Below, piece by piece: positions 1 to 64,000 of a stretch of 64,000 nucleotides of DNA; position 1 is the first letter of the stretch, and every line of letters begins with the position of its first letter. The notes beneath the pieces are model-generated. The model did not search any database and was not told the origin of the DNA. It saw nothing but the letters and a program-made list of their open reading frames with translations. The position numbers and the translations under genes are program-made. The stretch covers positions 1 through 64,000 of IMG/VR virus record IMGVR_UViG_3300034104_003795; one strand, written 5' to 3'.

Positions 1-1615
1 TTCTTACAAAATCATAATAAGCAAAATTAGCTACTTCTCTAAATTCAGGTCTTGCCAATGTTTTACTTAATGAGAATCTATACTTTACTTTATCTAAATT
101 ATAAGAAAGGTTTAATGATGGTAAAATATCTAAATACTCTCTATTCACATTTACTTTACTTCCACTAAAATCTGCGGTATTAACATTGAATAGATTATAC
201 TCACCTCTTAAACCTGTATTTAGTTTCCACTTTCCCCATTCGTTTTCATACATTGAGTAAAGAGAACCTAAATCAAAATCGGCAGTGTATCTATCCGTAT
301 TATTTGTTATTTCATCCAACATATCAGTTGAAAGATATCTGAATATCCTTGCATTAAAGCCTCTAATCTTTTTTAGGTAACCACCACCTATTTTAATTTT
401 ACCAAAATCTTTGTTGATATTACCATTAAAACTATTCTCATCCATTACACTCCAAAAACGATATGTATCTCTCCATGCAGTAGCATAAGGTTCGTTTACA
501 CCTAATGATTTTGTAATTGGATTAACTCTATAATCTGGTTGTTCTCTGAATATAAAATTATATCCTAAATTGAAATCTAATGTTTTAATCTTCCCATCAA
601 ATTGAGAATTGATAACAACATTATTAATATGGTTAGATGAATTACTTAAAACATTTTGAACATTATCAAAGTTATCGCCATTACGAGTTAAATATGTATC
701 ATCCGCCTGATAGTTTACTAATGTTTTCCAGCTATATCGGTTTTTACCTAAATAAGTTAAGTTTAATAAACTATTTGCGGAAAATCTTTTCGTAAACAAA
801 GTATCTCTATAATCATATGCCAATTCAGTTGATGATTGATAATCAGTTCTTTCAATATAATTTAATCCAAATGTATTTCTAATTGTTGAACTAAACAATG
901 CATTAAATTTGTTTTTCTTTAAACCAAATGATAATCCACCATTTAAGTTTGGTGATGATGTAAACCCTTCTACAATTGGATTACCAAATTGTTTTGTGAA
1001 TAATCTTTTATCACCATTACTACTAATACGATATTTGTAAGTGGATGGGAATGTGGAAGGGAATTCGGTAGCTTGAACTAACTTAAAATCTTTAAGAGAT
1101 GAAACCAAACCCCAACCACTTCCCAATGAGATATTGAAAAAGTTATCGGATACTTCTTTTGTTGTAATTTGTACCAATCCACCACTCCAATCGCCCGGTT
1201 GGTTTGCGGATGCTGATTTGGCAACTATAATATTATCAATTAATGATGTTGGAATTATATCAAATGAAAATGCTCTCCTATCAGGTTCGGTTGATGGTAG
1301 GAGTGTTTTGTTTAGGATAGCTGAATTATATCTATCTGCCAATCCTCTTACCAATACAAACTTATCGTTTTGAATTGTTACACCACTTACTCTTTTAAGT
1401 GCATCACCAACATTTCTATCAGGTGTTTTTTTAATAAAATCTATTGATACTCCATCCGATACTACGGATGAATTACGAATGGTTGTTATTACAGCTACTT
1501 CTGTAGATTTCTTACCCGCTGAACGGACTGTAATTGTGGATAGTTGTTTGGAAAATAATGTGTCTTGTGAATACGTTAGAAATGGAAGTAACATTAATAA
1601 AAGAAACGCTCTCAT
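1..1615 (-). CDS. TonB-dependent outer-membrane receptor, Bacteroidota type; runs off the left window edge; absent from ORF track
   Basis: Hand translation from ATG at 1615: MRAFLLLMLLPFLTYSQ signal peptide, then plug-domain motifs DGVSIDFIKKTPDRNVGDALKRVSGVTIQNDKFVLVRGLADRYN and FSFDIIPTSLIDNIIVAKSASANQPGDWSGGLVQITT. Confidence 0.85.
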   Translation of the reverse strand, partial: MRAFLLLMLLPFLTYSQDTLFSKQLSTITVRSAGKKSTEVAVITTIRNSSVVSDGVSIDFIKKTPDRNVGDALKRVSGVTIQNDKFVLVRGLADRYNSAILNKTLLPSTEPDRRAFSFDIIPTSLIDNIIVAKSASANQPGDWSGGLVQITTKEVSDNFFNISLGSGWGLVSSLKDFKLVQATEFPSTFPSTYKYRISSNGDKRLFTKQFGNPIVEGFTSSPNLNGGLSFGLKKNKFNALFSSTIRNTFGLNYIERTDYQSSTELAYDYRDTLFTKRFSANSLLNLTYLGKNRYSWKTLVNYQADDTYLTRNGDNFDNVQNVLSNSSNHINNVVINSQFDGKIKTLDFNLGYNFIFREQPDYRVNPITKSLGVNEPYATAWRDTYRFWSVMDENSFNGNINKDFGKIKIGGGYLKKIRGFNARIFRYLSTDMLDEITNNTDRYTADFDLGSLYSMYENEWGKWKLNTGLRGEYNLFNVNTADFSGSKVNVNREYLDILPSLNLSYNLDKVKYRFSLSKTLARPEFREVANFAYYDFVR

Positions 1616-1658
1616 AAAGTTATTTTAGGTTAGTTCCTCAATAACTATGAGAGCGTTT
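1604..1658 (-). promoter_or_regulatory. RNA hairpin sequestering the TBDR start codon
   Basis: AAACGCTCTCAT(1604-1615)+AGTTATT(1618-1624) is the reverse complement of AATAACT+ATGAGAGCGTTT(1640-1658). Confidence 0.7.
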
Positions 1659-1688
1659 GTCTAAATAGGTTATTTTAATATTAACAAA

Positions 1689-1904
1689 TTATGAAGAAAT
1701 TCCACAAAGTGTTAAAAACTCCTTTGCATTATGTATAACATCTTCTGATTTGAACTTTCTTAACATAGCTTCTGCTATTTCTTTTCTATTGGCCATATCA
1801 TCTACCATACGAAGTATTTCAGCAACACCCACAACCATATCTCTATCATTCTCATGTCCCTGTCCAACTTCTACTTCGTTGATTAAACTACTTAACTTTA
1901 TCAT
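1689..1904 (-). CDS. small protein with MIKLSSLINE N-terminus (probable virion-internal protein)
   Basis: Internal Met of track ORF 1689..1991 follows the upstream stop directly; N-terminus resembles the neighbours' MIKLTNILNE. Confidence 0.55.
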   Translation of the reverse strand: MIKLSSLINEVEVGQGHENDRDMVVGVAEILRMVDDMANRKEIAEAMLRKFKSEDVIHNAKEFLTLCGISS

Positions 1905-1905
1905 A

Positions 1906-2625
1906 TTATTTACAGGTTTTCCAGCCACCACCTTTTGATTTGTAGTTTTTTGCAGCCCATCCATTTGCATAAGCCGATGGATATACATCAAACTTCTTTT
2001 TAGCTGCAGCTTTAGATGCTGACCATTTAGCCGGGTCAGTTGGACAATTCTTTTCTAAGAATAATTCCATTTTTTGTTCTACGGTTAATTTCATATTTTC
2101 GTTTTTCTTTTTACCAGCACAATGTGCTTTTTGTGAGAAACCTTTTGGGTTACTACAATTTATTGAGTTCTTATATTTTTGAGACCATTTCTCATCAATC
2201 CCCTCACTAGCTCCTGTCTTTACAAACGTTGGTTTTTGACCTTTTGATTTTTCTCCACCTTTTTTAGCATCCCCTGCTTTAGATTGTGCAGCTCTTTTTC
2301 TTTTTACAAACGAAGCTCTACCATCTTTACCTAATTTATCAGCTTTTGCATTTGATAAACAGGCTGCATAGGCAGAACCTTTTTTAGAATCTCCACATTT
2401 TCCAACCTTCTCACCTTTGGTATTGTATCTATCCCAACCACCAGTTGGTCCACTTCCAAACCATTTACGAAGGTCTTCGCTAATTGGTGTATTATCATGC
2501 CCGCATTTGTGACATAGGTAAGGTTGAGTACCACCATCGGATATATCCCAATGCCAATTACATGAATCACAAGTAACTACATTAGCGTTCACACCTTCAT
2601 TTAATATATTAGTTAGTTTTATCAT
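1906..2625 (-). CDS. modular basic protein: MIKLTNILNE leader, CxxC/CxxC Zn finger, several Lys-rich modules (last is DUF5872-like)
   Basis: CDSC..CHKC; modules start after ISE, IDE, FLE; C-terminal KFDVYPSAYANGWAAKNYKSKGGGW. Confidence 0.6.
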   Translation of the reverse strand: MIKLTNILNEGVNANVVTCDSCNWHWDISDGGTQPYLCHKCGHDNTPISEDLRKWFGSGPTGGWDRYNTKGEKVGKCGDSKKGSAYAACLSNAKADKLGKDGRASFVKRKRAAQSKAGDAKKGGEKSKGQKPTFVKTGASEGIDEKWSQKYKNSINCSNPKGFSQKAHCAGKKKNENMKLTVEQKMELFLEKNCPTDPAKWSASKAAAKKKFDVYPSAYANGWAAKNYKSKGGGWKTCK

Positions 2626-2898
2626 TTATTTATAAAAATTGTTATAAATATGTTGCTTTATTTGAATTGGCATTCTTAATTTTCTATTTTCTAAATAATT
2701 ATCTAATTTTACTCCTTTAACAAAATACTTAAATGTAAAATTTGCATTTGGTTTTGATTTTAGTGTTATATCTACCAACGCATTTCCATTTTTATCCCAC
2801 CCTTTACTTGGATATGATAGTATAGTATCTTTGCTAAATTCTTCAAACGATACTTTTTTATCTTTTACTTCATTTAATATATTAGTTAGTTTTATCAC
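2626..2898 (-). CDS. hypothetical protein, MIKLTNILNE N-terminus, GTG start
   Basis: 30 nt at the 5' end (2868-2897) identical to 2595-2624. Confidence 0.55.
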   Translation of the reverse strand: MIKLTNILNEVKDKKVSFEEFSKDTILSYPSKGWDKNGNALVDITLKSKPNANFTFKYFVKGVKLDNYLENRKLRMPIQIKQHIYNNFYK

Positions 2899-3004
2899 TT
2901 TCTAATTTCTTTAAAATTGCTAAATTAGCTTTTACTAATTCTAATTTTTTAATACCACTTCTACGGCTTCTCATTGCTCTTGGTTTCTTTGCTTTACTTC
3001 CCAT
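2882..3004 (-). CDS. 40-aa very basic peptide (not in ORF track)
   Basis: MGSKAKKPRAMRSRRSGIKKLELVKANLAILKKLESDKTN; fills the gap between genes. Confidence 0.4.
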   Translation of the reverse strand: MGSKAKKPRAMRSRRSGIKKLELVKANLAILKKLESDKTN

Positions 3005-3007
3005 AAA

Positions 3008-3736
3008 TTATTTAGTGAATACACCTTTTTTAATCATTTTATCTAATATATTTGCACAAGCTATATCTAATGCTTTTTTAGTTGAAATACTAATAGTTGA
3101 TTGGTTAAACTTAATCGGGTCTATTGAAGCATCTGAAACTAATGTTAATTGTCTATTTGTTTTAGCCTCACCCAAACCAGATGCTGCGATGATTGAACCA
3201 TTTTCAGCATTTGTGAAACGAACCTGTAAACCTAAACGAGTTACCAAATTATCTTTGATACCATCTTTTAAATTTATTGTTTCATCTTCGGATACTGAAT
3301 AATCATATACTTCAATTTCAACAAAGTAATGTGCTAATTTAATCTTTCCTCTACCTTCAATTTTGTTTTCAGAAATACCAGCATTTGATGCTTTGAATTG
3401 AGCAACCATTCTGTTCTTAATTTCTGTTTTATCTTCGGTGAATTCAAATCTATTAAGGTTATCCAAATATTCCAATACGATATTTGCAACACCCAATCCA
3501 ACTCTCTTTTCTTTTAATTCAGGATACATTTCGTACACTTCTTCACCAATACCACATTTAAGGATTTGAATATACTTCTTTGGACCTTCGTAATCTAAAT
3601 ATGCAGATATATCTTTCTTTTTTTCAAAATCTGCTTTGAATTCTTCTGTTTTAGTACTTCCTATTGTTTGAGCATGTAGGACACCCACACCACTCGTAAT
3701 TAACAATATACCTAATAATACGATTAATTTTTTCAT
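3008..3736 (-). CDS. CsgG/HfaB-like exported protein
   Basis: Signal peptide ..VLHA-Q; GLGVANIVLEYLDNLNRFEFTE, AHYFVEIEV and LGLQVRFTNAENGSIIAASGLGEA follow the CsgG-family pattern. Confidence 0.65.
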   Translation of the reverse strand: MKKLIVLLGILLITSGVGVLHAQTIGSTKTEEFKADFEKKKDISAYLDYEGPKKYIQILKCGIGEEVYEMYPELKEKRVGLGVANIVLEYLDNLNRFEFTEDKTEIKNRMVAQFKASNAGISENKIEGRGKIKLAHYFVEIEVYDYSVSEDETINLKDGIKDNLVTRLGLQVRFTNAENGSIIAASGLGEAKTNRQLTLVSDASIDPIKFNQSTISISTKKALDIACANILDKMIKKGVFTK

Positions 3737-3760
3737 ACATAAATAATTTATTATAAATAT

Positions 3761-3788
3761 AAAAAAAGGGAGAAACGATGTTCTCCCC
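3761..3788 (-). terminator. intrinsic terminator whose U-tract abuts an ATATTTATA motif
   Basis: GGGAGAA-ACGATG-TTCTCCC stem with A7 on +; near-identical copy at 5193-5220. Confidence 0.75.
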
Positions 3789-3792
3789 TAAT

Positions 3793-4269
3793 TTACTTTA
3801 CATTTGGGTCTTCTAGATTTTTGATATATTCATCAATCAATCTACTTACTGCTTCAGGCTTTTCATCAGCCTTAAACTTAACCTTTATTTTAGCCATCCC
3901 TGCTTCACTTGGATTATATCCTGAATCAACTTCAATACCTTTGATATTGTGTTCGTATCCTTTTTTCTTAAATAAACCTAATAAAGATTTTTTAAGACTG
4001 GATACTTCCTTTTCTTCATCACCAAATATAAGTCTACAAGTAAACTCAATATCTAGCTCATCTAATCCAATAGATGAATGGTCCGCTAAAATATAAAGAG
4101 GTACAACCAAATCCTTACCACCTATATTAAAGGAAGTAGTTTTGGGTGTACCATCTTCATTGAAATAGTTTCGGAGAGCATTAATATGCTGTCTTTCACT
4201 TATACCTTGAGAAACCATAGCGGCCTCTAATAGACCGCCAACTAGTTCCTCTACATTTAATCTTGCCAT
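3793..4269 (-). CDS. DUF2589-like protein (partner of the adjacent DUF2589)
   Basis: LVGGLLEAAMVSQ..VPLYILADHSSIGLDELDIEF resembles DUF2589 pair members. Confidence 0.55.
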   Translation of the reverse strand: MARLNVEELVGGLLEAAMVSQGISERQHINALRNYFNEDGTPKTTSFNIGGKDLVVPLYILADHSSIGLDELDIEFTCRLIFGDEEKEVSSLKKSLLGLFKKKGYEHNIKGIEVDSGYNPSEAGMAKIKVKFKADEKPEAVSRLIDEYIKNLEDPNVK

Positions 4270-4293
4270 AATATAACCTTTATTTTTTAATTA

Positions 4294-4890
4294 TTACTTT
4301 GCTTCTTCAGTAAGTGGAATTAAAGATGGTTCTAACATTTGAGTTAGGTAATCTGATAATTTCAACATACCTTCAGTTGCTGGTAATTGTTCAGCATGTA
4401 CTTTTACATTGTATTTAGCTGAGTTGTCAGTACTTCTAGTGTTCTCTTTGTTTGTAGCTACTTTACCAGAAATTTTTGCATTCCAGCTCATACCCCAAAA
4501 TCTACCACCAGCTGATACTTCAACACTGCTTTCAGTTTTTACATCACTTTTTTCTGTCTCTGAAGTTTTTACTTCCATAGCAAATTCAATATCTGCTGAA
4601 GTGATTGCTAATGAAGGAAGTGGTACTAATGGTAACATAGGAACTTTACTATACAATTTTTGTATAGTTTGTTGACCTGTTGCACCATCGGTTACAACTC
4701 TGTTCATTTCAACATCTAAAGAACGTGCTTTAGTTTTTTTAGTTTTCTCGTCCGTTACGAATGCTACTTCAGAAATGTATTTCCAAGTTACTTCGTTTAA
4801 TTTTGCTTGACCTTTTGCCATACCAACAATCGGTGAAACAATCAAATCTTCAATAGGAAGACCTGCGAATTGGTCTGCGATACCTGCCAT
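4294..4890 (-). CDS. DUF2589 family protein
   Basis: QFAGLPIEDLIVSPIVGMAKGQAKL..VPMLPLVPLPSLAITSADIEFAMEV..DNSAKYNVKVHAEQ. Confidence 0.7.
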   Translation of the reverse strand: MAGIADQFAGLPIEDLIVSPIVGMAKGQAKLNEVTWKYISEVAFVTDEKTKKTKARSLDVEMNRVVTDGATGQQTIQKLYSKVPMLPLVPLPSLAITSADIEFAMEVKTSETEKSDVKTESSVEVSAGGRFWGMSWNAKISGKVATNKENTRSTDNSAKYNVKVHAEQLPATEGMLKLSDYLTQMLEPSLIPLTEEAK

Positions 4891-4965
4891 AAATTTAAAT
4901 TTTTATAATTAATTTTTTGTAACTTGTTCCAACATAAATATCCCAAAAAAGATAAAACAACCCAA

Positions 4966-5169
4966 TTATCCAAATTTTACTATTCCTTTGTACTCTTTTT
5001 TGATTTTTTCTATCTCAATAAGTGCTTCTTTATATTTTTCCTTTATTTCATCGTTTACCGTAAAATCCAAAACGGTCTCACAATGTGGACAGGCTGAGAC
5101 TGGGTGTTTGAATATAAATTCTAAAGTTAAACCAATCGGTTTTTTACAAGCTGGACAGGGTAGAGCCAT
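4966..5169 (-). CDS. Zn-ribbon protein
   Basis: CPAC...CPHC. Confidence 0.6.
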   Translation of the reverse strand: MALPCPACKKPIGLTLEFIFKHPVSACPHCETVLDFTVNDEIKEKYKEALIEIEKIKKEYKGIVKFG

Positions 5170-5192
5170 AACATTTTATTTATTATAAATAT

Positions 5193-5220
5193 AAAAAAGG
5201 GAGAAACTATGTTCTCCCTT
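5193..5220 (-). terminator. intrinsic terminator plus ATATTTATA motif
   Basis: GGGAGAA-ACTATG-TTCTCCC. Confidence 0.75.
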
Positions 5221-5257
5221 AAATACTTCCGCCCTTCCTACAGTTAAAGGAAATATA

Positions 5258-5536
5258 TTATCCTAATTCTTCTTCAGTCCCAGCATCCAATTTGTTCTTA
5301 TCGTGTTCCGCTTTTCTATTGATGTACTTATCAACCGAAGCGATACCAAATGCGCCCAATGTGATTACTAAGAATCCGTTGAAAATATATTCGTTGATTA
5401 GTAATTCCTTACCCATATAACCTGTTATCAAGTCTACGAATAATGCAAGTACCATACAACCAAATGATAAGAAACCAACTACTGATTTTTCGTTGATATC
5501 ATTGTTGTCTTTGAATAATTCTTTAAAGAATCCCAT
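5258..5536 (-). CDS. two-TM small membrane protein (holin-like topology)
   Basis: Two hydrophobic segments and a charged C-tail. Confidence 0.5.
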   Translation of the reverse strand: MGFFKELFKDNNDINEKSVVGFLSFGCMVLALFVDLITGYMGKELLINEYIFNGFLVITLGAFGIASVDKYINRKAEHDKNKLDAGTEEELG

Positions 5537-5579
5537 AATTTTACAATTTAATTAATTAATGTAACAATACATAACTAAT

Positions 5580-6239
5580 TTATCCAGCTTGTTCAGCATC
5601 TTCATCTTTAATCTTTCCACACTTCAAACATTCTTCATCGCCATCTCCGTCTAAGTCACCCCAAACGTGCTCACATTGTCTATGTGCAAAATATACATCA
5701 ATCTTACCATCACCATCAAAATCAATACCATCCATTACACCATCACCATCTTCATCTACCTCAATACCGGTTCTTGGTTGAGCTTTAAAAGGGCTTTCAA
5801 TAATGTGAGGATTATTTGGTTCTGATTTTACTTCCACTTTATTTGCTTCGATAAGGTTAATTTCATGTGCGTTTTTTGCAGCTTGTACAAATGCATCTGG
5901 AATCAATGGAGTGTTATTTGGTGGAGTTACAGGCATATCAGCAGTATTGCTTAATGATGTACCATCTTCCTCATCCATCTTTTGTACTAACATCTTATCC
6001 TTATCGGTATCACTAAACCAATAATCTATAATCTTACCATAAGAACCGATGAAAGCTCCTAATAACAATAATAGAAGTTCTTTCCATTCTCCTTCTATTG
6101 CAGATTTGTTAAATATAGCAAAGAACATTCCTGCCATAATAAACATAAATCCACCCAACACCATAGCAGTAATCCACCATCTACGGCTCATCATTTTATT
6201 TAATAGGTCTTTAAACCCACTTGGTTGTTGCTCTGCCAT
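5580..6239 (-). CDS. two-TM membrane protein with C-terminal DxDGDG Ca-binding repeats and Cys/His ligands
   Basis: DEDGDGVMDGIDFDGDGKID, CEHVWGDLDGDGDEECLKC. Confidence 0.6.
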   Translation of the reverse strand: MAEQQPSGFKDLLNKMMSRRWWITAMVLGGFMFIMAGMFFAIFNKSAIEGEWKELLLLLLGAFIGSYGKIIDYWFSDTDKDKMLVQKMDEEDGTSLSNTADMPVTPPNNTPLIPDAFVQAAKNAHEINLIEANKVEVKSEPNNPHIIESPFKAQPRTGIEVDEDGDGVMDGIDFDGDGKIDVYFAHRQCEHVWGDLDGDGDEECLKCGKIKDEDAEQAG

Positions 6240-6262
6240 TTTATATAAATTTTAGTTTTTTA

Positions 6263-6583
6263 TTACCATTCAGCTGGTTTCTCTTTGAATTCATCACCTT
6301 CTTTCTTCTTCTCCTTTGGAGCTGGTGCTGGTTGTGCCGTTCCACCATTTCCACCTTTGTTGATGATTACAGTTTTACCTGCTGCTTGAGATTGTTGGTT
6401 AGAGTTTGTAATGTTAATTACTGGAGCAGCTGCCGGTGCCGGAGTTGCTTCTTTATCATCACCGCCTGTTAATTTTGTTGTGAACCAACCACCCACACCT
6501 AATGTGATAGTTGATACAAGTCCTAATAGTATGTTCTTTATTGAACCACCACCACTTGATTGTTCTTGTTGTTCTTCTGCCAT
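6263..6583 (-). CDS. single-TM protein with low-complexity Pro/Ala/Gln tail
   Basis: ILLGLVSTITLGVGGWF; PAPAAAP. Confidence 0.55.
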   Translation of the reverse strand: MAEEQQEQSSGGGSIKNILLGLVSTITLGVGGWFTTKLTGGDDKEATPAPAAAPVINITNSNQQSQAAGKTVIINKGGNGGTAQPAPAPKEKKKEGDEFKEKPAEW

Positions 6584-6610
6584 TTTGTTTTTATTTTAAT
6601 GTTACAAATT

Positions 6611-6982
6611 TTATAACTTATTGAAATCAGTAATACCAATCATCTTACCATTTGCATCATATAGAGCTATTCTATAAGCTGATGCCGGTAAAGCGGTAGT
6701 ATATACTTTTAATATATTATCTCCAGAATTTGCGTACATTGTTTCTTTAGATACTACTCTATTTGCAATATCTAAAATTTTAACTGTCACATTTCCTGCA
6801 GTTTCTAGCTTTACGTTCATAGCCACTTCCGAAGTGACAAATTGAGATTGTAACTTAATACCAGCGGTTGCTGACATTTTTAATTCTGCGTTTGGATTTA
6901 CAGGTTGAATCATATCAATTGGAGATTTTCTACATCCAACCAAGATGATTACTCCAAATAACACTAATAATACTTTTTTCAT
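6611..6982 (-). CDS. lipoprotein with T9SS-CTD/FlgD-like Ig domain
   Basis: Lipobox ILVGC; GNVTVKILDIANRVV..GDNILKVYTTALPASAYRIALYD. Confidence 0.6.
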   Translation of the reverse strand: MKKVLLVLFGVIILVGCRKSPIDMIQPVNPNAELKMSATAGIKLQSQFVTSEVAMNVKLETAGNVTVKILDIANRVVSKETMYANSGDNILKVYTTALPASAYRIALYDANGKMIGITDFNKL

Positions 6983-6994
6983 TTTAATTCTATT

Positions 6995-7348
6995 TTAATT
7001 TATTATCAGTAACGTTTTACCTATTTGGACACTATTCTCATCTTCCAAAGATAAATATAAATATCTAACAGGTAACGATTTTGTGTATAACTTTAAGGAA
7101 TTTTCCCCAATTTTACCAATTATTCTTTCTCTAGTAACTACTTGCTGACCTACTGAATCAAAAAGAGTAAGTGTATATATTCCTTCCGATTTTAAAGTGA
7201 ACTTAAATTGTTCTCCGTTTCCAATAGATGCTTCTTTAACAGAAAATATATCTTCTACTTTTGGTGGTGGGGTTGGTTCTACTTCTACTTTTCTACAAGA
7301 GATTATAAAAACAACACAACACAATAAGATTAATATTAACTTTTTCAT
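6995..7348 (-). CDS. lipoprotein with T9SS-CTD/FlgD-like Ig domain (paralogue of neighbour)
   Basis: Lipobox IISC; YTLTLFDSVGQQV..GENSLKLYTKSLPVRYLYLSLED. Confidence 0.6.
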   Translation of the reverse strand: MKKLILILLCCVVFIISCRKVEVEPTPPPKVEDIFSVKEASIGNGEQFKFTLKSEGIYTLTLFDSVGQQVVTRERIIGKIGENSLKLYTKSLPVRYLYLSLEDENSVQIGKTLLIIN

Positions 7349-9636
7349 TATTTCATTTTTACTTTTAATGTGTTTCCGCTTTTATTTACTGCATCGGTGA
7401 ATGAAATTGAAATTAAACCTAATACATTGTTCAATTTTGTTTGTGGTTTGAAACTGATTTTATATTCGGTAGTATTATCTAAAACCCCACCATCAGTAAT
7501 TAAAGAACCAAAATTTACATAATCACCTTTATCAGTTCCATAATTAGTTGGTGACCCCTTTGTCTTATAAGATACACTACTAAATTTCAATAAACTATTA
7601 TCGTAATTTAATTTGAATTGAGTTCCAACTAATTCTTGTTGTAATGGGTCAATCTTAATATATGCAGTAACACTATCTCCAATAATTTCAGTTATTATAG
7701 ATGCGTTTATTTGATTTGATATTGGTAAACTCATTGGTATAACACTCATACTTCTAATAGAAGAACCTGATATCGCAGGTGGAGTTTGTTGTGCTGAATG
7801 TGATAAATTTACATCACCTTTCCAAGTTACACTAACATTATATGTGTTATTAAGTGTTCCACTATTCAAATTAAATGGATATAAACTTCTAGTGTAATTG
7901 AATTGTGTATTCCAATTTGATTTTGTAATCGCATCATATTCCGATTTTCCATACAACTTCATCAAATAAGTTAATGTTGAATATTCATTAATAGGTTGTA
8001 CACCTATTAAATGTTGTAATAATTTATAGGTATCGGTTTCATTAAATACACCATTACCATCTACATCTGCGTTCATAAATTGAATACCAGATGTAAACTC
8101 TAATCCACTTTCGTTTCCAAATATTCCACTATTTGATAATTCTTTAAATGCCAAATACACATCGGATACACTTACTACACTACTATATAAATTATTTAGT
8201 TCGGTTTGATTAGTATATGATAAATCAATTCCATGTTGCTTAAACATCACATTAGGTGTAAATGTAAACTCTGCACTCAACCCCCAAAAAAATCCAGCTC
8301 TTCTTATATTAGATGAAAATGATGAACCTGCAAAATTAAGTTCCGTTGGTGTATAAATCCAATATGCGGCCCAAGTTCCATCATCCCATTGATAAGTTAC
8401 AGCCCCATTCCACAAATCAAATAATTGTAAACTTGTAACACTACTTGCTGAAGTACCTTGTGGGAATTCTCTTTTATCAATTAGGATTTGATATCTTTGG
8501 GATTGTGATTCATAATCATATACTACGCACCATTCTACTTGTCCGCCTGATGTTGTTGCTCTAACACCATTACCATTTACCTTTACAGTATCTAAATCAT
8601 TTGTTAAATCAACTTTACCTAATCCACTTATAGCTCTTGATGTGTTAGTTGTTGTTCCCCACACATTGTTTACAAAAGTATTTGCTTTTGCTGTAAATTT
8701 AGTTTCATCTACATTACTTCCAAAATCAAAATTAAATCTTGCTGTTAATACTTCCCCATTTGAATGTGTTACTGAATTTGTATAGAATTCTGTAAATGTT
8801 GCATCATCAGGGTTAGTCCAAGTTCCGTATTCAATTACATAAGGGCAACTAAATCCATTCGGTAAATCATTCCATTGAGAACCGTTCCATTTTGTTACCG
8901 CATAATCTTCGTTACCACTATTGTTTGGTTCACCAGGTGCCCAGTTATTATATTGACCTTGTATGTTTCCGGCTGTTTGTCCGTTTGATGTTTTTATTAG
9001 AGTTCCAGCTTCAGGACCGGCATCAATTCTCCATTGTCCCTCAACAGCTTCATCCGTTAATGCAAACCAAATGTTTGTTTGTGGAACATTGTTAAACACA
9101 AACGCATCTTCATCTGCGGAAGTGATTGTTACCAAATATCCTTGTTGCCCTTTAAATGTGGTATTTAACGCTGCCGCCCTTGCACCCGTATAACTTGTTC
9201 CTGTTGATATTGGTCTATAAAAATGACCATTTGTTCCATTGTAAAAGAACCCCGTTGGATTAACCGTAGCTGCTACCGATAATGCAATATTACCTCTTAC
9301 TGAACCTGTGTTTACTTTTAAAGATGCTAATGCCGTATTGATATTAGCCATTGTTCCCGTTACCACTAAACGAGTCTTATTACCTGCTAATGTAAATCCA
9401 CTAGCTGCAGTTAGACCTGTTGTTGTGGTTAAGTTAAATGTAGTACCTGTTGGTGGATTAACTAAACTGATTGAAGCTAATAGAGTTGCGGTTGAACCAA
9501 ATCCACTCAATACAAACCCACTCGCATCTTGTCCGTTTGTGGATGGTAAAAAAGATTTAGAGTCCGGTGCAGATACACTCTGACCGAACCCTAAATTTGT
9601 AATTAATAAAAATAAAAATATTAATAAGTTTCTCAT
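7348..9636 (-). CDS. exported multidomain protein: C-type lectin, dockerin-like repeat, C-terminal cohesin-like domain
   Basis: Signal peptide; GYLVTITSADEDAF..WFALTD..YNNWAPGEPNNSGNEDYAVTKWNGSQWNDLP (CTL); ADVDGNGVFNETDTYKLLQHLIG; WKGDVNLSH; LVGTQFKLNYDNSLLKF. Confidence 0.7.
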   Translation of the reverse strand: MRNLLIFLFLLITNLGFGQSVSAPDSKSFLPSTNGQDASGFVLSGFGSTATLLASISLVNPPTGTTFNLTTTTGLTAASGFTLAGNKTRLVVTGTMANINTALASLKVNTGSVRGNIALSVAATVNPTGFFYNGTNGHFYRPISTGTSYTGARAAALNTTFKGQQGYLVTITSADEDAFVFNNVPQTNIWFALTDEAVEGQWRIDAGPEAGTLIKTSNGQTAGNIQGQYNNWAPGEPNNSGNEDYAVTKWNGSQWNDLPNGFSCPYVIEYGTWTNPDDATFTEFYTNSVTHSNGEVLTARFNFDFGSNVDETKFTAKANTFVNNVWGTTTNTSRAISGLGKVDLTNDLDTVKVNGNGVRATTSGGQVEWCVVYDYESQSQRYQILIDKREFPQGTSASSVTSLQLFDLWNGAVTYQWDDGTWAAYWIYTPTELNFAGSSFSSNIRRAGFFWGLSAEFTFTPNVMFKQHGIDLSYTNQTELNNLYSSVVSVSDVYLAFKELSNSGIFGNESGLEFTSGIQFMNADVDGNGVFNETDTYKLLQHLIGVQPINEYSTLTYLMKLYGKSEYDAITKSNWNTQFNYTRSLYPFNLNSGTLNNTYNVSVTWKGDVNLSHSAQQTPPAISGSSIRSMSVIPMSLPISNQINASIITEIIGDSVTAYIKIDPLQQELVGTQFKLNYDNSLLKFSSVSYKTKGSPTNYGTDKGDYVNFGSLITDGGVLDNTTEYKISFKPQTKLNNVLGLISISFTDAVNKSGNTLKVKMK

Positions 9637-11318
9637 TAGTCTACTACAAGTTCTATCTTCTTACCAGTCGCATCAACAGCATCTGCTAGTACAAAGAAGA
9701 ATAAACCGGCAGTATTGCTTAATGGAACTTTTGGTGTGAAGATTAATTTATATGGAATACCAGTTTTGATTCTAGAAACTTTTATTTGGTCAATAGAACC
9801 AAATGTCAATCTACCATTATCATGCGTTGAGAAATTGGTGATTGTAGAACCAGCATCAAATATTACATTATCTAATGTTAATTTTGTTGAATCATAATTC
9901 ATAATAACCTGTAAACCCGCTAAACCTTCTTTGGTTAATCTAGTACTTAAAACAACTTTACCACCTTCTAATGTAGATACTACACTTAAAGATGCTTGTT
10001 CTAATTTAGCACTTTCATATGAATTTGATTGATATGAAGTCATTGCCATTGTTGACATACTCTTTATAGTAGCAACATCCGATGTACCAGGATTAGCTGC
10101 ATTTGTAAAGATACCACTTGCTATTCTTGCAGCTACAGTATCAGGATGAGATGAATGTGACCAATCCAAATCACCACCCCATGCAAATACAGCATCCACA
10201 GTTTGTGCAGGTTGTGTAACATATACTCTATATTTTGAAGTACCATCTAACCAACTCTGATTTAACAATCCACTATTCCATCTCCAAGAAGTTGCAGTTG
10301 ATGTTGGTATAAATGCGTTAGCCGATACGTCTTGTCCCATTACATAAGCAAATGCGTAATAAGAATCTGCTTCGGTGAAGGTCATATCATTTTTAGTAAT
10401 ATTACCAATTTTCTTTTCTAAATTTGGTCTTGTGAAATAATTTGCAACACCACTAATATCAGTTTGTGAAACACCTAAGAATGATTTGTATGCATCTGAT
10501 ACAGTTATAACATTGTTCATCCAAGTCTTTTGTGATGCAGGTGATACAAATACACCTAATGAATCACCAACTTTAATACCAGAAGTAAATAAGGCTTCAC
10601 CACTACCATCTAATGCTCTTTGTGCAATAGGTTGTTGTGACCAATCTATATCACCAGTACCATCGGTTTTTAATTTCATTAATTGAATGTTATGGTCAGC
10701 AATATTATATCCAGATGGAAATAATACTCTTACTTTAAAGAAAGAAGTATTACCAGTCACTCCGGTAATTGATAAAGGACCGGATGTTGTTTTTACATAT
10801 GGAATATTTGCACCAGTAGCACTATCTAAAGCATATGATAAATCCAATTTATGAAAGTTTTGATAAGTGTTTTGGTCTTTAATGATATACTTTTGTGTTG
10901 CTATCACACCATTTACCGATTGGTCTGCTCTTTGAACTGCTAATTGTCCAACATTCCAATCTGCATTTACAGCATATCCCCAAGGTGTAGTGGTATATTG
11001 ACCATATAAAGATGTATCACTCACATTTGCATTTGAGGTGAACTTATAGTTAGTCCAACCGGTATAATAAGTTTGTGATTGACTACCTTGTGAGAAAGCA
11101 GTAGATACATAAGTTAAAGCCTTATTATTAAATTGATATCTTAACCAAAAATAACGTGGTTTAGTTACACCTTTATCTACACTATATGTTACGGTTACAG
11201 TATCACCAACTTTATAAGGTCCTGCTGAAATAGATTGGTTTACAACTATTTGCGCTTCTGTCTTAAATGTTAATAGGGATATCACCAATACCCCTAAAAA
11301 TGTTAATAGTTTTTTCAT
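9636..11318 (-). CDS. exported protein with degenerate dockerin-like and C-terminal cohesin-like domains
   Basis: Signal peptide ..TEA-Q; ITVSDAYKSFL; WGGDLDWSHS; GLAGLQVIMNYDSTKLTLDNV. Confidence 0.6.
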   Translation of the reverse strand: MKKLLTFLGVLVISLLTFKTEAQIVVNQSISAGPYKVGDTVTVTYSVDKGVTKPRYFWLRYQFNNKALTYVSTAFSQGSQSQTYYTGWTNYKFTSNANVSDTSLYGQYTTTPWGYAVNADWNVGQLAVQRADQSVNGVIATQKYIIKDQNTYQNFHKLDLSYALDSATGANIPYVKTTSGPLSITGVTGNTSFFKVRVLFPSGYNIADHNIQLMKLKTDGTGDIDWSQQPIAQRALDGSGEALFTSGIKVGDSLGVFVSPASQKTWMNNVITVSDAYKSFLGVSQTDISGVANYFTRPNLEKKIGNITKNDMTFTEADSYYAFAYVMGQDVSANAFIPTSTATSWRWNSGLLNQSWLDGTSKYRVYVTQPAQTVDAVFAWGGDLDWSHSSHPDTVAARIASGIFTNAANPGTSDVATIKSMSTMAMTSYQSNSYESAKLEQASLSVVSTLEGGKVVLSTRLTKEGLAGLQVIMNYDSTKLTLDNVIFDAGSTITNFSTHDNGRLTFGSIDQIKVSRIKTGIPYKLIFTPKVPLSNTAGLFFFVLADAVDATGKKIELVVD

Positions 11319-11319
11319 C

Positions 11320-11976
11320 TTACTTTGCGTTTTTACCGAATAGTTTTTTAATCAAACTATCCGATGCTTTTTTAAGGGCGTTGCTTAAGGATGTTTGATT
11401 GAATTTACCACCCTGGTCAACGATTAACGTAGACATTGATATTTCAGATGAACTTTCTTCCACCACCACTTCTTTCTCTTTCTTTCCATCTTTATAAAGA
11501 ATACCCTGTAGTCTTACAACCACTTCTTCTTCTCCTTTATGAAAAACTGAAATATTTGTTTTTGTAGATAACACATCCAAATAAACAATATTTACTTTTA
11601 ATTTGTATGGTGCATCCGGAGCTAAATCATATCCTTTTTCCTGAAGATATTCTTCTAATATATTTTTTACCCCAAATGCCAAATTACGATTTCCGGCTAA
11701 TTTACCAATCTTAACCTGGTTTTCAACACCTTCAACCCAAACGTGGTCTGATTCTTCATACCAAATATTTTCTGGATTATTTTTGAATGTACCGTCAATT
11801 CTATGAGTAATTTCATTAGAGAGTTCGGTAGCCCATTGTTCTCTACCACTAATTTGTAGAAATACAAAGAACAATTGGAATACGAGTGCAAATCCTATAA
11901 AAAGACCAACACCCAGTAAAAACATTTTGAACAATAACTCTTTAAAGTTCAAAACAGTTGATTTAATGTATTGCAT
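11320..11976 (-). CDS. membrane-anchored CsgG/TolB-N-like protein
   Basis: N-terminal TM; GNRNLAFGVKNILEEYLQEKGY and FNQTSLSNALKKA parallel the 3008 protein. Confidence 0.45.
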   Translation of the reverse strand: MQYIKSTVLNFKELLFKMFLLGVGLFIGFALVFQLFFVFLQISGREQWATELSNEITHRIDGTFKNNPENIWYEESDHVWVEGVENQVKIGKLAGNRNLAFGVKNILEEYLQEKGYDLAPDAPYKLKVNIVYLDVLSTKTNISVFHKGEEEVVVRLQGILYKDGKKEKEVVVEESSSEISMSTLIVDQGGKFNQTSLSNALKKASDSLIKKLFGKNAK

Positions 11977-12072
11977 GATTTTTCCTGCTTATTATATTAG
12001 TATAACAAGTTACGGAACACTTATCACAACGAAATTTTGTAAAACTATTGCAGAAACTAATTGGACACAAAT

Positions 12073-12108
12073 AAAAAGAGTATCCAAACATAAATATTGG
12101 ATACTCTT
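12073..12108 (-). terminator. terminator, perfect 12-bp stem; loop carries ATATTTATG
   Basis: AAGAGTATCCAA-acataaata-TTGGATACTCTT. Confidence 0.75.
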
Positions 12109-12134
12109 AAAATAGTATTATTTTTAATATTAAA

Positions 12135-12500
12135 TTATAAATTTCTTAATTTATAGAGGGTAGAATATATTAACTTTTCAACATTATCAACTTCATTTTG
12201 AATCCAACTCGCTGATAATTCTTCGGTTTTTCTATTTGTTTGTACAAATTTTAATAGGTCTTCAAAGTATTCAATGATATTCTCAATTGATGCATCGTTA
12301 TCAATTCCCTTTACTGCTTTGAATTCAATCAAACCCGCCATTCCTTGATAACCTTCTACTAAACCATCTATTAATCCTACTATACCATCGTAGTATGCTT
12401 CTAAAGCAAGATGTGGAGCTAATCCGTTTGGAGATACTCTTAAATGAAACACATGCGCCTGTGTTCTGCTGTGTAATAACATTGAAGCTAAATCTGTCAT
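12135..12500 (-). CDS. ferritin/Dps-like four-helix protein (DUF5856-type phage family)
   Basis: HSRTQAHVFH..HLALEAYYDGIVGLIDGLVEGYQG..IQNEVDNVEKLIYSTLYKL. Confidence 0.65.
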   Translation of the reverse strand: MTDLASMLLHSRTQAHVFHLRVSPNGLAPHLALEAYYDGIVGLIDGLVEGYQGMAGLIEFKAVKGIDNDASIENIIEYFEDLLKFVQTNRKTEELSASWIQNEVDNVEKLIYSTLYKLRNL

Positions 12501-12518
12501 ATTATAATCCTTTATAGA

Positions 12519-13241
12519 TTATAAATATTCCTCTTTCCAAAAATCGTTACTTGGTGATGTAATCATTCCGTGGTCTAAATAATCATTCAACATCTTTACC
12601 TGATGTTTCTTCATTTCGTTTACCACTTTTGTAATGTAGTGAGTCTTACAATCTGTCATTTCTCTAATAAGAAGATATAAATGTTTCTTATTAAAGTTTT
12701 CTATAAATCTACTTCTGCGGAATAACTCTAATACCGCATCTGCAATTTGTATATCTCTTTTCTTTGTAAATACTTTGGTAAGATTCTGGTCCCAATATTT
12801 GAGCATTAAATCTTTGAATTCTACAAACTCATTTCCTTGCTCAACTTCTCTAAAGTCATCTTCAGGATTCCAACTTTCTGGCATTTCAGAAAGTAGTGCA
12901 GTCTTTTTGAAGCGTTTGTAGTTACCATTATTTTTTAGAATCAAATGGTTTTTTGCAACAATAGAAAAATAAGAGAATGCTTTACCCTTACCTTCTTTGA
13001 ACATATGTATTTTTTCAATGAGAGTAGATACCACTTCCATTTGAATATCTTCTTTGGATACATCAAAATATGAAAACTTAAATGTATTGAGAATATTTTC
13101 TGCTAATTTTTCAAATGGATATTTTATACTTTCTTCGTAAATTTTATTTCTAAATTTAAAATCTTCAGATTTGTTATATTCTATAATGGCTCTTTCAGTA
13201 TCCATTGTAAAATACATTTTTTCCTTCTTTTTTCTAGGCAT
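12519..13241 (-). CDS. phage sigma factor (sigma70 region-2, T4 gp55-like)
   Basis: YFTMDTERAI..EDIQMEVVSTLIEKIHMFKEGKGKAFSYFSIVAKN. Confidence 0.7.
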   Translation of the reverse strand: MPRKKKEKMYFTMDTERAIIEYNKSEDFKFRNKIYEESIKYPFEKLAENILNTFKFSYFDVSKEDIQMEVVSTLIEKIHMFKEGKGKAFSYFSIVAKNHLILKNNGNYKRFKKTALLSEMPESWNPEDDFREVEQGNEFVEFKDLMLKYWDQNLTKVFTKKRDIQIADAVLELFRRSRFIENFNKKHLYLLIREMTDCKTHYITKVVNEMKKHQVKMLNDYLDHGMITSPSNDFWKEEYL

Positions 13242-13244
13242 GTT

Positions 13245-14056
13245 TTAGATTTCGTTTTTATATGTTTCTATTGTTTCCTTTAATTCAGAAAACACAGCTC
13301 CTACTTCATCATCGGATTCAAATGAACCTCTAATATCAATTTCTTTCATTTTTTGGAGCATGGATTCTATTTTAATTTGAGTACCGATTTGTCTATCATC
13401 GTAATCTCTAATAGTATCCATTAATTGTTCATTTTGCTTGACAAAGTTTATCCCTCTAATTAATAGAAGGATATTAAATATTATTGAAGCTGGTAATAAT
13501 ATTATTAGTAAGAATCCAATTAAATAATCCATAAAATTTTAATTAATATACAAATATACAATTTTTTATTGAAACTACCAAATTTAAGCTTCGCCCATTT
13601 TACCACCAAACATAGAACTATTAAAATAATCTATTTCCATTTCGTTTCTGGCTTTTTTTATTTCGTTTTGGGCCCATTCCATTTTAGCCTGAAATCTATC
13701 ATCAAGTTTTTCTTCCTTAATTTTTTTAGTTTCTATTAACTCATCTACTAATGCTTCTAATAACAATTGTAAGGTTAATATTCTTTCGTTTTGTGCTGCT
13801 AATAATTCTTTCATGCTAATTCAATTGAGCCACTATAAGCGGTTTGAAAGATTTGTGATAGTTCTGAATCCAAATCTTTTTTATATTCTATACCAAATGC
13901 TTTTCTTACTGATAACGATGTATATCCCATAGCTCCCGCCATTCTCATACACATTCTTTTGTATTCCCAAACATCCATATCGTTTGGTACTTCAAATTCT
14001 ATTTTAGAAGCTTCTCTATTTTCTTCTTCATCTATGATAAATATTAATTTTGCCAT
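13245..14056 (-). CDS. run of three small hypothetical CDSs (13245-13532 N-terminal TM/coiled coil; 13584-13814; 13811-14056)
   Basis: Tightly packed ORFs on the main coding strand. Confidence 0.55.
13551..13582 (-). promoter_or_regulatory. Bacteroidota primary-sigma promoter
   Basis: Minus strand TTTGG-N19-TATATTTG. Confidence 0.75.
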
Positions 14057-14066
14057 TGTTTAGAAT

Positions 14067-14648
14067 TTAAATTACACTCCATCCTTTTTGTAGGTAAGAA
14101 TCAACCTTTTTGCTTTTTACAAATTCCATTTCACCCGCAGGTCCTTGTAACATAACTCTTTCATTTCTACCAGGTGCTTTATCTTTTGTAATAGTTTCTG
14201 AATATTGACGAGTTGGATGTGTAATATCAATACCATCAATTGCATCCAAAGCCCGTTGTACTAACACAGCTTCCAATAAGCCGGCATCACTAAAAAATTC
14301 ATCAGCACTTTTCCAATCAAATGTTTCACTCGTTGCTTTAAATTCAACTTTTCCCAAATTATCGGTTTCCAATACTATCCAAGGGTAACGAATTGTTTTT
14401 CTAACTTTATTTTCTTTATATGTATCTTTTTCAAAATATACCAATGGTCTATCTGATAATGATATTACTTTTGGGTTTACCAAAGTTAATTCATCTTCTT
14501 TATTTCCCAATCGTATAGTAATGATTCGTTTATCAATTAATACATCCGCGGCACTAAATACAATGCCTTCTAAAGAAGATATCAATGATTTATACGAAGA
14601 AACATCTTCGGCAGATATTGGAGCCTCACTAATTTTTTTTATTTTCAT
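14067..14648 (-). CDS. peptide-deformylase-like protein with all catalytic motifs degenerate, plus SEC-C-like tail
   Basis: GIVFSAADV, LVNPKVI, EKDTY, QRALDAIDGI line up with PDF motifs 1-3; PGRNERV tail. Confidence 0.6.
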   Translation of the reverse strand: MKIKKISEAPISAEDVSSYKSLISSLEGIVFSAADVLIDKRIITIRLGNKEDELTLVNPKVISLSDRPLVYFEKDTYKENKVRKTIRYPWIVLETDNLGKVEFKATSETFDWKSADEFFSDAGLLEAVLVQRALDAIDGIDITHPTRQYSETITKDKAPGRNERVMLQGPAGEMEFVKSKKVDSYLQKGWSVI

Positions 14649-14649
14649 T

Positions 14650-14913
14650 TTATTTATTTTTATATTTAATAGTATTTTCAAAAAATTCTTTATCAATTAA
14701 TTTCCATTTATTTGCAGGGCAAGCATTTTCAACTGGCGAATATATCTTACCGCTCAACGGACACCCACACAATCCGCATCTTGCAAAAGCAATTACTTGC
14801 TTATGTTCACATGAATTACAAATATCCATTCTTAAAGATGCTAACTGTTTTTGTGCTTCATTTGGATTGAATGAAGTTTTCCATGCTTTAAAAATTTCTT
14901 CAACTTTATTCAT
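14650..14913 (-). CDS. Cys-rich metal-binding small protein
   Basis: CNSC..CGLCGCP..CPANKW. Confidence 0.55.
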   Translation of the reverse strand: MNKVEEIFKAWKTSFNPNEAQKQLASLRMDICNSCEHKQVIAFARCGLCGCPLSGKIYSPVENACPANKWKLIDKEFFENTIKYKNK

Positions 14914-15096
14914 TGTTGTTTGGATTTTTTATAATGTTATTATATTCTTTAATTTTTTCTTCTACATAATCTATTGAACCTTCGTGTTGAGATTCAAATC
15001 CCATATAACCCATATAGAATTTTATATTCTCCGGATATTCTTCTAATTCTTTTTTTATATCTTCTACACTTCGTAGATGTTTTGTTATCTTTGTCA

Positions 15097-15483
15097 TTAT
15101 TCTAAATCACTTGGTTGATTTCTGTATATTCGGTAACTATCTTCGTCAAAATGTTGGGTACTCGCTTCAAATATTGTAGCACCATCAGTTAGTGCCGTAA
15201 GTTGATGTGGTAATCCTTTTTTTATTTCTATCACATCACCTTGCTGTATTTGTGTGTAACATCTCTCACCATTTTCGGTATCAATCCAATCAAATTGAAA
15301 TGCTCCTTCTTGCACATACCAAGTTTCATCTTTAATCATATGATAATGCATTGAGAATTTATTTCCTGAATTATTAAATACTAATAACTTACCACAATAA
15401 TCAGTATCATTATGTATCCATAATTCATATCCCCATTTCTTTTCAACTCTTTTAGGATGTTGTATTTTTACATCGTATATCAT
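15097..15483 (-). CDS. cupin (sugar isomerase-like)
   Basis: KKWGYE..SMHYHMIKDETWYVQEG..IKKGLPHQL. Confidence 0.75.
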   Translation of the reverse strand: MIYDVKIQHPKRVEKKWGYELWIHNDTDYCGKLLVFNNSGNKFSMHYHMIKDETWYVQEGAFQFDWIDTENGERCYTQIQQGDVIEIKKGLPHQLTALTDGATIFEASTQHFDEDSYRIYRNQPSDLE

Positions 15484-15484
15484 A

Positions 15485-16408
15485 TTAATTACTTAAAGGT
15501 GCTTTAATTGTTGGGTGTGATTGATATCCTTCTAATATGAAATCATCAGGTGTATTACAACATATACCGTCTATCTTTGCATCAGTTTTTAATTGTGGTA
15601 AATCAAATGATTCTCTACTGATTTGTTCTTTTGCCTGTTGGATATGGTTTAAATACAAATGAGTATCACCTAAATTACCAATCAATTCATCAGGTACCAT
15701 ATTCACTTCATTCGCTATAATATGTAACAATAATCCATATGAAGCAATATTAAATGGTAATCCTAAAAACGTATCCACACTTCTTTGATTCCACATTAAC
15801 GAAATTGCTCTTTTAGGTATATTTAATTCATCCAATTTAGATTCATCAAAATCTTCTGCGTAGTAAATACTTTTATTTATAGAATCGGTAAAATATTTTT
15901 TTCTTTCTTCAAAGCTTAATTCTCTTGTATAAACTTGGAATCCATAATGACAAGGCGGTAATACCATTTGGTCTAACTCACCTACATTCCAAGCACTCAC
16001 CATTAATCTTCTACTATCTGGATTTTCTTTTAAGTTTGTAACCAAATCATGTATCTGGTCAATCTTACCATTACTACCATTCCACTGTCTCCATTGTTTA
16101 CCATATATAGGTCCTAATTCACCGTCAGTTCTTCCACTCTTTTCATAATCACCATCCCATATATGATTATTATGTTTATGTAAAAAAGAAATATTAGTTT
16201 GACCTGTTAGAAACCAAAGTAGTTCCGATACAACTTGCTTCCACGCTAATTTTTTTGTTGTAAGAGCCGGAAATCCATCTTTCATATTATGTCTGATAGT
16301 GTATCCGAAAATAGATTTAGTACCAGTTCCGGTTCTATCTTTTTTCTCAACACCATAGTTGATAATAGTTTCTAATAATTCTTTATATTGTTTATCTAAA
16401 TTATTCAT
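15485..16408 (-). CDS. thyA: thymidylate synthase
   Basis: DRTGTGT, LGPIYGKQWR, LPPCH, QRSVDTFLGLPFNIASY, HLYLNH. Confidence 0.97.
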   Translation of the reverse strand: MNNLDKQYKELLETIINYGVEKKDRTGTGTKSIFGYTIRHNMKDGFPALTTKKLAWKQVVSELLWFLTGQTNISFLHKHNNHIWDGDYEKSGRTDGELGPIYGKQWRQWNGSNGKIDQIHDLVTNLKENPDSRRLMVSAWNVGELDQMVLPPCHYGFQVYTRELSFEERKKYFTDSINKSIYYAEDFDESKLDELNIPKRAISLMWNQRSVDTFLGLPFNIASYGLLLHIIANEVNMVPDELIGNLGDTHLYLNHIQQAKEQISRESFDLPQLKTDAKIDGICCNTPDDFILEGYQSHPTIKAPLSN

Positions 16409-16409
16409 A

Positions 16410-16950
16410 TTAAATTATTAAATCATCCAGTTTTATATTGTGTTCATCCAATATTTCATATATCTTTTCATATACCATATCTAATGCCTCATACTTATCT
16501 ATTTCTTTACCTTCCATACTCCACTCTAACCTCTTTTTAGTATTATGGGTTATATCCCACAATGCTAATGCCATATCCAATGATTTAACAGCTCTTTTAT
16601 GTGCCATAGAATCATCGGCATCATTTAAATCATATTCTAGTTTTGCCTTTGCCATTTTTTTCAGTTTTAGTTTTGAAAAAGAAAAATAATTTTGATTCTA
16701 AATTATCCATTTGAGTCATAGCTATCCATTTACCCAATACACTACCACCAATATAAAATGGTAGTACCCACATATCACCTTTTAACAAACTATCTAATGA
16801 GAAATAAACCGAAGCAAGTGATACCAAATTAATCCATACTGAATTAAGCATCAATCTTGTCAATTGATTTTCATAAGTAAATTTAATTTCCAATACCTTA
16901 AAGATATTAAACATTATTTGAAAAGTTAATATGGCTATATAATTCATCAT
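16410..16950 (-). CDS. two small CDSs (16410-16655 hypothetical; 16630-16950 multi-TM membrane protein)
   Basis: Overlapping start/stop packing; hydrophobic segments. Confidence 0.55.
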
Positions 16951-17822
16951 TTAATAAAAGGTAGTATTGCTAATTCTTTTGCTTTTGCCTCAACCATAAT
17001 ATCCAAATTCAATCCATATGTGTTTGGTAATTGTTTAATATAATCAGCATGTGCTTGTGGTTTGTTTCCTTCTCTTGCTTCGGAATAATGTACTTCTTGA
17101 GTAATACCATTAGGCCAAGTTGCTGATGCTAATTTAAGAGCTTCTTCTTCGGTTAATCCACCTGTACAAAATTGGTGATGGTGGTAATCAAATACAATTG
17201 GAATATTTGTATGTTTGTGAATATACATAAGGTCTAAAACTGAATACATAGACGCCTTATCATCATTCTCTACTGTCAATCGTTTGCGAACCGATGGAGA
17301 GAGTCTTTTGAAGTTTTGGATGAATCTATCCATGGCGGATTTTTTATCACCATAAACACCATTACAATGAATATTAATATTATTATAATGAGTTTTAGAT
17401 AACCCCATCATATCAAATATTTTAGCATGTAATTCTAAATCTGCAATTGCGTTTTTAACTACTTCTTCTTTTGGAGAAGTTAATACAACAAATGGACCAG
17501 GATGTGAATTAATACGCATATCCCAAAACTTAGCGAAATCACCAGCTTTCTTTAACTCACTTTTAATCTCTTTGTAATCTTTTAATTGAGTTAAATCCAA
17601 ATGGTCACCCCAAGGCACAATGGTAGATGATAAACGGAATAATTTAATTCCATTCAATCTATTCCACTCTAAAATTTTAATAATATCTTTTGCATTGAGT
17701 AATGCAAGCTCAGAAACATAATCTAAACCTTTTGTTTGGAAAGTTCTTTTAACCATAGCTCGATTAGTAGATACTTTCTTACCCATACTCATATTGATAC
17801 AAGCGTATCCTAAATTCATCAT
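16947..17822 (-). CDS. uvsE: UV-damage endonuclease (UvsE/UvdE)
   Basis: LGYACIN, FRLSS, HPGPFVVLTSP, HCNGVYGDK, LTVENDD, VFDYHHH, HYSE, HADYI, MVEAKAKE. Confidence 0.92.
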   Translation of the reverse strand: MMNLGYACINMSMGKKVSTNRAMVKRTFQTKGLDYVSELALLNAKDIIKILEWNRLNGIKLFRLSSTIVPWGDHLDLTQLKDYKEIKSELKKAGDFAKFWDMRINSHPGPFVVLTSPKEEVVKNAIADLELHAKIFDMMGLSKTHYNNINIHCNGVYGDKKSAMDRFIQNFKRLSPSVRKRLTVENDDKASMYSVLDLMYIHKHTNIPIVFDYHHHQFCTGGLTEEEALKLASATWPNGITQEVHYSEAREGNKPQAHADYIKQLPNTYGLNLDIMVEAKAKELAILPFIK

Positions 17823-17844
17823 TTTAGTATTATTTGTTGTTATA

Positions 17845-17876
17845 CAAATATACGAAAACTTTATGAATTTACCAAA
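17845..17876 (-). promoter_or_regulatory. Bacteroidota primary-sigma promoter
   Basis: TTTGG-N19-TATATTTG. Confidence 0.8.
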
Positions 17877-17878
17877 TA

Positions 17879-19294
17879 TTAGTATGATTTACTTGAGAAA
17901 TCGGTTGGATATTGAGAAGGTTTGATATGTTTTATCCAATAATTAACCGCATTTTGGTCATTTATCCAATGTTTACGGTCAGCCCAATTGAAATCAGGTC
18001 TAGCATAGTATGGTAACATATTTTGTATTGCTGCCGCTCTACCAGGATGCGATGCTATAACTCTATTTATTAAACCATCACCATCGGTATCTATACCATC
18101 AGTACTACCATCACCATCCAAATCAATAGCTCTTTCTGAATAATCAGTTTTAAGATTTAATAGTATTTCATCGGTGATTTCTGGTTCTAATGCTTTCTTT
18201 TCTTCATCCGTTAATGTAGAGTATTCCTCTTCCAAATTTGTTGGAGTGGCATCAGTTTCGTTTTTTTTTATGTCCTCATTATATTGAGTAGCTACATTAA
18301 CTAATTGTTCGTTTGGTTCTGATGGATTTTCTATTTCATTAAAGAATACTTCCGAATCTTTTTCTGATAGAGTTATTGGTTCATCGTATAATCCTAACTC
18401 TTGGTCATTTTTCATCATTTCGGCTAATAAATCCTCTCGTCTTTTCTTATCACCATATACCTCATAATTCTTATAATTCTCATCCATCAATTCATCCAAC
18501 CCATCTCCTAATGTAGCATCCCAATCTGATAAATCATCTTCTTCTTTTCGTTTCATCAATAATCCATTAAATGCTATAATCAATGCAACTGCTAACGGGT
18601 CAAATACAATTACTATAATGAATATAAAGAATTTTACAACTGTATTAAGTGGTACTCCAAATGCTTCTGCTACGAAACGAAATCCACCAACTTCTCTTTC
18701 TAATTCAATGTTGTTATTTTTGATTGCGTTAATTGAATCTAATGCAACATTGTTTTGTCTTGTCAGTTCATCAATACGTTTAGATACCGATGCAATTTCT
18801 TTATCGGCAGTTTTAATCATTTGCGATACTCTTGAAGTTGATTTATCTTTATCTATTTGTTTAGATAAATTAGCTTCTTGTGAGTTACGAATATTTTGTT
18901 GGTTAGTTAATTGAGTTGTATAACGGGCTATCTCTCCATCATTTTTAGTGATTTGAGTTTGATACACTGCAATATCTCTTTCAATCTTTTGTAATCCCAA
19001 ATTTTGTTGTTGGAATGCGTTTGATAGATACCCAAAGATACCTGCTGATGTGATAAGCATCAAAGTACCAACTGATATAGTTAAATACCATTTGTTAAAT
19101 CCTTTAAGGGTATCCCATTCTTGTTTTAGGTATGTTGCGGCAACTAATTTAGCAAGTTCCAATGAACCTGCCATTACCATTACCGAAACCGATGCTCCCG
19201 CAAATAGTACACCTAATCCAGTTACAGAGAAATAAGCCGCACATCCGGCAACAAGGATTGCTGAAAGCCCAACTAATACTTTTAACCAATTCAT
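17879..19294 (-). CDS. multi-TM coiled-coil protein with acidic tail and DxDGDG repeats
   Basis: Three N-terminal TMs, long heptad region, further TM (FDPLAVAL), DLDGDGSTDGIDTDGDG. Confidence 0.65.
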   Translation of the reverse strand: MNWLKVLVGLSAILVAGCAAYFSVTGLGVLFAGASVSVMVMAGSLELAKLVAATYLKQEWDTLKGFNKWYLTISVGTLMLITSAGIFGYLSNAFQQQNLGLQKIERDIAVYQTQITKNDGEIARYTTQLTNQQNIRNSQEANLSKQIDKDKSTSRVSQMIKTADKEIASVSKRIDELTRQNNVALDSINAIKNNNIELEREVGGFRFVAEAFGVPLNTVVKFFIFIIVIVFDPLAVALIIAFNGLLMKRKEEDDLSDWDATLGDGLDELMDENYKNYEVYGDKKRREDLLAEMMKNDQELGLYDEPITLSEKDSEVFFNEIENPSEPNEQLVNVATQYNEDIKKNETDATPTNLEEEYSTLTDEEKKALEPEITDEILLNLKTDYSERAIDLDGDGSTDGIDTDGDGLINRVIASHPGRAAAIQNMLPYYARPDFNWADRKHWINDQNAVNYWIKHIKPSQYPTDFSSKSY

Positions 19295-19299
19295 TTTTA

Positions 19300-19479
19300 T
19301 TATGCTAAATCTACAATGTTTGTTGTCAATTCAACCAATCTTTCAATTTCCTTTGCAGCTCTTTTTGCTTCATCTTGATTAACCGGTCTTTCACCATTTA
19401 ACATTTCGGAAATAACTTTAGCTCTTTTAGCAATTGCTTCTAAATTCTCTTGAGCTCTCATTTTGTATTCAGGTTTCAT
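19300..19479 (-). CDS. 59-aa helical protein (not in ORF track)
   Basis: MKPEYKMRAQENLEAIAKRAKVISEML..; preceded by ATATTTATA at 19500-19508. Confidence 0.55.
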   Translation of the reverse strand: MKPEYKMRAQENLEAIAKRAKVISEMLNGERPVNQDEAKRAAKEIERLVELTTNIVDLA

Positions 19480-19512
19480 AAAACTATTATTTGTTTTTAT
19501 ATAAATATAAGT

Positions 19513-19548
19513 AAAAAGAAAAAGGGTGGATTTTGATACCCACCCTCT
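19513..19548 (-). terminator. intrinsic terminator after hsp20
   Basis: AGGGTGG..CCACCCT with A-tract on +. Confidence 0.7.
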
Positions 19549-19565
19549 TCTGTATTTTGATAGGA

Positions 19566-20045
19566 TTACCCTATTGAAATTGTTCTTTTCTTTGGTTTTT
19601 CAGGCTCCCTCTTTGGTATTTGTAACTCCAATACACCATCTTCAAATGATGCTTTTACCTTATCTAAATCAAAGATTTTAGAATCAGCTGTAAAACTTCT
19701 CAAGAAAGATGAACGTTTAACTTCTCTACGAAGATATACTCCACCTTCTTTTTCTTGTGATTTACTTGCTTTTTCTCCTTTTAAAGTAATTACATCACCA
19801 TCTACATCAATGGTAATTTGTTCTTTGGTTAGACCAGGAACTTCCGCTACAATCTCAATACGGTCATCAAAGTTAATGATGTCACATTTTGGATAAGCGT
19901 TTTGTTGGAATGGATTGATACCGATTTCCTTTGTTAATTCAGGAAATGCATCTGAAAATACTTTATCAAATAAAGTATCTAATGGTGAGAAGAACTCGTC
20001 CCTAAAATTTGGGGTAGGGAATCCCCTTTGAATTTGGTTTTTCAT
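19566..20045 (-). CDS. hsp20: small heat-shock protein
   Basis: YPKCDI..AEVPGLTKEQITI..FLRSF..VKASFEDGVLELQIPK. Confidence 0.93.
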   Translation of the reverse strand: MKNQIQRGFPTPNFRDEFFSPLDTLFDKVFSDAFPELTKEIGINPFQQNAYPKCDIINFDDRIEIVAEVPGLTKEQITIDVDGDVITLKGEKASKSQEKEGGVYLRREVKRSSFLRSFTADSKIFDLDKVKASFEDGVLELQIPKREPEKPKKRTISIG

Positions 20046-20145
20046 TTTTTTACCTTTTTTAAGCGTTAATTTGTATCTCCTTTTGGATGATACGCCGATA
20101 TGCTGGCCAGCTCTATCGGTTTATAAATATAGCCGTAGCTAAAAA

Positions 20146-20793
20146 TTATGCATTTTGTCTTTCAATAATTGTACTCATATGGTCAGCCCAATGTAGTATA
20201 TATTGAATTTTAGAACGAAGGTATTTTGAAGTATCATATACTTTAAAGTATTTTTCATTATCTTCATCATATAGACCATCGGTTAGTTTGATACCAAAGT
20301 ATTCATTCTCATTATACTGAACTCCATAATGATTTAATGTAAAGAATGTTCTATCGGTAATTGTCATAAAAGGAATATTTTCATTTCTTTTATACAATTC
20401 ACCTCTATTATCAATGTGCCATTTTGAATCATTTGGTACATAGTGTAATTCGTCTTTAATACCTAACTTGCCCAAATCATGATGAAGTGCTGCAAATAAT
20501 AACTGCTCATCGGTGAAATCGACTGTACCACCAGCTTCTTCGTAAAGTTTTTTCATACGAAGTGCGTTTTTACAAACATTCATAATGTGGTCAATATATC
20601 CACCCTCATATGCATTGTGATAATTGAGATTACCACTCGCAGGAGATATAATCAAATTAGGACCTAATTCTTCCATTGAATACATCTTTAATAGTTTCTC
20701 CAATCTTTCAGGATTAGAACTACATGCTTTACGAACCAAGTTTAGAAACTTTTCGTAATTTTCTTCCAATTGTTTTTCTGTGTAATTTTTCAT
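20146..20793 (-). CDS. HD-domain phosphohydrolase
   Basis: HNAYEGGYIDH..ALHHDLGK..ILHWAD. Confidence 0.8.
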   Translation of the reverse strand: MKNYTEKQLEENYEKFLNLVRKACSSNPERLEKLLKMYSMEELGPNLIISPASGNLNYHNAYEGGYIDHIMNVCKNALRMKKLYEEAGGTVDFTDEQLLFAALHHDLGKLGIKDELHYVPNDSKWHIDNRGELYKRNENIPFMTITDRTFFTLNHYGVQYNENEYFGIKLTDGLYDEDNEKYFKVYDTSKYLRSKIQYILHWADHMSTIIERQNA

Positions 20794-20810
20794 AATACAA
20801 ATATACGATT

Positions 20811-21176
20811 TTATTCTTGAATTTCCAAATTTTCTTCAATGTCCTCTCCACAAAGAGCTGAATATAGAATATCCAATTCTTCCTCACTACTACAAAACCC
20901 TAACCCGTCCATATCCATTATTTCTATAAAAAATTGACCAGGCTTTATTCCAATTTCTTTCATTAAGAGTTGTTCATCAGTTGCACTTGATATTAACATT
21001 GGTGCAAATTCATCTTCTCTATATTTTGGAATCGGTATCGTCCAATAGTAATGCCCATCCTCATCATTTCCATTCTCATTCATACCATCACCGGCTATAA
21101 TTTTTTTCCAACCCTGTCTAATAAACGTTTCTTCGGTTATAGGGGTCATTGGTAGTTTAACTTCTTTCTTTCTCAT
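20811..21176 (-). CDS. hypothetical acidic protein
   Basis: ORF in operon. Confidence 0.55.
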   Translation of the reverse strand: MRKKEVKLPMTPITEETFIRQGWKKIIAGDGMNENGNDEDGHYYWTIPIPKYREDEFAPMLISSATDEQLLMKEIGIKPGQFFIEIMDMDGLGFCSSEEELDILYSALCGEDIEENLEIQE

Positions 21177-21727
21177 TCAATTATTATTTTAGTATAAACT
21201 ATTTTTTTACTTAATGTGTTTTCCGCTTTCAATACCATTGTATCACCAATCATTTCTTTAATAGGACCAATCATATTAGAAAATTCACCATCTTTGGATG
21301 TATATGATGCAATATTTGTTGTTGGTACTAATTCAGATTTAAGAGCTATAAATGGTGGTAATTTTACAATTGTAAATTGACCTGTAAAATAATTTATATA
21401 AGTTTCGCTTATTGTTGCAATAGTATCACCTCTTTGTATTGACCAAAATAAATTACTTTCCCATTCTATTTTATGTGGATATTGTGCAGGTTTGTTATTT
21501 ACTAAAAATCTTCCAACTACTCTATGAGTTTGTTGTGTAGAATACGGATTGTTTATAACCAAATGATAATACCCATTACTATCTTTTGGTAGAGATTTAG
21601 TACCTGCTCTATTAAGTACCGAATCAATTCTTAATTCGTAATTATAAATTGGTTCAGGATATATTTCATCTTTTTGACAAGATATTAGTAAAAATAAACA
21701 AACAATAGGGGTTAATAGTTTTTTCAT
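21173..21727 (-). CDS. lipoprotein (start reassigned to MKKLLTPIVCLFLLISC)
   Basis: Lipobox LISC; the track start overlaps the upstream gene. Confidence 0.65.
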   Translation of the reverse strand: MKKLLTPIVCLFLLISCQKDEIYPEPIYNYELRIDSVLNRAGTKSLPKDSNGYYHLVINNPYSTQQTHRVVGRFLVNNKPAQYPHKIEWESNLFWSIQRGDTIATISETYINYFTGQFTIVKLPPFIALKSELVPTTNIASYTSKDGEFSNMIGPIKEMIGDTMVLKAENTLSKKIVYTKIIIE

Positions 21728-21728
21728 T

Positions 21729-22211
21729 TTATAACAATTTTTTAAGGATACTTTCCCAAGTAGGATATTCGTTAAATAATTTTGTTTCGTAAGACCATCC
21801 GAATTGTAATAGTTCACCTTTGAATTCACCAGCACCATTTGCGGTTCTATCGTCAATTAAGTAATCACCAATCAATAAACCTTTAAGGTGAGTGATTGCC
21901 ATTTTCTTTTTGAATAGATTTCCAAAGTGTTCTTCAATCCAAAATCTTTTATCCATAGCTGCCATAGGATTTCCCCAAGGGGCCGCAGTAGCTATATACA
22001 ATTCGTACTTACCACTTTCCGCTAATTTGTTGATAGCTTCAATAGCTCCTTCAACTGGTTTTGGGTTTCTAAAAATACCAGGTATGTGGTCATATCTGCC
22101 TTTATAGTTTTCTTTTAAAAATACATTCTTTGATATAGTTTCTTCAACGTGCCCATTGAAATCAACAAGCACCCCATCCATATCAATCCATACAATCTTC
22201 TTTTGGGACAT
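21729..22211 (-). CDS. 5'(3')-deoxyribonucleotidase (NT5C, HAD fold)
   Basis: IDMDGVLVDF, ATAAPW, KRFWIEEHFG, GDYLIDDR. Confidence 0.88.
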   Translation of the reverse strand: MSQKKIVWIDMDGVLVDFNGHVEETISKNVFLKENYKGRYDHIPGIFRNPKPVEGAIEAINKLAESGKYELYIATAAPWGNPMAAMDKRFWIEEHFGNLFKKKMAITHLKGLLIGDYLIDDRTANGAGEFKGELLQFGWSYETKLFNEYPTWESILKKLL

Positions 22212-22234
22212 AATCTCTCAATTTGTTTACATAG

Positions 22235-22343
22235 TAAAGATACGAAAAATACCTGATATTACCAAATAAAAAAGGGGAAATAACGTGTTGAAAATCAACT
22301 AGTTACGTCCCCTTTTCATAAGTCATTGAAAATCAATTAGTTA
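22235..22343 (-). promoter_or_regulatory. host-type promoter plus terminator plus two 25-bp dyads
   Basis: TTTGG-N19-TATCTTTA; dyads at 22281-22305 and 22319-22343. Confidence 0.65.
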
Positions 22344-23184
22344 TAACTTCCTCATTTTCAACGATTTCCTGTTCATCTTCATCTGGAAATGGTTTAAAAC
22401 TGAAATCTAAATCATAAGGGTTATTTTCCCCTAAAATTATTTGTTCTTCTAATTCATATCTTTCAAGTACTCTTTTAACAATACCTGAACGAATACAATC
22501 TTCTCTTGTAAATTCTATTTGATAAACTCCTTTTAATTTACCCAATCTTTTCCACACATCAAAGAATCCACTTTTTGTATAAGCGGGTGAACCATTAGTT
22601 CTGTATTTATCACATTGAGAAAGGTCACCTTCAATAATTAATTTTGTATCATCTGAAATACGAGTAATTAAAGTTTTTAATTGATGTGGTGATGCGTTTT
22701 GAGCTTCATCTAAAATTACATAACTTTTTTCAAAGTTTATACCTCTTAAAAAGTTAAGTACTCTAAACTCAATTTTACCTTGTTCTATTAATTTTTTTGT
22801 TTCAACTGGTCCTATAATTTTATGCATTATAAAAAGAGATGATTCGTTGTGAACTGCAATCTTCTCCATTAAATCTCCTGGCAAATGCCCTAACTTATCT
22901 TCGTTACCAACATCAACGGTTGGATTTATAATTATTAATTTTTCAATATGTGACAAACGATGTAATAATAACTCTAAACCTTTTTGAATTGATATGTATG
23001 TTTTTCCTGCTCCTGCTAAAGCATGACCCATTATAATATTATGATTGGGGTGCTCAATTGCTTTGTAAAATCTTTTTTGATTGAATGTTTTAAATTTTAT
23101 TTTCTTTATAACTTTTGGATAAGATAACTTATACTCTTTAACTACTTCCTTTGGAACTTCTTCCTCTCTAACCTTTTTAGCCAT
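22333..23184 (-). CDS. phoH: PhoH-like ATPase
   Basis: GHALAGAGKT, LGHLPGDLMEK, FLRGINF, LDEAQN, LITRI, GDLSQCD. Confidence 0.9.
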   Translation of the reverse strand: MAKKVREEEVPKEVVKEYKLSYPKVIKKIKFKTFNQKRFYKAIEHPNHNIIMGHALAGAGKTYISIQKGLELLLHRLSHIEKLIIINPTVDVGNEDKLGHLPGDLMEKIAVHNESSLFIMHKIIGPVETKKLIEQGKIEFRVLNFLRGINFEKSYVILDEAQNASPHQLKTLITRISDDTKLIIEGDLSQCDKYRTNGSPAYTKSGFFDVWKRLGKLKGVYQIEFTREDCIRSGIVKRVLERYELEEQIILGENNPYDLDFSFKPFPDEDEQEIVENEEVITN

Positions 23185-23190
23185 ATCAAT

Positions 23191-23550
23191 TTATTTTTTT
23201 AGTTTTTTGGCCGTAACACTTTGTGGTTTCCCTCTAGCTTTTTTTAATTTAATAAGTTTCAATTTATTATGTATATCTCTACACAATTCGTATTTTTCTA
23301 ATTTAATACAAAGGTTTAGTAAATGTTCTAATGCTAAGACGTACTCATCTCTACCGATTTTAGAAACAATATCGGAATCTTTAAAACGAAATAAAATGAT
23401 GTGAGATTTTTTAGATGTGATTGCGGATGTTAATCGTTGAAATGTCTGATGAAGAATATTATCACCGTAATCATTAAGATATCGGTTAATAATAGGATTA
23501 CTACTATTAAGGTATTTCTTCCATGCAACATTTGGATTAACCATCGGCAA
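23191..23550 (-). CDS. hypothetical protein with UVR-like C-terminal helix pair
   Basis: CIKLEKYELCRDI. Confidence 0.5.
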   Translation of the reverse strand: MPMVNPNVAWKKYLNSSNPIINRYLNDYGDNILHQTFQRLTSAITSKKSHIILFRFKDSDIVSKIGRDEYVLALEHLLNLCIKLEKYELCRDIHNKLKLIKLKKARGKPQSVTAKKLKK

Positions 23551-23584
23551 CCTTTTTATTACTTATAAATATAAGTAAAGAAGT

Positions 23585-25237
23585 TTATCCAAACGCAGTT
23601 TGTGTATTATTTTCTTTCTGTTGTTGTTTTTCTAAAATACTTCTTCCTATATTTTGGAAATATTTTTGAGTTGATGAAAATCTATCATCTCCCTTTGGTT
23701 TACCATCAATTGTTAATTTACCACTCTTGATTATATTATTAATTTCAAATTCAATATCTTCTTTTCGTTTAGTTAGACGTTCTAATTCAGCCATAGATTT
23801 ATCATATGCTTCTTTTTGTTTCTTAAATTCTTTCTTTTGTTTTGCTTTACCAACAAAGAATTTAACAATACCAACTGCCGCCATAATACCCGCACCAATT
23901 GGACCAGTAGCTGCACCTAATATCTTCGCCCCAACCCCTTTTACAATTCCTTTTGTAATAGCTTTTTTTACTATCGCTTTTCCTAATTCTATGGTTGCAG
24001 TTTTTCTTACTTCTTTTAGTACTTTTACTGCTACTGCTCCTTTTGGTTGAACACTTCCCTTACTACTTGCGACTACACCATTAACTGCTATTGCAGTTTG
24101 GATTGTAGCTGCACCAAGCTGTGTACCAGCCGCTCTATTGATTAATCCAGAAACTTGTTTAGTCTTATTACCTACAAATGTGGTAGCAGTTCCAACCGCT
24201 TTACCAACTTTAGTTACTGTATTTTTTACACTATTTACTGCGTTTTTTAAAGTAAATGCCCTTTTTGTTAGTTGCGCAGTTACAGTTGGGGCTCCAATTC
24301 TATTACCCAACGAGTCTACAAGTCCACCCGATACAACTTTGTTTTGTAAAGCGGTCATTCCGGCTTGATTTAAATCAGTTACCTTGGTAATTGCTCTTTC
24401 GGTTTTAATAATAGCTTCACTACCAGCTTTTAATGCCTTACTTGCTTTTTCTGCCGCTACAAGCGATTTAAGAGCAGTAGCTCCTTTTACTACACTAACA
24501 GCTCCCAATCCCAAACTAATAATTTCCAATACCGATGTTTTTCTTTTTGTTGGAGCAGCTGGTATATCACCCTGCATAGCCGCGATTGCCTCATCAATAT
24601 CTTCCAATTCCAAATATAAACTTTCTAGTCTATTTGCTAAAGCAACTGCTTTTGCACTATTTGGAGTAAACTCACCCGTTTCTTTATTATATTCTCCAAT
24701 TTCATAATCAGCAATTTTTTCAGCAGGTAAAACTCCATTATTATCATCATCATCTGGATTTACCTTTCCAACAACCCAATCTATATATTGAACTAATGTA
24801 ATGTAATCAACTGTATTATCTGCTACTAAAAAAAGATTTTGGTTTTGTTTTACACCCGTACCTAAATCTATTAATTTCAAATCATTAAATACCGCTATTT
24901 GTTTATCAAGTGTAACTCTTATAAATAAATTTTCATTTAAAGCGTTATTGATAAAATAGGGATTATTTTCAGTTATTGAAATTAACAAATCATCGTAAAA
25001 AGGCTGAGAAGTGAAATATCTCGTCTCATCGGATATATTGGATTCTTTGACTGCAAGGATAAATCTAAACGAAGTATTATCAATAATCTCTATATTGTCT
25101 AGATTTGGTTTTGTATATGGTTTTACGTTATCCCTTTCGTAATTACCAACCACGGCAAAGTTACCATCAAGAGTTCTTCCATAATTATCAACTGACGGAT
25201 ATACGTTTGGATATAGTAATAAGTTTTGATATTCCAT
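23585..25237 (-). CDS. 550-aa protein with Ala/Gly/Val-rich amphipathic C-half and coiled coils
   Basis: ISLGLGAVSVV and GAKILGAATGPIGAGIMAAVGIVKFFVG hydrophobic segments. Confidence 0.6.
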   Translation of the reverse strand: MEYQNLLLYPNVYPSVDNYGRTLDGNFAVVGNYERDNVKPYTKPNLDNIEIIDNTSFRFILAVKESNISDETRYFTSQPFYDDLLISITENNPYFINNALNENLFIRVTLDKQIAVFNDLKLIDLGTGVKQNQNLFLVADNTVDYITLVQYIDWVVGKVNPDDDDNNGVLPAEKIADYEIGEYNKETGEFTPNSAKAVALANRLESLYLELEDIDEAIAAMQGDIPAAPTKRKTSVLEIISLGLGAVSVVKGATALKSLVAAEKASKALKAGSEAIIKTERAITKVTDLNQAGMTALQNKVVSGGLVDSLGNRIGAPTVTAQLTKRAFTLKNAVNSVKNTVTKVGKAVGTATTFVGNKTKQVSGLINRAAGTQLGAATIQTAIAVNGVVASSKGSVQPKGAVAVKVLKEVRKTATIELGKAIVKKAITKGIVKGVGAKILGAATGPIGAGIMAAVGIVKFFVGKAKQKKEFKKQKEAYDKSMAELERLTKRKEDIEFEINNIIKSGKLTIDGKPKGDDRFSSTQKYFQNIGRSILEKQQQKENNTQTAFG

Positions 25238-25265
25238 AAGGATAAATATATCCCTATCAAATTCT

Positions 25266-25592
25266 TTACTTTTGTAGGTTTTCTATCTTTCTATTAAGGT
25301 AAAATGCGGCTTTCTTTAAATCTTCTAATTCCTTTTGTGGGTCTTTCTTGCCGGCTCTTGCTATGTATTTAGCTACATTGAATAGGTATGCATCTTTATC
25401 TAAACCCCATGCTTCACATACCTTAATTACTTCGTATGGATTATCAACCCCACCATAATAGACTGGATTCTTAACTGCTTCTCTTTGTGCTTGTCTTTGA
25501 ATTTCCTTCTCAGTTGGTTTTAATACTACTTGATTTTTTGAGTAATTTCCTACTAATAATTCGGATGTGCTTATCTTTGGTTTAGCGGGCAT
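25266..25592 (-). CDS. DUF3310 family protein
   Basis: YYGG..YEVIKV..FNVAKYIARAGKK..EDLKKAAFYLNR. Confidence 0.8.
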   Translation of the reverse strand: MPAKPKISTSELLVGNYSKNQVVLKPTEKEIQRQAQREAVKNPVYYGGVDNPYEVIKVCEAWGLDKDAYLFNVAKYIARAGKKDPQKELEDLKKAAFYLNRKIENLQK

Positions 25593-25799
25593 ATAGTTAG
25601 ATATTTTTATTCGTTTCACAAATATACGAATAATTCCTGATATTACCAAGCAAAACAAACTATATTTGAAAAACTAAAAAATTTTTCCACATTTGTTTAC
25701 GTTTGGGATTTTTTGACAATAGTTATTGACACTAGACTATTTAACCAGGGAATAAGAAAGCAGTATAAATAAAGACTTTAACTAGGAACTTGGAGCAGC

Positions 25800-26414
25800 T
25801 TACAGTTCTGAAAAACTCCCATCTTCATTCTTTATAGAAATTTTATAATCTCTACCATCGGCATCAGAATTTTTCAATTCATTTAATTTCAATTCAGCTT
25901 CTTCTAACGTAGAAAAAGAATGCAAATCATCACTATCGTTTATTTTTAATACCCAGATAAGTGTGTTTTTTGGTATAAGTTGTTTATGAATAACGTACAT
26001 CTTATTTTATTAATTTTTTAAATAATATCTTTTTAGCCCATACACTTCTCAACCCTATCCATTGATAATATCTATATTTCAATTGTTGTGTAAAAATCAA
26101 AAAGAAAACAAAACCAAACACCAATAACAAAAGATTAAGTAACTTTGATATGGTGGTTGATATCATCATTATTTCTTTTTCAACAATGATTTAATATCAC
26201 AATAACAGGCATTTGCTCCGTGTGCTATTGCCATTAATATCCACATCCAAGTCATTTCACCTAATCCCAAAAGAGTTTTTGATTCCCCAACACTAATTAA
26301 TATGTTTGGAGAGCAATGAATGGTTGTTGATTGTGGTTCGTAAAAATAATATGCTAATACTAAAAAAGAGAAAGAAACCCAATATCGTAGTATGTAGTAT
26401 TTTATTTTACTCAT
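25800..26414 (-). CDS. three small CDSs (25800-26000; 26002-26169 55-aa TM peptide not in track; 26169-26414 membrane protein)
   Basis: Hand translation MMISTTISKLLNLLLLVFGFVFFLIF..; tight packing. Confidence 0.5.
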
Positions 26415-26434
26415 ACTAATAAATATTAACTAAA

Positions 26435-27814
26435 CTAAATACCGATTTCTTTAAGACGGAGTAACTCCTGCTGAATATGTTTATTGAAAGGATTCCATTT
26501 AATATTTTCTAACATCCACTTACGATACCAAATTGGAATCTTACGAATTTCAGTATCTTTGTATTTTCCGAATGTCATCTTAACCACCGGTCCTTGTGCA
26601 GCTATATCGTGCGGCGATGGTTGATTTTGTTTATGTAAACCAATTTCATGAAGTGGAATACCTGTCAATAACTTCTGACCTTCTCCATATAATTTCCAAA
26701 GGGGTACTTCGTAATCAAAATATAAATCTTCTACCTTCCCGAACTTCGGTACACTTCCCACGAAATCAATTATAAGCCCATTCTGCTTCTCAGGATGGAT
26801 ACGTGTCACTCTACCAACAAATTGATACCACCAACTCAAAGAAGCCGTAGGTCTCCCCGTAATGATACAATCCAGTTGTGGATGGTCAAACCCTACTGAA
26901 AGGATTGTAACTTGTACGATGATTCTTAATACACCTCTTTTAAATTCATCTATTATCCTATCTCTATCGGCATCCGCCATACCACTATATATCGGTGCAC
27001 AACTTGGTAGACGGGTTGAAAGTTCTTTTGCTTCTTCAATTGAAGGAACTGCCACCAATATTGATTTTCTATCCGGTAATTGAGCTATTTTACGAATTAT
27101 CTTACCTGCAATATCCTGGTCTTTGTACGCCCTTCTAATACTTTCTTCGGTATATTCAGCATTTGTTGAATTATATACTAAATCACCGGTTTCAAAATCG
27201 TATGATTCATATTGTAGTGGTGACCAGAATCCTAAATCAACCATTTCCTTAATTTGAGCAACGTGGATGATTTCTTTGAAGAAATTACCCTTTTTACTCT
27301 TTGAAGTAAGCATTACTAACTTTGAAAATGGTTTTCCGAACTCATCCATATTAGTTTGTAACTTTAAAGGGGTTGCTGTTAATCCTAATATGTGTGTTAT
27401 TTTAGATGCAGTTAAAAATCTCCTTAACATACCATCTGGTTCTCTAGGAAAACGGTCACATTCATCAATAATCACCTTTTTTATCCCTAATTCGTGGAAT
27501 TTCCAAGCAATATTAACAATTGAACCGATTGTAGCATAAGTTACATCACCAATCTCCTTTTCATTCATAGATGCGGAGTAAATTGATGCTTTTCCACCTA
27601 AATTGATGAATTTATTGTAATTTTGTTCTAATAACTCTTTTGAAGGCTGAATAACTAGGATTTTTTCACCCAATTGGTGAGCAATTTCAGCAATAACGAT
27701 ACTTTTACCAAAAGCGGTAGGGGCAACAATGATTGAAGGGTGCGGCTTCTTACTTTTAAAGAATTCCACACCCTTTTTTACAGGTTCTATCTGATTCGGT
27801 CTTAATTCCATCAA
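26435..27814 (-). CDS. SF2 DExD/H helicase (RadD/YejH-like)
   Basis: APTAFGKS, IIDECD, LTATP, ILSVGFDHP, RPTASLSWWYQFVGRVTR. Confidence 0.9.
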   Translation of the reverse strand: MMELRPNQIEPVKKGVEFFKSKKPHPSIIVAPTAFGKSIVIAEIAHQLGEKILVIQPSKELLEQNYNKFINLGGKASIYSASMNEKEIGDVTYATIGSIVNIAWKFHELGIKKVIIDECDRFPREPDGMLRRFLTASKITHILGLTATPLKLQTNMDEFGKPFSKLVMLTSKSKKGNFFKEIIHVAQIKEMVDLGFWSPLQYESYDFETGDLVYNSTNAEYTEESIRRAYKDQDIAGKIIRKIAQLPDRKSILVAVPSIEEAKELSTRLPSCAPIYSGMADADRDRIIDEFKRGVLRIIVQVTILSVGFDHPQLDCIITGRPTASLSWWYQFVGRVTRIHPEKQNGLIIDFVGSVPKFGKVEDLYFDYEVPLWKLYGEGQKLLTGIPLHEIGLHKQNQPSPHDIAAQGPVVKMTFGKYKDTEIRKIPIWYRKWMLENIKWNPFNKHIQQELLRLKEIGI

Positions 27815-27815
27815 A

Positions 27816-28337
27816 TTATTTTAAATATTCCGGTCCATACACACCATATTGGGCAGTTCCATCTATAATATTACCTCTAGCGTGCTTTGCTGGAGCTTTC
27901 CAAGTGGCTGCTTTCAATAAATCACCTTTTTTTATCGGTGAACCTTTCAAATCACCATCAACTCTACTAATAAATCCCCAACAAGATGTACCTTGCCAAA
28001 TTCTAATGAATTTATTACCAACTTCAATCACTACCGGTTTGTATTGATTGGGCATACTACATTTTTCGTAATATTCTTTACGTTCTTTATCCAATTTTTC
28101 AATAAAATTAGCTACAATAGGGTTACTTTTCAAATAATCCAATGCTTTTTGATTCGGTGTTCTCATATTTCTTAATTTTTATTTACAATTTTTAAAATCA
28201 AAGGTGAATTTCTTACGAGCCCACTCTTTTTTCTCTTTTTTCTTCTTGTCAACTACTGTTTTTTCACGAAAACGTCCATCGTAAGCTCCCGCTTGTATCA
28301 TATCGGCTCGTTTTAACGTTAATTCATAATTTTTCAT
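27816..28337 (-). CDS. two CDSs (27816-28166 conserved-looking phage protein; 28179-28337 basic 52-aa peptide not in track)
   Basis: KGDLLKAATWKAPAKHARGNI; MKNYELNVKRADMIQAGAYDGRF.. Confidence 0.55.
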
Positions 28338-28358
28338 AATCATAATCTTTTTACTATG

Positions 28359-28552
28359 TAAAAATACGAAAAAATTTCCAATTTTCCAAATTTTTTTTCA
28401 TAAAAATACCCTCATAAGTCATTGAAAATCAACAAATTATGAACTTTTTTGAGTTTTTTATAAATATTTGATTATCAACCACTTATAAGTCATTGACCTT
28501 CAATAATTTATCTCAAAATATTTGGTTTGGTGGAAATTTTTTCGTATATTTG
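28359..28552. promoter_or_regulatory. divergent host-type promoters flanking three 25-bp dyads
   Basis: Minus promoter 28359-28390, plus promoter 28526-28552 (TTTGG..TATATTTG); dyads at 28415, 28461, 28486. Confidence 0.75.
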
Positions 28553-28569
28553 TTAAACTTTTACAAAAA

Positions 28570-28677
28570 ATGAATATAGTTATAAGAGTAAAAAATGTTT
28601 CAAAGCCTATGAATGTAGAATATACATATACAAATTTATATATAACGAATTTGACTGTAAAAAGTCATAAACTCTAA
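28570..28677 (+). CDS. 35-aa leader ORF
   Basis: MNIVIRVKNVSKPMNVEYTYTNLYITNLTVKSHKL, directly after the promoter. Confidence 0.35.
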   Translation: MNIVIRVKNVSKPMNVEYTYTNLYITNLTVKSHKL

Positions 28678-28712
28678 AAGGGTATGGGGAGTAATCTCTA
28701 TACCTTTTTTAT
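28678..28712 (+). terminator. terminator-like hairpin in the TBDR leader
   Basis: AGGGTATGGGGA-GTAA-TCTCTATACCT followed by a T-tract. Confidence 0.6.
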
Positions 28713-28748
28713 TTTTAATGGTTACAATTTAAACAAAAAACAAAACAC

Positions 28749-31700
28749 ATGAAAAAAATCGGAAAATTTCTCCTTATGGTAGTGATAACACTATTATCAT
28801 TTGGAGCAAGTGCGCAAGAAACTACCTCTGAAATTCAGGGTTTGGTTTCTGATGGAAAAGCCGGATTAGCAGGTGTAACAATTGTAGCTACTCACCAGCC
28901 AACGGGTACGAAGTATAGTACTTCTTCTCGTACTGATGGTAGATACAACTTGCCAAACTTGAAAATCGGTGGACCGTATTCAATTCACGTAACATCAATT
29001 GGTTTCAAAGCAGAACATCAAGACGATATTACATTGTTATTGGGTCAGTCACACAAGGCAAACTTTATTTTGAAAGAAGCATCAACAACTTTGAAAGAAG
29101 TAGTTGTAACTTCAGGACAAAGTAAGGTATTTAACTCTAGCCGTAATGGTTCTCAAGAGATTATCAACAGACAATTGATTGAGAGAATACCAAACGTTAA
29201 TAGAAGCTGGAAAGATTTAGTTAAATTAGTACCTTCACAAAACAACTTATCATTTGGTGGTTTATCTTCTCAATTGAATAACGTTACTTTGGATGGTGCT
29301 AACTTCAATAACTCTTTCGGTTTAGGTGATGGTACATTGGGTGGTCAAACTGGAGCACAACCAATCTCATTGGATGCGATTGAGCAAATCCAAGTTAACG
29401 TTTCACCGTTTGATGTTAAGTTCGGTGGTTTCGCAGGTGGTTCAATCAACACCGTAACTCGTAGTGGTAAGAACCAATCATTCGGTTCGGTTTACCAATT
29501 CTTTAAGAATAAAGATTTACAGGGTTACAAAGTTGGTGATGTAACTTTACCAAAGCAAGATTTCACTTATGATTTAAAAGGATTCACCGCAGGTGGAGCA
29601 ATTGTTAAAAACAAATTGTTCTTCTTTGTAAATGGTGAACAAGAAAGTAGAATGGAACCTGGTACACAATGGGTAGCATCTGATGCCAACAATACACCAA
29701 ATGGTATCAACGTATCTCAAGCTAAAGCAGCTGATTTGGATGCATTGAGAAAGTTCTTAATTGAAAAATATAATTACGATCCAGGTGCATATCAAGGATA
29801 CCAATATGGTTCAGTATCAAAAAGATTGACTACTAAATTAGATTGGAATATTAATAGTAAAAATTCATTCTCATTGAAATATACACTATTACGTTCATCA
29901 GCAGATATTCCAGCATCTAACTCACAATCGGTAAATGCATCAAATGGTAGAAGACCAAGTACAACTTCAATGCCGTTTTATGGTGGTGGTTATACGATTA
30001 ATAACAATGCGGATATTATTATTGGTGAGTTAAACACTAGATTCTCAAATAACGCTTCCAACAAATTACAAATTGGATACACTAAATTGAGAGATTTTAG
30101 AGGAACATTGACTAGTGGTAATTTCCCACAAGTAGATATATTAGATGGTAACGGTCAACCTTTCACAACTTTTGGTTATGAAAGATTTACTTATGGTAAC
30201 GTTTTAAATTCAGATGTAATTCAATTGAATAACATTTTCAACTTATATAAAGGTAAGCATGAATTTACATTCGGTACACAAAATTCATTTAAGAAATATT
30301 CAAATGGATTCTCACCTAACTATGCCGGAGCATTCCGTTTTAATAGTTTAGCTGATTTCTACGCATCTGCAGAAGGTACAAAACCGGCAGCTGCGTATGA
30401 TTTATCGTGGTCATTAACCGGTGATTTTCCGTTGGTTGGTCCAAAGAATACTGAATTAAGTTTATTTGCTCAGGACAAATTTAGAGTAAAAGATAACTTA
30501 ACAATCACTTACGGTTTGAGAGCGGATTATGTATCTTTCGCTGATAATTTCCTTTACAATCCAGTAGTTGATACATTATCTAAATTCTATGATGGTGTAA
30601 GATTAAATACAGGTTTAGCACCTAAAAATGCTTTACAACTTTCGCCTAGAATTGGTTTCAACTGGGATGTGAATAATGACCAAACATTGCAAGTTCGCGG
30701 TGGTACTGGTTTATTTCAAGGACCTCCACCATTCGTTTGGATATCTAACCAAGCATCTAATAGTGGTATGGCATTATTCGGAAGTATTACAAACGCAACC
30801 GGATATATGTTTAATCCAGATATTAATGCATATAGACCAACTCCAACACCTGGTTTATCTAGAGCATATTCTCTTAACGTAACTGACCCTAACTACAAAT
30901 TCCCTCAAGTATGGAAATCAACGTTAGCAGTAGATAAGAAAGTATTAGGATGGACCGTAACTGCGGAAGGAACTTATATTAAGAACATCAACGCTACTGT
31001 ATTCCAAAACGTTGCATTACCTTCAACAGGAAATATTACGTTAAGTGATGGTAGAACTCGTTTCATCAAACGTTCAGTTTACGATGCAACTGGAACTGCT
31101 CAAACATCAGCTAATCCAAACATTGGTAACGCAATTTATATGACTAATGCAAACGTTGGTTATGTATTATTCGGAACATTGCAGGTTCAAAGACAATTTA
31201 AGAATTTAGCGGTAAACGCTTCTTACACTCGTCAAACTGCAAAAGATGGTACAATCAATGGTTCTACTGCATTTACAATGTGGGGAGCTAGACCAACATC
31301 TACAAACCCTAATAACTTTGAAGAAGGTTTTTCAAACAACTACCTACCTCATAGAATCATAGGTTCATTTGTTTATGGTAAAGAGTTTATTAAGAATACA
31401 AGAACTTCAATTGGTTTATTATATGAAGCTTCTCCAAATTCTCCACAATCTTCTCTATCTTACACATACGCGGGTGATTTGAATAATGATGGTTTCAATG
31501 GTAATGATTTAATCTTCGTTCCTAAAGATGCATCTCAAATCAAATTAACTAACGCATCTGCAGTAGGTGGTGTAGCTGATACTCGTACACAAGAAGAATT
31601 ATGGAATCAATTAGATGCTTTCATTTCAAATAACAAATACCTTTCAACTCGTAGAGGCCAGTTTGCTGAAAGACAAGCATTAGTATTACCTTGGGTTCAT

Positions 31701-32009
31701 AGATTAGATTTGAATTTCACACAAGATGTTTATATCAAAGTTAAAGATACAAAACATACTTTAAGATTCACAGCCGATATCTATAACTTCACAAACTTCA
31801 TCAGCAAAGATTGGGGTGTAAACCAAACTCCAACAACTGTAACTCCACTTAACTTCGTAAGATTGGATACTGATGGAAAAACTCCGGTATTCTCATTCCC
31901 TTATTTAGATGGAAGAAACAAAGTTCCGTTTACTGATTCATTCAGAGATAACGTAGGATTTAGTTCTCGCTACCAAATTCAATTGGGTGTAAGATATATC
32001 TTTAACTAA
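28749..32009 (+). CDS. TonB-dependent receptor with N-terminal carboxypeptidase-regulatory-like domain (Oar-like)
   Basis: Signal peptide; GRYNLPNLKIGGPYSI; LDGANFNNSFGL; ISLDAIEQIQVNVSPFDV..GGSINTVTRSG; C-terminal IQLGVRYIFN. Confidence 0.92.
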   Translation: MKKIGKFLLMVVITLLSFGASAQETTSEIQGLVSDGKAGLAGVTIVATHQPTGTKYSTSSRTDGRYNLPNLKIGGPYSIHVTSIGFKAEHQDDITLLLGQSHKANFILKEASTTLKEVVVTSGQSKVFNSSRNGSQEIINRQLIERIPNVNRSWKDLVKLVPSQNNLSFGGLSSQLNNVTLDGANFNNSFGLGDGTLGGQTGAQPISLDAIEQIQVNVSPFDVKFGGFAGGSINTVTRSGKNQSFGSVYQFFKNKDLQGYKVGDVTLPKQDFTYDLKGFTAGGAIVKNKLFFFVNGEQESRMEPGTQWVASDANNTPNGINVSQAKAADLDALRKFLIEKYNYDPGAYQGYQYGSVSKRLTTKLDWNINSKNSFSLKYTLLRSSADIPASNSQSVNASNGRRPSTTSMPFYGGGYTINNNADIIIGELNTRFSNNASNKLQIGYTKLRDFRGTLTSGNFPQVDILDGNGQPFTTFGYERFTYGNVLNSDVIQLNNIFNLYKGKHEFTFGTQNSFKKYSNGFSPNYAGAFRFNSLADFYASAEGTKPAAAYDLSWSLTGDFPLVGPKNTELSLFAQDKFRVKDNLTITYGLRADYVSFADNFLYNPVVDTLSKFYDGVRLNTGLAPKNALQLSPRIGFNWDVNNDQTLQVRGGTGLFQGPPPFVWISNQASNSGMALFGSITNATGYMFNPDINAYRPTPTPGLSRAYSLNVTDPNYKFPQVWKSTLAVDKKVLGWTVTAEGTYIKNINATVFQNVALPSTGNITLSDGRTRFIKRSVYDATGTAQTSANPNIGNAIYMTNANVGYVLFGTLQVQRQFKNLAVNASYTRQTAKDGTINGSTAFTMWGARPTSTNPNNFEEGFSNNYLPHRIIGSFVYGKEFIKNTRTSIGLLYEASPNSPQSSLSYTYAGDLNNDGFNGNDLIFVPKDASQIKLTNASAVGGVADTRTQEELWNQLDAFISNNKYLSTRRGQFAERQALVLPWVHRLDLNFTQDVYIKVKDTKHTLRFTADIYNFTNFISKDWGVNQTPTTVTPLNFVRLDTDGKTPVFSFPYLDGRNKVPFTDSFRDNVGFSSRYQIQLGVRYIFN

Positions 32010-32017
32010 TAATAAAT

Positions 32018-32045
32018 GGGGAGAAGAAATTCTCCCCTTTATTTT
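32018..32045 (+). terminator. intrinsic terminator after TBDR
   Basis: GGGGAGAA-GAAA-TTCTCCCC-TTT. Confidence 0.85.
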
Positions 32046-32077
32046 GTCCTTTAAATAAATTTTCGTATATTTGTACA

Positions 32078-32617
32078 ATGAGTAAAATTATTAATCTATT
32101 CGGTGGACCTTCAATTGGTAAATCCACACAAGCGGCCGGTTTGTATTATGAAATGAAAAAGGCAGGATACAATGTTGAGATGCCTTATGAGTTTCCAAAG
32201 TTACAAGCTTGGGAAAGAAATGTATATGCAGTTAAAGACCAATTTTATATTACCGCTAATCAACATCGTAACATTTCTCGTCTTTATGGACAGGTAGATT
32301 ATATTATTGTTGATTCTCCAATTCTATTTGGATTAATTTATAAAAATCACTATAACGAAGAACCGGAATATCCTTCTATGTTTTATGGATATAAGTTTGA
32401 CGAGTTTATTGTTGACTTGCATGGACATTACGATTCTCTTAATATAGTGTTAGATAGAGACCCTACAATGTACCAAGAAGATGGAAGATTTCAAAATTTA
32501 GAAGAAAGTATAGAAATTGATAAAGAGATTGTTGGTATGCTTGAAAAATACAATGTAGAGTATTTTAAAGTACCAATCAATAATGATACAGCCAATATCA
32601 TTATATCACTATTATAG
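32078..32617 (+). CDS. P-loop NTPase/kinase (NadR/Ttd14-like AAA)
   Basis: INLFGGPSIGKS; IIVDSPIL; own promoter at 32043-32073. Confidence 0.75.
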   Translation: MSKIINLFGGPSIGKSTQAAGLYYEMKKAGYNVEMPYEFPKLQAWERNVYAVKDQFYITANQHRNISRLYGQVDYIIVDSPILFGLIYKNHYNEEPEYPSMFYGYKFDEFIVDLHGHYDSLNIVLDRDPTMYQEDGRFQNLEESIEIDKEIVGMLEKYNVEYFKVPINNDTANIIISLL

Positions 32618-32768
32618 TATAATACATTTTATTAACTATCACAATTAAAGTTGTTTATCACAATGTGGATAGCTAGTATTACCATACCTTTTTATACGAT
32701 ATTTATTAAAACAAATTAGCGCTTGTTTTATTATTATGTTATTTTGATTAACTTAAACAAATAGAAAC

Positions 32769-32882
32769 ATGCAAACAATTGTAGATTTCGTATTCAATTT
32801 TCACTTCCTTGTAGGTGGATTAGTTGGATACTTCGCTGTTCCTTTCTTAGTAAAATTCGCTAAAGGATTCCTAAAGAAGTAA
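32769..32882 (+). CDS. 37-aa single-TM peptide (not in track)
   Basis: MQTIVDFVFNFHFLVGGLVGYFAVPFLVKFAKGFLKK; terminator at 32922-32957. Confidence 0.55.
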   Translation: MQTIVDFVFNFHFLVGGLVGYFAVPFLVKFAKGFLKK

Positions 32883-33076
32883 TAGTAAATTAAAAACAAA
32901 GTTGATATTAGCTAATCAAACAAACCCTCATAGAAATATGGGGGTTTTTTATTTTTTCATTATATATATTATTGAAACCTTGTGGTTAATCCTTTAGTGT
33001 TCTCCGAAACATTTGAGTTGAAAATAAAACCCTCAACGAATAAAGGCTTAAATAAACAAACAAAAACAAGAAAATT

Positions 33077-33865
33077 ATGTACAACATTACAAACACGTGG
33101 TCTGCTACAAAAAGACCAGAAGCCTTCATTACGAAAGGTAAAAAAAGAATCAAACAATTTGATGGACAAGTATATCTCTCCGATGGAGATGAATACGAAA
33201 TCGAATTATTCAATCCTACACAAGAAGTAGTATTAGCAAAAATTAAAATTGATGGAGATTATATTGCCGGTGGTGGTATAGTTCTTCGTAGGGGTGAAAG
33301 AGTATTTTTAGAACGATTCTTGGATTCACCAGAGAAGTTTAAATACTCAACCTATGTAGTTAATGGAAATAATACAGAGGTTCAGGATGCGATTGCAAAT
33401 AACGGATATGTAGAGATTGAATTCTATTCAGAATACAAACCAACTTGGAATAGTGGATTCCTAACAACAGGTACATTCAACCCCCAAACCATTAATGGAA
33501 ATCCAATAACATATACTACAACGGGTAATAGTGGAAATTTCACTTTAACATCAGGCAATACAACTAGTACATTCTATAATGCTAGTTTAACTTCTAATAC
33601 ATTAGCCGGTCCAAATATTAGAAACCTATCCAATAAGATAGAAACCGGTACAACTGAAAAGGGTAGTAGTTCAGACCAAACATTTCAACATACAAACAAA
33701 ACATTCAATTCGTTTTCGTTTTGGAATGTAGCTTGGCAAATTCTACCAACATCGCAAAAACAATATACGGCAGAAGAAGTAGGTGTAAACTATTGTGGAA
33801 ATTGTGGAGCTAAAAGAAAGAAATCATCTTTTAAATTCTGCCCGCACTGCGGAAATAAATTCTAA
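33077..33865 (+). CDS. hypothetical protein with Thr/Asn/Gly-rich linker and C-terminal Zn ribbon
   Basis: YCGNCG..FKFCPHCG. Confidence 0.7.
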   Translation: MYNITNTWSATKRPEAFITKGKKRIKQFDGQVYLSDGDEYEIELFNPTQEVVLAKIKIDGDYIAGGGIVLRRGERVFLERFLDSPEKFKYSTYVVNGNNTEVQDAIANNGYVEIEFYSEYKPTWNSGFLTTGTFNPQTINGNPITYTTTGNSGNFTLTSGNTTSTFYNASLTSNTLAGPNIRNLSNKIETGTTEKGSSSDQTFQHTNKTFNSFSFWNVAWQILPTSQKQYTAEEVGVNYCGNCGAKRKKSSFKFCPHCGNKF

Positions 33866-33892
33866 TAAGTTATAATAAATCACAAGGTATTC

Positions 33893-33930
33893 AAAGAAAA
33901 AGGGAAGTGTAATTACTTCCCTTTCTTTTT
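33893..33930. terminator. bidirectional terminator between convergent genes
   Basis: AAAGAAAAAGGGAAGT-GTAATT-ACTTCCCTTTCTTTTT. Confidence 0.85.
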
Positions 33931-33942
33931 TATAATAATTTA

Positions 33943-34521
33943 TTAAAATGGTTCACCGGTTGTTAAATCTCCACCCGTTATTTTTGGTTTAGAAGTCCAC
34001 CAGTCTTTGGGTAAAGTATTTAAAATAAATACTTGAGCCCTTGCGGTAAAATCCGGACGCATTATCGTAAATAATAATAGTTTTGCAAAAAACTGCTCAT
34101 CTTCTTTTGTAAGCTTATGTTTTGTTTTTAGTTTCTTATATGAAGATGTTTTTAATAGTTTTTCTACAACTCTTTTTGCAGTTGAATTCGGCTTGAAATC
34201 AGGAGCATTAATAGTTTTCCAAATTCTCCAAGTACCATGTAAATCAGATTTATCAGATGTTTTAACTTTTCTAAAGTCATCGGCTGTTTTTTCAAAGTCA
34301 CCTTCATCGGAAAGAATCTTTGCAAAATCTTTTACAAATGGTTTATCATCCCACATATCATTTATTGCCTGAATAACGTTATCATTTGGAAGTGGTTTAT
34401 CTTTTATTCCCGGTGTACCTTTATCCCAGTTTTTATTAATAAACTTTAATCCATACGATGCAAGATACAAAGCGGCTAATGTAAGTAAACCAGCACCTAA
34501 ATCTTCTTTTAAAATTTTCAT
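33943..34521 (-). CDS. hypothetical protein, MKILKE N-terminus
   Basis: Preceded by ATATTTATA at 34525-34533. Confidence 0.55.
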   Translation of the reverse strand: MKILKEDLGAGLLTLAALYLASYGLKFINKNWDKGTPGIKDKPLPNDNVIQAINDMWDDKPFVKDFAKILSDEGDFEKTADDFRKVKTSDKSDLHGTWRIWKTINAPDFKPNSTAKRVVEKLLKTSSYKKLKTKHKLTKEDEQFFAKLLLFTIMRPDFTARAQVFILNTLPKDWWTSKPKITGGDLTTGEPF

Positions 34522-34545
34522 ACATATAAATATAATGGAAACTAA

Positions 34546-34872
34546 TTATCCACTATACGCAGTAATGTGCTTTATCTTACCATCGTTAGTCCAATCAATT
34601 ACATCCACTATTTTAAGTGTAGAACCACCAATTTCCAATTGTATGTGACCGTATGTACGATTACCACTAATACGAACCTCATCAATCTTTAGATGAAATT
34701 CATTGTTAAAAAGGTTCTCATTCATTTCAAGTACAGCTAATCTACCCTTCCATTGTCCATTCCAATCAGTTAGGGTAATATCTTCACTATACAATTCTTC
34801 TAACCCTTTTGGGTTTTTACTCAAAAACAAGTTAAAGTACTTGTGTGTTAATTCAATTAAATTTAATTCCAT
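34546..34872 (-). CDS. SnoaL/NTF2-like protein
   Basis: LEELYSEDITLTDWNGQWKGRLAV..IVDVIDWTNDGKIKHITAY. Confidence 0.75.
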   Translation of the reverse strand: MELNLIELTHKYFNLFLSKNPKGLEELYSEDITLTDWNGQWKGRLAVLEMNENLFNNEFHLKIDEVRISGNRTYGHIQLEIGGSTLKIVDVIDWTNDGKIKHITAYSG

Positions 34873-34885
34873 AATATTTTATTTT

Positions 34886-36760
34886 TTAAACTACATCTTT
34901 TTGTTTACGGTTGATATCTCTATCGGATAACTCTATGTTTGATACGGCACTAGAACCACCTTTTGCTCTTGCTTTATTATGTGCTCTATCTGTTTCTTCT
35001 GTAGACCCTAGCAGATTTACTAACTCGTCAAAATCGGATGAAACCAATTTAGAAACGGTTGGTAGTTCGGAGCATGATATAAATCCAATTTCGCAAAAAG
35101 GATGTTTAGATGTTTTCATATCAATCATAGTAGTTTGAAATGCATGTTCAATGTGTTTGTTAAATACATTAATAACACACGAGTGGTCATGTCCCCAAGT
35201 TAATAAATCACCAATAAAGTGTCTACCAAAAGACTTTTCAATATCTTTTGTTTCGTTTTTTTCACATTTCTTTTCAATATCTACCCAATCATTTTGGTAT
35301 TCTTTAGCCAAGTCTTTTGCAGAAAGAGGATGTGGTTTTGTTGTAAAATCAAAAGCTTTCTTACTTTTCCAAAATTCAATCTGGTCCTTACCATCTTCGG
35401 TTTGCCAATAATTAGTATTTTGTGGATGTGTTATTTTAGATTCTATAAAACATACCATAAGAATACTATGAATAAATTCATACATATTTGAATCTTTTAT
35501 ATCCAATTTCCACTTATCTCTTCCGTGAGAATATACATAATTGTTTCTATAATAATTCAAAGCAAACATACAATATATGAAAAAGGAAGCCTTCTCATAA
35601 GTTTTTTTGAATACTTTAGCGTTGGGTTGGGCATCAATATCTGATATAGCAGCCATAACTTTTACCATATCCGTAAGAAGTTTATCACCCCATTCTATTA
35701 TAAAAGGCGAATCATCTTTAAATAAGATTTTACAAATGTCTGATTTTGTTTTTACCTCAAATCTATTAATGGATTGTGGTTGAGCATAAATTGTAGCCAT
35801 TAGTACTCCTATAAAGTATTGCCAACCACCATCATTTCTCTTAAAAGTACCTTTAGAGATTGATAATGGACTTGTTTTAGTATAGAATAATTTCTCGTAT
35901 TTATTTAAATCATTTGTTCTCTCTGGCATCAAATTATCTCTAAACCAAGTAGAATATGCGGAAAATGATTGAATTGCTTCGAATGCAAAGTCATCCCATC
36001 CAGCCGATTGGTTACTTCGTTTAACGTATGTCATTATACTACTAAAATCATTTGAATCAACAATTTCAATTATACATAATTGACAAGATTCCAAATAACT
36101 TTGAAATATATTTTTTCTTTCATCGTAACTCAAATCTTTTGCAAAATCATATAATAACCACTCACCTGCGGAACAAAGTTTTGTTTTTAATTCATGCAAA
36201 CTCGTAACGGTTTCATTATAAACTTCACCATTAATTTCCGCCTTTAAATTAGAGTATTCAACTTGAGTTGTTTTTTTCTTATTTTTAGGTTCAAGATTTC
36301 CCAAATAATCTTGTTTTATAGAATCAAATCTATGTTGTCCATTGATTATGAAATACTGACCAGTTTTTTCAGTAAAGTAATTCAGATAAATTGTTAAACT
36401 AGCAATTACACTTTCGTATCTTTCAATCAAAACATTATTTTGCTTTGATTTTTTTGATTGTTCGTACTTTATATCTTCTCGTTTTTCATCAATCTGTCTT
36501 TTGATTATATTAACAACGGTTTCTGCTTTTATAATATAATACCCTGCGGAAGTACCATACCCAGTTGTTACTGATGCGCACATTCCCTTTTGTGTATCAA
36601 AATTCAACTCTCTCATTAAGCGATTTAGAGTTGGGTCATTGATGATTACATCAATATTATCAATTAATGATTTTAGAGAAGTTCCAAATATTCTAGTGAG
36701 AATATCTTTAGATGCTGTTATTTTTATAGCATCGTTTTCAAATAAAGGAGAATATATCAT
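34886..36760 (-). CDS. ParB/Srx-fold (xGQHR) plus C-terminal HNH protein, GmrSD/DndB-like architecture
   Basis: YFIINGQHRF; DRAHNKARAKGGSSAVSNIELSDRDINRKQK. Confidence 0.6.
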   Translation of the reverse strand: MIYSPLFENDAIKITASKDILTRIFGTSLKSLIDNIDVIINDPTLNRLMRELNFDTQKGMCASVTTGYGTSAGYYIIKAETVVNIIKRQIDEKREDIKYEQSKKSKQNNVLIERYESVIASLTIYLNYFTEKTGQYFIINGQHRFDSIKQDYLGNLEPKNKKKTTQVEYSNLKAEINGEVYNETVTSLHELKTKLCSAGEWLLYDFAKDLSYDERKNIFQSYLESCQLCIIEIVDSNDFSSIMTYVKRSNQSAGWDDFAFEAIQSFSAYSTWFRDNLMPERTNDLNKYEKLFYTKTSPLSISKGTFKRNDGGWQYFIGVLMATIYAQPQSINRFEVKTKSDICKILFKDDSPFIIEWGDKLLTDMVKVMAAISDIDAQPNAKVFKKTYEKASFFIYCMFALNYYRNNYVYSHGRDKWKLDIKDSNMYEFIHSILMVCFIESKITHPQNTNYWQTEDGKDQIEFWKSKKAFDFTTKPHPLSAKDLAKEYQNDWVDIEKKCEKNETKDIEKSFGRHFIGDLLTWGHDHSCVINVFNKHIEHAFQTTMIDMKTSKHPFCEIGFISCSELPTVSKLVSSDFDELVNLLGSTEETDRAHNKARAKGGSSAVSNIELSDRDINRKQKDVV

Positions 36761-36797
36761 TTTTTATGTTTTATGGGTTTAAAATCTTTTAACTATA

Positions 36798-36829
36798 CAA
36801 ATATACAACTATTTTTTCAGACCACCAAA
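36798..36829 (-). promoter_or_regulatory. Bacteroidota primary-sigma promoter
   Basis: TTTGG-N19-TATATTTG. Confidence 0.8.
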
Positions 36830-36835
36830 TCTTTT

Positions 36836-37342
36836 TTAATATTTTATTAGGGATACCACATTTTTACCACCGATTCGGATATCACCATGTAGGTAGGTTA
36901 AATCAATAAGGGTTACTGCTCCAATCACATTATACCCAGCTAACCTCAATAGTTCCTCTGCCGCAAGTAAAGTTCCGCCAGTAGCAAGAACATCATCTAC
37001 AATCACTATATCACCTTTACCTTCTTTAACCTCTAATATATCATGTCCATACTCTTTGGATGAATCTATTTTTATTGTAGGTGGTGGTAACTTACCTGCC
37101 TTACGAATAGGAACGAATCCTTTACTATCTACTCCTGCGATTGCGGAAGCAAATATAAATCCTCTTGCCTCTATTCCTGCAACTGAATGACAAGGAAAGT
37201 TTTCATCTATTAAAACTACCATTTCATCTATCGCAGATTGAAATGCTCTACCATCTGAAAGGAGTGGTGTTATATCCCTAAAAGTTACTCCGTCAATCGG
37301 AAATCCTTCTACATCGTTAATTAATCTTTTTAAATTTTCCAT
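36836..37342 (-). CDS. apt: adenine phosphoribosyltransferase
   Basis: FPIDGVTFRDITPLL, GIEARGFIF, VPIRKAGKLP, VIVDDVLATGGT. Confidence 0.93.
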   Translation of the reverse strand: MENLKRLINDVEGFPIDGVTFRDITPLLSDGRAFQSAIDEMVVLIDENFPCHSVAGIEARGFIFASAIAGVDSKGFVPIRKAGKLPPPTIKIDSSKEYGHDILEVKEGKGDIVIVDDVLATGGTLLAAEELLRLAGYNVIGAVTLIDLTYLHGDIRIGGKNVVSLIKY

Positions 37343-37343
37343 T

Positions 37344-37649
37344 TTATATTGTGTTTAAATAATGTACCAATGATTCGCCAAAAAGTTCCATATCATGTAA
37401 TGTTGCTTGATATACAACATCTTCTATAATATCTCCAGTAGAATCATTCATAAGTTTTATATCATAGGTAAGTTCACTCCATTCATCATTTAATAAACCT
37501 TGCCTAAATATAACCAATGTTATTGTTCGTTTACCATCTTTATGTCTGGCCTGCAAAGCATAATGTTCTTTACCCGCATCGGTTCTACCAATCTGCCAAT
37601 CACCATACCATTGGTTTTGTATCTTCTTAAAATTTTCTATTGTTAGCAT
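37344..37649 (-). CDS. MLTIxN-family paralogue A1
   Basis: MLTIENFKKI..W..HYAL..LVIFR. Confidence 0.7.
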   Translation of the reverse strand: MLTIENFKKIQNQWYGDWQIGRTDAGKEHYALQARHKDGKRTITLVIFRQGLLNDEWSELTYDIKLMNDSTGDIIEDVVYQATLHDMELFGESLVHYLNTI

Positions 37650-37651
37650 AA

Positions 37652-38122
37652 TTAAAAAGGTATTACTGGATGGTATTTATCAACTATTTCTTCTACCATT
37701 CCCCAAAAGTTTTTATAATTCAAATCATGCCCTCTAAACCAACCTCTATAATCCCATTCACCTTTATCATCGTTAATATACACTTGATACATCATTTCTG
37801 GATAATATGGTACAGGTGCAACTTGAAGTTCTCTACCCAAAGTAATATATACTCTCAATTTTTTATCTTCTCTATGTACAAGTTGAAATGTATATACTTC
37901 TTCCGATTCATCCGCAGATAGAATATCCCATCCCCAAAAAATCATCGTAGTAAGTTCTTTATCGTAATTTTGTATATGTAATTTTTTCTTTTTCATATTT
38001 GGTTCTTTTGGTGTAACTGTTACTATAACCTTTCCATAGTTTTTAGGATTGATTGGTTTACTATATCCCTTTCTAATAAGTTGGTTAGGTCTAAATCCAC
38101 CTTTTAATTTATTTATTCTCAT
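37652..38122 (-). CDS. MLTIxN-family paralogue A2 (family domain starts at Met 37996)
   Basis: LHIQNYDK..WDI..VYTF..ITLGR. Confidence 0.65.
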   Translation of the reverse strand: MRINKLKGGFRPNQLIRKGYSKPINPKNYGKVIVTVTPKEPNMKKKKLHIQNYDKELTTMIFWGWDILSADESEEVYTFQLVHREDKKLRVYITLGRELQVAPVPYYPEMMYQVYINDDKGEWDYRGWFRGHDLNYKNFWGMVEEIVDKYHPVIPF

Positions 38123-38123
38123 A

Positions 38124-38432
38124 TTACATTGATGCCTTTAAGCAACTACTAAACGTTCTCATCACATTTGTAAATTTTCCAAACCATTTCGCAGTTATAA
38201 TATGAATTGGACAATTAGGATAGTTTAATCGGTATTCCCATGCCTTCTCAATATCATTATAATGCCCAATCTTACTTACCTCAATCCAAATATAACGGTG
38301 TACACCGGAACTATCATCTCTGAATTGAAATCTATAATTTGTATCCGTTTCAATAGCCTCAGTACAAATAAATCTTTCTTTATGAAACATCGCTGTTACT
38401 ATCTTATCGTAATTTTGTATTATTAGTTTCAT
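38124..38432 (-). CDS. MLTIxN-family paralogue A3
   Basis: MKLIIQNYDK..NYRF..EYRL. Confidence 0.65.
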   Translation of the reverse strand: MKLIIQNYDKIVTAMFHKERFICTEAIETDTNYRFQFRDDSSGVHRYIWIEVSKIGHYNDIEKAWEYRLNYPNCPIHIITAKWFGKFTNVMRTFSSCLKASM

Positions 38433-38436
38433 TCAT

Positions 38437-38745
38437 CTATTTTTTATGTTCTGATTGAATATAACATTCCATCATCAACCAAAATTGCTCCTTATCTTTA
38501 AATTGAGAAAGTGGTAGTTGCCCTTTCCAAATTATATTCGTATAAGAACGATACATAACACTAACCTCAACTTTACCATTTTTAATTTCTCTCCCTAATT
38601 GTACCGCAGCATGTGTAGTATTACCATCAATACATTTCAATTTAAATGTATAATACTGATTGGTTTCTTGTGCAAAATATATTACCCAATTTTGTATTAG
38701 ATAATTCTTTAAATCTGCGTAATTACTAATATCTAACTTTTTCAT
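38437..38745 (-). CDS. MLTIxN-family paralogue A4
   Basis: LDISNY..WVI..YYTF..VQLGR. Confidence 0.65.
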   Translation of the reverse strand: MKKLDISNYADLKNYLIQNWVIYFAQETNQYYTFKLKCIDGNTTHAAVQLGREIKNGKVEVSVMYRSYTNIIWKGQLPLSQFKDKEQFWLMMECYIQSEHKK

Positions 38746-38753
38746 TTATTATA

Positions 38754-39056
38754 TTATCTTTGTAACCCACCCATTATTTCGGTGAATTTGTTCACTAAAT
38801 TATTTATATCTTTTATATAGTCAAGCGTTACCGCATATCCTATTGGTTTATCATCTAATGTAAATTTATATTCTCCACTACTTTCAGCAATTCTATTAAG
38901 AGATAATTTCCTTACATCATCTATTTTACCTGTTAAAGGGTTTTTTCTTAACAATACGAAGTGATACCAATTGTCAGTTTCACTAATACTATCCACCAAC
39001 CAATGTTTGTCAAACGCATATTGGTTTAATTTATTTACATTTAATATTGTTAGCAT
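38754..39056 (-). CDS. MLTIxN-family paralogue A5
   Basis: MLTILNVNKL..WLV..WYHF..LSLNR..EYKF. Confidence 0.7.
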   Translation of the reverse strand: MLTILNVNKLNQYAFDKHWLVDSISETDNWYHFVLLRKNPLTGKIDDVRKLSLNRIAESSGEYKFTLDDKPIGYAVTLDYIKDINNLVNKFTEIMGGLQR

Positions 39057-39057
39057 G

Positions 39058-39333
39058 TTATATTAATTCATCTATTAAAAATCTTACAAACTCATCTCTA
39101 TCTCCCATACACTCTATTGGTAGATAATGTTCTTTTTGTGTTTCTAAACAATAGACATGATAATCACCATGCTTTGTTTTCTTCCTATCAATACAAAGGT
39201 TAAACATATCAAAAGGTGAACCATTGTGTATTGTCTTTATATAGTAGATATCATCTCCTATTGACAAGTTATGTATCTTCCAATGGCCTATATACTTACC
39301 AGCCAATGTATTTATGTTTTGTATTGTTAGCAT
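39058..39333 (-). CDS. MLTIxN-family paralogue A6
   Basis: MLTIQNINTL..WKI..IYYI..LCIDR..DYHV. Confidence 0.7.
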   Translation of the reverse strand: MLTIQNINTLAGKYIGHWKIHNLSIGDDIYYIKTIHNGSPFDMFNLCIDRKKTKHGDYHVYCLETQKEHYLPIECMGDRDEFVRFLIDELI

Positions 39334-39334
39334 T

Positions 39335-39655
39335 TTATATCTTTTCTTTGTTCATTAAAATATATTCCAATTGGTTAATCATATTATCTTTATCGGCTAT
39401 GAAATCTGCGGTGACACATACATCGGTTCGTTTTGAATCAAATATGAAGAAGTACGATAAGTTAGGTGAACCAACACCTCTAATACCAGTTCTCTCCAAC
39501 ATAATCTTATGTCTTGTTGTGAATCCACTCCCATCCCAATCCTTAACCAATTCAAATATGTAAGTATCGGGTCTACCTTCATATATCAGTTGTATTGTCC
39601 AACCATCTGCCAAAGGTCTCCCTTCTAATTTCAATATGTTTTCTATTGTTAGCAT
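39335..39655 (-). CDS. MLTIxN-family paralogue A7
   Basis: MLTIENILKL..WTI..TYIF..IMLER. Confidence 0.7.
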   Translation of the reverse strand: MLTIENILKLEGRPLADGWTIQLIYEGRPDTYIFELVKDWDGSGFTTRHKIMLERTGIRGVGSPNLSYFFIFDSKRTDVCVTADFIADKDNMINQLEYILMNKEKI

Positions 39656-39656
39656 C

Positions 39657-40037
39657 TTAAATTAAATTTTGGTCTTTAGCCCATCTCATTATCACCTTGG
39701 TTGCGTACATTTCTAAATTGTTTTGGAATAGTTTCATATCCTTTATTTGTGATATCTTTAACCAATCATCACTATCCATTAAATTATTTTCCATTTGGTA
39801 TATTCCTTTTTCATCCGGCGTTCTACGAAGATAGATACAAAGTGGTACATCATAATCCGAAACGGCTTTATATTCAAATCGGTATGATTCATCCGTCTCA
39901 CCTGTTACTGCAGTTACATCACCGGGAAACTCAATAACTCGCTCACACTCCCATTCTAATAATTCAGAAGGGACGTACAAGTTTTGAAGTTTTATTTTAG
40001 TACCTACTAATTTTTCTATGTTCTTTATTGTTATCAT
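39657..40037 (-). CDS. MLTIxN-family paralogue A8
   Basis: MITIKNIEKL..WEC..SYRF..IYLRR..IYQM. Confidence 0.7.
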   Translation of the reverse strand: MITIKNIEKLVGTKIKLQNLYVPSELLEWECERVIEFPGDVTAVTGETDESYRFEYKAVSDYDVPLCIYLRRTPDEKGIYQMENNLMDSDDWLKISQIKDMKLFQNNLEMYATKVIMRWAKDQNLI

Positions 40038-40405
40038 CCGAATACTAAATTTTTAATATCATCATATTGTTTAATACTAGCACCATTCAAACTATTTTTT
40101 ACAATATACACACCAAACCTTCTCAACGAGCCCATCATTACTCTTTTAGAATTAAAGGAATTTGACCTAACTCTTAAAGGATACGCCATATCTTTGGAAT
40201 GATTAACTAAATAACAACCCCAACCCAATTCTTTTGGATGGGCTGAACTTCTCATAATGATAAGATAACAAATGTGGTTCTCTATACCATCGTTGTACAT
40301 AAACTCAATAGCATACAAATCTCTTTGAGCAACACAATATATTACCGATATCTTATCATCGGTCCATCCACCTAACTTTTCAACACCATCAATAGTTAAT
40401 CTCAT
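40034..40405 (-). CDS. MLTIxN-family paralogue A9 (divergent)
   Basis: MRLTIDGVEKL..LYAI..LIIMR. Confidence 0.6.
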   Translation of the reverse strand: MRLTIDGVEKLGGWTDDKISVIYCVAQRDLYAIEFMYNDGIENHICYLIIMRSSAHPKELGWGCYLVNHSKDMAYPLRVRSNSFNSKRVMMGSLRRFGVYIVKNSLNGASIKQYDDIKNLVFG

Positions 40406-40414
40406 ATTATACGT

Positions 40415-40507
40415 TTAGCAGGATATCAATAACATTAATAAGAGTATAAGCAAATACACTCCTAACATTTTCATTGTAGTCCAATCGTTTTTCTTTTTAG
40501 TTTTCAT
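40415..40507 (-). CDS. 30-aa peptide that is essentially a lipoprotein signal ending at the lipobox Cys
   Basis: MKTKKKNDWTTMKMLGVYLLILLLMLLISC-stop. Confidence 0.4.
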   Translation of the reverse strand: MKTKKKNDWTTMKMLGVYLLILLLMLLISC

Positions 40508-40856
40508 CCCAATACTTTTTACCTTTACGAACAACCTCATGCATACAAGCGATGAAGTATCCAAATTTCTTTATATCATCTACATCCAAATACTCAATCG
40601 TTACACCATGCAATCCCATCCAAAACAATTCGTACTTACCAGATACGTTTGGGTTTCGGTAAAGATAAATTTTGAAACTATCTTCCCATTGTTTATATGG
40701 ATTATTGGTTTTGGTGATGAAAGGTATTGCCGGAAAATGGAATACATACGCACTCCCATTAACTATCTCACCTTTCTCTACCGTTATCTTTTCAATAGTA
40801 CGATTGTGGAAATGGTGACCGGTAAGTTTGTTGATACCTTCTATGTTTAAGACCAT
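40497..40856 (-). CDS. MLTIxN-family paralogue A10
   Basis: MVLNIEGINKL..AYVF..IYLYR..KYEL. Confidence 0.65.
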   Translation of the reverse strand: MVLNIEGINKLTGHHFHNRTIEKITVEKGEIVNGSAYVFHFPAIPFITKTNNPYKQWEDSFKIYLYRNPNVSGKYELFWMGLHGVTIEYLDVDDIKKFGYFIACMHEVVRKGKKYWDEN

Positions 40857-41967
40857 ATACCTTTCAGTTTTAAAAAGTTAAGGAATGAAGATTTCGGAGA
40901 TACAGTCGAAAAATCATATTGGTCGTTGAGGTAATTTGCTTTGATAGTACTTTCCGGGTCTACATACGATTGAGAAACCTTCAACTCCGCCTTCCATTGT
41001 TGGTATTGAGGATTTAGCATAGTAGTTGTTCTTTCGTTTTCCAAGACCTCATACGCTTGGACATCATTGTAGTTGTTATAAGTTGTACTCATAATAAGGG
41101 TTTTATAATATAAATTAATCTAAATAGTTATCAAATAGTAGGTATATCGTCCATACTACACCGAATACCAATACACCTGCTATAAAGGCAATGGAAACCG
41201 GTGGTATTAATAGGAATACCTTAAATGGCCGTTCCTTTAACCATCTCTTATCAGTATCGGAGAATATAAATTGAATACCTAATGCTGATAGGAAGTTTAA
41301 TAGGAATAGGATAAGGAATAGTAATACCATTATTTCTTTGATTTAGTACGTTTAGTAGAAGCGGGTTTAGTTTCTTCTACAATCCCTGTGTTATCTGATG
41401 CCGTAGGGATTGTATCATCTATAAACTGACCACCATACGGAAAGAATTGTTTCCCACTAATACTGATGGAATGGATACGTCCAACTTTTCCTTTGATATG
41501 TGATTCGGATGGGTTTTCGGAATAGTACACACCATCTACTAACATCTTACCTTCTCTAACTTTAAAACTTTTCATAATCTTTAATTTTTGTTTTTATAAT
41601 GAATAATTGTTTATACTAAATAATTTTGTTGAACGAACTTTAAGATATTGGTTCTATCCTTACCCGATACACCTTTGAATGATTTGAACGAATAGATATC
41701 ATCCGCCCAATACTTTGTCATAGTGTTGGTATGTGTAGGACGTACCTCAAAGAAACGTACAAAGAAGTAATTGGGTTCACCACCGAATTCACTTTTGATA
41801 CTAATAGGTACATATACTACCTCGCAACTATCCGAAGGAATCTTTGTTACTTCATCTAACCATATATCAATAGGTTTAGAGAAATGTGAAAACCTCTCTA
41901 TCTCATTGTAGAACCTTTTCCAAGTACTCTTACTTAACTTAATTGAATCTACATACTTCATAGCCAT
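40847..41967 (-). CDS. four small hypothetical CDSs (40847-41092; 41115-41330 two-TM; 41330-41575; 41611-41967)
   Basis: Packed ORFs with AT-rich initiation regions. Confidence 0.55.
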
Positions 41968-41986
41968 AATCTTAATTTTTATTTTA

Positions 41987-42310
41987 TTACTTTGTGTTTA
42001 ATGCGGGTTTGTGTTTCTTAACCAATTCCATCTCTCTAATGTGAGCGGCCTCTTTACCTCTTACTACATCTAATACCGATACTTCATATACCAATTCTAA
42101 ATCATCAATGTAGTTGAACATATCCATATACAATTTCCAATCCCAATTTTCCCTTCTCGCTCTACTAAAATGTTTTTGTAACCGAACCTTTGCGGAACGA
42201 AGGAACGCCCGACCGGTTGAAGCCGTAATACCAATATATTCGTTACCATTGAAGGTATTTGTAATAAGGTATATAATATGATTCCTATCTGTACGTTTCT
42301 TCCTACTCAT
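41987..42310 (-). CDS. GIY-YIG endonuclease-family protein (start MSRKKRTDRNH)
   Basis: HIIYLITNTFNGNEYIGIT..RLQKH..REMELV..LNT; promoter at 42332-42363. Confidence 0.8.
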   Translation of the reverse strand: MSRKKRTDRNHIIYLITNTFNGNEYIGITASTGRAFLRSAKVRLQKHFSRARRENWDWKLYMDMFNYIDDLELVYEVSVLDVVRGKEAAHIREMELVKKHKPALNTK

Positions 42311-43098
42311 ATCTAACTTAACTTTTATACCTAAAATTACGAAAATTAATTGAGACCACCAAATTCTACCTAAAAGTTCTCGATTGGAAATCAACCCTTT
42401 ATAGATATATTTTAACCCCATACATAAGTCATTGACCGTCAACCAAGTATATATTAACCCCTTTCCGTTCCATTTTAACCCTATGAACCCCTAAACCATA
42501 CCTTTACCCTACCCATCCAAAATAACCCCAAGAAACCCCCTCGAAATGATTCATATATACGGCTATACTGTACAACCCACTGGTACCCCAATCCTAACCT
42601 ATTGATTGTCAATGAGTTATAACCAATTGATAATGAAGGGGTTATATATAGGGAATATCCACCATACCAATAAGGACGGATACAATAAAGACAGGTACAA
42701 TAGTAATAAAGACTATATACCATTAGGGGTAATATATAAAAATCTCGTATAGCGAAAAACTTGGGCTCGATACGAGAAGGGGTTAGGGGGCCCTCTAATA
42801 AAAAAATATTTTCTACGGTTCCAAGAAATTCAGTCCCCTACAGTCCCTATGGCGCCTACGTTCCAGAGGATTGGTATGCATGTATATATGTGTGTCCTCT
42901 ACAATCCTTATGGCGCCTACGTTGCGTGAGATTGTGTTTTTGATTGAAGTAAAATCTTTTTTGTTAAGGTAGTCCGTCCATGTGGGTAAGTTATAGACAC
43001 AAGAAAGGGGACCCGATTCCCAGTCAGTCCCCTCAGTCAACTTGCTCATTTAATAAACGTCAAATCACCAAACACTCCTCATTCAAGAGGATAATATT

Positions 43099-44282
43099 TT
43101 ATTTATTCATATAGTCCAATCCTATGTAGATATCGAACCATTGATTTATAACTCTATACTTTAGCCCCATTCCTTTACTATCATAATCTGTATAATCAGG
43201 TCCAGCTACCGCCTTCACTTCATTATATAGTGCTTCCGCATCTTCTTTGTGTATGGCACATAGGGCGTGTATTTTTGCTTTAATACTAGCTTCGTGTCTC
43301 ATACCTACTTCCCATACCGAGTGGCTATCTGACATCATATAGGACCAATCATGCTCATTCACTAACTGCATTAGGTCACTTCTCATTGTATTACTTATAC
43401 TCATATACTTAATTTTTTATAATAAATAAAATGTTACTGTCTCAGCTTTCCGCCAGGGTATATCATTTTGGGTACCGGGTCTATATGCATTACCCAGCAC
43501 AGCCTTTCGGTTACTATGTCTACCACGTGGACGGACACGGCCACCACCACAGGTTGCAGATAGTAACTTCTTTATAGATAATATCTGGATTTCGGACTCA
43601 AACTTTACAGTCAATAATTTTTCACTCATTGTATAAGGGGTTTATGAATTAATAAGAATAAGCCTTTGTACTAGCTTCTTCCATCTCTGCCAAATAGGCT
43701 TTACCATTGGCTGTACCCCAATATGATTTAGGGATACTATTATCGTATGGATTTGTACGCACAATACGTTCAATCACTTCCGCTTCCAACTCATTCGAGC
43801 GTAGAAAACCATTCACCAATTTTTCCATAAGGTCAGAACGTGTCTCACGTCTGTCCAACTTATTGTATGCGGCCAAGGCCATAACTAATGTTTTCAACTC
43901 TTTATTTGAGAAAGCCGATACTAACAGGTCACAATTTTGATTATACATATAGATAATTTAAGGGGTTTAAAAATTACTTCAAAAGGTATTTAGAACACAT
44001 ACCGAAACCAGCAGACTGTAAGTCCGATTTGATTTCCTTATGGAACTTTTTAGGGAACTTACCCATTGAAACCGGATACTCTCTCAAGATTGAATTGATC
44101 TTGGTTGTTTCAGATTTGAAAAGGGAAAGGAACTCTCTAGCCTCATTGAAGGCTTTACGAGTCTTACATTGGATACGGTGGGTATTACCCAAGAAGTCAG
44201 TATATTCTACTGATACGTTAAAACGGGGGTTTTCACTCATTTTAGAGGCTGAGAAACTCTTAAAGGGATTTTGCGTATTCAT
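43099..44282 (-). CDS. four small early hypothetical CDSs (43099-43404; 43417-43629; 43649-43948; 43974-44282)
   Basis: Downstream of host-type promoter 44306-44337. Confidence 0.55.
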
Positions 44283-44305
44283 ATCTTATCATTTTTATTA
44301 CATAA

Positions 44306-44640
44306 TAAAGATAGGGGTATTTTCCGAGCTGGCCAAACTTTTTGGGACTTATTTTAAAAATTCTTGCTTGAGAATCAATGACTTATGTAAGGGGTTGAAT
44401 ATCAATGACTTATAAAACGTTGGTTTTCAATGAGTTACGATTCAGTATAGATTAGGGGTATTTCACCCAGCCCCTACACAGATTCCAGAAGACCTGTCCA
44501 GAAAATGTGGATAACTTGATAAAAAACGGGTAAAACTACACAGAAAAATGTTCAAAATATAATATGTAGCATGTTAGTGTGTTAATTAGTATATTAACCC
44601 CACCAGTCCATCTGGGCCCAGGTCCCGCGGGACTTGTGGT
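44306..44640. promoter_or_regulatory. non-coding control region: promoter, three dyads, DnaA-box match, GC palindromes
   Basis: Dyads 44361-44437; TGTGGATAA 44506-44514; CTGGGCCCAG and GTCCCGCGGGAC 44612-44633. Confidence 0.55.
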
Positions 44641-44684
44641 ACTTTGGGAACATCAGCGAGGTACATTGGGTACATTAGGGACAT

Positions 44685-44709
44685 AAAAAAACCGGTCACA
44701 TCGGACCGG
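44685..44709 (-). terminator. intrinsic terminator
   Basis: CCGGTC-ACATCG-GACCGG with A7. Confidence 0.7.
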
Positions 44710-44734
44710 CTAATTATTTACTAACCTATCTTAA

Positions 44735-44908
44735 TTACTTAACGATAGTAGTAGTATCAGCTGCTACTGGAGCTACAGTTGAATCCACAGCTACTGCTGT
44801 TGTATCTACTGCTACTGCTGTTGAATCAGTAGTTACTTCTGTTGAAGTTGAACCACCACAAGCTACCAATGATGTAGCGATTACGAAAATTGCGATTACT
44901 TTTTTCAT
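44735..44908 (-). CDS. 57-aa Bacteroidota-type Thr/Ala/Val-rich lipoprotein (not in track)
   Basis: MKKVIAIFVIATSLVA-CGGSTSTEVTTDSTAVAVDTTAVAVDSTVAPVAADTTTIVK. Confidence 0.75.
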   Translation of the reverse strand: MKKVIAIFVIATSLVACGGSTSTEVTTDSTAVAVDTTAVAVDSTVAPVAADTTTIVK

Positions 44909-44976
44909 CTTTGTTGTTTTTATATTTGTTTTATTGTTTACCCATTAAAATAACAGGTATAAGTATTGGTTGTCTT

Positions 44977-45015
44977 AAAAAATTGGGACCGGCTAAATAG
45001 GTATCTGCCGGTCCC
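44977..45015 (-). terminator. intrinsic terminator
   Basis: GGGACCGGC..GCCGGTCCC. Confidence 0.7.
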
Positions 45016-45036
45016 TAATAAATTTATCAGTTAAGA

Positions 45037-45231
45037 TTAACCAACCCACTCATTACGAAGAGTCTTCGCTTTCTTTAATGAAGTCTCATATTGAGAATAA
45101 GTGATACCATCTTCGGTAACTCTCACGCGATAAGATACAGTACCAGATGGACGTGTAATCTTTTGAATGTTGTTAGAAACTGTTTCGTACATGTTTCCAC
45201 GCTTTGCTGCTTTTTTTGACTTATTAGCCAT
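45037..45231 (-). CDS. small basic protein, possibly AP2/integrase-N-like DNA-binding fold
   Basis: IQKITRPSGTVSYRVRV..KAKTLRNE; own promoter at 45329-45360. Confidence 0.5.
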   Translation of the reverse strand: MANKSKKAAKRGNMYETVSNNIQKITRPSGTVSYRVRVTEDGITYSQYETSLKKAKTLRNEWVG

Positions 45232-45532
45232 AGTTTTGAACGGTTGACCTCTTACACCGCTAGGTTTAGTTTATTTCGGTCCAACTTATTAATAGGGGTG
45301 GTCCTTACCCTTTATCTTTATAGAATATCAAAGATACGAAATATTTCTGATACTTCCAAATTTATTTTTTCCTTACGTTCAAGGTCAGCAATAACCCTAT
45401 CTACCATTGCTTCTGTTATTTGGGGTGATGCCATGCTCATATCTTTCATTAACTCTTGCATCGCTTCCCACTTGTCACCTTCAACTTCTATACAAATATA
45501 CGAATAATTTCCCATACTACCAAATTTATTTT

Positions 45533-45790
45533 TTAGGATGTAAAATACAACTCACCATTGTTGCTATATACCCTATCCACACTATTTTCTACAATAGTAA
45601 CCAAGTTACCCTTGCGTAACCCTTCGGAATAGAATTTAGCATACTGGTCAGTAGATTGCTCTAATACTTCAATAAACGGTCCAGCATCTATTGTACGGCA
45701 CCCAACAATCGGGGTATGTGTAAATGCAATGCGGACTTGGGGAAAGTCACTTAACAGTTGACGATAATAACCTTTTGGCGGTAAATTCAT
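45533..45790 (-). CDS. hypothetical protein
   Basis: ORF in early operon. Confidence 0.5.
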   Translation of the reverse strand: MNLPPKGYYRQLLSDFPQVRIAFTHTPIVGCRTIDAGPFIEVLEQSTDQYAKFYSEGLRKGNLVTIVENSVDRVYSNNGELYFTS

Positions 45791-45801
45791 ATTATTTGTT
45801 T

Positions 45802-46269
45802 TTATTTTGTAACTAACAATGCGTTAAATGGATTTCTATCTACAACCTCAACGGCTGCTATACCAAGGTCTGCTAACTCATCAGCTACTTTGGTTAAACC
45901 TTTCGCTACGATGTTAAAACCGTGTACCTCATCAATAGCAATCTTTGCGTACTCTAAATTCACATACCTACGTCCGCTAAGGTCATCCATAATCTTTGCC
46001 GGTCCCATTGTGATTTGAACCATCTCTGGAAACTTCTCATTACTTACATCCGATATTGCGCAGTTTAAGTACTTAATGTGCGGTAACGGGTTCTTTTTAC
46101 TACCAGCTTTAAAACCTTCTCTTAATGCTTGGATGGTCTTAATACTCTTAGCCTTCTTTGTAGCGGGCTTCTTTGCTGTTTTCTTTACAACCTTTTTAGT
46201 GGCTGCTTTCTTAACTACTTTTTTAGCTACCTTTTTAGGTGCTGACTTCTTTGTGACTTTCTTATTCAT
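45802..46269 (-). CDS. protein with histone-H1/HU-tail-like Lys/Ala N-terminus
   Basis: KKVTKKSAPKKVAKKVVKKAATKKVVKKTAKKPATKKAK. Confidence 0.65.
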   Translation of the reverse strand: MNKKVTKKSAPKKVAKKVVKKAATKKVVKKTAKKPATKKAKSIKTIQALREGFKAGSKKNPLPHIKYLNCAISDVSNEKFPEMVQITMGPAKIMDDLSGRRYVNLEYAKIAIDEVHGFNIVAKGLTKVADELADLGIAAVEVVDRNPFNALLVTK

Positions 46270-46297
46270 ATCTTATTAAATTAAAGGGGTTATTAAA

Positions 46298-47143
46298 TTA
46301 CTTCACCATACCAATACGCTTCCAACTACCATTCCATTCCTCACCATTCAGGTACCAATTCCAATTCTTTTGTTTGATGTGTACGCCGGGTATACCATTC
46401 AGACGTTCTTTTGTAGTGTTTGAGGACCATCCAGCGTTTGTTATACTCAATACTCCTAGCTCGTCAATAGTTGCAATAGTATTACCATGCAATCTGAGCT
46501 TATATATACCATAGGACTCTTCTACACTCATATTAGATTTGCGGAAGGTCTCTTTACTTAAAAACTTGTCAATAGATTCTTTTGTGATTTTTCTCATAAT
46601 AAGGGGTTTAACGGATTACTTAACAATTTCAACCATACTCAAAGGTACGTTAAATGTACCAATACCAAATCGGACTTTACAACGGGTACGATTGATTTCA
46701 ATTACTGAACCAGTCGAACCTTGTACTCTGGGTGAATTCACTTTAACGTTGTCACCAACTCTTAATTGGTTTTTAACTTCATACGCCCTATCTAATCGAG
46801 ATTCTTTTAATAGGGATACTACATAGGAATTCAACAACTTCAAGTCAAGTGAACTCATTTTTTGAATTTCTGCACGCATTTTTGAACTAATCATATAATA
46901 AGGGGTTTAAATTTTAATACTTAATGTGAACACCATTCTGGTCATCCACAACTTTTGGATACCCGATGTTCGGCTCTCTAATAACAAAAGCAACGAAAAC
47001 GATACCAAACCAAAGGATTGTCTTTAACATAGGGGTTATTTAGAAGTTTTGAAATAGTACTCATAAACGGTTTTACCTAAAACATATCCAAAAAGTGAAA
47101 CTCCACTTATAAGGACGAACTCTAAAATTGTAATGTGTGTCAT
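46298..47143 (-). CDS. four early CDSs (46298-46597; 46616-46894 KOW-like; 46914-47030 and 47036-47143 TM micro-proteins not in track)
   Basis: LRVGDNVKV..GSVIEINRTRCKV; hand-translated 38-aa and 35-aa hydrophobic peptides. Confidence 0.55.
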
Positions 47144-47162
47144 ATCTCTTAATCTTATATAC

Positions 47163-47522
47163 CAAAACTACACCTATTTTTTAATATATCCAAGCTTTTT
47201 ATCCACTTTTTTTGGTCCCCAAAGCGTAACTCGTTGATACTCAATCAAGAATTTTTTGGTAAAAAGCTGGATCTTGGTAAGTCATTGATTATCAACCACT
47301 TGCGGCAGCCGGACTTAACATAATATAATTTATAGGCGATTTAGGGGTTTTTCCATCGTAACACATTGATTATCAACGAGTTGTGGACTTAACATAATAT
47401 CCGTTATTGGGGGTCTCACTCAAAGGACGTACCCCGCCCTCCACTCCCTAAAGTTACGAAAAATACCTGATATTTCCAACAGGTGTGGATAACTTTTTAA
47501 TTAGTTGATAATCAATTCGTTA
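47163..47522. repeat. iteron-like repeats, four dyads and DnaA-box matches between two host-type promoters
   Basis: CATTGATTATCAAC..GGACTTAACATAATAT twice (47283-47326, 47364-47400); TGTGGATAA 47484-47492. Confidence 0.6.
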
Positions 47523-47949
47523 TATGCCATCTCTAAACAATCCAACCAGTCTGCCGTGTCACCATCGGTTTCCAGTTGTCTTTTTATTTGTTTGGCATAA
47601 CTAACTAACTCTTCGTCCATACCTAATTGGACAGCCCGTTGAATCATTTGAAGTTCTGTAAGCATATATAACATTATAGGTCAGTATCGGACCACTCATT
47701 TATTTTATCTAAACACCTTTGTAGTTTTAGAAGTTCCCTTTCGGCATCCTCTATTTGTTTACGTTTGTCCGCCATAATCGTTTGGACCAATGTAGTGGCG
47801 GCGTATTTCCTACCCCAGACTTTCGGATAATGGAAATTTGAACCAATAGGGATGTATTCACCTCTTATCAATGCATACCTGTCACCTCTTATGACAACCG
47901 CATCGTATTCACCCTCACCATTTTCCATTAACCTCATATCGTTATGCAT
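47501..47949 (-). CDS. two small CDSs (47501-47665 54 aa not in track; 47674-47949)
   Basis: Hand translation MLTELQMIQRAVQLG..; start of the second moved to avoid overlap. Confidence 0.5.
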
Positions 47950-48013
47950 GGCACGATTTGATGCCACTTGCTCACCTGGTTTGACATGAGTATTTTTATG
48001 AGTCTTTTTTTCT

Positions 48014-48370
48014 TTACTTTCCTTTCTTTCTGTATGCACGTTTGACAAGTTTTTCGTTTTCCCTTGCTTGTATTTCGTATGGGTTATTTTTGTACCCGTA
48101 TTTAATTTGATAATGATTGTACCAGCGGTATGACTGTTGTGCATGTGTCCATTCGTGTAGAATTGTTTTCTGAACCGCCACCATTCGTTTACATTGTGCT
48201 AAATTAATCCAAATTGTTTTTTCCCAATCGTAGTAACCACATTCGGCATCCTCTTTGGTATCCCAGTAAAAAGCAATTGCTCCACATCTGCTTTCACCCA
48301 GTTTTTCATGAGCCCAATTCCATAAACGGTTACAATCAAACTTCATTCCTATTTTATTACTTACACGCAT
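48014..48370 (-). CDS. HExxH zinc metallopeptidase-like protein
   Basis: TILHEWTHAQQ..NPYEIQAR; promoter at 48409-48440. Confidence 0.7.
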   Translation of the reverse strand: MRVSNKIGMKFDCNRLWNWAHEKLGESRCGAIAFYWDTKEDAECGYYDWEKTIWINLAQCKRMVAVQKTILHEWTHAQQSYRWYNHYQIKYGYKNNPYEIQARENEKLVKRAYRKKGK

Positions 48371-48816
48371 AAATATCTTTTAGATTTTAAATAGATTAAT
48401 TAGATATACAAATATACGAAAAAAAATCCATTCCACCAAATCTAATGCCAGTAAGGGTTACAGTAGTATAGTGTATTAAATTCATATAAAAAAATTTTTT
48501 TGCGTGGAAAAGAATTCGTATATACCTCACATTATGACTGACATATACTAATTTTGACATCGTTTTTATTGTGAAGTGGTAAAAAGTGGGATTTTGTGTT
48601 AAAGTGTGTTTTCATTGACACCCATCGGTTTTCAATTACTTTGTACTATCAAATTACATTTCATTAAAAATTGTGACACTTACCCCTTAAAACGTAATTA
48701 AATTTTAGTAGTATCAAAATAGGGTTTTATCAAGTTTCAACGCAAGTCCCAACACCCTTTTGCTCACCATCGTACTATCAATATTCGGACACAAAAAAGG
48801 GACCATTTAAGTATCC

Positions 48817-49011
48817 CTATTCTATTTCGTTTGTTGTACTATTGGTAGCGAGTAACTCGTATTTTTTATTGATTAGGTTTCGTATTTGGGTACAAAGCTC
48901 GTATTCCTCAATCCCAATACATTCTTTTAATAACCATTGGAGACGTTGTATTTTATGTTGAAGTTCAAGGCGTTCCCTTTGTGTTAAACCGTGTGTGTGA
49001 TTAGTATCCAT
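48817..49011 (-). CDS. small protein with UVR-like motif
   Basis: CIGIEEYELCTQIR. Confidence 0.45.
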   Translation of the reverse strand: MDTNHTHGLTQRERLELQHKIQRLQWLLKECIGIEEYELCTQIRNLINKKYELLATNSTTNEIE

Positions 49012-49071
49012 AACATTGTAATTAATGCGGTTATCAATAGGAGCTCGGACCCATTACCTTTAATACGCCCC

Positions 49072-49534
49072 TTATTTATTCTTTTTGTTTTCATTTGGTT
49101 TATGTTCGTAATCCCATTCAGTTCCCCTACGGATTACGATATCTTTTTTGTTTTCTTTTGTACCGTATTCCTTACTATATACCAATATCTTTAAGGTTAT
49201 GTAGAACCCTATAAAACCTATTAGAGCAAGGATATCAAAGAGGTTTATTTCATTACTCGGCATCTTCTATTCTATTGATTTGTTTTATTAGGTCTATTAC
49301 ACACCATACAGTCATTATACCTATTAACCCTATTACTATTCCCATAACTTATTTGTTTTTATTTTGTCTCCTTATTTCCCTATATATCAGTATTACTACT
49401 ATTAACGTTATTAATCCCATTATCTATTAGTCTTTGTTTATATCCTTATGATTTTCGTTTATGTATCTGTCTACTATATACTGACCTATTCCATACCCTA
49501 CTAACATTCCTATTACTATTACTACTATTAACAT
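49072..49534 (-). CDS. four single-TM micro-proteins (49072-49263; 49253-49345; 49349-49420; 49427-49534)
   Basis: MGIVIGLIGIMTVWCVIDLIKQINRIEDAE; MGLITLIVVILIYREIRRQNKNK; MLIVVIVIGMLVGYGIGQYIVDRYINENHKDINKD. Confidence 0.6.
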
Positions 49535-49567
49535 CTGTACTATAATTATTTTTATCTACGTCCGCTC

Positions 49568-50195
49568 TTATTCCCAAACAAACTCCCAACTCCTATCAGC
49601 TCTTTGAACACTTAAACGAAATGGACCAACTCTTGGATGTGTCCCTCTTATAACCCATTCGGTTGGAGTAGTTATCAATTCCCTATCTACAAAATCCGCT
49701 GGTATACACGCCTTGTAATGTTTCTCTATTGCTTCAAACCCCATACCAGCAGTAACTCCAAAACCCCCACCACCAGTGATATACCTTTCAAATGATTCTT
49801 GCCACCATGTATCCGTGTTTGTACTAAAATCTATTGCCATACTATTTGTTTTTAATTGTTTGTTATAAATATATATTCAAATCTTATTTTTATTTCCTAT
49901 TAATCCATTCTCTATTAATCAAGGCAGACACTATCAAAAATTTTCCCTATCGACCCGAACACCGATTCACCGATACGATATATACTACAAGTACTGAATA
50001 TACTATATGTATTATACTATGTATTACTATTGTCCGATTTTATTTTCTTATAGTTCGGAAATTACTTGCACCCTTTGTTAGTTCCCTCAATTCCTTTACT
50101 TCATATAACAGGCAAAACATACCTATTGTAGCTACTATCATTAATATAAAGGTTATCCCCTCTAATATATCTTTTGTTTTTAGTTCGTTATTCAT
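49568..50195 (-). CDS. two CDSs (49568-49840; 50040-50195 TM peptide not in track)
   Basis: ATATTTATA at 49864-49872 upstream of 49840. Confidence 0.5.
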
Positions 50196-50198
50196 ATT

Positions 50199-50525
50199 TT
50201 ATTGATTTACTATATTTTTTATATGAGTGTCCAAGCAAAAAGTAAAACTACTTATGGTCCTCATATACTCTATATCCCATGCCGAACGTCCATGAAAGCT
50301 TTGTTTTACTAGTCCGGTCTCCATTACATACCCACCTATTGTTTTTACTCTATTCAATTTTATAGTCAACTCATCACGCCTAAAACCCCCGATTGTCCAA
50401 TAACCTACCCGTTTATGGATTACAAATATATAGTTTTGTTCACCTATAAACATTTCACCTATCCGCCATTCGGGTGTACCGGCAAACTTACTATTGAGTA
50501 TGTTTATGTTTTCTATTGTTAGCAT
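50199..50525 (-). CDS. MLTIxN-family paralogue B1
   Basis: MLTIENINIL..WRI..NYIF..IKLNR..GYVM. Confidence 0.7.
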   Translation of the reverse strand: MLTIENINILNSKFAGTPEWRIGEMFIGEQNYIFVIHKRVGYWTIGGFRRDELTIKLNRVKTIGGYVMETGLVKQSFHGRSAWDIEYMRTISSFTFCLDTHIKNIVNQ

Positions 50526-50526
50526 A

Positions 50527-50835
50527 CTATTCTTTTAACATTTTATCAATTAAGTTTCCTATAAAATACGGCGTTATTTGATGCATACTCAACCATCTAT
50601 TTACTTTACTTTGGTCAAAATCTTTATATAACCTATAAACGGGTTCGTTTCTGCCACTTACATATTGGCTCTCTCTATTCAAATAAAATACATTTTGTAC
50701 CTTACCGTTTACAGAAACAGCAAATGCATATACATCCTTATAAACATCGGTTGTTTCTATCGCTTCACTTATATACCATATGTTAATAGATGAACCCACA
50801 TTTATTATTTTATCTATGTTTTGTATTGTTAGCAT
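50527..50835 (-). CDS. MLTIxN-family paralogue B2
   Basis: MLTIQNIDKI..WYI..VYAF..FYLNR..VYRL. Confidence 0.7.
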   Translation of the reverse strand: MLTIQNIDKIINVGSSINIWYISEAIETTDVYKDVYAFAVSVNGKVQNVFYLNRESQYVSGRNEPVYRLYKDFDQSKVNRWLSMHQITPYFIGNLIDKMLKE

Positions 50836-51152
50836 AGTATATATTTGTTTACTAAAAATTCTATTGAGCTTACAAACTGTCTCATGTCCGATATATCCTT
50901 TGTTCTTAAATATATTCTACTCGTAGGATTACTATTATCATACATCGCGTAGGTTGTTTCCATATTAGGACCAAATACGTCCGAAGTTCTAAGTAAAACT
51001 AATAACTCGTCAGATTTTGATTTACGCGGACATCTTAAATGTATTTGATATGCTCTTTCATATTGAGTAGTATTTCTTATATAATATTCTACAACACGAT
51101 TCTTAACTATTGGTACATCTAATATCTTATATGTATTTTCTATTGTTAGCAT
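50829..51152 (-). CDS. MLTIxN-family paralogue B3 (start reassigned to 51152)
   Basis: MLTIENTYKI..AYQI..VLLR..TYAM. Confidence 0.7.
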   Translation of the reverse strand: MLTIENTYKILDVPIVKNRVVEYYIRNTTQYERAYQIHLRCPRKSKSDELLVLLRTSDVFGPNMETTYAMYDNSNPTSRIYLRTKDISDMRQFVSSIEFLVNKYILC

Positions 51153-51162
51153 ATTATTTGTT

Positions 51163-51486
51163 TTAATTACTGAAACTATGCAATTGACCACCCAATATAC
51201 CAACAAACATTTTCAATTGTAAGTAACCTTTTGTTAGTATTGTATAACCATTATCTTGGTCATTATACATTTTCCACTCACCTAACGTACTACTAAATTC
51301 ATTATATCTTAATAGTTTAAAGTTTACATACTTTGGATGCTTTACGCCAAATGTAGTACCATACTCAAATCTTACTTTAATAATATAATCATGCTTTTGT
51401 TCCTCTATACTCATTACTACCCAATGTGCATGTGGTGTATGTATTTTTTTTCCTACTATCTTTTGTATGTTTTTTATTTTTAGCAT
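51163..51486 (-). CDS. MLTIxN-family paralogue B4
   Basis: MLKIKNIQKI..WVV..DYII..FKLLR. Confidence 0.7.
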   Translation of the reverse strand: MLKIKNIQKIVGKKIHTPHAHWVVMSIEEQKHDYIIKVRFEYGTTFGVKHPKYVNFKLLRYNEFSSTLGEWKMYNDQDNGYTILTKGYLQLKMFVGILGGQLHSFSN

Positions 51487-51496
51487 ATATTATTTT

Positions 51497-51820
51497 TTAT
51501 ATATCGTATGAGGTATCAATCATTTCAGTCATTCGTTTTATCAATAACCTCTTATCACTTATAGTTTCAATTGGTATGTATGTTTTAATCTTATACATTC
51601 TTTGCATACCCGGCCCACCTGCTGATATTCCAAATTCATATCCAATTCCATGTAGGTTTTGTTTATTCAAAGCAAATATTTCTTTTGGGCCTTTTCTATT
51701 TTCAATTAAGATTAGGTATTCATCGGTGTCATCTATAATTTTGTCCACTACCCAATACATACCCATCTTATCATAAAACGAATCACTTATTAACCGTCCT
51801 CTATTTTCTATTGTGAGCAT
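51497..51820 (-). CDS. MLTIxN-family paralogue B5
   Basis: MLTIENRGRL..WVV..EYLI..FALNK..GYEF. Confidence 0.7.
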   Translation of the reverse strand: MLTIENRGRLISDSFYDKMGMYWVVDKIIDDTDEYLILIENRKGPKEIFALNKQNLHGIGYEFGISAGGPGMQRMYKIKTYIPIETISDKRLLIKRMTEMIDTSYDI

Positions 51821-52127
51821 ATATCATTCCAGTTTGTATGTGTAACTCTAATATGAAGTTTTTCATTGTAAGGTTTTCCGGCGTTACATAAACATTTTGT
51901 TTTAGTTTTGCCGATGTCATTTCATATCCCCTACTATTCCTTATAGTTCGCATCAATTTATATACAATACCATCGTTTATACTTGCCACATTGTTTTCCA
52001 TCAAAGGAAATACCCCAAAACTATAATGGTCATAATATGCTCTTGCGATACCAATTATAAACTTCCGTCCGCTACTCAATTGGAATTCCTTACCGTCTAT
52101 ATTTTGTATGTTTTCTATTGTCAACAT
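51801..52127 (-). CDS. MLTIxN-family paralogue B6
   Basis: MLTIENIQNI..HYSF..YKLMR..GYEM. Confidence 0.7.
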   Translation of the reverse strand: MLTIENIQNIDGKEFQLSSGRKFIIGIARAYYDHYSFGVFPLMENNVASINDGIVYKLMRTIRNSRGYEMTSAKLKQNVYVTPENLTMKNFILELHIQTGMIYAHNRK

Positions 52128-52730
52128 TCATTCCGTTTATTAGGTCTTTTAAAATAACATTCCAATTATCCGCATTGTCCATTACTACTCTTTGATATTG
52201 CTTTAATATCGTATCCCTTTGCTCCTTTGTTAATTCTACGTCTAATTCTTGCTCTATTCCTTTGATATCGTCTATTGTAACATTCATACGATTTATTTAT
52301 TTAGATATTGCTTTACTAATTATGTCCACAATCCTATTCAACCGCCATTCACTCTTTTTTTCTCTTATTGTTTTCGGTTCGTCATCCTTTGTATTGTTAT
52401 ATACATTGACGGATGTATTGTATTGACTTATTAAGGATTGATAATAGATTTGATGTAAGTGATGCGGGATGTTTGTAAAATCAGCTTCAACAGTTACAGG
52501 CATTTTAGTACCTGTTCCGTATATTTGTATTGAAGTTTTGATTTGTACTTTACCATTACCCTTCATTGTAAGGTGTCTACTATCCGTTGAAATGTTTATA
52601 CTCATCCGAAACTATTTAATACTTTTTTAATTACTCTTTTTACCATTCGTTGTGCCACAAATAATGCAATTAGTGCACCAACTCCGGCTCCTATTAAGAA
52701 GCCCCAAATAAATTGAAATTCTATACTCAT
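52090..52730 (-). CDS. three interspersed non-family CDSs (52090-52287; 52297-52605; 52602-52730 TM peptide)
   Basis: ORFs inside array B. Confidence 0.5.
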
Positions 52731-52735
52731 ATTTT

Positions 52736-53044
52736 TTATTTTAAAGATTCTAACATATCTTTTATCAAATCAGTCACATATACAGTGCCTAACTTCAAAT
52801 CCGGTTTATTTAATATCCTTCTAATTGGTATTCCACTTCCCGATTGATTAGACCAAAACCATAATTCATAAAGTGCCGAATCACTCTTACCTATTGCGGT
52901 TCGTTCTAAATTAACTTGCAATCGTAGGCCATTGGATTTTCTTAATTCAATTAGGTATGCACTATCCAATGTTACTACTTTACCTATTCTCCATTCACCT
53001 ACATCCTGTTTGTAAAGTTTTTCTATGTTTACTATTGTTAGCAT
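52736..53044 (-). CDS. MLTIxN-family paralogue B7
   Basis: MLTIVNIEKL..WRI..AYLI..VNLER..LYEL. Confidence 0.7.
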   Translation of the reverse strand: MLTIVNIEKLYKQDVGEWRIGKVVTLDSAYLIELRKSNGLRLQVNLERTAIGKSDSALYELWFWSNQSGSGIPIRRILNKPDLKLGTVYVTDLIKDMLESLK

Positions 53045-53045
53045 A

Positions 53046-53342
53046 CTAAATAAATGATTCTAAATGATTACTGAATATATCAATATTTTTCATATCGTCT
53101 CTGTGTATATACTTTTTTTCATTTCCACATTCTAATTTGTATTGGTGTCCAAGTTTAAACGGTGAAAAACTTCTGTCCAAAACTATTTTCTTGTCCCAAC
53201 CATTTTCAGTTTGCTCAATAAAAATTACATAGTGATTCAAATGTGGTCTTATTGAAGTTACAACCCATTCCATTGGACCGGCACTTCCGCTACCATGCAA
53301 TATAGTACCTAATAACTTTTTTTCGTTTTCTATTGTTAGCAT
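53046..53342 (-). CDS. MLTIxN-family paralogue B8
   Basis: MLTIENEKKL..WVV..HYVI..IVLDR..QYKL. Confidence 0.7.
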   Translation of the reverse strand: MLTIENEKKLLGTILHGSGSAGPMEWVVTSIRPHLNHYVIFIEQTENGWDKKIVLDRSFSPFKLGHQYKLECGNEKKYIHRDDMKNIDIFSNHLESFI

Positions 53343-53343
53343 C

Positions 53344-53706
53344 TTAATAAGTGTTTGGTAGCATATATCTTAATACATCAATAAATTTATCCATTGTGTC
53401 TATATCGGTACAATATCCACGTTGTACTTGTCCATAACAAAACAATTCATATGTATTTTCATGTTGAACTCTATAAAAACTTAACTTAGCTTCCTCAATT
53501 CTTGCACGAGTCATAGAATAGTATTGCTGATTAGGTGAACTTATAACAGGCACTTGCGTTTGGAATTGAAATACATATGTAATTTCGTCATCCATCGTTA
53601 CATTGACGTTTGTTACACACCAAATCAAATTACCGGTTGCACTTGGTATAATTGTTTTTAATAACTTTTCAGGATTTTTTAATATCATTTTATTTGTTAT
53701 TATCAT
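53344..53706 (-). CDS. MLTIxN-family paralogue B9 (divergent)
   Basis: MILKNPEKL..WCV..TYVF..LSFYR..TYEL. Confidence 0.6.
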   Translation of the reverse strand: MIITNKMILKNPEKLLKTIIPSATGNLIWCVTNVNVTMDDEITYVFQFQTQVPVISSPNQQYYSMTRARIEEAKLSFYRVQHENTYELFCYGQVQRGYCTDIDTMDKFIDVLRYMLPNTY

Positions 53707-54567
53707 CTAAACATTTGTTACAACTTCCGTCCTCATTCAATAATGTACTATGTATTGGACAGATATCGTTTCGTTTATCTTCGTCCAAAACTATATAACG
53801 ATACCCATCTTTTGTTTGAGTAAACTCGCCCAACTTCGCTATTTGTTTTACTACATTCATTTTTCCGGTATTCGCCATCAAAGCAATTGTGTCCTCTAAA
53901 TAAATTATTTTTGCCATTCTTTACGATGTTTTATAAACCAATAAATGTGAATCATTAATACACAAGCATTAACTACAATTGTAGGTCCCGCCATAATACC
54001 CAATCCGTAAACTATCCAAAACATAGAACCGATTGAATTTATTAAACGCAATCGGTAAATGTTTTCTATTGTGAACGAATAAAGGACCACTACAGTTCCT
54101 ATGTATCCGAATATATCCCAATTCATAACTAATCAAATAAATCTTTAAATAATCCGGCTTCAACTCTTTTACCAAATGCTTCACCTAATAATTCAATTGT
54201 AAGTTCATTAGCTTTATCTTGCCTTTCAACTTCCTTACTGAATCTTTCAGGTGTTAATTCGTCCAACTCTTTGATATTGAAATGCTGTGTTGGTATTGTG
54301 AATACTACATACCCCTCGTTTGTTTTACGAATATCAATCCCGTCTTTAATCCATTCTTTTAACTCAATCATTTTCTTCAATGTTAAATTCTATATTGTCA
54401 ATAATTGTTCTACTAACTGGATAATATGCAATTCCAATTGCTTTACCCTGCTCATTTCGTTTCCAAAATTCGTAAAGACCGGAGTCTGACCAAGATATTC
54501 CATCTGCTTCAACTTTACGATTCATATAAGATTCGCCTGTTATAACTAAAATGTGGTATGCATTCAT
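53690..54567 (-). CDS. four small CDSs (53690-53917 Cys motif; 53905-54126 YgjV-like membrane protein; 54129-54380; 54364-54567)
   Basis: CPIH..CNKC; LRLINSIGSMFWIVYG. Confidence 0.55.
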
Positions 54568-54570
54568 AAA

Positions 54571-55017
54571 TTAAATGTTTGTTTCATTAATCACTTCAAT
54601 TGAAATAATAGAATCACCTTGTCTGATAAAATCAACCACTTCAACCCCTTCAATTACTTTACCGAAGCAAGTGTGATTGCCGTCCAAATGTGCAACTCCT
54701 GCTCTATTGTGACAAATAAAGAATTGTGAACCACCAGTATTTCGACCGGCGTGTGCCATACTTAATACACCCCTATCATGAAATTGCTTTGGTGCATTCA
54801 CCTCACACGGAATTGTATAACCAGGTCCGCCATCACCTCTACCGTTCGGACATCCACCTTGAACCATAAAGTTTGGAATAACTCTATGAAAGTTTAATCC
54901 ATTGTAAAATCCTTTTTCAACTAATTTTTTAAAGTTACCAGATGCAATTGGTGTCTCGTCATATAGTTCGACTACCATGTTACCTTTTGCTGTTTTAAAT
55001 AATACTTTTGTTGCCAT
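54571..55017 (-). CDS. cyclophilin-type peptidyl-prolyl isomerase
   Basis: FYNGLNFHRVIPNFMVQGGCP, SMAHAGRNTGGSQFFI, HTCFGKVIEG. Confidence 0.95.
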   Translation of the reverse strand: MATKVLFKTAKGNMVVELYDETPIASGNFKKLVEKGFYNGLNFHRVIPNFMVQGGCPNGRGDGGPGYTIPCEVNAPKQFHDRGVLSMAHAGRNTGGSQFFICHNRAGVAHLDGNHTCFGKVIEGVEVVDFIRQGDSIISIEVINETNI

Positions 55018-55022
55018 AATTT

Positions 55023-55334
55023 TTATTTTATAATCATTAATAATTCTTGTTCTCTGAATAAATAATATTCTTTGTTTTCTAGTTTCACAATTTGTGCAGT
55101 CCCGATTTGTGGCATCATAACCTTATCGCCTACTTTCACACTCATTGGAATTTTAACCCCATCGTTTGTGTATATACCTTCACCAACTGAAACTACAACT
55201 CCAATCTTTGTATCTTCTGCTCTAGCGGTTTCTGGAATGATAATACCACCTGTTGTTTTTGTTTGTACTTCTTCTTTCTCAATAAGTACTCTGTCCGCTA
55301 ACGGCTTTGCTAATTGAAATGTTTCTTTGCTCAT
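55023..55334 (-). CDS. groES: co-chaperonin GroES
   Basis: KPLADRVLI, TTGGIIIPE, VVSVGEG, VKVGDKV, FREQELL. Confidence 0.93.
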   Translation of the reverse strand: MSKETFQLAKPLADRVLIEKEEVQTKTTGGIIIPETARAEDTKIGVVVSVGEGIYTNDGVKIPMSVKVGDKVMMPQIGTAQIVKLENKEYYLFREQELLMIIK

Positions 55335-55345
55335 TATTGTTTTTG

Positions 55346-55939
55346 TTAAATTTTTACATTAAAGTTTATAATACATCGAGTATCCTTTGAAGGTCCAGAG
55401 CTTGAATGGTATCTATTTCCATTGAATAACACTACTCTACCTTTTTTTGGACTTACTCTTTTTAGTATTTCAGGCTTTGCATCTTTTGAAATCGGTCCAT
55501 CATTTTTTGTTCTATTGAATATAAACGTATCCCCATCGGTATCGTTTACATAATATAAACAAACAAGATGTTCGTAACCAATATCAATATGCGGATTGTC
55601 ATATTCCTTTCGTAATTCACTTGCCAATGGAAAATGCATAAAACTTCTTGCGTTATAAATTTCTTTACATTCTTTTCCAATTTTTTTACAAGCTTCATTT
55701 GGTATAATTTTCACTTCATTTAATAATGAATCATTTACAAAACGCGGATTATCCTGTTTGATGTAACATGCTATACCAGGTGTTAATTGTTTAATACCCA
55801 ATCTTTTTATTTCAGATAAAGGTAAAGCGATATCTTTAAAAAATATCCATGACAATCTTGTAGAACTAAAAAGTTCTTCTAATTTGTCTTGGGTAGATTT
55901 TGGTAAAAAATCGTCAATCACAATTATATCGTCAATCAT
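55346..55939 (-). CDS. 2OG-Fe(II) oxygenase-family protein
   Basis: PHID..LYYVNDTDGDT..PKKGRVVLFNGNRYHSS..RCIINFN. Confidence 0.82.
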   Translation of the reverse strand: MIDDIIVIDDFLPKSTQDKLEELFSSTRLSWIFFKDIALPLSEIKRLGIKQLTPGIACYIKQDNPRFVNDSLLNEVKIIPNEACKKIGKECKEIYNARSFMHFPLASELRKEYDNPHIDIGYEHLVCLYYVNDTDGDTFIFNRTKNDGPISKDAKPEILKRVSPKKGRVVLFNGNRYHSSSGPSKDTRCIINFNVKI

Positions 55940-57788
55940 TATGCTTTTGGTTTTGTTGTTTTCTTTTTTGTTTTTACAAATGGTGCATCGGTTTTAATTC
56001 CGTCCATTTGTTTAGGGTTTTTCTTTTTAGGTTGGATTTTATTAACAATTGAAACTCTGTCCTTATCAGCCGATTCTACTAATACATCTTTTGCTAATTG
56101 GTCAATAACAGGACCTAATTCTGATTCAATCATTTGTTTAGTTTGTGCATCCAATCTATCGGAAATATCTTGCTTAGCAATTTCAGCCATTTTCTTTTTA
56201 CCTTCGTCCGATACTCTACTCATTGGAACCTGTGCCAATGGGTCACTATCCCCATAACTGCCACCAATTGTAGTTAGTTTTGCCGTAGTTACCGGTATTG
56301 ATGGGTCTGGTGCTGGAAATTCTCCCTTCCTTAATTCCTCTTTAAGTTTTTCCTCGTCAATAATATTGTTATTAACTAAAAATTGGCGAACTTCATCATT
56401 AGGATTCGTTGGTATAATACCTGCTAACTTTTGAAGTGCATCCTTATCAAATCCATCTTCGTTTTTTGTTGGTTTGTTTTTCTTTTGTTGTACATCGTAA
56501 ACTAGCTTACCAACGAATGCTAATACTACGAATAGGAAAATCCATGCTAACATATTGTTTTATTTTAAAATTGATTGTAAAAGTATCCAGAACATTCTAA
56601 ATCCAAAATATAGAATATAAAATCCTAACCCTATTACAGCTAGGTATCCGAATGTTTCTAATGCTTTTGTTAATTTTTCTTTCATAATTTATTATTTTAT
56701 TATCCATTCACTCTTTTAATAGTACAATCCTCATATCTACAGTCATAGTACTCTTCTTGATTATCAGGATTAATAACCAATAATCTTGCTCCAATCATTT
56801 TGATAATTGCCGGCTGATATGTAACCGGTGATAAAACTCTTTCACCTACATATTCTCTAATATGAATCTTAGCATTATCATATCGTACTATTTCAATGTG
56901 TTTATTACTCATTTGTGTTTCTTTTAATCCTTTGTCCCAAACTTCTCTTTGAGCTAAACTCATTATTTTCTTTTTTTCTTTGGTGTTTCAATAGTTGCAG
57001 ATGCTTCGCGTGGTTTCCAATATTCATCAAAACTTTTTTTAGCTTCACCCCTATCAACCATGTCATAATACATTTTTAAAGCGTAATTACGGCAAATAGT
57101 TCGAACCCATCCGTTATTCCAAATTCCAACTTCAACTTCTGAACCGCTTTCCTCACATACTCCATATGATTTTTGTTCGGCGTTTCTAATCAATGCCCAA
57201 TTTTTATCGGATGTACCTGTCACATAGAAACGTAACCCACCGAATTTTTCTTTGCATTGTGTAACCTTTGTAATCCAGTCACCTTTTTTTAAGTCATTAA
57301 CTTTGATACCATCCACTAATTCGTAAATAATTTTAAACCAACCATTACCAACTTCAAACTCATATCTATACGGATTTGTTTGTTGGATGTAATCAATTTT
57401 ACGAGTCCACTTTATATTTTTATGGATATACGCTAACGCTTTATTGTATGTTTTTTCAAACATATTGTGCTCATATCCTCTAACTGTGAATGTAAACATT
57501 TCTGGATACAATTCAACAATCTTCATACTATTTTCCTTTGTCATCTTTTACTTTTTTCTTTTTACCTTTCAATTGTTTTTCGGCAATAGTTAATTCATCG
57601 GTTTCATCCGGTGATACAATCGTATCATTCTTTACTATTGCGGTTTTCAATGTTCCCTTCCATTCTTGTTTAGGAATAAATTTCCAAACGCCACTCCTTA
57701 CTTTTTCTTCTGCGTCCTGGTCATCGGTTCTACGAATTTCATCCAAATCGTAGCTCTTTGTTTGTTTAATACATTTAATACACTTCAT
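55939..57788 (-). CDS. hypothetical CDSs (55939-56553 N-terminal TM; 56700-56963; 56963-57544; 57528-57788)
   Basis: Packed ORFs; 56963 has KEKFGGLRFY..CEESG motif. Confidence 0.55.
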
Positions 57789-57829
57789 TGGTTTAAGCCT
57801 CCATGCTTATTTTTGTTTGTTAATTTATA

Positions 57830-57866
57830 CAAATATACAAAAAAGTCTTGGAATTACCAAGACTTT
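57830..57866 (-). promoter_or_regulatory. host-type promoter whose -33 box overlaps a terminator stem
   Basis: CTTGG-N19-TATATTTG; AAAGTCTTGG-AATTA-CCAAGACTTT. Confidence 0.7.
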
Positions 57867-57880
57867 ATGTAATTATTTTA

Positions 57881-58807
57881 TTATTGAATGCTTTTAAACA
57901 ACTGCGGTACAGTACCATATACTGGCAATTTACCATCCCACTTTTGTACATATTCTAATTGAATAAGTAATGGTGTCAATGTTTGTTGCTTCATTCTATT
58001 TGCTTCAGCTTCAGCTTTTGCCGATGTAAGTAATGCTTGTGCGTTACCTTCCGCAGTTGCTACTTTAATCTTTGCTTCAGCTTCGGCAGTTTTTACTTTA
58101 TTTTCAGCCATCAATGCCGCCTGAACTGCGTTATTCTTAGCCTCAATTGCCGTTTTGAATGTTTCAGGATATACTAAATTTGATGTAAACTGATTAACAA
58201 TAAATCCTTCTGCTAATAGTTGCCCTTCTAATATCTTACGAACCTCAACTTCATATGCTTGTCTATTACCAATTAATTCATCAGCTGTATATTTGTTGGT
58301 TGCCAATCTGAATGCGTCAAATACGGATGTTTTCAAAAACCCTTCTTCTATTTGGTCCAAACTTCTACGATATTTAGCGAAGATTGATGGAACTTTCTCT
58401 CTCTTTACTGAATAGTTAATGATTGGTGAAACGTGAAACTCACTACCATCTTTACTATTTACTACAAATGAATTTTCACCTGTATATTCTTTGTGTTGAA
58501 TGAATGTAGGGAACTCATAGATTGAATGTGTAATTGGATTATAGAATACCATACCAGTTACTTCAGTCACATCACTTACACCTTTGTTATCACCATAAAG
58601 GTTTACTTTAACACCCACGTGTCCTGCATCAATTCTTTCGCAAGACTTAAATAAAAATACCATTAGAAATAATCCAACGATACTACCACCGATAATCTTT
58701 GTCATCTTTTTAATTTTTAATTGTTGTTCTAATTTATATTGTTGTAATTGTTCTTCACGCTCTTTTTGTTGGCGAGCATACCTTTCTTCAAACGATTCGA
58801 ATGCCAT
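57881..58807 (-). CDS. SPFH/prohibitin (band 7) membrane protein
   Basis: RIDAGHVGVKV..FRLATNKYTADEL..AIEAKNNAVQ..TPLLIQLEYVQKWDGKLP. Confidence 0.88.
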   Translation of the reverse strand: MAFESFEERYARQQKEREEQLQQYKLEQQLKIKKMTKIIGGSIVGLFLMVFLFKSCERIDAGHVGVKVNLYGDNKGVSDVTEVTGMVFYNPITHSIYEFPTFIQHKEYTGENSFVVNSKDGSEFHVSPIINYSVKREKVPSIFAKYRRSLDQIEEGFLKTSVFDAFRLATNKYTADELIGNRQAYEVEVRKILEGQLLAEGFIVNQFTSNLVYPETFKTAIEAKNNAVQAALMAENKVKTAEAEAKIKVATAEGNAQALLTSAKAEAEANRMKQQTLTPLLIQLEYVQKWDGKLPVYGTVPQLFKSIQ

Positions 58808-58808
58808 A

Positions 58809-59772
58809 TTACTTTGTTTTTTTAGTGTACTTACGTTTTGGTTTACTTTGCTCATCTAATATTTTTTGAGCTTCCTTCAATTCCTCTTTATCAACTATAC
58901 CACCTTTATCCGATGTTATATAGCTGTAAAGTGCTAATCCACCCCATACAATCAATAACAAAAATCCAATACCTGCTAATATGTTTGATACGGTATCGGC
59001 CTTTGTAAGACCAGGATAAATTACGAATTCTAAAATCAAAAATATCGTAATGATATTAAAGATTTGCGTTTTGTACTTTTTTAAAAAATCTATCATTTTA
59101 TTTTATGTTTTATTTTACAAATATACGAAATTATTTTGAATATACCAAATTTATTTAAGAATCTTATTAACTAACTTATTCCACTCTTGCACTTCAATCT
59201 TATCGGCGTTATACATTTCAAACTCAAATTCATCAACGTTGGCCGGTACTACTAATATGTGATAATCATCTTTAATATCGTCTTTAAACATACTATCCCT
59301 AACTTGTCTAATTTCGGTACTGCTCATAGCTTGTGGTACTCTAATTACAAATATAGGTTTTGCTTTTGTAGAAAACATCATTGGTTGCTGATTTAATTGA
59401 GCTACCATTTGTTGTGCTATTTGTGTTGGATTCATATTAAGGTATTAAATGTCTTACTAATATTGTTAATGAAATCACTATCCATATCGTATTGAATGCA
59501 ATCAATGTAGGTAAATCCTTTCTCATTGATGCCCAAATTAACAAAGAGGATGTAATCAATGTTAAGAAATGAAATTGCCAAATCTCAATGCCAAATATTA
59601 AACCTGGAATGATAATGATTGCTTTGGCAAACCATGCAAAGAATTCAATCACATTATAATCTGTCCAATAATTTTTGTCCAAGAACATTTTATAACGTTT
59701 GAATATTTTTTTAATTCCAATTCCTAAATACAAAGCGAATAGGAATACAATATATGTGATTATGTATTTCAT
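58809..59772 (-). CDS. three CDSs (58809-59096 two-TM; 59151-59435; 59437-59772 multi-TM)
   Basis: Hydrophobic segments; promoter at 59118-59149. Confidence 0.55.
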
Positions 59773-60350
59773 TACTTTAAATCTTTTTTAACATCTTCTT
59801 TTACTTTTTCCAAATAAACTAATCTGTCATTGTGAGAAACAAATGGCACACTCCAAAATTGTCTTGTCTTTGTTTTGAACCAACCGAACACAAATGAATA
59901 TACACCCATCACCAATCTTAATTTTACCGAATTCAAATAAAGTGTCATAACAGGTAAAGCAGGTGCACCATGTGTTAAATAAGTTCTTACTTTTTTGTCA
60001 CTTAACAAAGGAGTTGGATATCCATACACCTTTGTAACAGGCGTAAACTTATATGCAAATCCAGGTGTAAAGATTTGGTCAAAGAATGATTCCATAGCCG
60101 GCGAACATCTAAACCAATATACCGGTGATACGAAGTAAATCTTATCAGCCCAAGTAATTAATTGTTTGTATTCACTAACTTTATCTTTATGGAATTCAAA
60201 CGTTTTGTTTTCTGCATACAAATCAATTACAAATACTTCTTGCTTATTTTTCTCAAGAGTTTCTTTGATTGTCTTTGCAATACCATTGGTGCAAAAACTT
60301 TCTTTGTTTGGATGCCCAATTACTATTAAATTTTTCATAACTTTATCCAT
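59772..60350 (-). CDS. flavodoxin-fold NAD(P)H:quinone oxidoreductase
   Basis: IGHPNKESF..WADKIYFVSPVYWFRCSP..FDQIFTPGFAY. Confidence 0.85.
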   Translation of the reverse strand: MDKVMKNLIVIGHPNKESFCTNGIAKTIKETLEKNKQEVFVIDLYAENKTFEFHKDKVSEYKQLITWADKIYFVSPVYWFRCSPAMESFFDQIFTPGFAYKFTPVTKVYGYPTPLLSDKKVRTYLTHGAPALPVMTLYLNSVKLRLVMGVYSFVFGWFKTKTRQFWSVPFVSHNDRLVYLEKVKEDVKKDLK

Positions 60351-60745
60351 TTGTTATTGGATTCTAATCTTGTTGCACCTATAAATTTCATATTCCATTC
60401 ATCAGGTGCTATTAATGAAAGGAATGGACTACCATCATTTTTTTCGTATAGATAATATGTTTCACCTATTACAGGTATAAAGTTGTAAGTTACTGAATAT
60501 ACAAATTCATTCCAACTAACTTCATCCACTAATTTTTTGAATTCATCTTTTATTTCCTCATACTTTTTAGTGAATATCTTATTAGCGTTTTGAGCTTGTA
60601 TTTGTTTCCAACCACCAACATCTTCTAATTTAATAGCAGGTGCTCCATTGTTACTACCATAGACTAATTCTCTTGGATAGTAACCGCGTTCCTCATCCCA
60701 TACAACTAAATCGGGTTTCTTTTTACTCATAACTTGCTCTATCAA
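60335..60745 (-). CDS. DUF2452-like protein
   Basis: YNFIPVIGETYYLYEK..FLSLIAPDEW. Confidence 0.7.
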   Translation of the reverse strand: MIEQVMSKKKPDLVVWDEERGYYPRELVYGSNNGAPAIKLEDVGGWKQIQAQNANKIFTKKYEEIKDEFKKLVDEVSWNEFVYSVTYNFIPVIGETYYLYEKNDGSPFLSLIAPDEWNMKFIGATRLESNNKWIKL

Positions 60746-61835
60746 TATTAATTACAAAAGGAAAACGAGGAATACCATCCGGTGTTAAATTGAAATACTT
60801 AATCGTTGCTTGTTTACCTATTAGTTTCTTTTTACTCTTTAACATTTCAGCAGTTTCTTCCCATGTCCCCTTTACATTTGATTTGAAAGGTTTACCATCT
60901 GCGGTTTCAAATACCATATAACCGGCAGTTCCAGTTCTATTACCCTCACCCTCACAAATATCTTTAATGATATATTCTTCGTCCACAAATGATTTATGTT
61001 TCAATAAAGATTTGCTTCTCTTATTCTCATACTTACTATCCAATCGTAACATCTGGCCTTCGAATCCTTTATCTACATACTCACCATACAATTCCATAAC
61101 TTCATCTTCGCTATTACACGTATCGGTTTCAACTAATACACAATGTTTTTCAAACGAATCAAGTTCAACATCAAATAACTGGTCCAATGCATAACAACGT
61201 TCACCAAAGTTTGAACTATTACTTGGTATATCATAAATCCAATACTGAATATTCTTTTTACTTTCAAGCAAATCAGCATCGGTTGGTTTTGTTTTCTTAA
61301 CCAACGATACAATTGCATTGAAATCGTTAGCGAACTTATCAGCATATAACTCACCATCCAATATCAATGTAGGGTGCGTTTCAAATACACTATTCAAACT
61401 CTCTCTAATGTGTGGTGCTGAAATGATTGGTTTACCATTTCTACTAAACATACCATCCTTTGTAACTATACAACGAATACCATCTAGCTTTGGCTGTGAG
61501 AATATTGGATATGTAACCTTATCTTTATAATCATCCCACTTAGCCGCTAACATTGGTTCAAAGTATTGAGTCTTATTGATGTGTTTGATATTCTCAAAGT
61601 AACCACTCTCTAATTTCTTTGTACGTTTAGCTTCAGCTTCTTTAAGAGCTTGTTCATTATCGGTAGTACCATTTGCTTTACCTACATTCTTACCATACAC
61701 TACTGTCCATTCGTTTGTAGTGATTGCCCCACCAACTTGTCCACTATGGGTTCGGTATTTGTTACTCACTACTTCAATTGTCCACTCTTGAGTAGCGCCT
61801 GTCTTTGTTTTTTTGTAAATTGTTTCTAACTTCAT
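60723..61835 (-). CDS. ATP-dependent DNA ligase with N-terminal WGR-like extension
   Basis: EPMLA, SQPKLDGIRC, ILDGELY, FEGQMLR, RSKSLLKHK, YFNLTPDGIPRFP. Confidence 0.93.
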   Translation of the reverse strand: MKLETIYKKTKTGATQEWTIEVVSNKYRTHSGQVGGAITTNEWTVVYGKNVGKANGTTDNEQALKEAEAKRTKKLESGYFENIKHINKTQYFEPMLAAKWDDYKDKVTYPIFSQPKLDGIRCIVTKDGMFSRNGKPIISAPHIRESLNSVFETHPTLILDGELYADKFANDFNAIVSLVKKTKPTDADLLESKKNIQYWIYDIPSNSSNFGERCYALDQLFDVELDSFEKHCVLVETDTCNSEDEVMELYGEYVDKGFEGQMLRLDSKYENKRSKSLLKHKSFVDEEYIIKDICEGEGNRTGTAGYMVFETADGKPFKSNVKGTWEETAEMLKSKKKLIGKQATIKYFNLTPDGIPRFPFVINIDRASYE

Positions 61836-61846
61836 ATCTTATTTTT

Positions 61847-62547
61847 TTACATTTTTTGATTAATAATTTCAGCCAAACTTTTTAATACTTTAAAAAATAA
61901 TTCAGGTGTTTTGAGTGCACCATTATTAACTTCTACCTTACCATTATGCCCTTCATTGGTCATAGCCGTTATTTTATATGTTGGTACTATTTCAGTATCA
62001 TATTCAATGCTAAATACAACATGCGGCGGAACAAGATAGTTTGTACCTTTGTTTTCAAATTTAGCTAATACAACTGCTCCCCAATTACCGTTTGATGAAC
62101 CTACTTTATCCAAAGTATTTACACTCTCAACTTTATATACAGCTTCATTTGCATGGGCTATTGGAAAATTAAACTCACTTCCTTTTATTTTTTCTATACC
62201 TACTATCATAATAATTTATTTATTAGGGTTACTACATAAGTTTTAAAGTAATCCTTTTTTCTAAAATGAACTTTACTAACATAATCTTCTATTAATGCCG
62301 GCGTAGATTCACCTTTTTTATAAACACAAACCTTATTCATTTTGTTTATATTATCCGCGAATATACCTACTGAATATTTCACATTTGAAACAGGAGCAAC
62401 TACTCTTTTTATATCAAAGTATTCAATCAGTTCCGGCTCACTACTTGTACGAATAATATTATTAGGGGCTATCACAAACACATCACCATTCTTAGCAAAG
62501 AGTTCGGAACGATATAATTTTTCAAAATTTTCTATTTTCTTAACCAT
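61847..62547 (-). CDS. two ~115-aa hypothetical CDSs (61847-62209; 62206-62547), possible distant MLTIxN relatives
   Basis: MIVGIEKI; MVKKIENFEKL. Confidence 0.5.
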
Positions 62548-62548
62548 G

Positions 62549-62812
62549 CTAATTATGTTTCATACCTTTACAAACACCATATCCCTGCCTTTGTGATAAC
62601 TTATACAATCTATTTGCATCTTCCATCGGCATTATCTGAATTTCATTACCAGTTTTGTGGTTAGCTATTGCTACCCCACCAACTCTTTGTGTTGTACTAC
62701 AATTCACACAACTTCTATAACCATACTTTGTGAATCGTAAAAGTGGCATATCATTACCACATTTAACACAACTAGTCATTTCTAATTTGTTTACATTTAC
62801 TTTCATATTCAT
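62549..62812 (-). CDS. TraR/DksA-type C4 zinc-finger protein
   Basis: CVKCGNDMPLLRF...SCVNCS. Confidence 0.6.
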   Translation of the reverse strand: MNMKVNVNKLEMTSCVKCGNDMPLLRFTKYGYRSCVNCSTTQRVGGVAIANHKTGNEIQIMPMEDANRLYKLSQRQGYGVCKGMKHN

Positions 62813-62824
62813 ATCTTATAATTT

Positions 62825-63295
62825 TTATACCATTGGAAAACCAGCAGCTGAATTTGTTGTTGAGTTTTTCCAAGATGGATTAGCTGCAAGAGCATCAATT
62901 GATGAACCCATAGGGGCTTTTATTGTTGGGGCCCAACCTTTTGAATGGGTACTAAAATGTTTACTGAATTGTGATGCTAAACCTCTACCTCTAATTTGTT
63001 GTGTAGGTTGTCCGATACTATCCCAAGCACTTTCCCACTTAACAGGTAAGATACCATCCCTAACAGTAATTTCACAAATCGCTGTAGGTTTGAAATTAAC
63101 AATATCTTTTCTATCTACTTTACGGAAAATGTTTTGGCGATTTTCTCTATCAACTTCTATAAAAGTAATTGAACGAGCTTTTACACTACATACTTTTAAT
63201 TCTTTTGTTCCGGTTTTACCATTAAGGGAAACGTGAACTTTACATACCAATCCCTTAATAAAGGAATCCGGCAACTGAATAGGTAATTGTTTCAT
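62825..63295 (-). CDS. hypothetical protein, first gene after promoter 63319-63350
   Basis: ORF directly downstream of TTTGG-N19-TATCTTTA. Confidence 0.55.
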   Translation of the reverse strand: MKQLPIQLPDSFIKGLVCKVHVSLNGKTGTKELKVCSVKARSITFIEVDRENRQNIFRKVDRKDIVNFKPTAICEITVRDGILPVKWESAWDSIGQPTQQIRGRGLASQFSKHFSTHSKGWAPTIKAPMGSSIDALAANPSWKNSTTNSAAGFPMV

Positions 63296-63482
63296 ATCTT
63301 TAAATTTTTAATACAACGTAAAGATACGAAAAAAGCCTGAAACGGCCAAATTTATTTTGAAGTTTTTTTGGGGAATTAGGGTAATTTAAGGTGATAAAAC
63401 GTACAGAAACACCCCAAATTTCCCCTAAAATACACAAGTAAGGTGAATATACCACCCACCATATTAGGCCAGTTTATATGTA

Positions 63483-63532
63483 TAACTCATTGAGAACCAA
63501 TAAGTTATAAGTCATTGATTATCAATCAGTTA
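63483..63532. repeat. two tandem 25-bp dyads
   Basis: TAACTCATTGAGAACCAATAAGTTA and TAAGTCATTGATTATCAATCAGTTA. Confidence 0.7.
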
Positions 63533-63893
63533 TGATGGCATGTATTTTTTGATTCAGGTCTATAAATTTATTAGTTATATCCTGACAAATACCATTGTTA
63601 TAATTTTCGGAATTTTGAATAGGAATTATTTTTGATAAAAATCCAGAAGGTCTCAAATAATCAACTTTATCACGTATTCTAAAATTTTCCTGATACATAG
63701 TTTGTCCGTTTACTTCTTTATTATAATCGGAAACTCTACCTTGATTATGCGTTCTTACAAAACACAAAATCTTTTTTATTGAATTATGTCCCAATCCTAA
63801 ATAATCTAAACTTCCCAAAAATTCAAGATCATCAACAAAAAAAGATGTTAGATTTATTTTATCTTTAACTCTTTTTACCGAAGAAGTTCTCAT
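63522..63893 (-). CDS. hypothetical protein
   Basis: ORF on the main strand. Confidence 0.45.
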   Translation of the reverse strand: MRTSSVKRVKDKINLTSFFVDDLEFLGSLDYLGLGHNSIKKILCFVRTHNQGRVSDYNKEVNGQTMYQENFRIRDKVDYLRPSGFLSKIIPIQNSENYNNGICQDITNKFIDLNQKIHAIITD

Positions 63894-64000
63894 TGAATAT
63901 GAATGATAAATTGATAATTGATTTGCTTTTGCCGCATGAATTATTGAAGTATAATGTTGCGGGGTTTCAAAGTAATTATCTATAAATTGCCACGGATTTG

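What the first reader, a model, noticed from the sequence alone, without database searches (positions are those of the whole stretch)
50199..53706. Array B: second cluster of nine MLTIxN paralogues about 10 kb away
Seen: nine more members with the same W / YxF / LxR / YxL scaffold, interrupted by three unrelated small genes (52090-52730). Within the window the family reaches about 19 copies, a very large paralogue expansion for a phage. Two separate clusters, one on each side of the 41-49 kb control/early region, imply repeated duplication or cassette-like insertion. Inference: an accordion-type locus under diversifying selection.
Basis: partly seen in the sequence, partly recalled or inferred. 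Interest (0 to 1): 0.85.

Follow-up and report, generated by a model that had tools for sequence, protein, structure and literature searches.

The report
Cassette-shuffled paralogue array in jumbo phage
A 274-kb uncultured phage, probably of Bacteroidota, carries two tandem arrays (19 genes) of an undescribed 100-residue protein family whose genes are gained and lost one at a time by recombination inside a conserved first-seven-codon DNA block, which looks like a shuffled repertoire of host-binding proteins rather than a recent "accordion".

Summary
Nine intact minus-strand genes (50199-53706), split by three unrelated small genes, belong to the same family as the ten genes at 37344-40856. A profile built from array A alone recovers B1-B8. 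B9 needs a deeper profile (E 1.3e-7) and folds the same way.

The family has about 475 clusters at 50% identity. All hits came from metagenomic or viral contigs, and none has a Pfam, PHROG, NCBIfam, PADLOC or PDB match. AlphaFold gives a confident model (pLDDT 93): a six-strand meander plus a C-terminal helix, with no Foldseek match.

The "accordion under diversifying selection" reading is only partly supported:
- Copy number at this syntenic site ranges from 3 to 15 across related phages, and near-identical strains differ by single-gene indels.
- There are no recent duplicates. The best in-genome paralogue is 23-41% identical (one 15-residue stretch, 67%), against 28-87% for the closest gene in other phages.
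- Orthologues evolve under purifying selection (median omega 0.14-0.30).

New finding: the first 21 nt (ATG CTA ACA ATA nAA AAY ATA) are conserved down to synonymous codons, and every indel breakpoint lies inside this block.

Best reading: a phage multigene family of variable-surface binders, shuffled as cassettes. The function is inferred, not shown.

The parts
50199..50525 (-). B1, family member (108 aa); 5' block at 50505-50525
   Evidence: A-only HMM E 1.8e-8. Starts ATGCTAACAATAGAAAACATA. 66 orthologue clusters at 64-92% identity.
50527..50835 (-). B2, family member (102 aa); present or absent between strains
   Evidence: A-only HMM E 2e-7. Absent from L003, L004, L005, L006 and L008, with the breakpoint inside the 5' block. 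80% orthologue in L021.
50829..51152 (-). B3, family member (107 aa); the modelled protein
   Evidence: A-only HMM E 3.7e-7. AlphaFold pLDDT 93, pTM 0.83. Identical protein found on 20 contigs.
51163..51486 (-). B4, family member (107 aa), with an apparently chimeric 5' block
   Evidence: A-only HMM E 1.7e-9. Its 5' block ATGCTAAAAATAAAAAAC reads like a join of the N2 and B4 blocks of L003. Omega 1.19 against L010.
51497..51820 (-). B5, family member (107 aa)
   Evidence: A-only HMM E 1.3e-4. Overlaps B6 by 20 nt.
51801..52127 (-). B6, family member (108 aa)
   Evidence: A-only HMM E 8.4e-6. Its 5' block variant ATGTTG travels with the upstream flank, not with the gene body.
52090..52287 (-). 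X1, unrelated 65-aa gene inside the array; missing in L004
   Evidence: Family HMM at noise. hhalign probability 1.2%. No X1 homologue in L004.
52297..52605 (-). X2, unrelated 102-aa gene; a conserved resident of the array
   Evidence: hhalign probability 0.4%. 89% homologue inside the arrays of L013 and L020, 64% in L056.
52602..52730 (-). X3, unrelated 42-aa hydrophobic peptide
   Evidence: Family HMM at noise. Weak YtxH-like transmembrane hit, below the Pfam cut-off.
52736..53044 (-). B7, family member (102 aa)
   Evidence: A-only HMM E 5.5e-9.
53046..53342 (-). B8, family member (98 aa)
   Evidence: A-only HMM E 8e-9. 57% orthologue with a GTG start in the distant syntenic locus L031.
53344..53706 (-). 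B9, divergent member (114 aa from the ATG at 53688); 5' block degenerate
   Evidence: A-only HMM E 0.12, leave-one-out profile E 1.3e-7. AlphaFold gives the same topology, pLDDT 84.
37344..40856 (-). Array A: ten further members (A1-A10) of the same family
   Evidence: B-only HMM finds eight at E <= 3e-4, A4 at 0.007 and A9 at noise. A9 reaches 8.5e-5 with the leave-one-out profile.

Best explanation
What is shown. Array B and array A are the two loci of a phage-specific multigene family. Each gene encodes a roughly 100-residue cytoplasmic protein with one common fold: an N-terminal segment and short helix, a six-strand antiparallel meander, and a C-terminal helix. All conserved residues lie in an alternating pattern in the strands, in the N-terminal segment and in the helix. 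The alternate strand positions and the hairpin loops are close to maximally variable and carry indels. The genes sit end to end on one strand with no spacers. Their only shared DNA is the first ~21 nt (ATG CTA ACA ATA nAA AAY ATA), which is conserved down to synonymous codons. The points at which strains differ by whole genes fall inside that block.

What is inferred.
1. Homologous recombination between the 5' blocks of neighbouring or allelic genes deletes, inserts or swaps exactly one gene in frame. The array therefore behaves as a recombinase-free cassette rack drawing on a pool shared by co-circulating phages.
2. The conserved residues form the hydrophobic core on one face of the sheet, and the proteins are non-enzymatic binders whose specificity lies in the variable sheet face and loops.
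3. Each paralogue targets a different host protein, most likely a defence or takeover target.
4. The genes are transcribed as part of a long polycistronic unit from upstream host-type promoters.

Rough probabilities: real family and fold 0.95; cassette turnover by recombination at the 5' block 0.8; binder or host-interaction role 0.45. The confidence given for this explanation as a whole (0.45) is that of its weakest part, the function.
For: Family and fold
- Family membership.
- 267 close clusters and 475 clusters at 50% identity, nearly all 90-160 aa stand-alone proteins without annotation.
- AlphaFold pLDDT 93 for B3 and 84 for B9, with the same topology.
- Conservation map: M1, L2, T3, I4, N6, K9, L10, W23, V25, Y35, F37, L39, I51, L53, R55, Y68, L70, I87, D89, F93 and L97 are conserved. 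The alternate strand positions have entropy 3.5-4.0 bits. Loops 17-21, 41-49 and 60-65 are gappy. pI ranges from 4.7 to 9.6, so there is no common charge and no conserved polar cluster that would suggest a catalytic site.

5' block
- In 115 members from 10 contigs, CTA is 75 of 96 Leu codons (window background 11%), ACA 77 of 79 Thr (44%) and ATA 97 of 99 Ile (39%).
- ATGCTAACAATA with at most 1 mismatch occurs 13 times in the window, 12 of them at family starts, against 1.0 expected.

Breakpoints
- The L003/L004 B3|B1 junction has the window's B3|B2 upstream flank, then the block, then the B1 body.
- The window B5|B4 junction has L003's B5|N2 flank, then the B4 body.
- The window's X1|B6 junction has the same upstream flank and 21-nt block as L003's X1|N1 junction, then the B6 body. 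In L003 both N1 and B6 start with that identical 21-nt block.
- The TTG/CTA/CTT variants of codon 2 follow the upstream flank, which places the crossover inside the block.

Distribution and context
- Turnover at the syntenic site: 3 to 15 members.
- A pair of arrays about 10-17 kb apart recurs in other contigs: 13+15, 9+9, 5+5, 3+7.
- Phage-restricted on present evidence. All 12 exact 20-mer hits in IMG/VR lie in family arrays. None of the 8 hits in 185,579 bacterial species genomes encodes a member.
- Bacteroidota-type promoters (TTTG-N17-23-TAnnTTTG) are enriched: 18 against 6.2 expected. None with the full pattern lies in either array.
- No terminator-like site lies in array B. One weak candidate (7-pair stem, poor T tail) lies inside A9 at 40363-40344.
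Against: - No experiment, expression data or interaction partner exists. The binder or anti-defence role rests on anatomy and analogy only.
- Orthologues are under purifying selection and are not significantly faster than their neighbours. This argues against an ongoing arms race at the gene-wide level.
- The synonymous conservation of the 5' block could serve translation or RNA-level regulation rather than recombination. Recombination there may be a by-product of conservation.
- The loci used for the codon counts were partly found with the motif itself, one member per locus, which is an ascertainment bias.
- The nearest upstream promoter-like site (57830-57841) is about 4 kb away, and a terminator-like hairpin (56644-56624) lies between it and the array. 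Timing of expression is therefore unknown.
Confidence: 0.45

Rival explanations
1. Packaged or ejected internal proteins. MLTIxN would be an N-terminal targeting tag, like the capsid targeting sequence of T-even internal proteins. The paralogues would be loaded into the head and injected with the DNA to block host nucleases.
For: - The N-terminus is by far the most conserved part of the protein and of the DNA.
- T-even internal proteins are a diverse set of anti-restriction proteins that share only a conserved targeting sequence (PMC3012670).
- The locus is polymorphic between strains.
Against: - Here the whole body is homologous, not only the leader.
- AlphaFold places residues 1-10 within the fold at pLDDT 94.
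- Position 5 is variable (E/K/Q/I), so no conserved protease site follows the motif.
- In the A2 subfamily the motif is internal, behind a conserved 30-45 aa extension.
- The genes sit among small genes and DNA-metabolism genes. No virion gene was recognised in the window.
Confidence: 0.12
2. A true genomic accordion. Recent tandem amplification of one gene under strong positive selection, followed by divergence, as with poxvirus K3L.
For: Tandem head-to-tail layout. Copy number differs between relatives.
Against: - No pair of in-genome copies exceeds 41% identity over more than 20 aa.
- 16 of the 19 members have an orthologue at 76-100% in the close relative, and most have one at 40-87% in more distant phages, far closer than any in-genome paralogue. 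The paralogues therefore predate the divergence of these phages.
- The tree is a saturated star.
- Orthologue omega is mostly 0.03-0.5.
Confidence: 0.05
3. The 5' block is mainly an RNA-level signal, for example a shared translational operator or initiation context for SD-less Bacteroidota mRNAs. It would co-regulate all members, and recombination at it would be incidental.
For: - Synonymous sites are as conserved as non-synonymous ones over codons 2-7.
- No Shine-Dalgarno-like sequence precedes the genes.
- The block directly follows the ATG.
Against: - Predicted local structure around family starts is no weaker than around 79 other gene starts (median MFE -0.7 against -1.0 kcal/mol, p = 0.17).
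- The block does not occur at any non-family gene start.
- There is no Rfam match.
- This reading is compatible with the best explanation rather than exclusive of it.
Confidence: 0.25
4. Immunity or antitoxin-like proteins. These would resemble the tandem arrays of SUKH-type immunity genes, and would protect the infected cell from polymorphic toxins or from superinfecting phages.
For: - Tandem arrays of small, divergent, single-domain paralogues are typical of immunity-gene arrays, and such families were recruited by DNA viruses (PMC3113570).
- Large aquatic phages predicted to infect Bacteroidota are reported to be rich in antitoxin genes (PMC12619734).
Against: - No hit to any SUKH or Imm Pfam model, or to PADLOC.
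- No member was found in bacterial genomes by the motif scan.
- No toxin gene was recognised nearby.
Confidence: 0.1

Closest known systems
PeSL-mediated modular shuffling in the hyperplastic regions of T4-type phages (PMC2839356, PMC4122927)
   Same: Small non-essential genes of unknown function are clustered together. Closely related phages differ by insertion, deletion and replacement of single genes. The breakpoints fall in a short conserved sequence repeated between the genes.
   Different: PeSLs are intergenic promoter-plus-terminator cassettes flanking unrelated ORFans. Here there is no intergenic space, and no promoter or credible terminator in the arrays. The repeated element is the first seven codons of the genes themselves, and the shuffled genes are all homologous.
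T-even internal protein (IP) loci with a conserved capsid targeting sequence (PMC3012670; Repoila et al. 1994, cited there but not readable here)
   Same: Diverse small proteins share a strongly conserved N-terminal leader, and the locus is polymorphic between related phages. A role in countering host defence is established for IPI*.
   Different: IP bodies are unrelated to each other and the leader is cleaved off. Here the bodies share one fold, the motif is part of the predicted fold, no cleavage site is conserved, and packaging is untested.
Multigene families of large eukaryotic DNA viruses (ASFV MGF families, poxvirus host-range families and the K3L accordion) - from my own knowledge, not tested here
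   Same: Tandem arrays of divergent paralogues in a large viral genome, with copy number varying between isolates. The presumed role is host interaction.
   Different: Different viruses and hosts, with no sequence or fold relationship. No recent amplification is seen here.
Immunity-gene arrays of polymorphic toxin systems (SUKH and others; PMC3113570) and integron-like orphan immunity arrays of Bacteroidales (the latter from memory)
   Same: Head-to-tail arrays of small divergent paralogues, with conserved sequence at gene boundaries. Occurrence in Bacteroidota-associated elements.
   Different: No homology to SUKH or Imm families. No recombinase gene was recognised among the neighbours scanned. 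The family was found only on viral contigs.

Membership tests
Genomic accordion (poxvirus K3L type) | Recently amplified, near-identical tandem copies | tested here: not met
   Best in-genome paralogue match is 23-41% identity over 20-122 aa (one 15-aa stretch 67%), 18-36 bits. Star tree with tip branches of about 3.8 substitutions per site.
Genomic accordion (poxvirus K3L type) | Copy number varies between close relatives | tested here: met
   B2, N1, N2, N3 and X1 are present or absent between strains sharing 80-100% identical genes. The syntenic site holds 3-15 members.
Genomic accordion (poxvirus K3L type) | Positive selection on the amplified gene | tested here: not met
   Pairwise omega medians 0.14-0.30. 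Not different from neighbouring genes (p = 0.11). One pair reaches 1.19. Site models were not run.
T-even internal proteins / capsid targeting sequence | Only the N-terminal leader is conserved; bodies are unrelated | tested here: not met
   Bodies are homologous over their full length and share one predicted fold.
T-even internal proteins / capsid targeting sequence | Conserved prohead-protease cleavage site after the leader | tested here: not met
   Position 5 is E/K/Q/I and no conserved acidic P1 residue follows the motif. In the A2 subfamily the motif is internal.
T-even internal proteins / capsid targeting sequence | Protein present inside the virion | not testable with these tools
   Needs virion proteomics, and no cultured relative exists in INPHARED.
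PeSL mobile regulatory cassettes (T4-type phages) | Intergenic early promoter plus stem-loop terminator flanking each module | tested here: not met
   Genes abut or overlap. No full Bacteroidota-type promoter in either array, no terminator-like hairpin in array B, and one weak candidate inside A9.
PeSL mobile regulatory cassettes (T4-type phages) | Indel and replacement breakpoints lie in the repeated conserved element | tested here: met
   All junctions examined switch partner within the 21-nt 5' block.
SUKH / Imm immunity families | Significant match to a SUKH or Imm profile | tested here: not met
   No such Pfam hit for the 9 array-B proteins or for the 141 family sequences of alignment A2. 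No PADLOC hit.
Integron-type cassette array | Adjacent site-specific recombinase and attC-like imperfect inverted repeats at cassette ends | tested here: inconclusive
   No recombinase domain among the 20 neighbouring proteins scanned with Pfam. Only a sub-threshold GIY-YIG hit at 41987-42442. attC-like inverted repeats were not specifically searched for, and there is no spacer in which they could lie.
Any curated protein family or solved fold | Sequence or structure match | tested here: not met
   Pfam, PHROGs, NCBIfam, PADLOC and PDB sequence profile all give nothing. Foldseek best E 0.56 (PDB) and 0.1 (BFVD), with TM at most 0.47. The ESM Atlas gives only unnamed clusters below 0.7.

The most novel reading that the evidence does not exclude
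The synonymously conserved first seven codons are a selected, in-frame recombination joint. Under this reading the two arrays form a recombinase-free, integron-like cassette system. A clade of large Bacteroidota phages would use it to exchange members of a new-fold, variable-surface binder family, a population-level repertoire of host or defence inhibitors.
Probability: 0.3. Interest if true: 0.85.

Novelty: new variant of a known kind. Interest (0 to 1): 0.7.

Why it matters
Paralogue families of 19 to at least 28 copies are rare in phages. This family is unannotated, has no detectable structural relative, and marks a clade of large (90-274 kb) uncultured phages that probably infect Bacteroidota.

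The locus shows how gene-by-gene turnover can happen without intergenic repeats or a recombinase. A 21-nt block inside the coding sequence acts as the joint, so every exchange stays in frame. This extends the PeSL and internal-protein precedents from T4-type phages to a different mechanism and a different host phylum.

If the proteins are target-specific inhibitors, the arrays would be a ready catalogue of probes for Bacteroidota defence or housekeeping proteins. The scaffold, with its conserved core, variable sheet face and variable loops, would also be a natural small binder framework.

The data also correct the attractive accordion reading. The plasticity is real, but the copies are old and mostly under purifying selection.

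Tried and rejected
- Family searches: Pfam, PHROGs, NCBIfam and PADLOC scans of the members gave nothing.
- Structure searches: the PDB sequence profile, three Foldseek searches and the ESM Atlas gave no credible relative.
- Cultured phages: blastn and tblastn against INPHARED phages gave no match, so no cultured relative carries the family.
The 5' DNA block was used as the probe instead.
- Bacterial genomes: the motif scan gave 8 hits, all chance, none encoding a member.
- Phylogeny of the 19 to ask whether A and B interleave: saturated and unresolved.
- Sigma-70 consensus scan: fewer sites than in shuffles, so uninformative for this host type. It was replaced by the Bacteroidota -33/-7 pattern.
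- Rfam on 36-56 kb: nothing.
- Local RNA folding around family starts against other gene starts: no difference.
- Candidate extra members at 61847-62209 and 62206-62547 (N-termini MIVGIEKIKG and MVKKIENFEKL) were rejected, with hhalign probability 16% and 5.5%.
- X1 and X2 as cryptic members were rejected.
- Polo-box or other beta6-alpha folds: they top the PDB list, but with TM 0.24 and rmsd 13 Å, so rejected.
- Assignment to the published 'moraphage' lineage was considered but could not be tested. That paper does not mention such arrays.
- All nine ORFs are intact, so no read-through of stops was needed.

Full report
**What is there**

Coordinates 50199-53706 hold twelve tightly packed minus-strand ORFs. 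Nine of them are about 100 aa and begin MLTI(E/Q/V)N or a variant:
- B1 50199-50525
- B2 50527-50835
- B3 50829-51152
- B4 51163-51486
- B5 51497-51820
- B6 51801-52127
- B7 52736-53044
- B8 53046-53342
- B9 53344-53688 (or -53706)

Three others interrupt them: X1 52090-52287, X2 52297-52605 and X3 52602-52730. Ten similar genes form array A at 37344-40856. All nine B ORFs are intact, so no read-through of stops was needed.

**Is it more than chance?**

- An HMM built from array A alone, searched against all 557 six-frame ORFs of at least 40 aa in the window, returns B1-B8 immediately after the A genes (E 1.7e-9 to 1.3e-4). B9 sits at noise level (E 0.12).
- The reciprocal B-only HMM recovers eight A genes at E <= 3e-4, A4 at 0.007 and A9 at noise.
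- With a leave-one-out profile of 140 family sequences, B9 scores E 1.3e-7 and A9 8.5e-5. The next ORF scores 0.02.
- An AlphaFold model of B9 has the family topology.
- X1-X3 score at noise against the family HMMs, and X1 and X2 are unrelated by profile comparison.

The window therefore holds exactly 19 members. Two ORFs at 61.8-62.5 kb resemble the family only at their first ten residues and fail hhalign.

**Where the window comes from**

The window is positions 1-64000 of a 273,997-bp metagenomic contig, JGI 3300034104 Ga0335031_0000010, listed in IMG/VR as UViG_3300034104_003795.

The genome has the following features:
- It is 31% G+C and has no tRNA in the window.
- It encodes a helicase, ligase, thymidylate synthase, PhoH, UvdE, APRT, Cpn10, a cyclophilin and a Band-7 protein.

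A Bacteroidota host is inferred from four observations:
- The nearest helicases are from crAss-like, Bacteroides and Cellulophaga phages, at 37% identity.
- The phage carries a SusC-like TonB-dependent receptor.
- No Shine-Dalgarno motif precedes the family genes.
- The Bacteroidota promoter pattern TTTG-N17-23-TAnnTTTG is enriched three-fold, 18 against 6.2 expected. It includes a sharp subclass ending in TTCGTATATTTG.

**The family**

- A profile search of 5.8 billion clusters gave 267 hits. A search of 1.84 billion representatives at 50% identity gave 475 hits at E <= 1e-3. Nearly all are stand-alone proteins of 90-160 aa, and none is named.
- Nothing matches in Pfam, PHROGs, NCBIfam, PADLOC or PDB sequences.
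- AlphaFold with a 141-sequence alignment gives a confident model of B3 (pLDDT 93, pTM 0.83). Residues 1-6 are extended, then a short helix at 7-10, six antiparallel strands between 14 and 83, and a C-terminal helix at 84-104.
- Foldseek finds no relative in the PDB or BFVD. The best E-values are 0.56 and 0.1, and TM is at most 0.47.

The conservation map is informative.
- Conserved positions are M1, L2, T3, I4, N6, K9, L10, W23-x-V25, Y35-x-F37-x-L39, I51-x-L53-x-R55, Y68-x-L70, and I87, D89, F93, L97 in the helix.
- I read this as one face of the sheet packing against the helix and the N-terminal segment.
- The alternate strand positions have near-maximal entropy (3.5-4.0 bits), and the hairpin loops carry indels.
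- pI ranges from 4.7 to 9.6.
- I see no conserved polar cluster that would suggest catalysis. The design is that of a stable core presenting a variable surface.

**The new observation: a conserved 5' DNA block**

Paralogues are only 14-28% identical as proteins. Even so, the first 21 nt of most members read ATG CTA ACA ATA nAA AAY ATA.

| Codon | Use in 115 members from 10 contigs | Background in the window |
|---|---|---|
| CTA (Leu) | 75 of 96 | 11% |
| ACA (Thr) | 77 of 79 | 44% |
| ATA (Ile, codon 4) | 97 of 99 | 39% |
| ATA (Ile, codon 7) | 63 of 67 | 39% |

- The bias holds in every locus examined.
- ATGCTAACAATA with at most one mismatch occurs 13 times in the window, 12 of them at family starts, against 1.0 expected.
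- Protein constraint alone cannot explain conservation at synonymous sites.
- One caveat applies. Most external loci were retrieved with this motif, which guarantees one matching member per locus. The other 4-15 members of each locus were not selected for.

**How the array changes**

Contigs that share identical or near-identical genes differ by whole genes.

| Contigs | Gene order at the array |
|---|---|
| window, L002 | B9 B8 B7 X3 X2 X1 B6 B5 B4 B3 B2 B1 |
| L003, L005 | insert N1 before B6 and N2 before B4; lack B2 |
| L004 | additionally lacks X1 and has N3 |

L007 is a 1.9-kb fragment that matches the window over B5-B1, but a B7-like fragment (41% identity) rather than B6 lies upstream of B5.

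At every junction the upstream flank of one arrangement continues, through the 5' block, into the body of a different gene.
- The L003/L004 B3|B1 junction carries the window's B3|B2 flank.
- The window's B5|B4 junction carries L003's B5|N2 flank.
- The window's B4 block (ATGCTAAAAATAAAAAAC) looks like a chimera of the N2 and B4 blocks.
- Codon-2 variants (TTG, CTA, CTT) stay with the upstream flank rather than with the gene.

The crossover therefore lies inside the block. The block is the only sequence that neighbouring genes share, so homologous recombination between blocks is the simplest mechanism, and it yields in-frame, unit-precise gain, loss or replacement. The enzymes involved are unknown. 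A sub-threshold GIY-YIG-like gene sits between the arrays at 41987-42442.

Allele mosaicism points to exchange among co-circulating genomes. B3 is 100% identical to L003 but 79% to L010. B2 is 99% identical to L010 but absent from L003.

**Deeper time**

- The same syntenic site, downstream of Cpn10 and PPIase, holds 3 members in L031, 5 in L013 and L020, 7 in L056, 9 in the window and L010, 10 in L003, 11 in L004 and 15 in L014.
- X2 is a conserved resident of the array.
- At least 32 further contigs carry the family, 31 of them in IMG/VR and many 90-250 kb long. They hold 227 members in the fetched DNA, with up to 15 in one array and at least 28 in one contig.
- A pair of arrays about 10-17 kb apart recurs, with member counts of 13+15, 9+9, 5+5 and 3+7.
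- In 185,579 bacterial species genomes the 20-mer occurs 8 times, never in a family gene.

**Testing the accordion and diversifying-selection reading**

- No recent duplicates exist. For each of the 19 genes the best in-genome paralogue match is 23-41% identity over 20-122 aa (one 15-residue stretch at 67%), scoring 18-36 bits.
- Sixteen of the 19 have an orthologue at 76-100% in the close relative 3300032326_001208. The closest gene in the other 31 contigs is 28-87% identical.
- The tree is a saturated star. A and B labels are no more clustered than shuffled labels, and B as one clade is not rejected (AU p = 0.063). The interleaving question therefore stays open.
- Pairwise omega for B orthologues has medians of 0.19, 0.30 and 0.14 against three relatives. 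The 33 neighbouring non-family genes give 0.10 (p = 0.11). Only B4 against L010 exceeds 1.
- The plasticity is real, but it is turnover of old, individually conserved cassettes, not amplification.

**Expression context (inferred)**

- No full Bacteroidota-type promoter lies in either array. No terminator-like hairpin lies in array B, and one weak candidate lies inside A9. Rfam finds nothing.
- The nearest upstream candidates on the coding strand are a hairpin at 57866-57842 followed at once by TTTGTATATTTG (57841-57830), and the strong promoter at 59118-59149. A weaker hairpin lies at 56644-56624.
- The arrays are probably read as parts of long polycistronic units. Timing is unknown.
- Local RNA structure at family starts does not differ from that at other gene starts.

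**Most likely mechanism**

My best account is a phage multigene family of small non-enzymatic binders. Each paralogue would have its own target in the host, most plausibly a defence or takeover target. The repertoire would be maintained and re-assorted through recombination at the coding 5' block.

- Shown: the family, the predicted fold, the codon-level block, the breakpoints, the copy-number range, and restriction to viral contigs in the searches made.
- Inferred: the recombination pathway, the exposed variable face, the binder role, and the timing of expression.

Rivals:
- Packaged internal proteins with an N-terminal tag, by analogy with T4 IP and its targeting sequence (PMC3012670). This is weakened by the homologous bodies, the buried-looking motif, the lack of a cleavage site, and the internal motif in the A2 subfamily.
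- An RNA-level role for the block. This is not exclusive of the best account.
- Immunity-like proteins (PMC3113570). There is no profile support.
- A classical accordion. This is largely refuted.

**Comparison with what is known**

- The closest mechanism is PeSL-mediated modular shuffling in T4-type hyperplastic regions (PMC2839356, PMC4122927). The logic of breakpoints in a repeated element is the same, but here the element is coding, not a promoter-terminator cassette, and the shuffled genes are paralogues.
- The T-even IP loci share the conserved-leader idea, but not the homologous bodies.
- Multigene families of large eukaryotic DNA viruses are the nearest conceptual analogue. This comparison rests on my own knowledge.
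- A recently described lineage of large aquatic phages predicted to infect Bacteroidota may be related. I could not test this, and that paper reports no such arrays (PMC12619734).

**Verdict**

It is a new variant of a known kind, phage hyperplastic loci shuffled at conserved elements, built on an undescribed protein family. Interest is 0.7.

Noticed in passing
window 28749-32009 (+): The phage encodes a 1086-aa SusC/RagA-like TonB-dependent receptor (CarboxypepD_reg + Plug + 22-strand barrel). It lies on the opposite strand to most genes, and an 87% homologue occurs in a related contig (L045). Phage-borne TonB receptors have been reported for Lak phages (bioRxiv 10.64898/2026.10.24.761521).
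   Followed up: partly
window 13551, 17845, 20798, 36798, 45329, 45493, 48409, 59118 (-); 28521, 32043 (+): These sites form a sharp promoter class, TTTGGT...(T/A)TCGTATATTTG, matching the Bacteroidota -33/-7 consensus. The general pattern occurs 18 times against 6.2 expected. This supports a Bacteroidota host and marks the transcription units read by the host polymerase.
   Followed up: partly
window 43634-43642, 43959-43967, 44388-44396, 46600-46608, 46899-46907 (-): AACCCCTTA occurs exactly five times, all on the coding strand within 43.6-46.9 kb. Four sit 2-10 nt before a gene start and one sits about 100 nt upstream of the nearest gene. Its role is unknown. It is absent from the arrays.
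   Followed up: no
window 57866-57830 (-): A 10-bp-stem hairpin is followed immediately by TTTGTATATTTG (a -7 box with 1 mismatch). This is a terminator-plus-promoter composite reminiscent of T4-type PeSLs, about 4 kb upstream of array B.
   Followed up: no
window 41987-42442 (-): A 151-aa ORF between the two arrays gives weak GIY-YIG/SegE hits (E 1.5e-3, below the Pfam cut-off). A 79% homologue lies next to an array in L012. It may be a homing-type nuclease that could stimulate local recombination.
   Followed up: no
window 37652-38122 (-) (A2) and P0057, P0179, P0240, P0142: One subfamily carries a conserved 30-45 aa N-terminal extension with an IITSTPxGxNxFYDxY-like motif. From memory this resembles a terminase ATPase motif. 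The family's MLTIxN equivalent is internal in these proteins.
   Followed up: no
window 61847-62209 and 62206-62547 (-): Two adjacent ORFs of about 115 aa have N-termini (MIVGIEKIKG, MVKKIENFEKL) that echo the family start. They are not detectably homologous (hhalign probability 16% and 5.5%).
   Followed up: yes
window 42450-43100: This stretch has no credible ORF and higher G+C than its surroundings. It contains a 41-nt direct repeat (42833-42873 and 42894-42934, 80% identical). Rfam and ARAGORN find nothing. It may be a non-coding RNA or a replication or control element.
   Followed up: no
L012 + L014 (IMGVR_UViG_3300025392_000640), L022, L119: Other large viral contigs carry far bigger arrays of the same family: 13+15 members in two clusters 10 kb apart, and runs of 12-15 members elsewhere.
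   Followed up: partly
B1 orthologues (P0005, P0012, P0019 and about 60 more): B1 has 66 distinct 90%-identity clusters at 64-92% identity in public metagenomes. Their variation is concentrated after residue 43, and residues 1-40 are almost invariant. This suits a site-model selection test, which was not run because the DNA was not fetched.
   Followed up: partly
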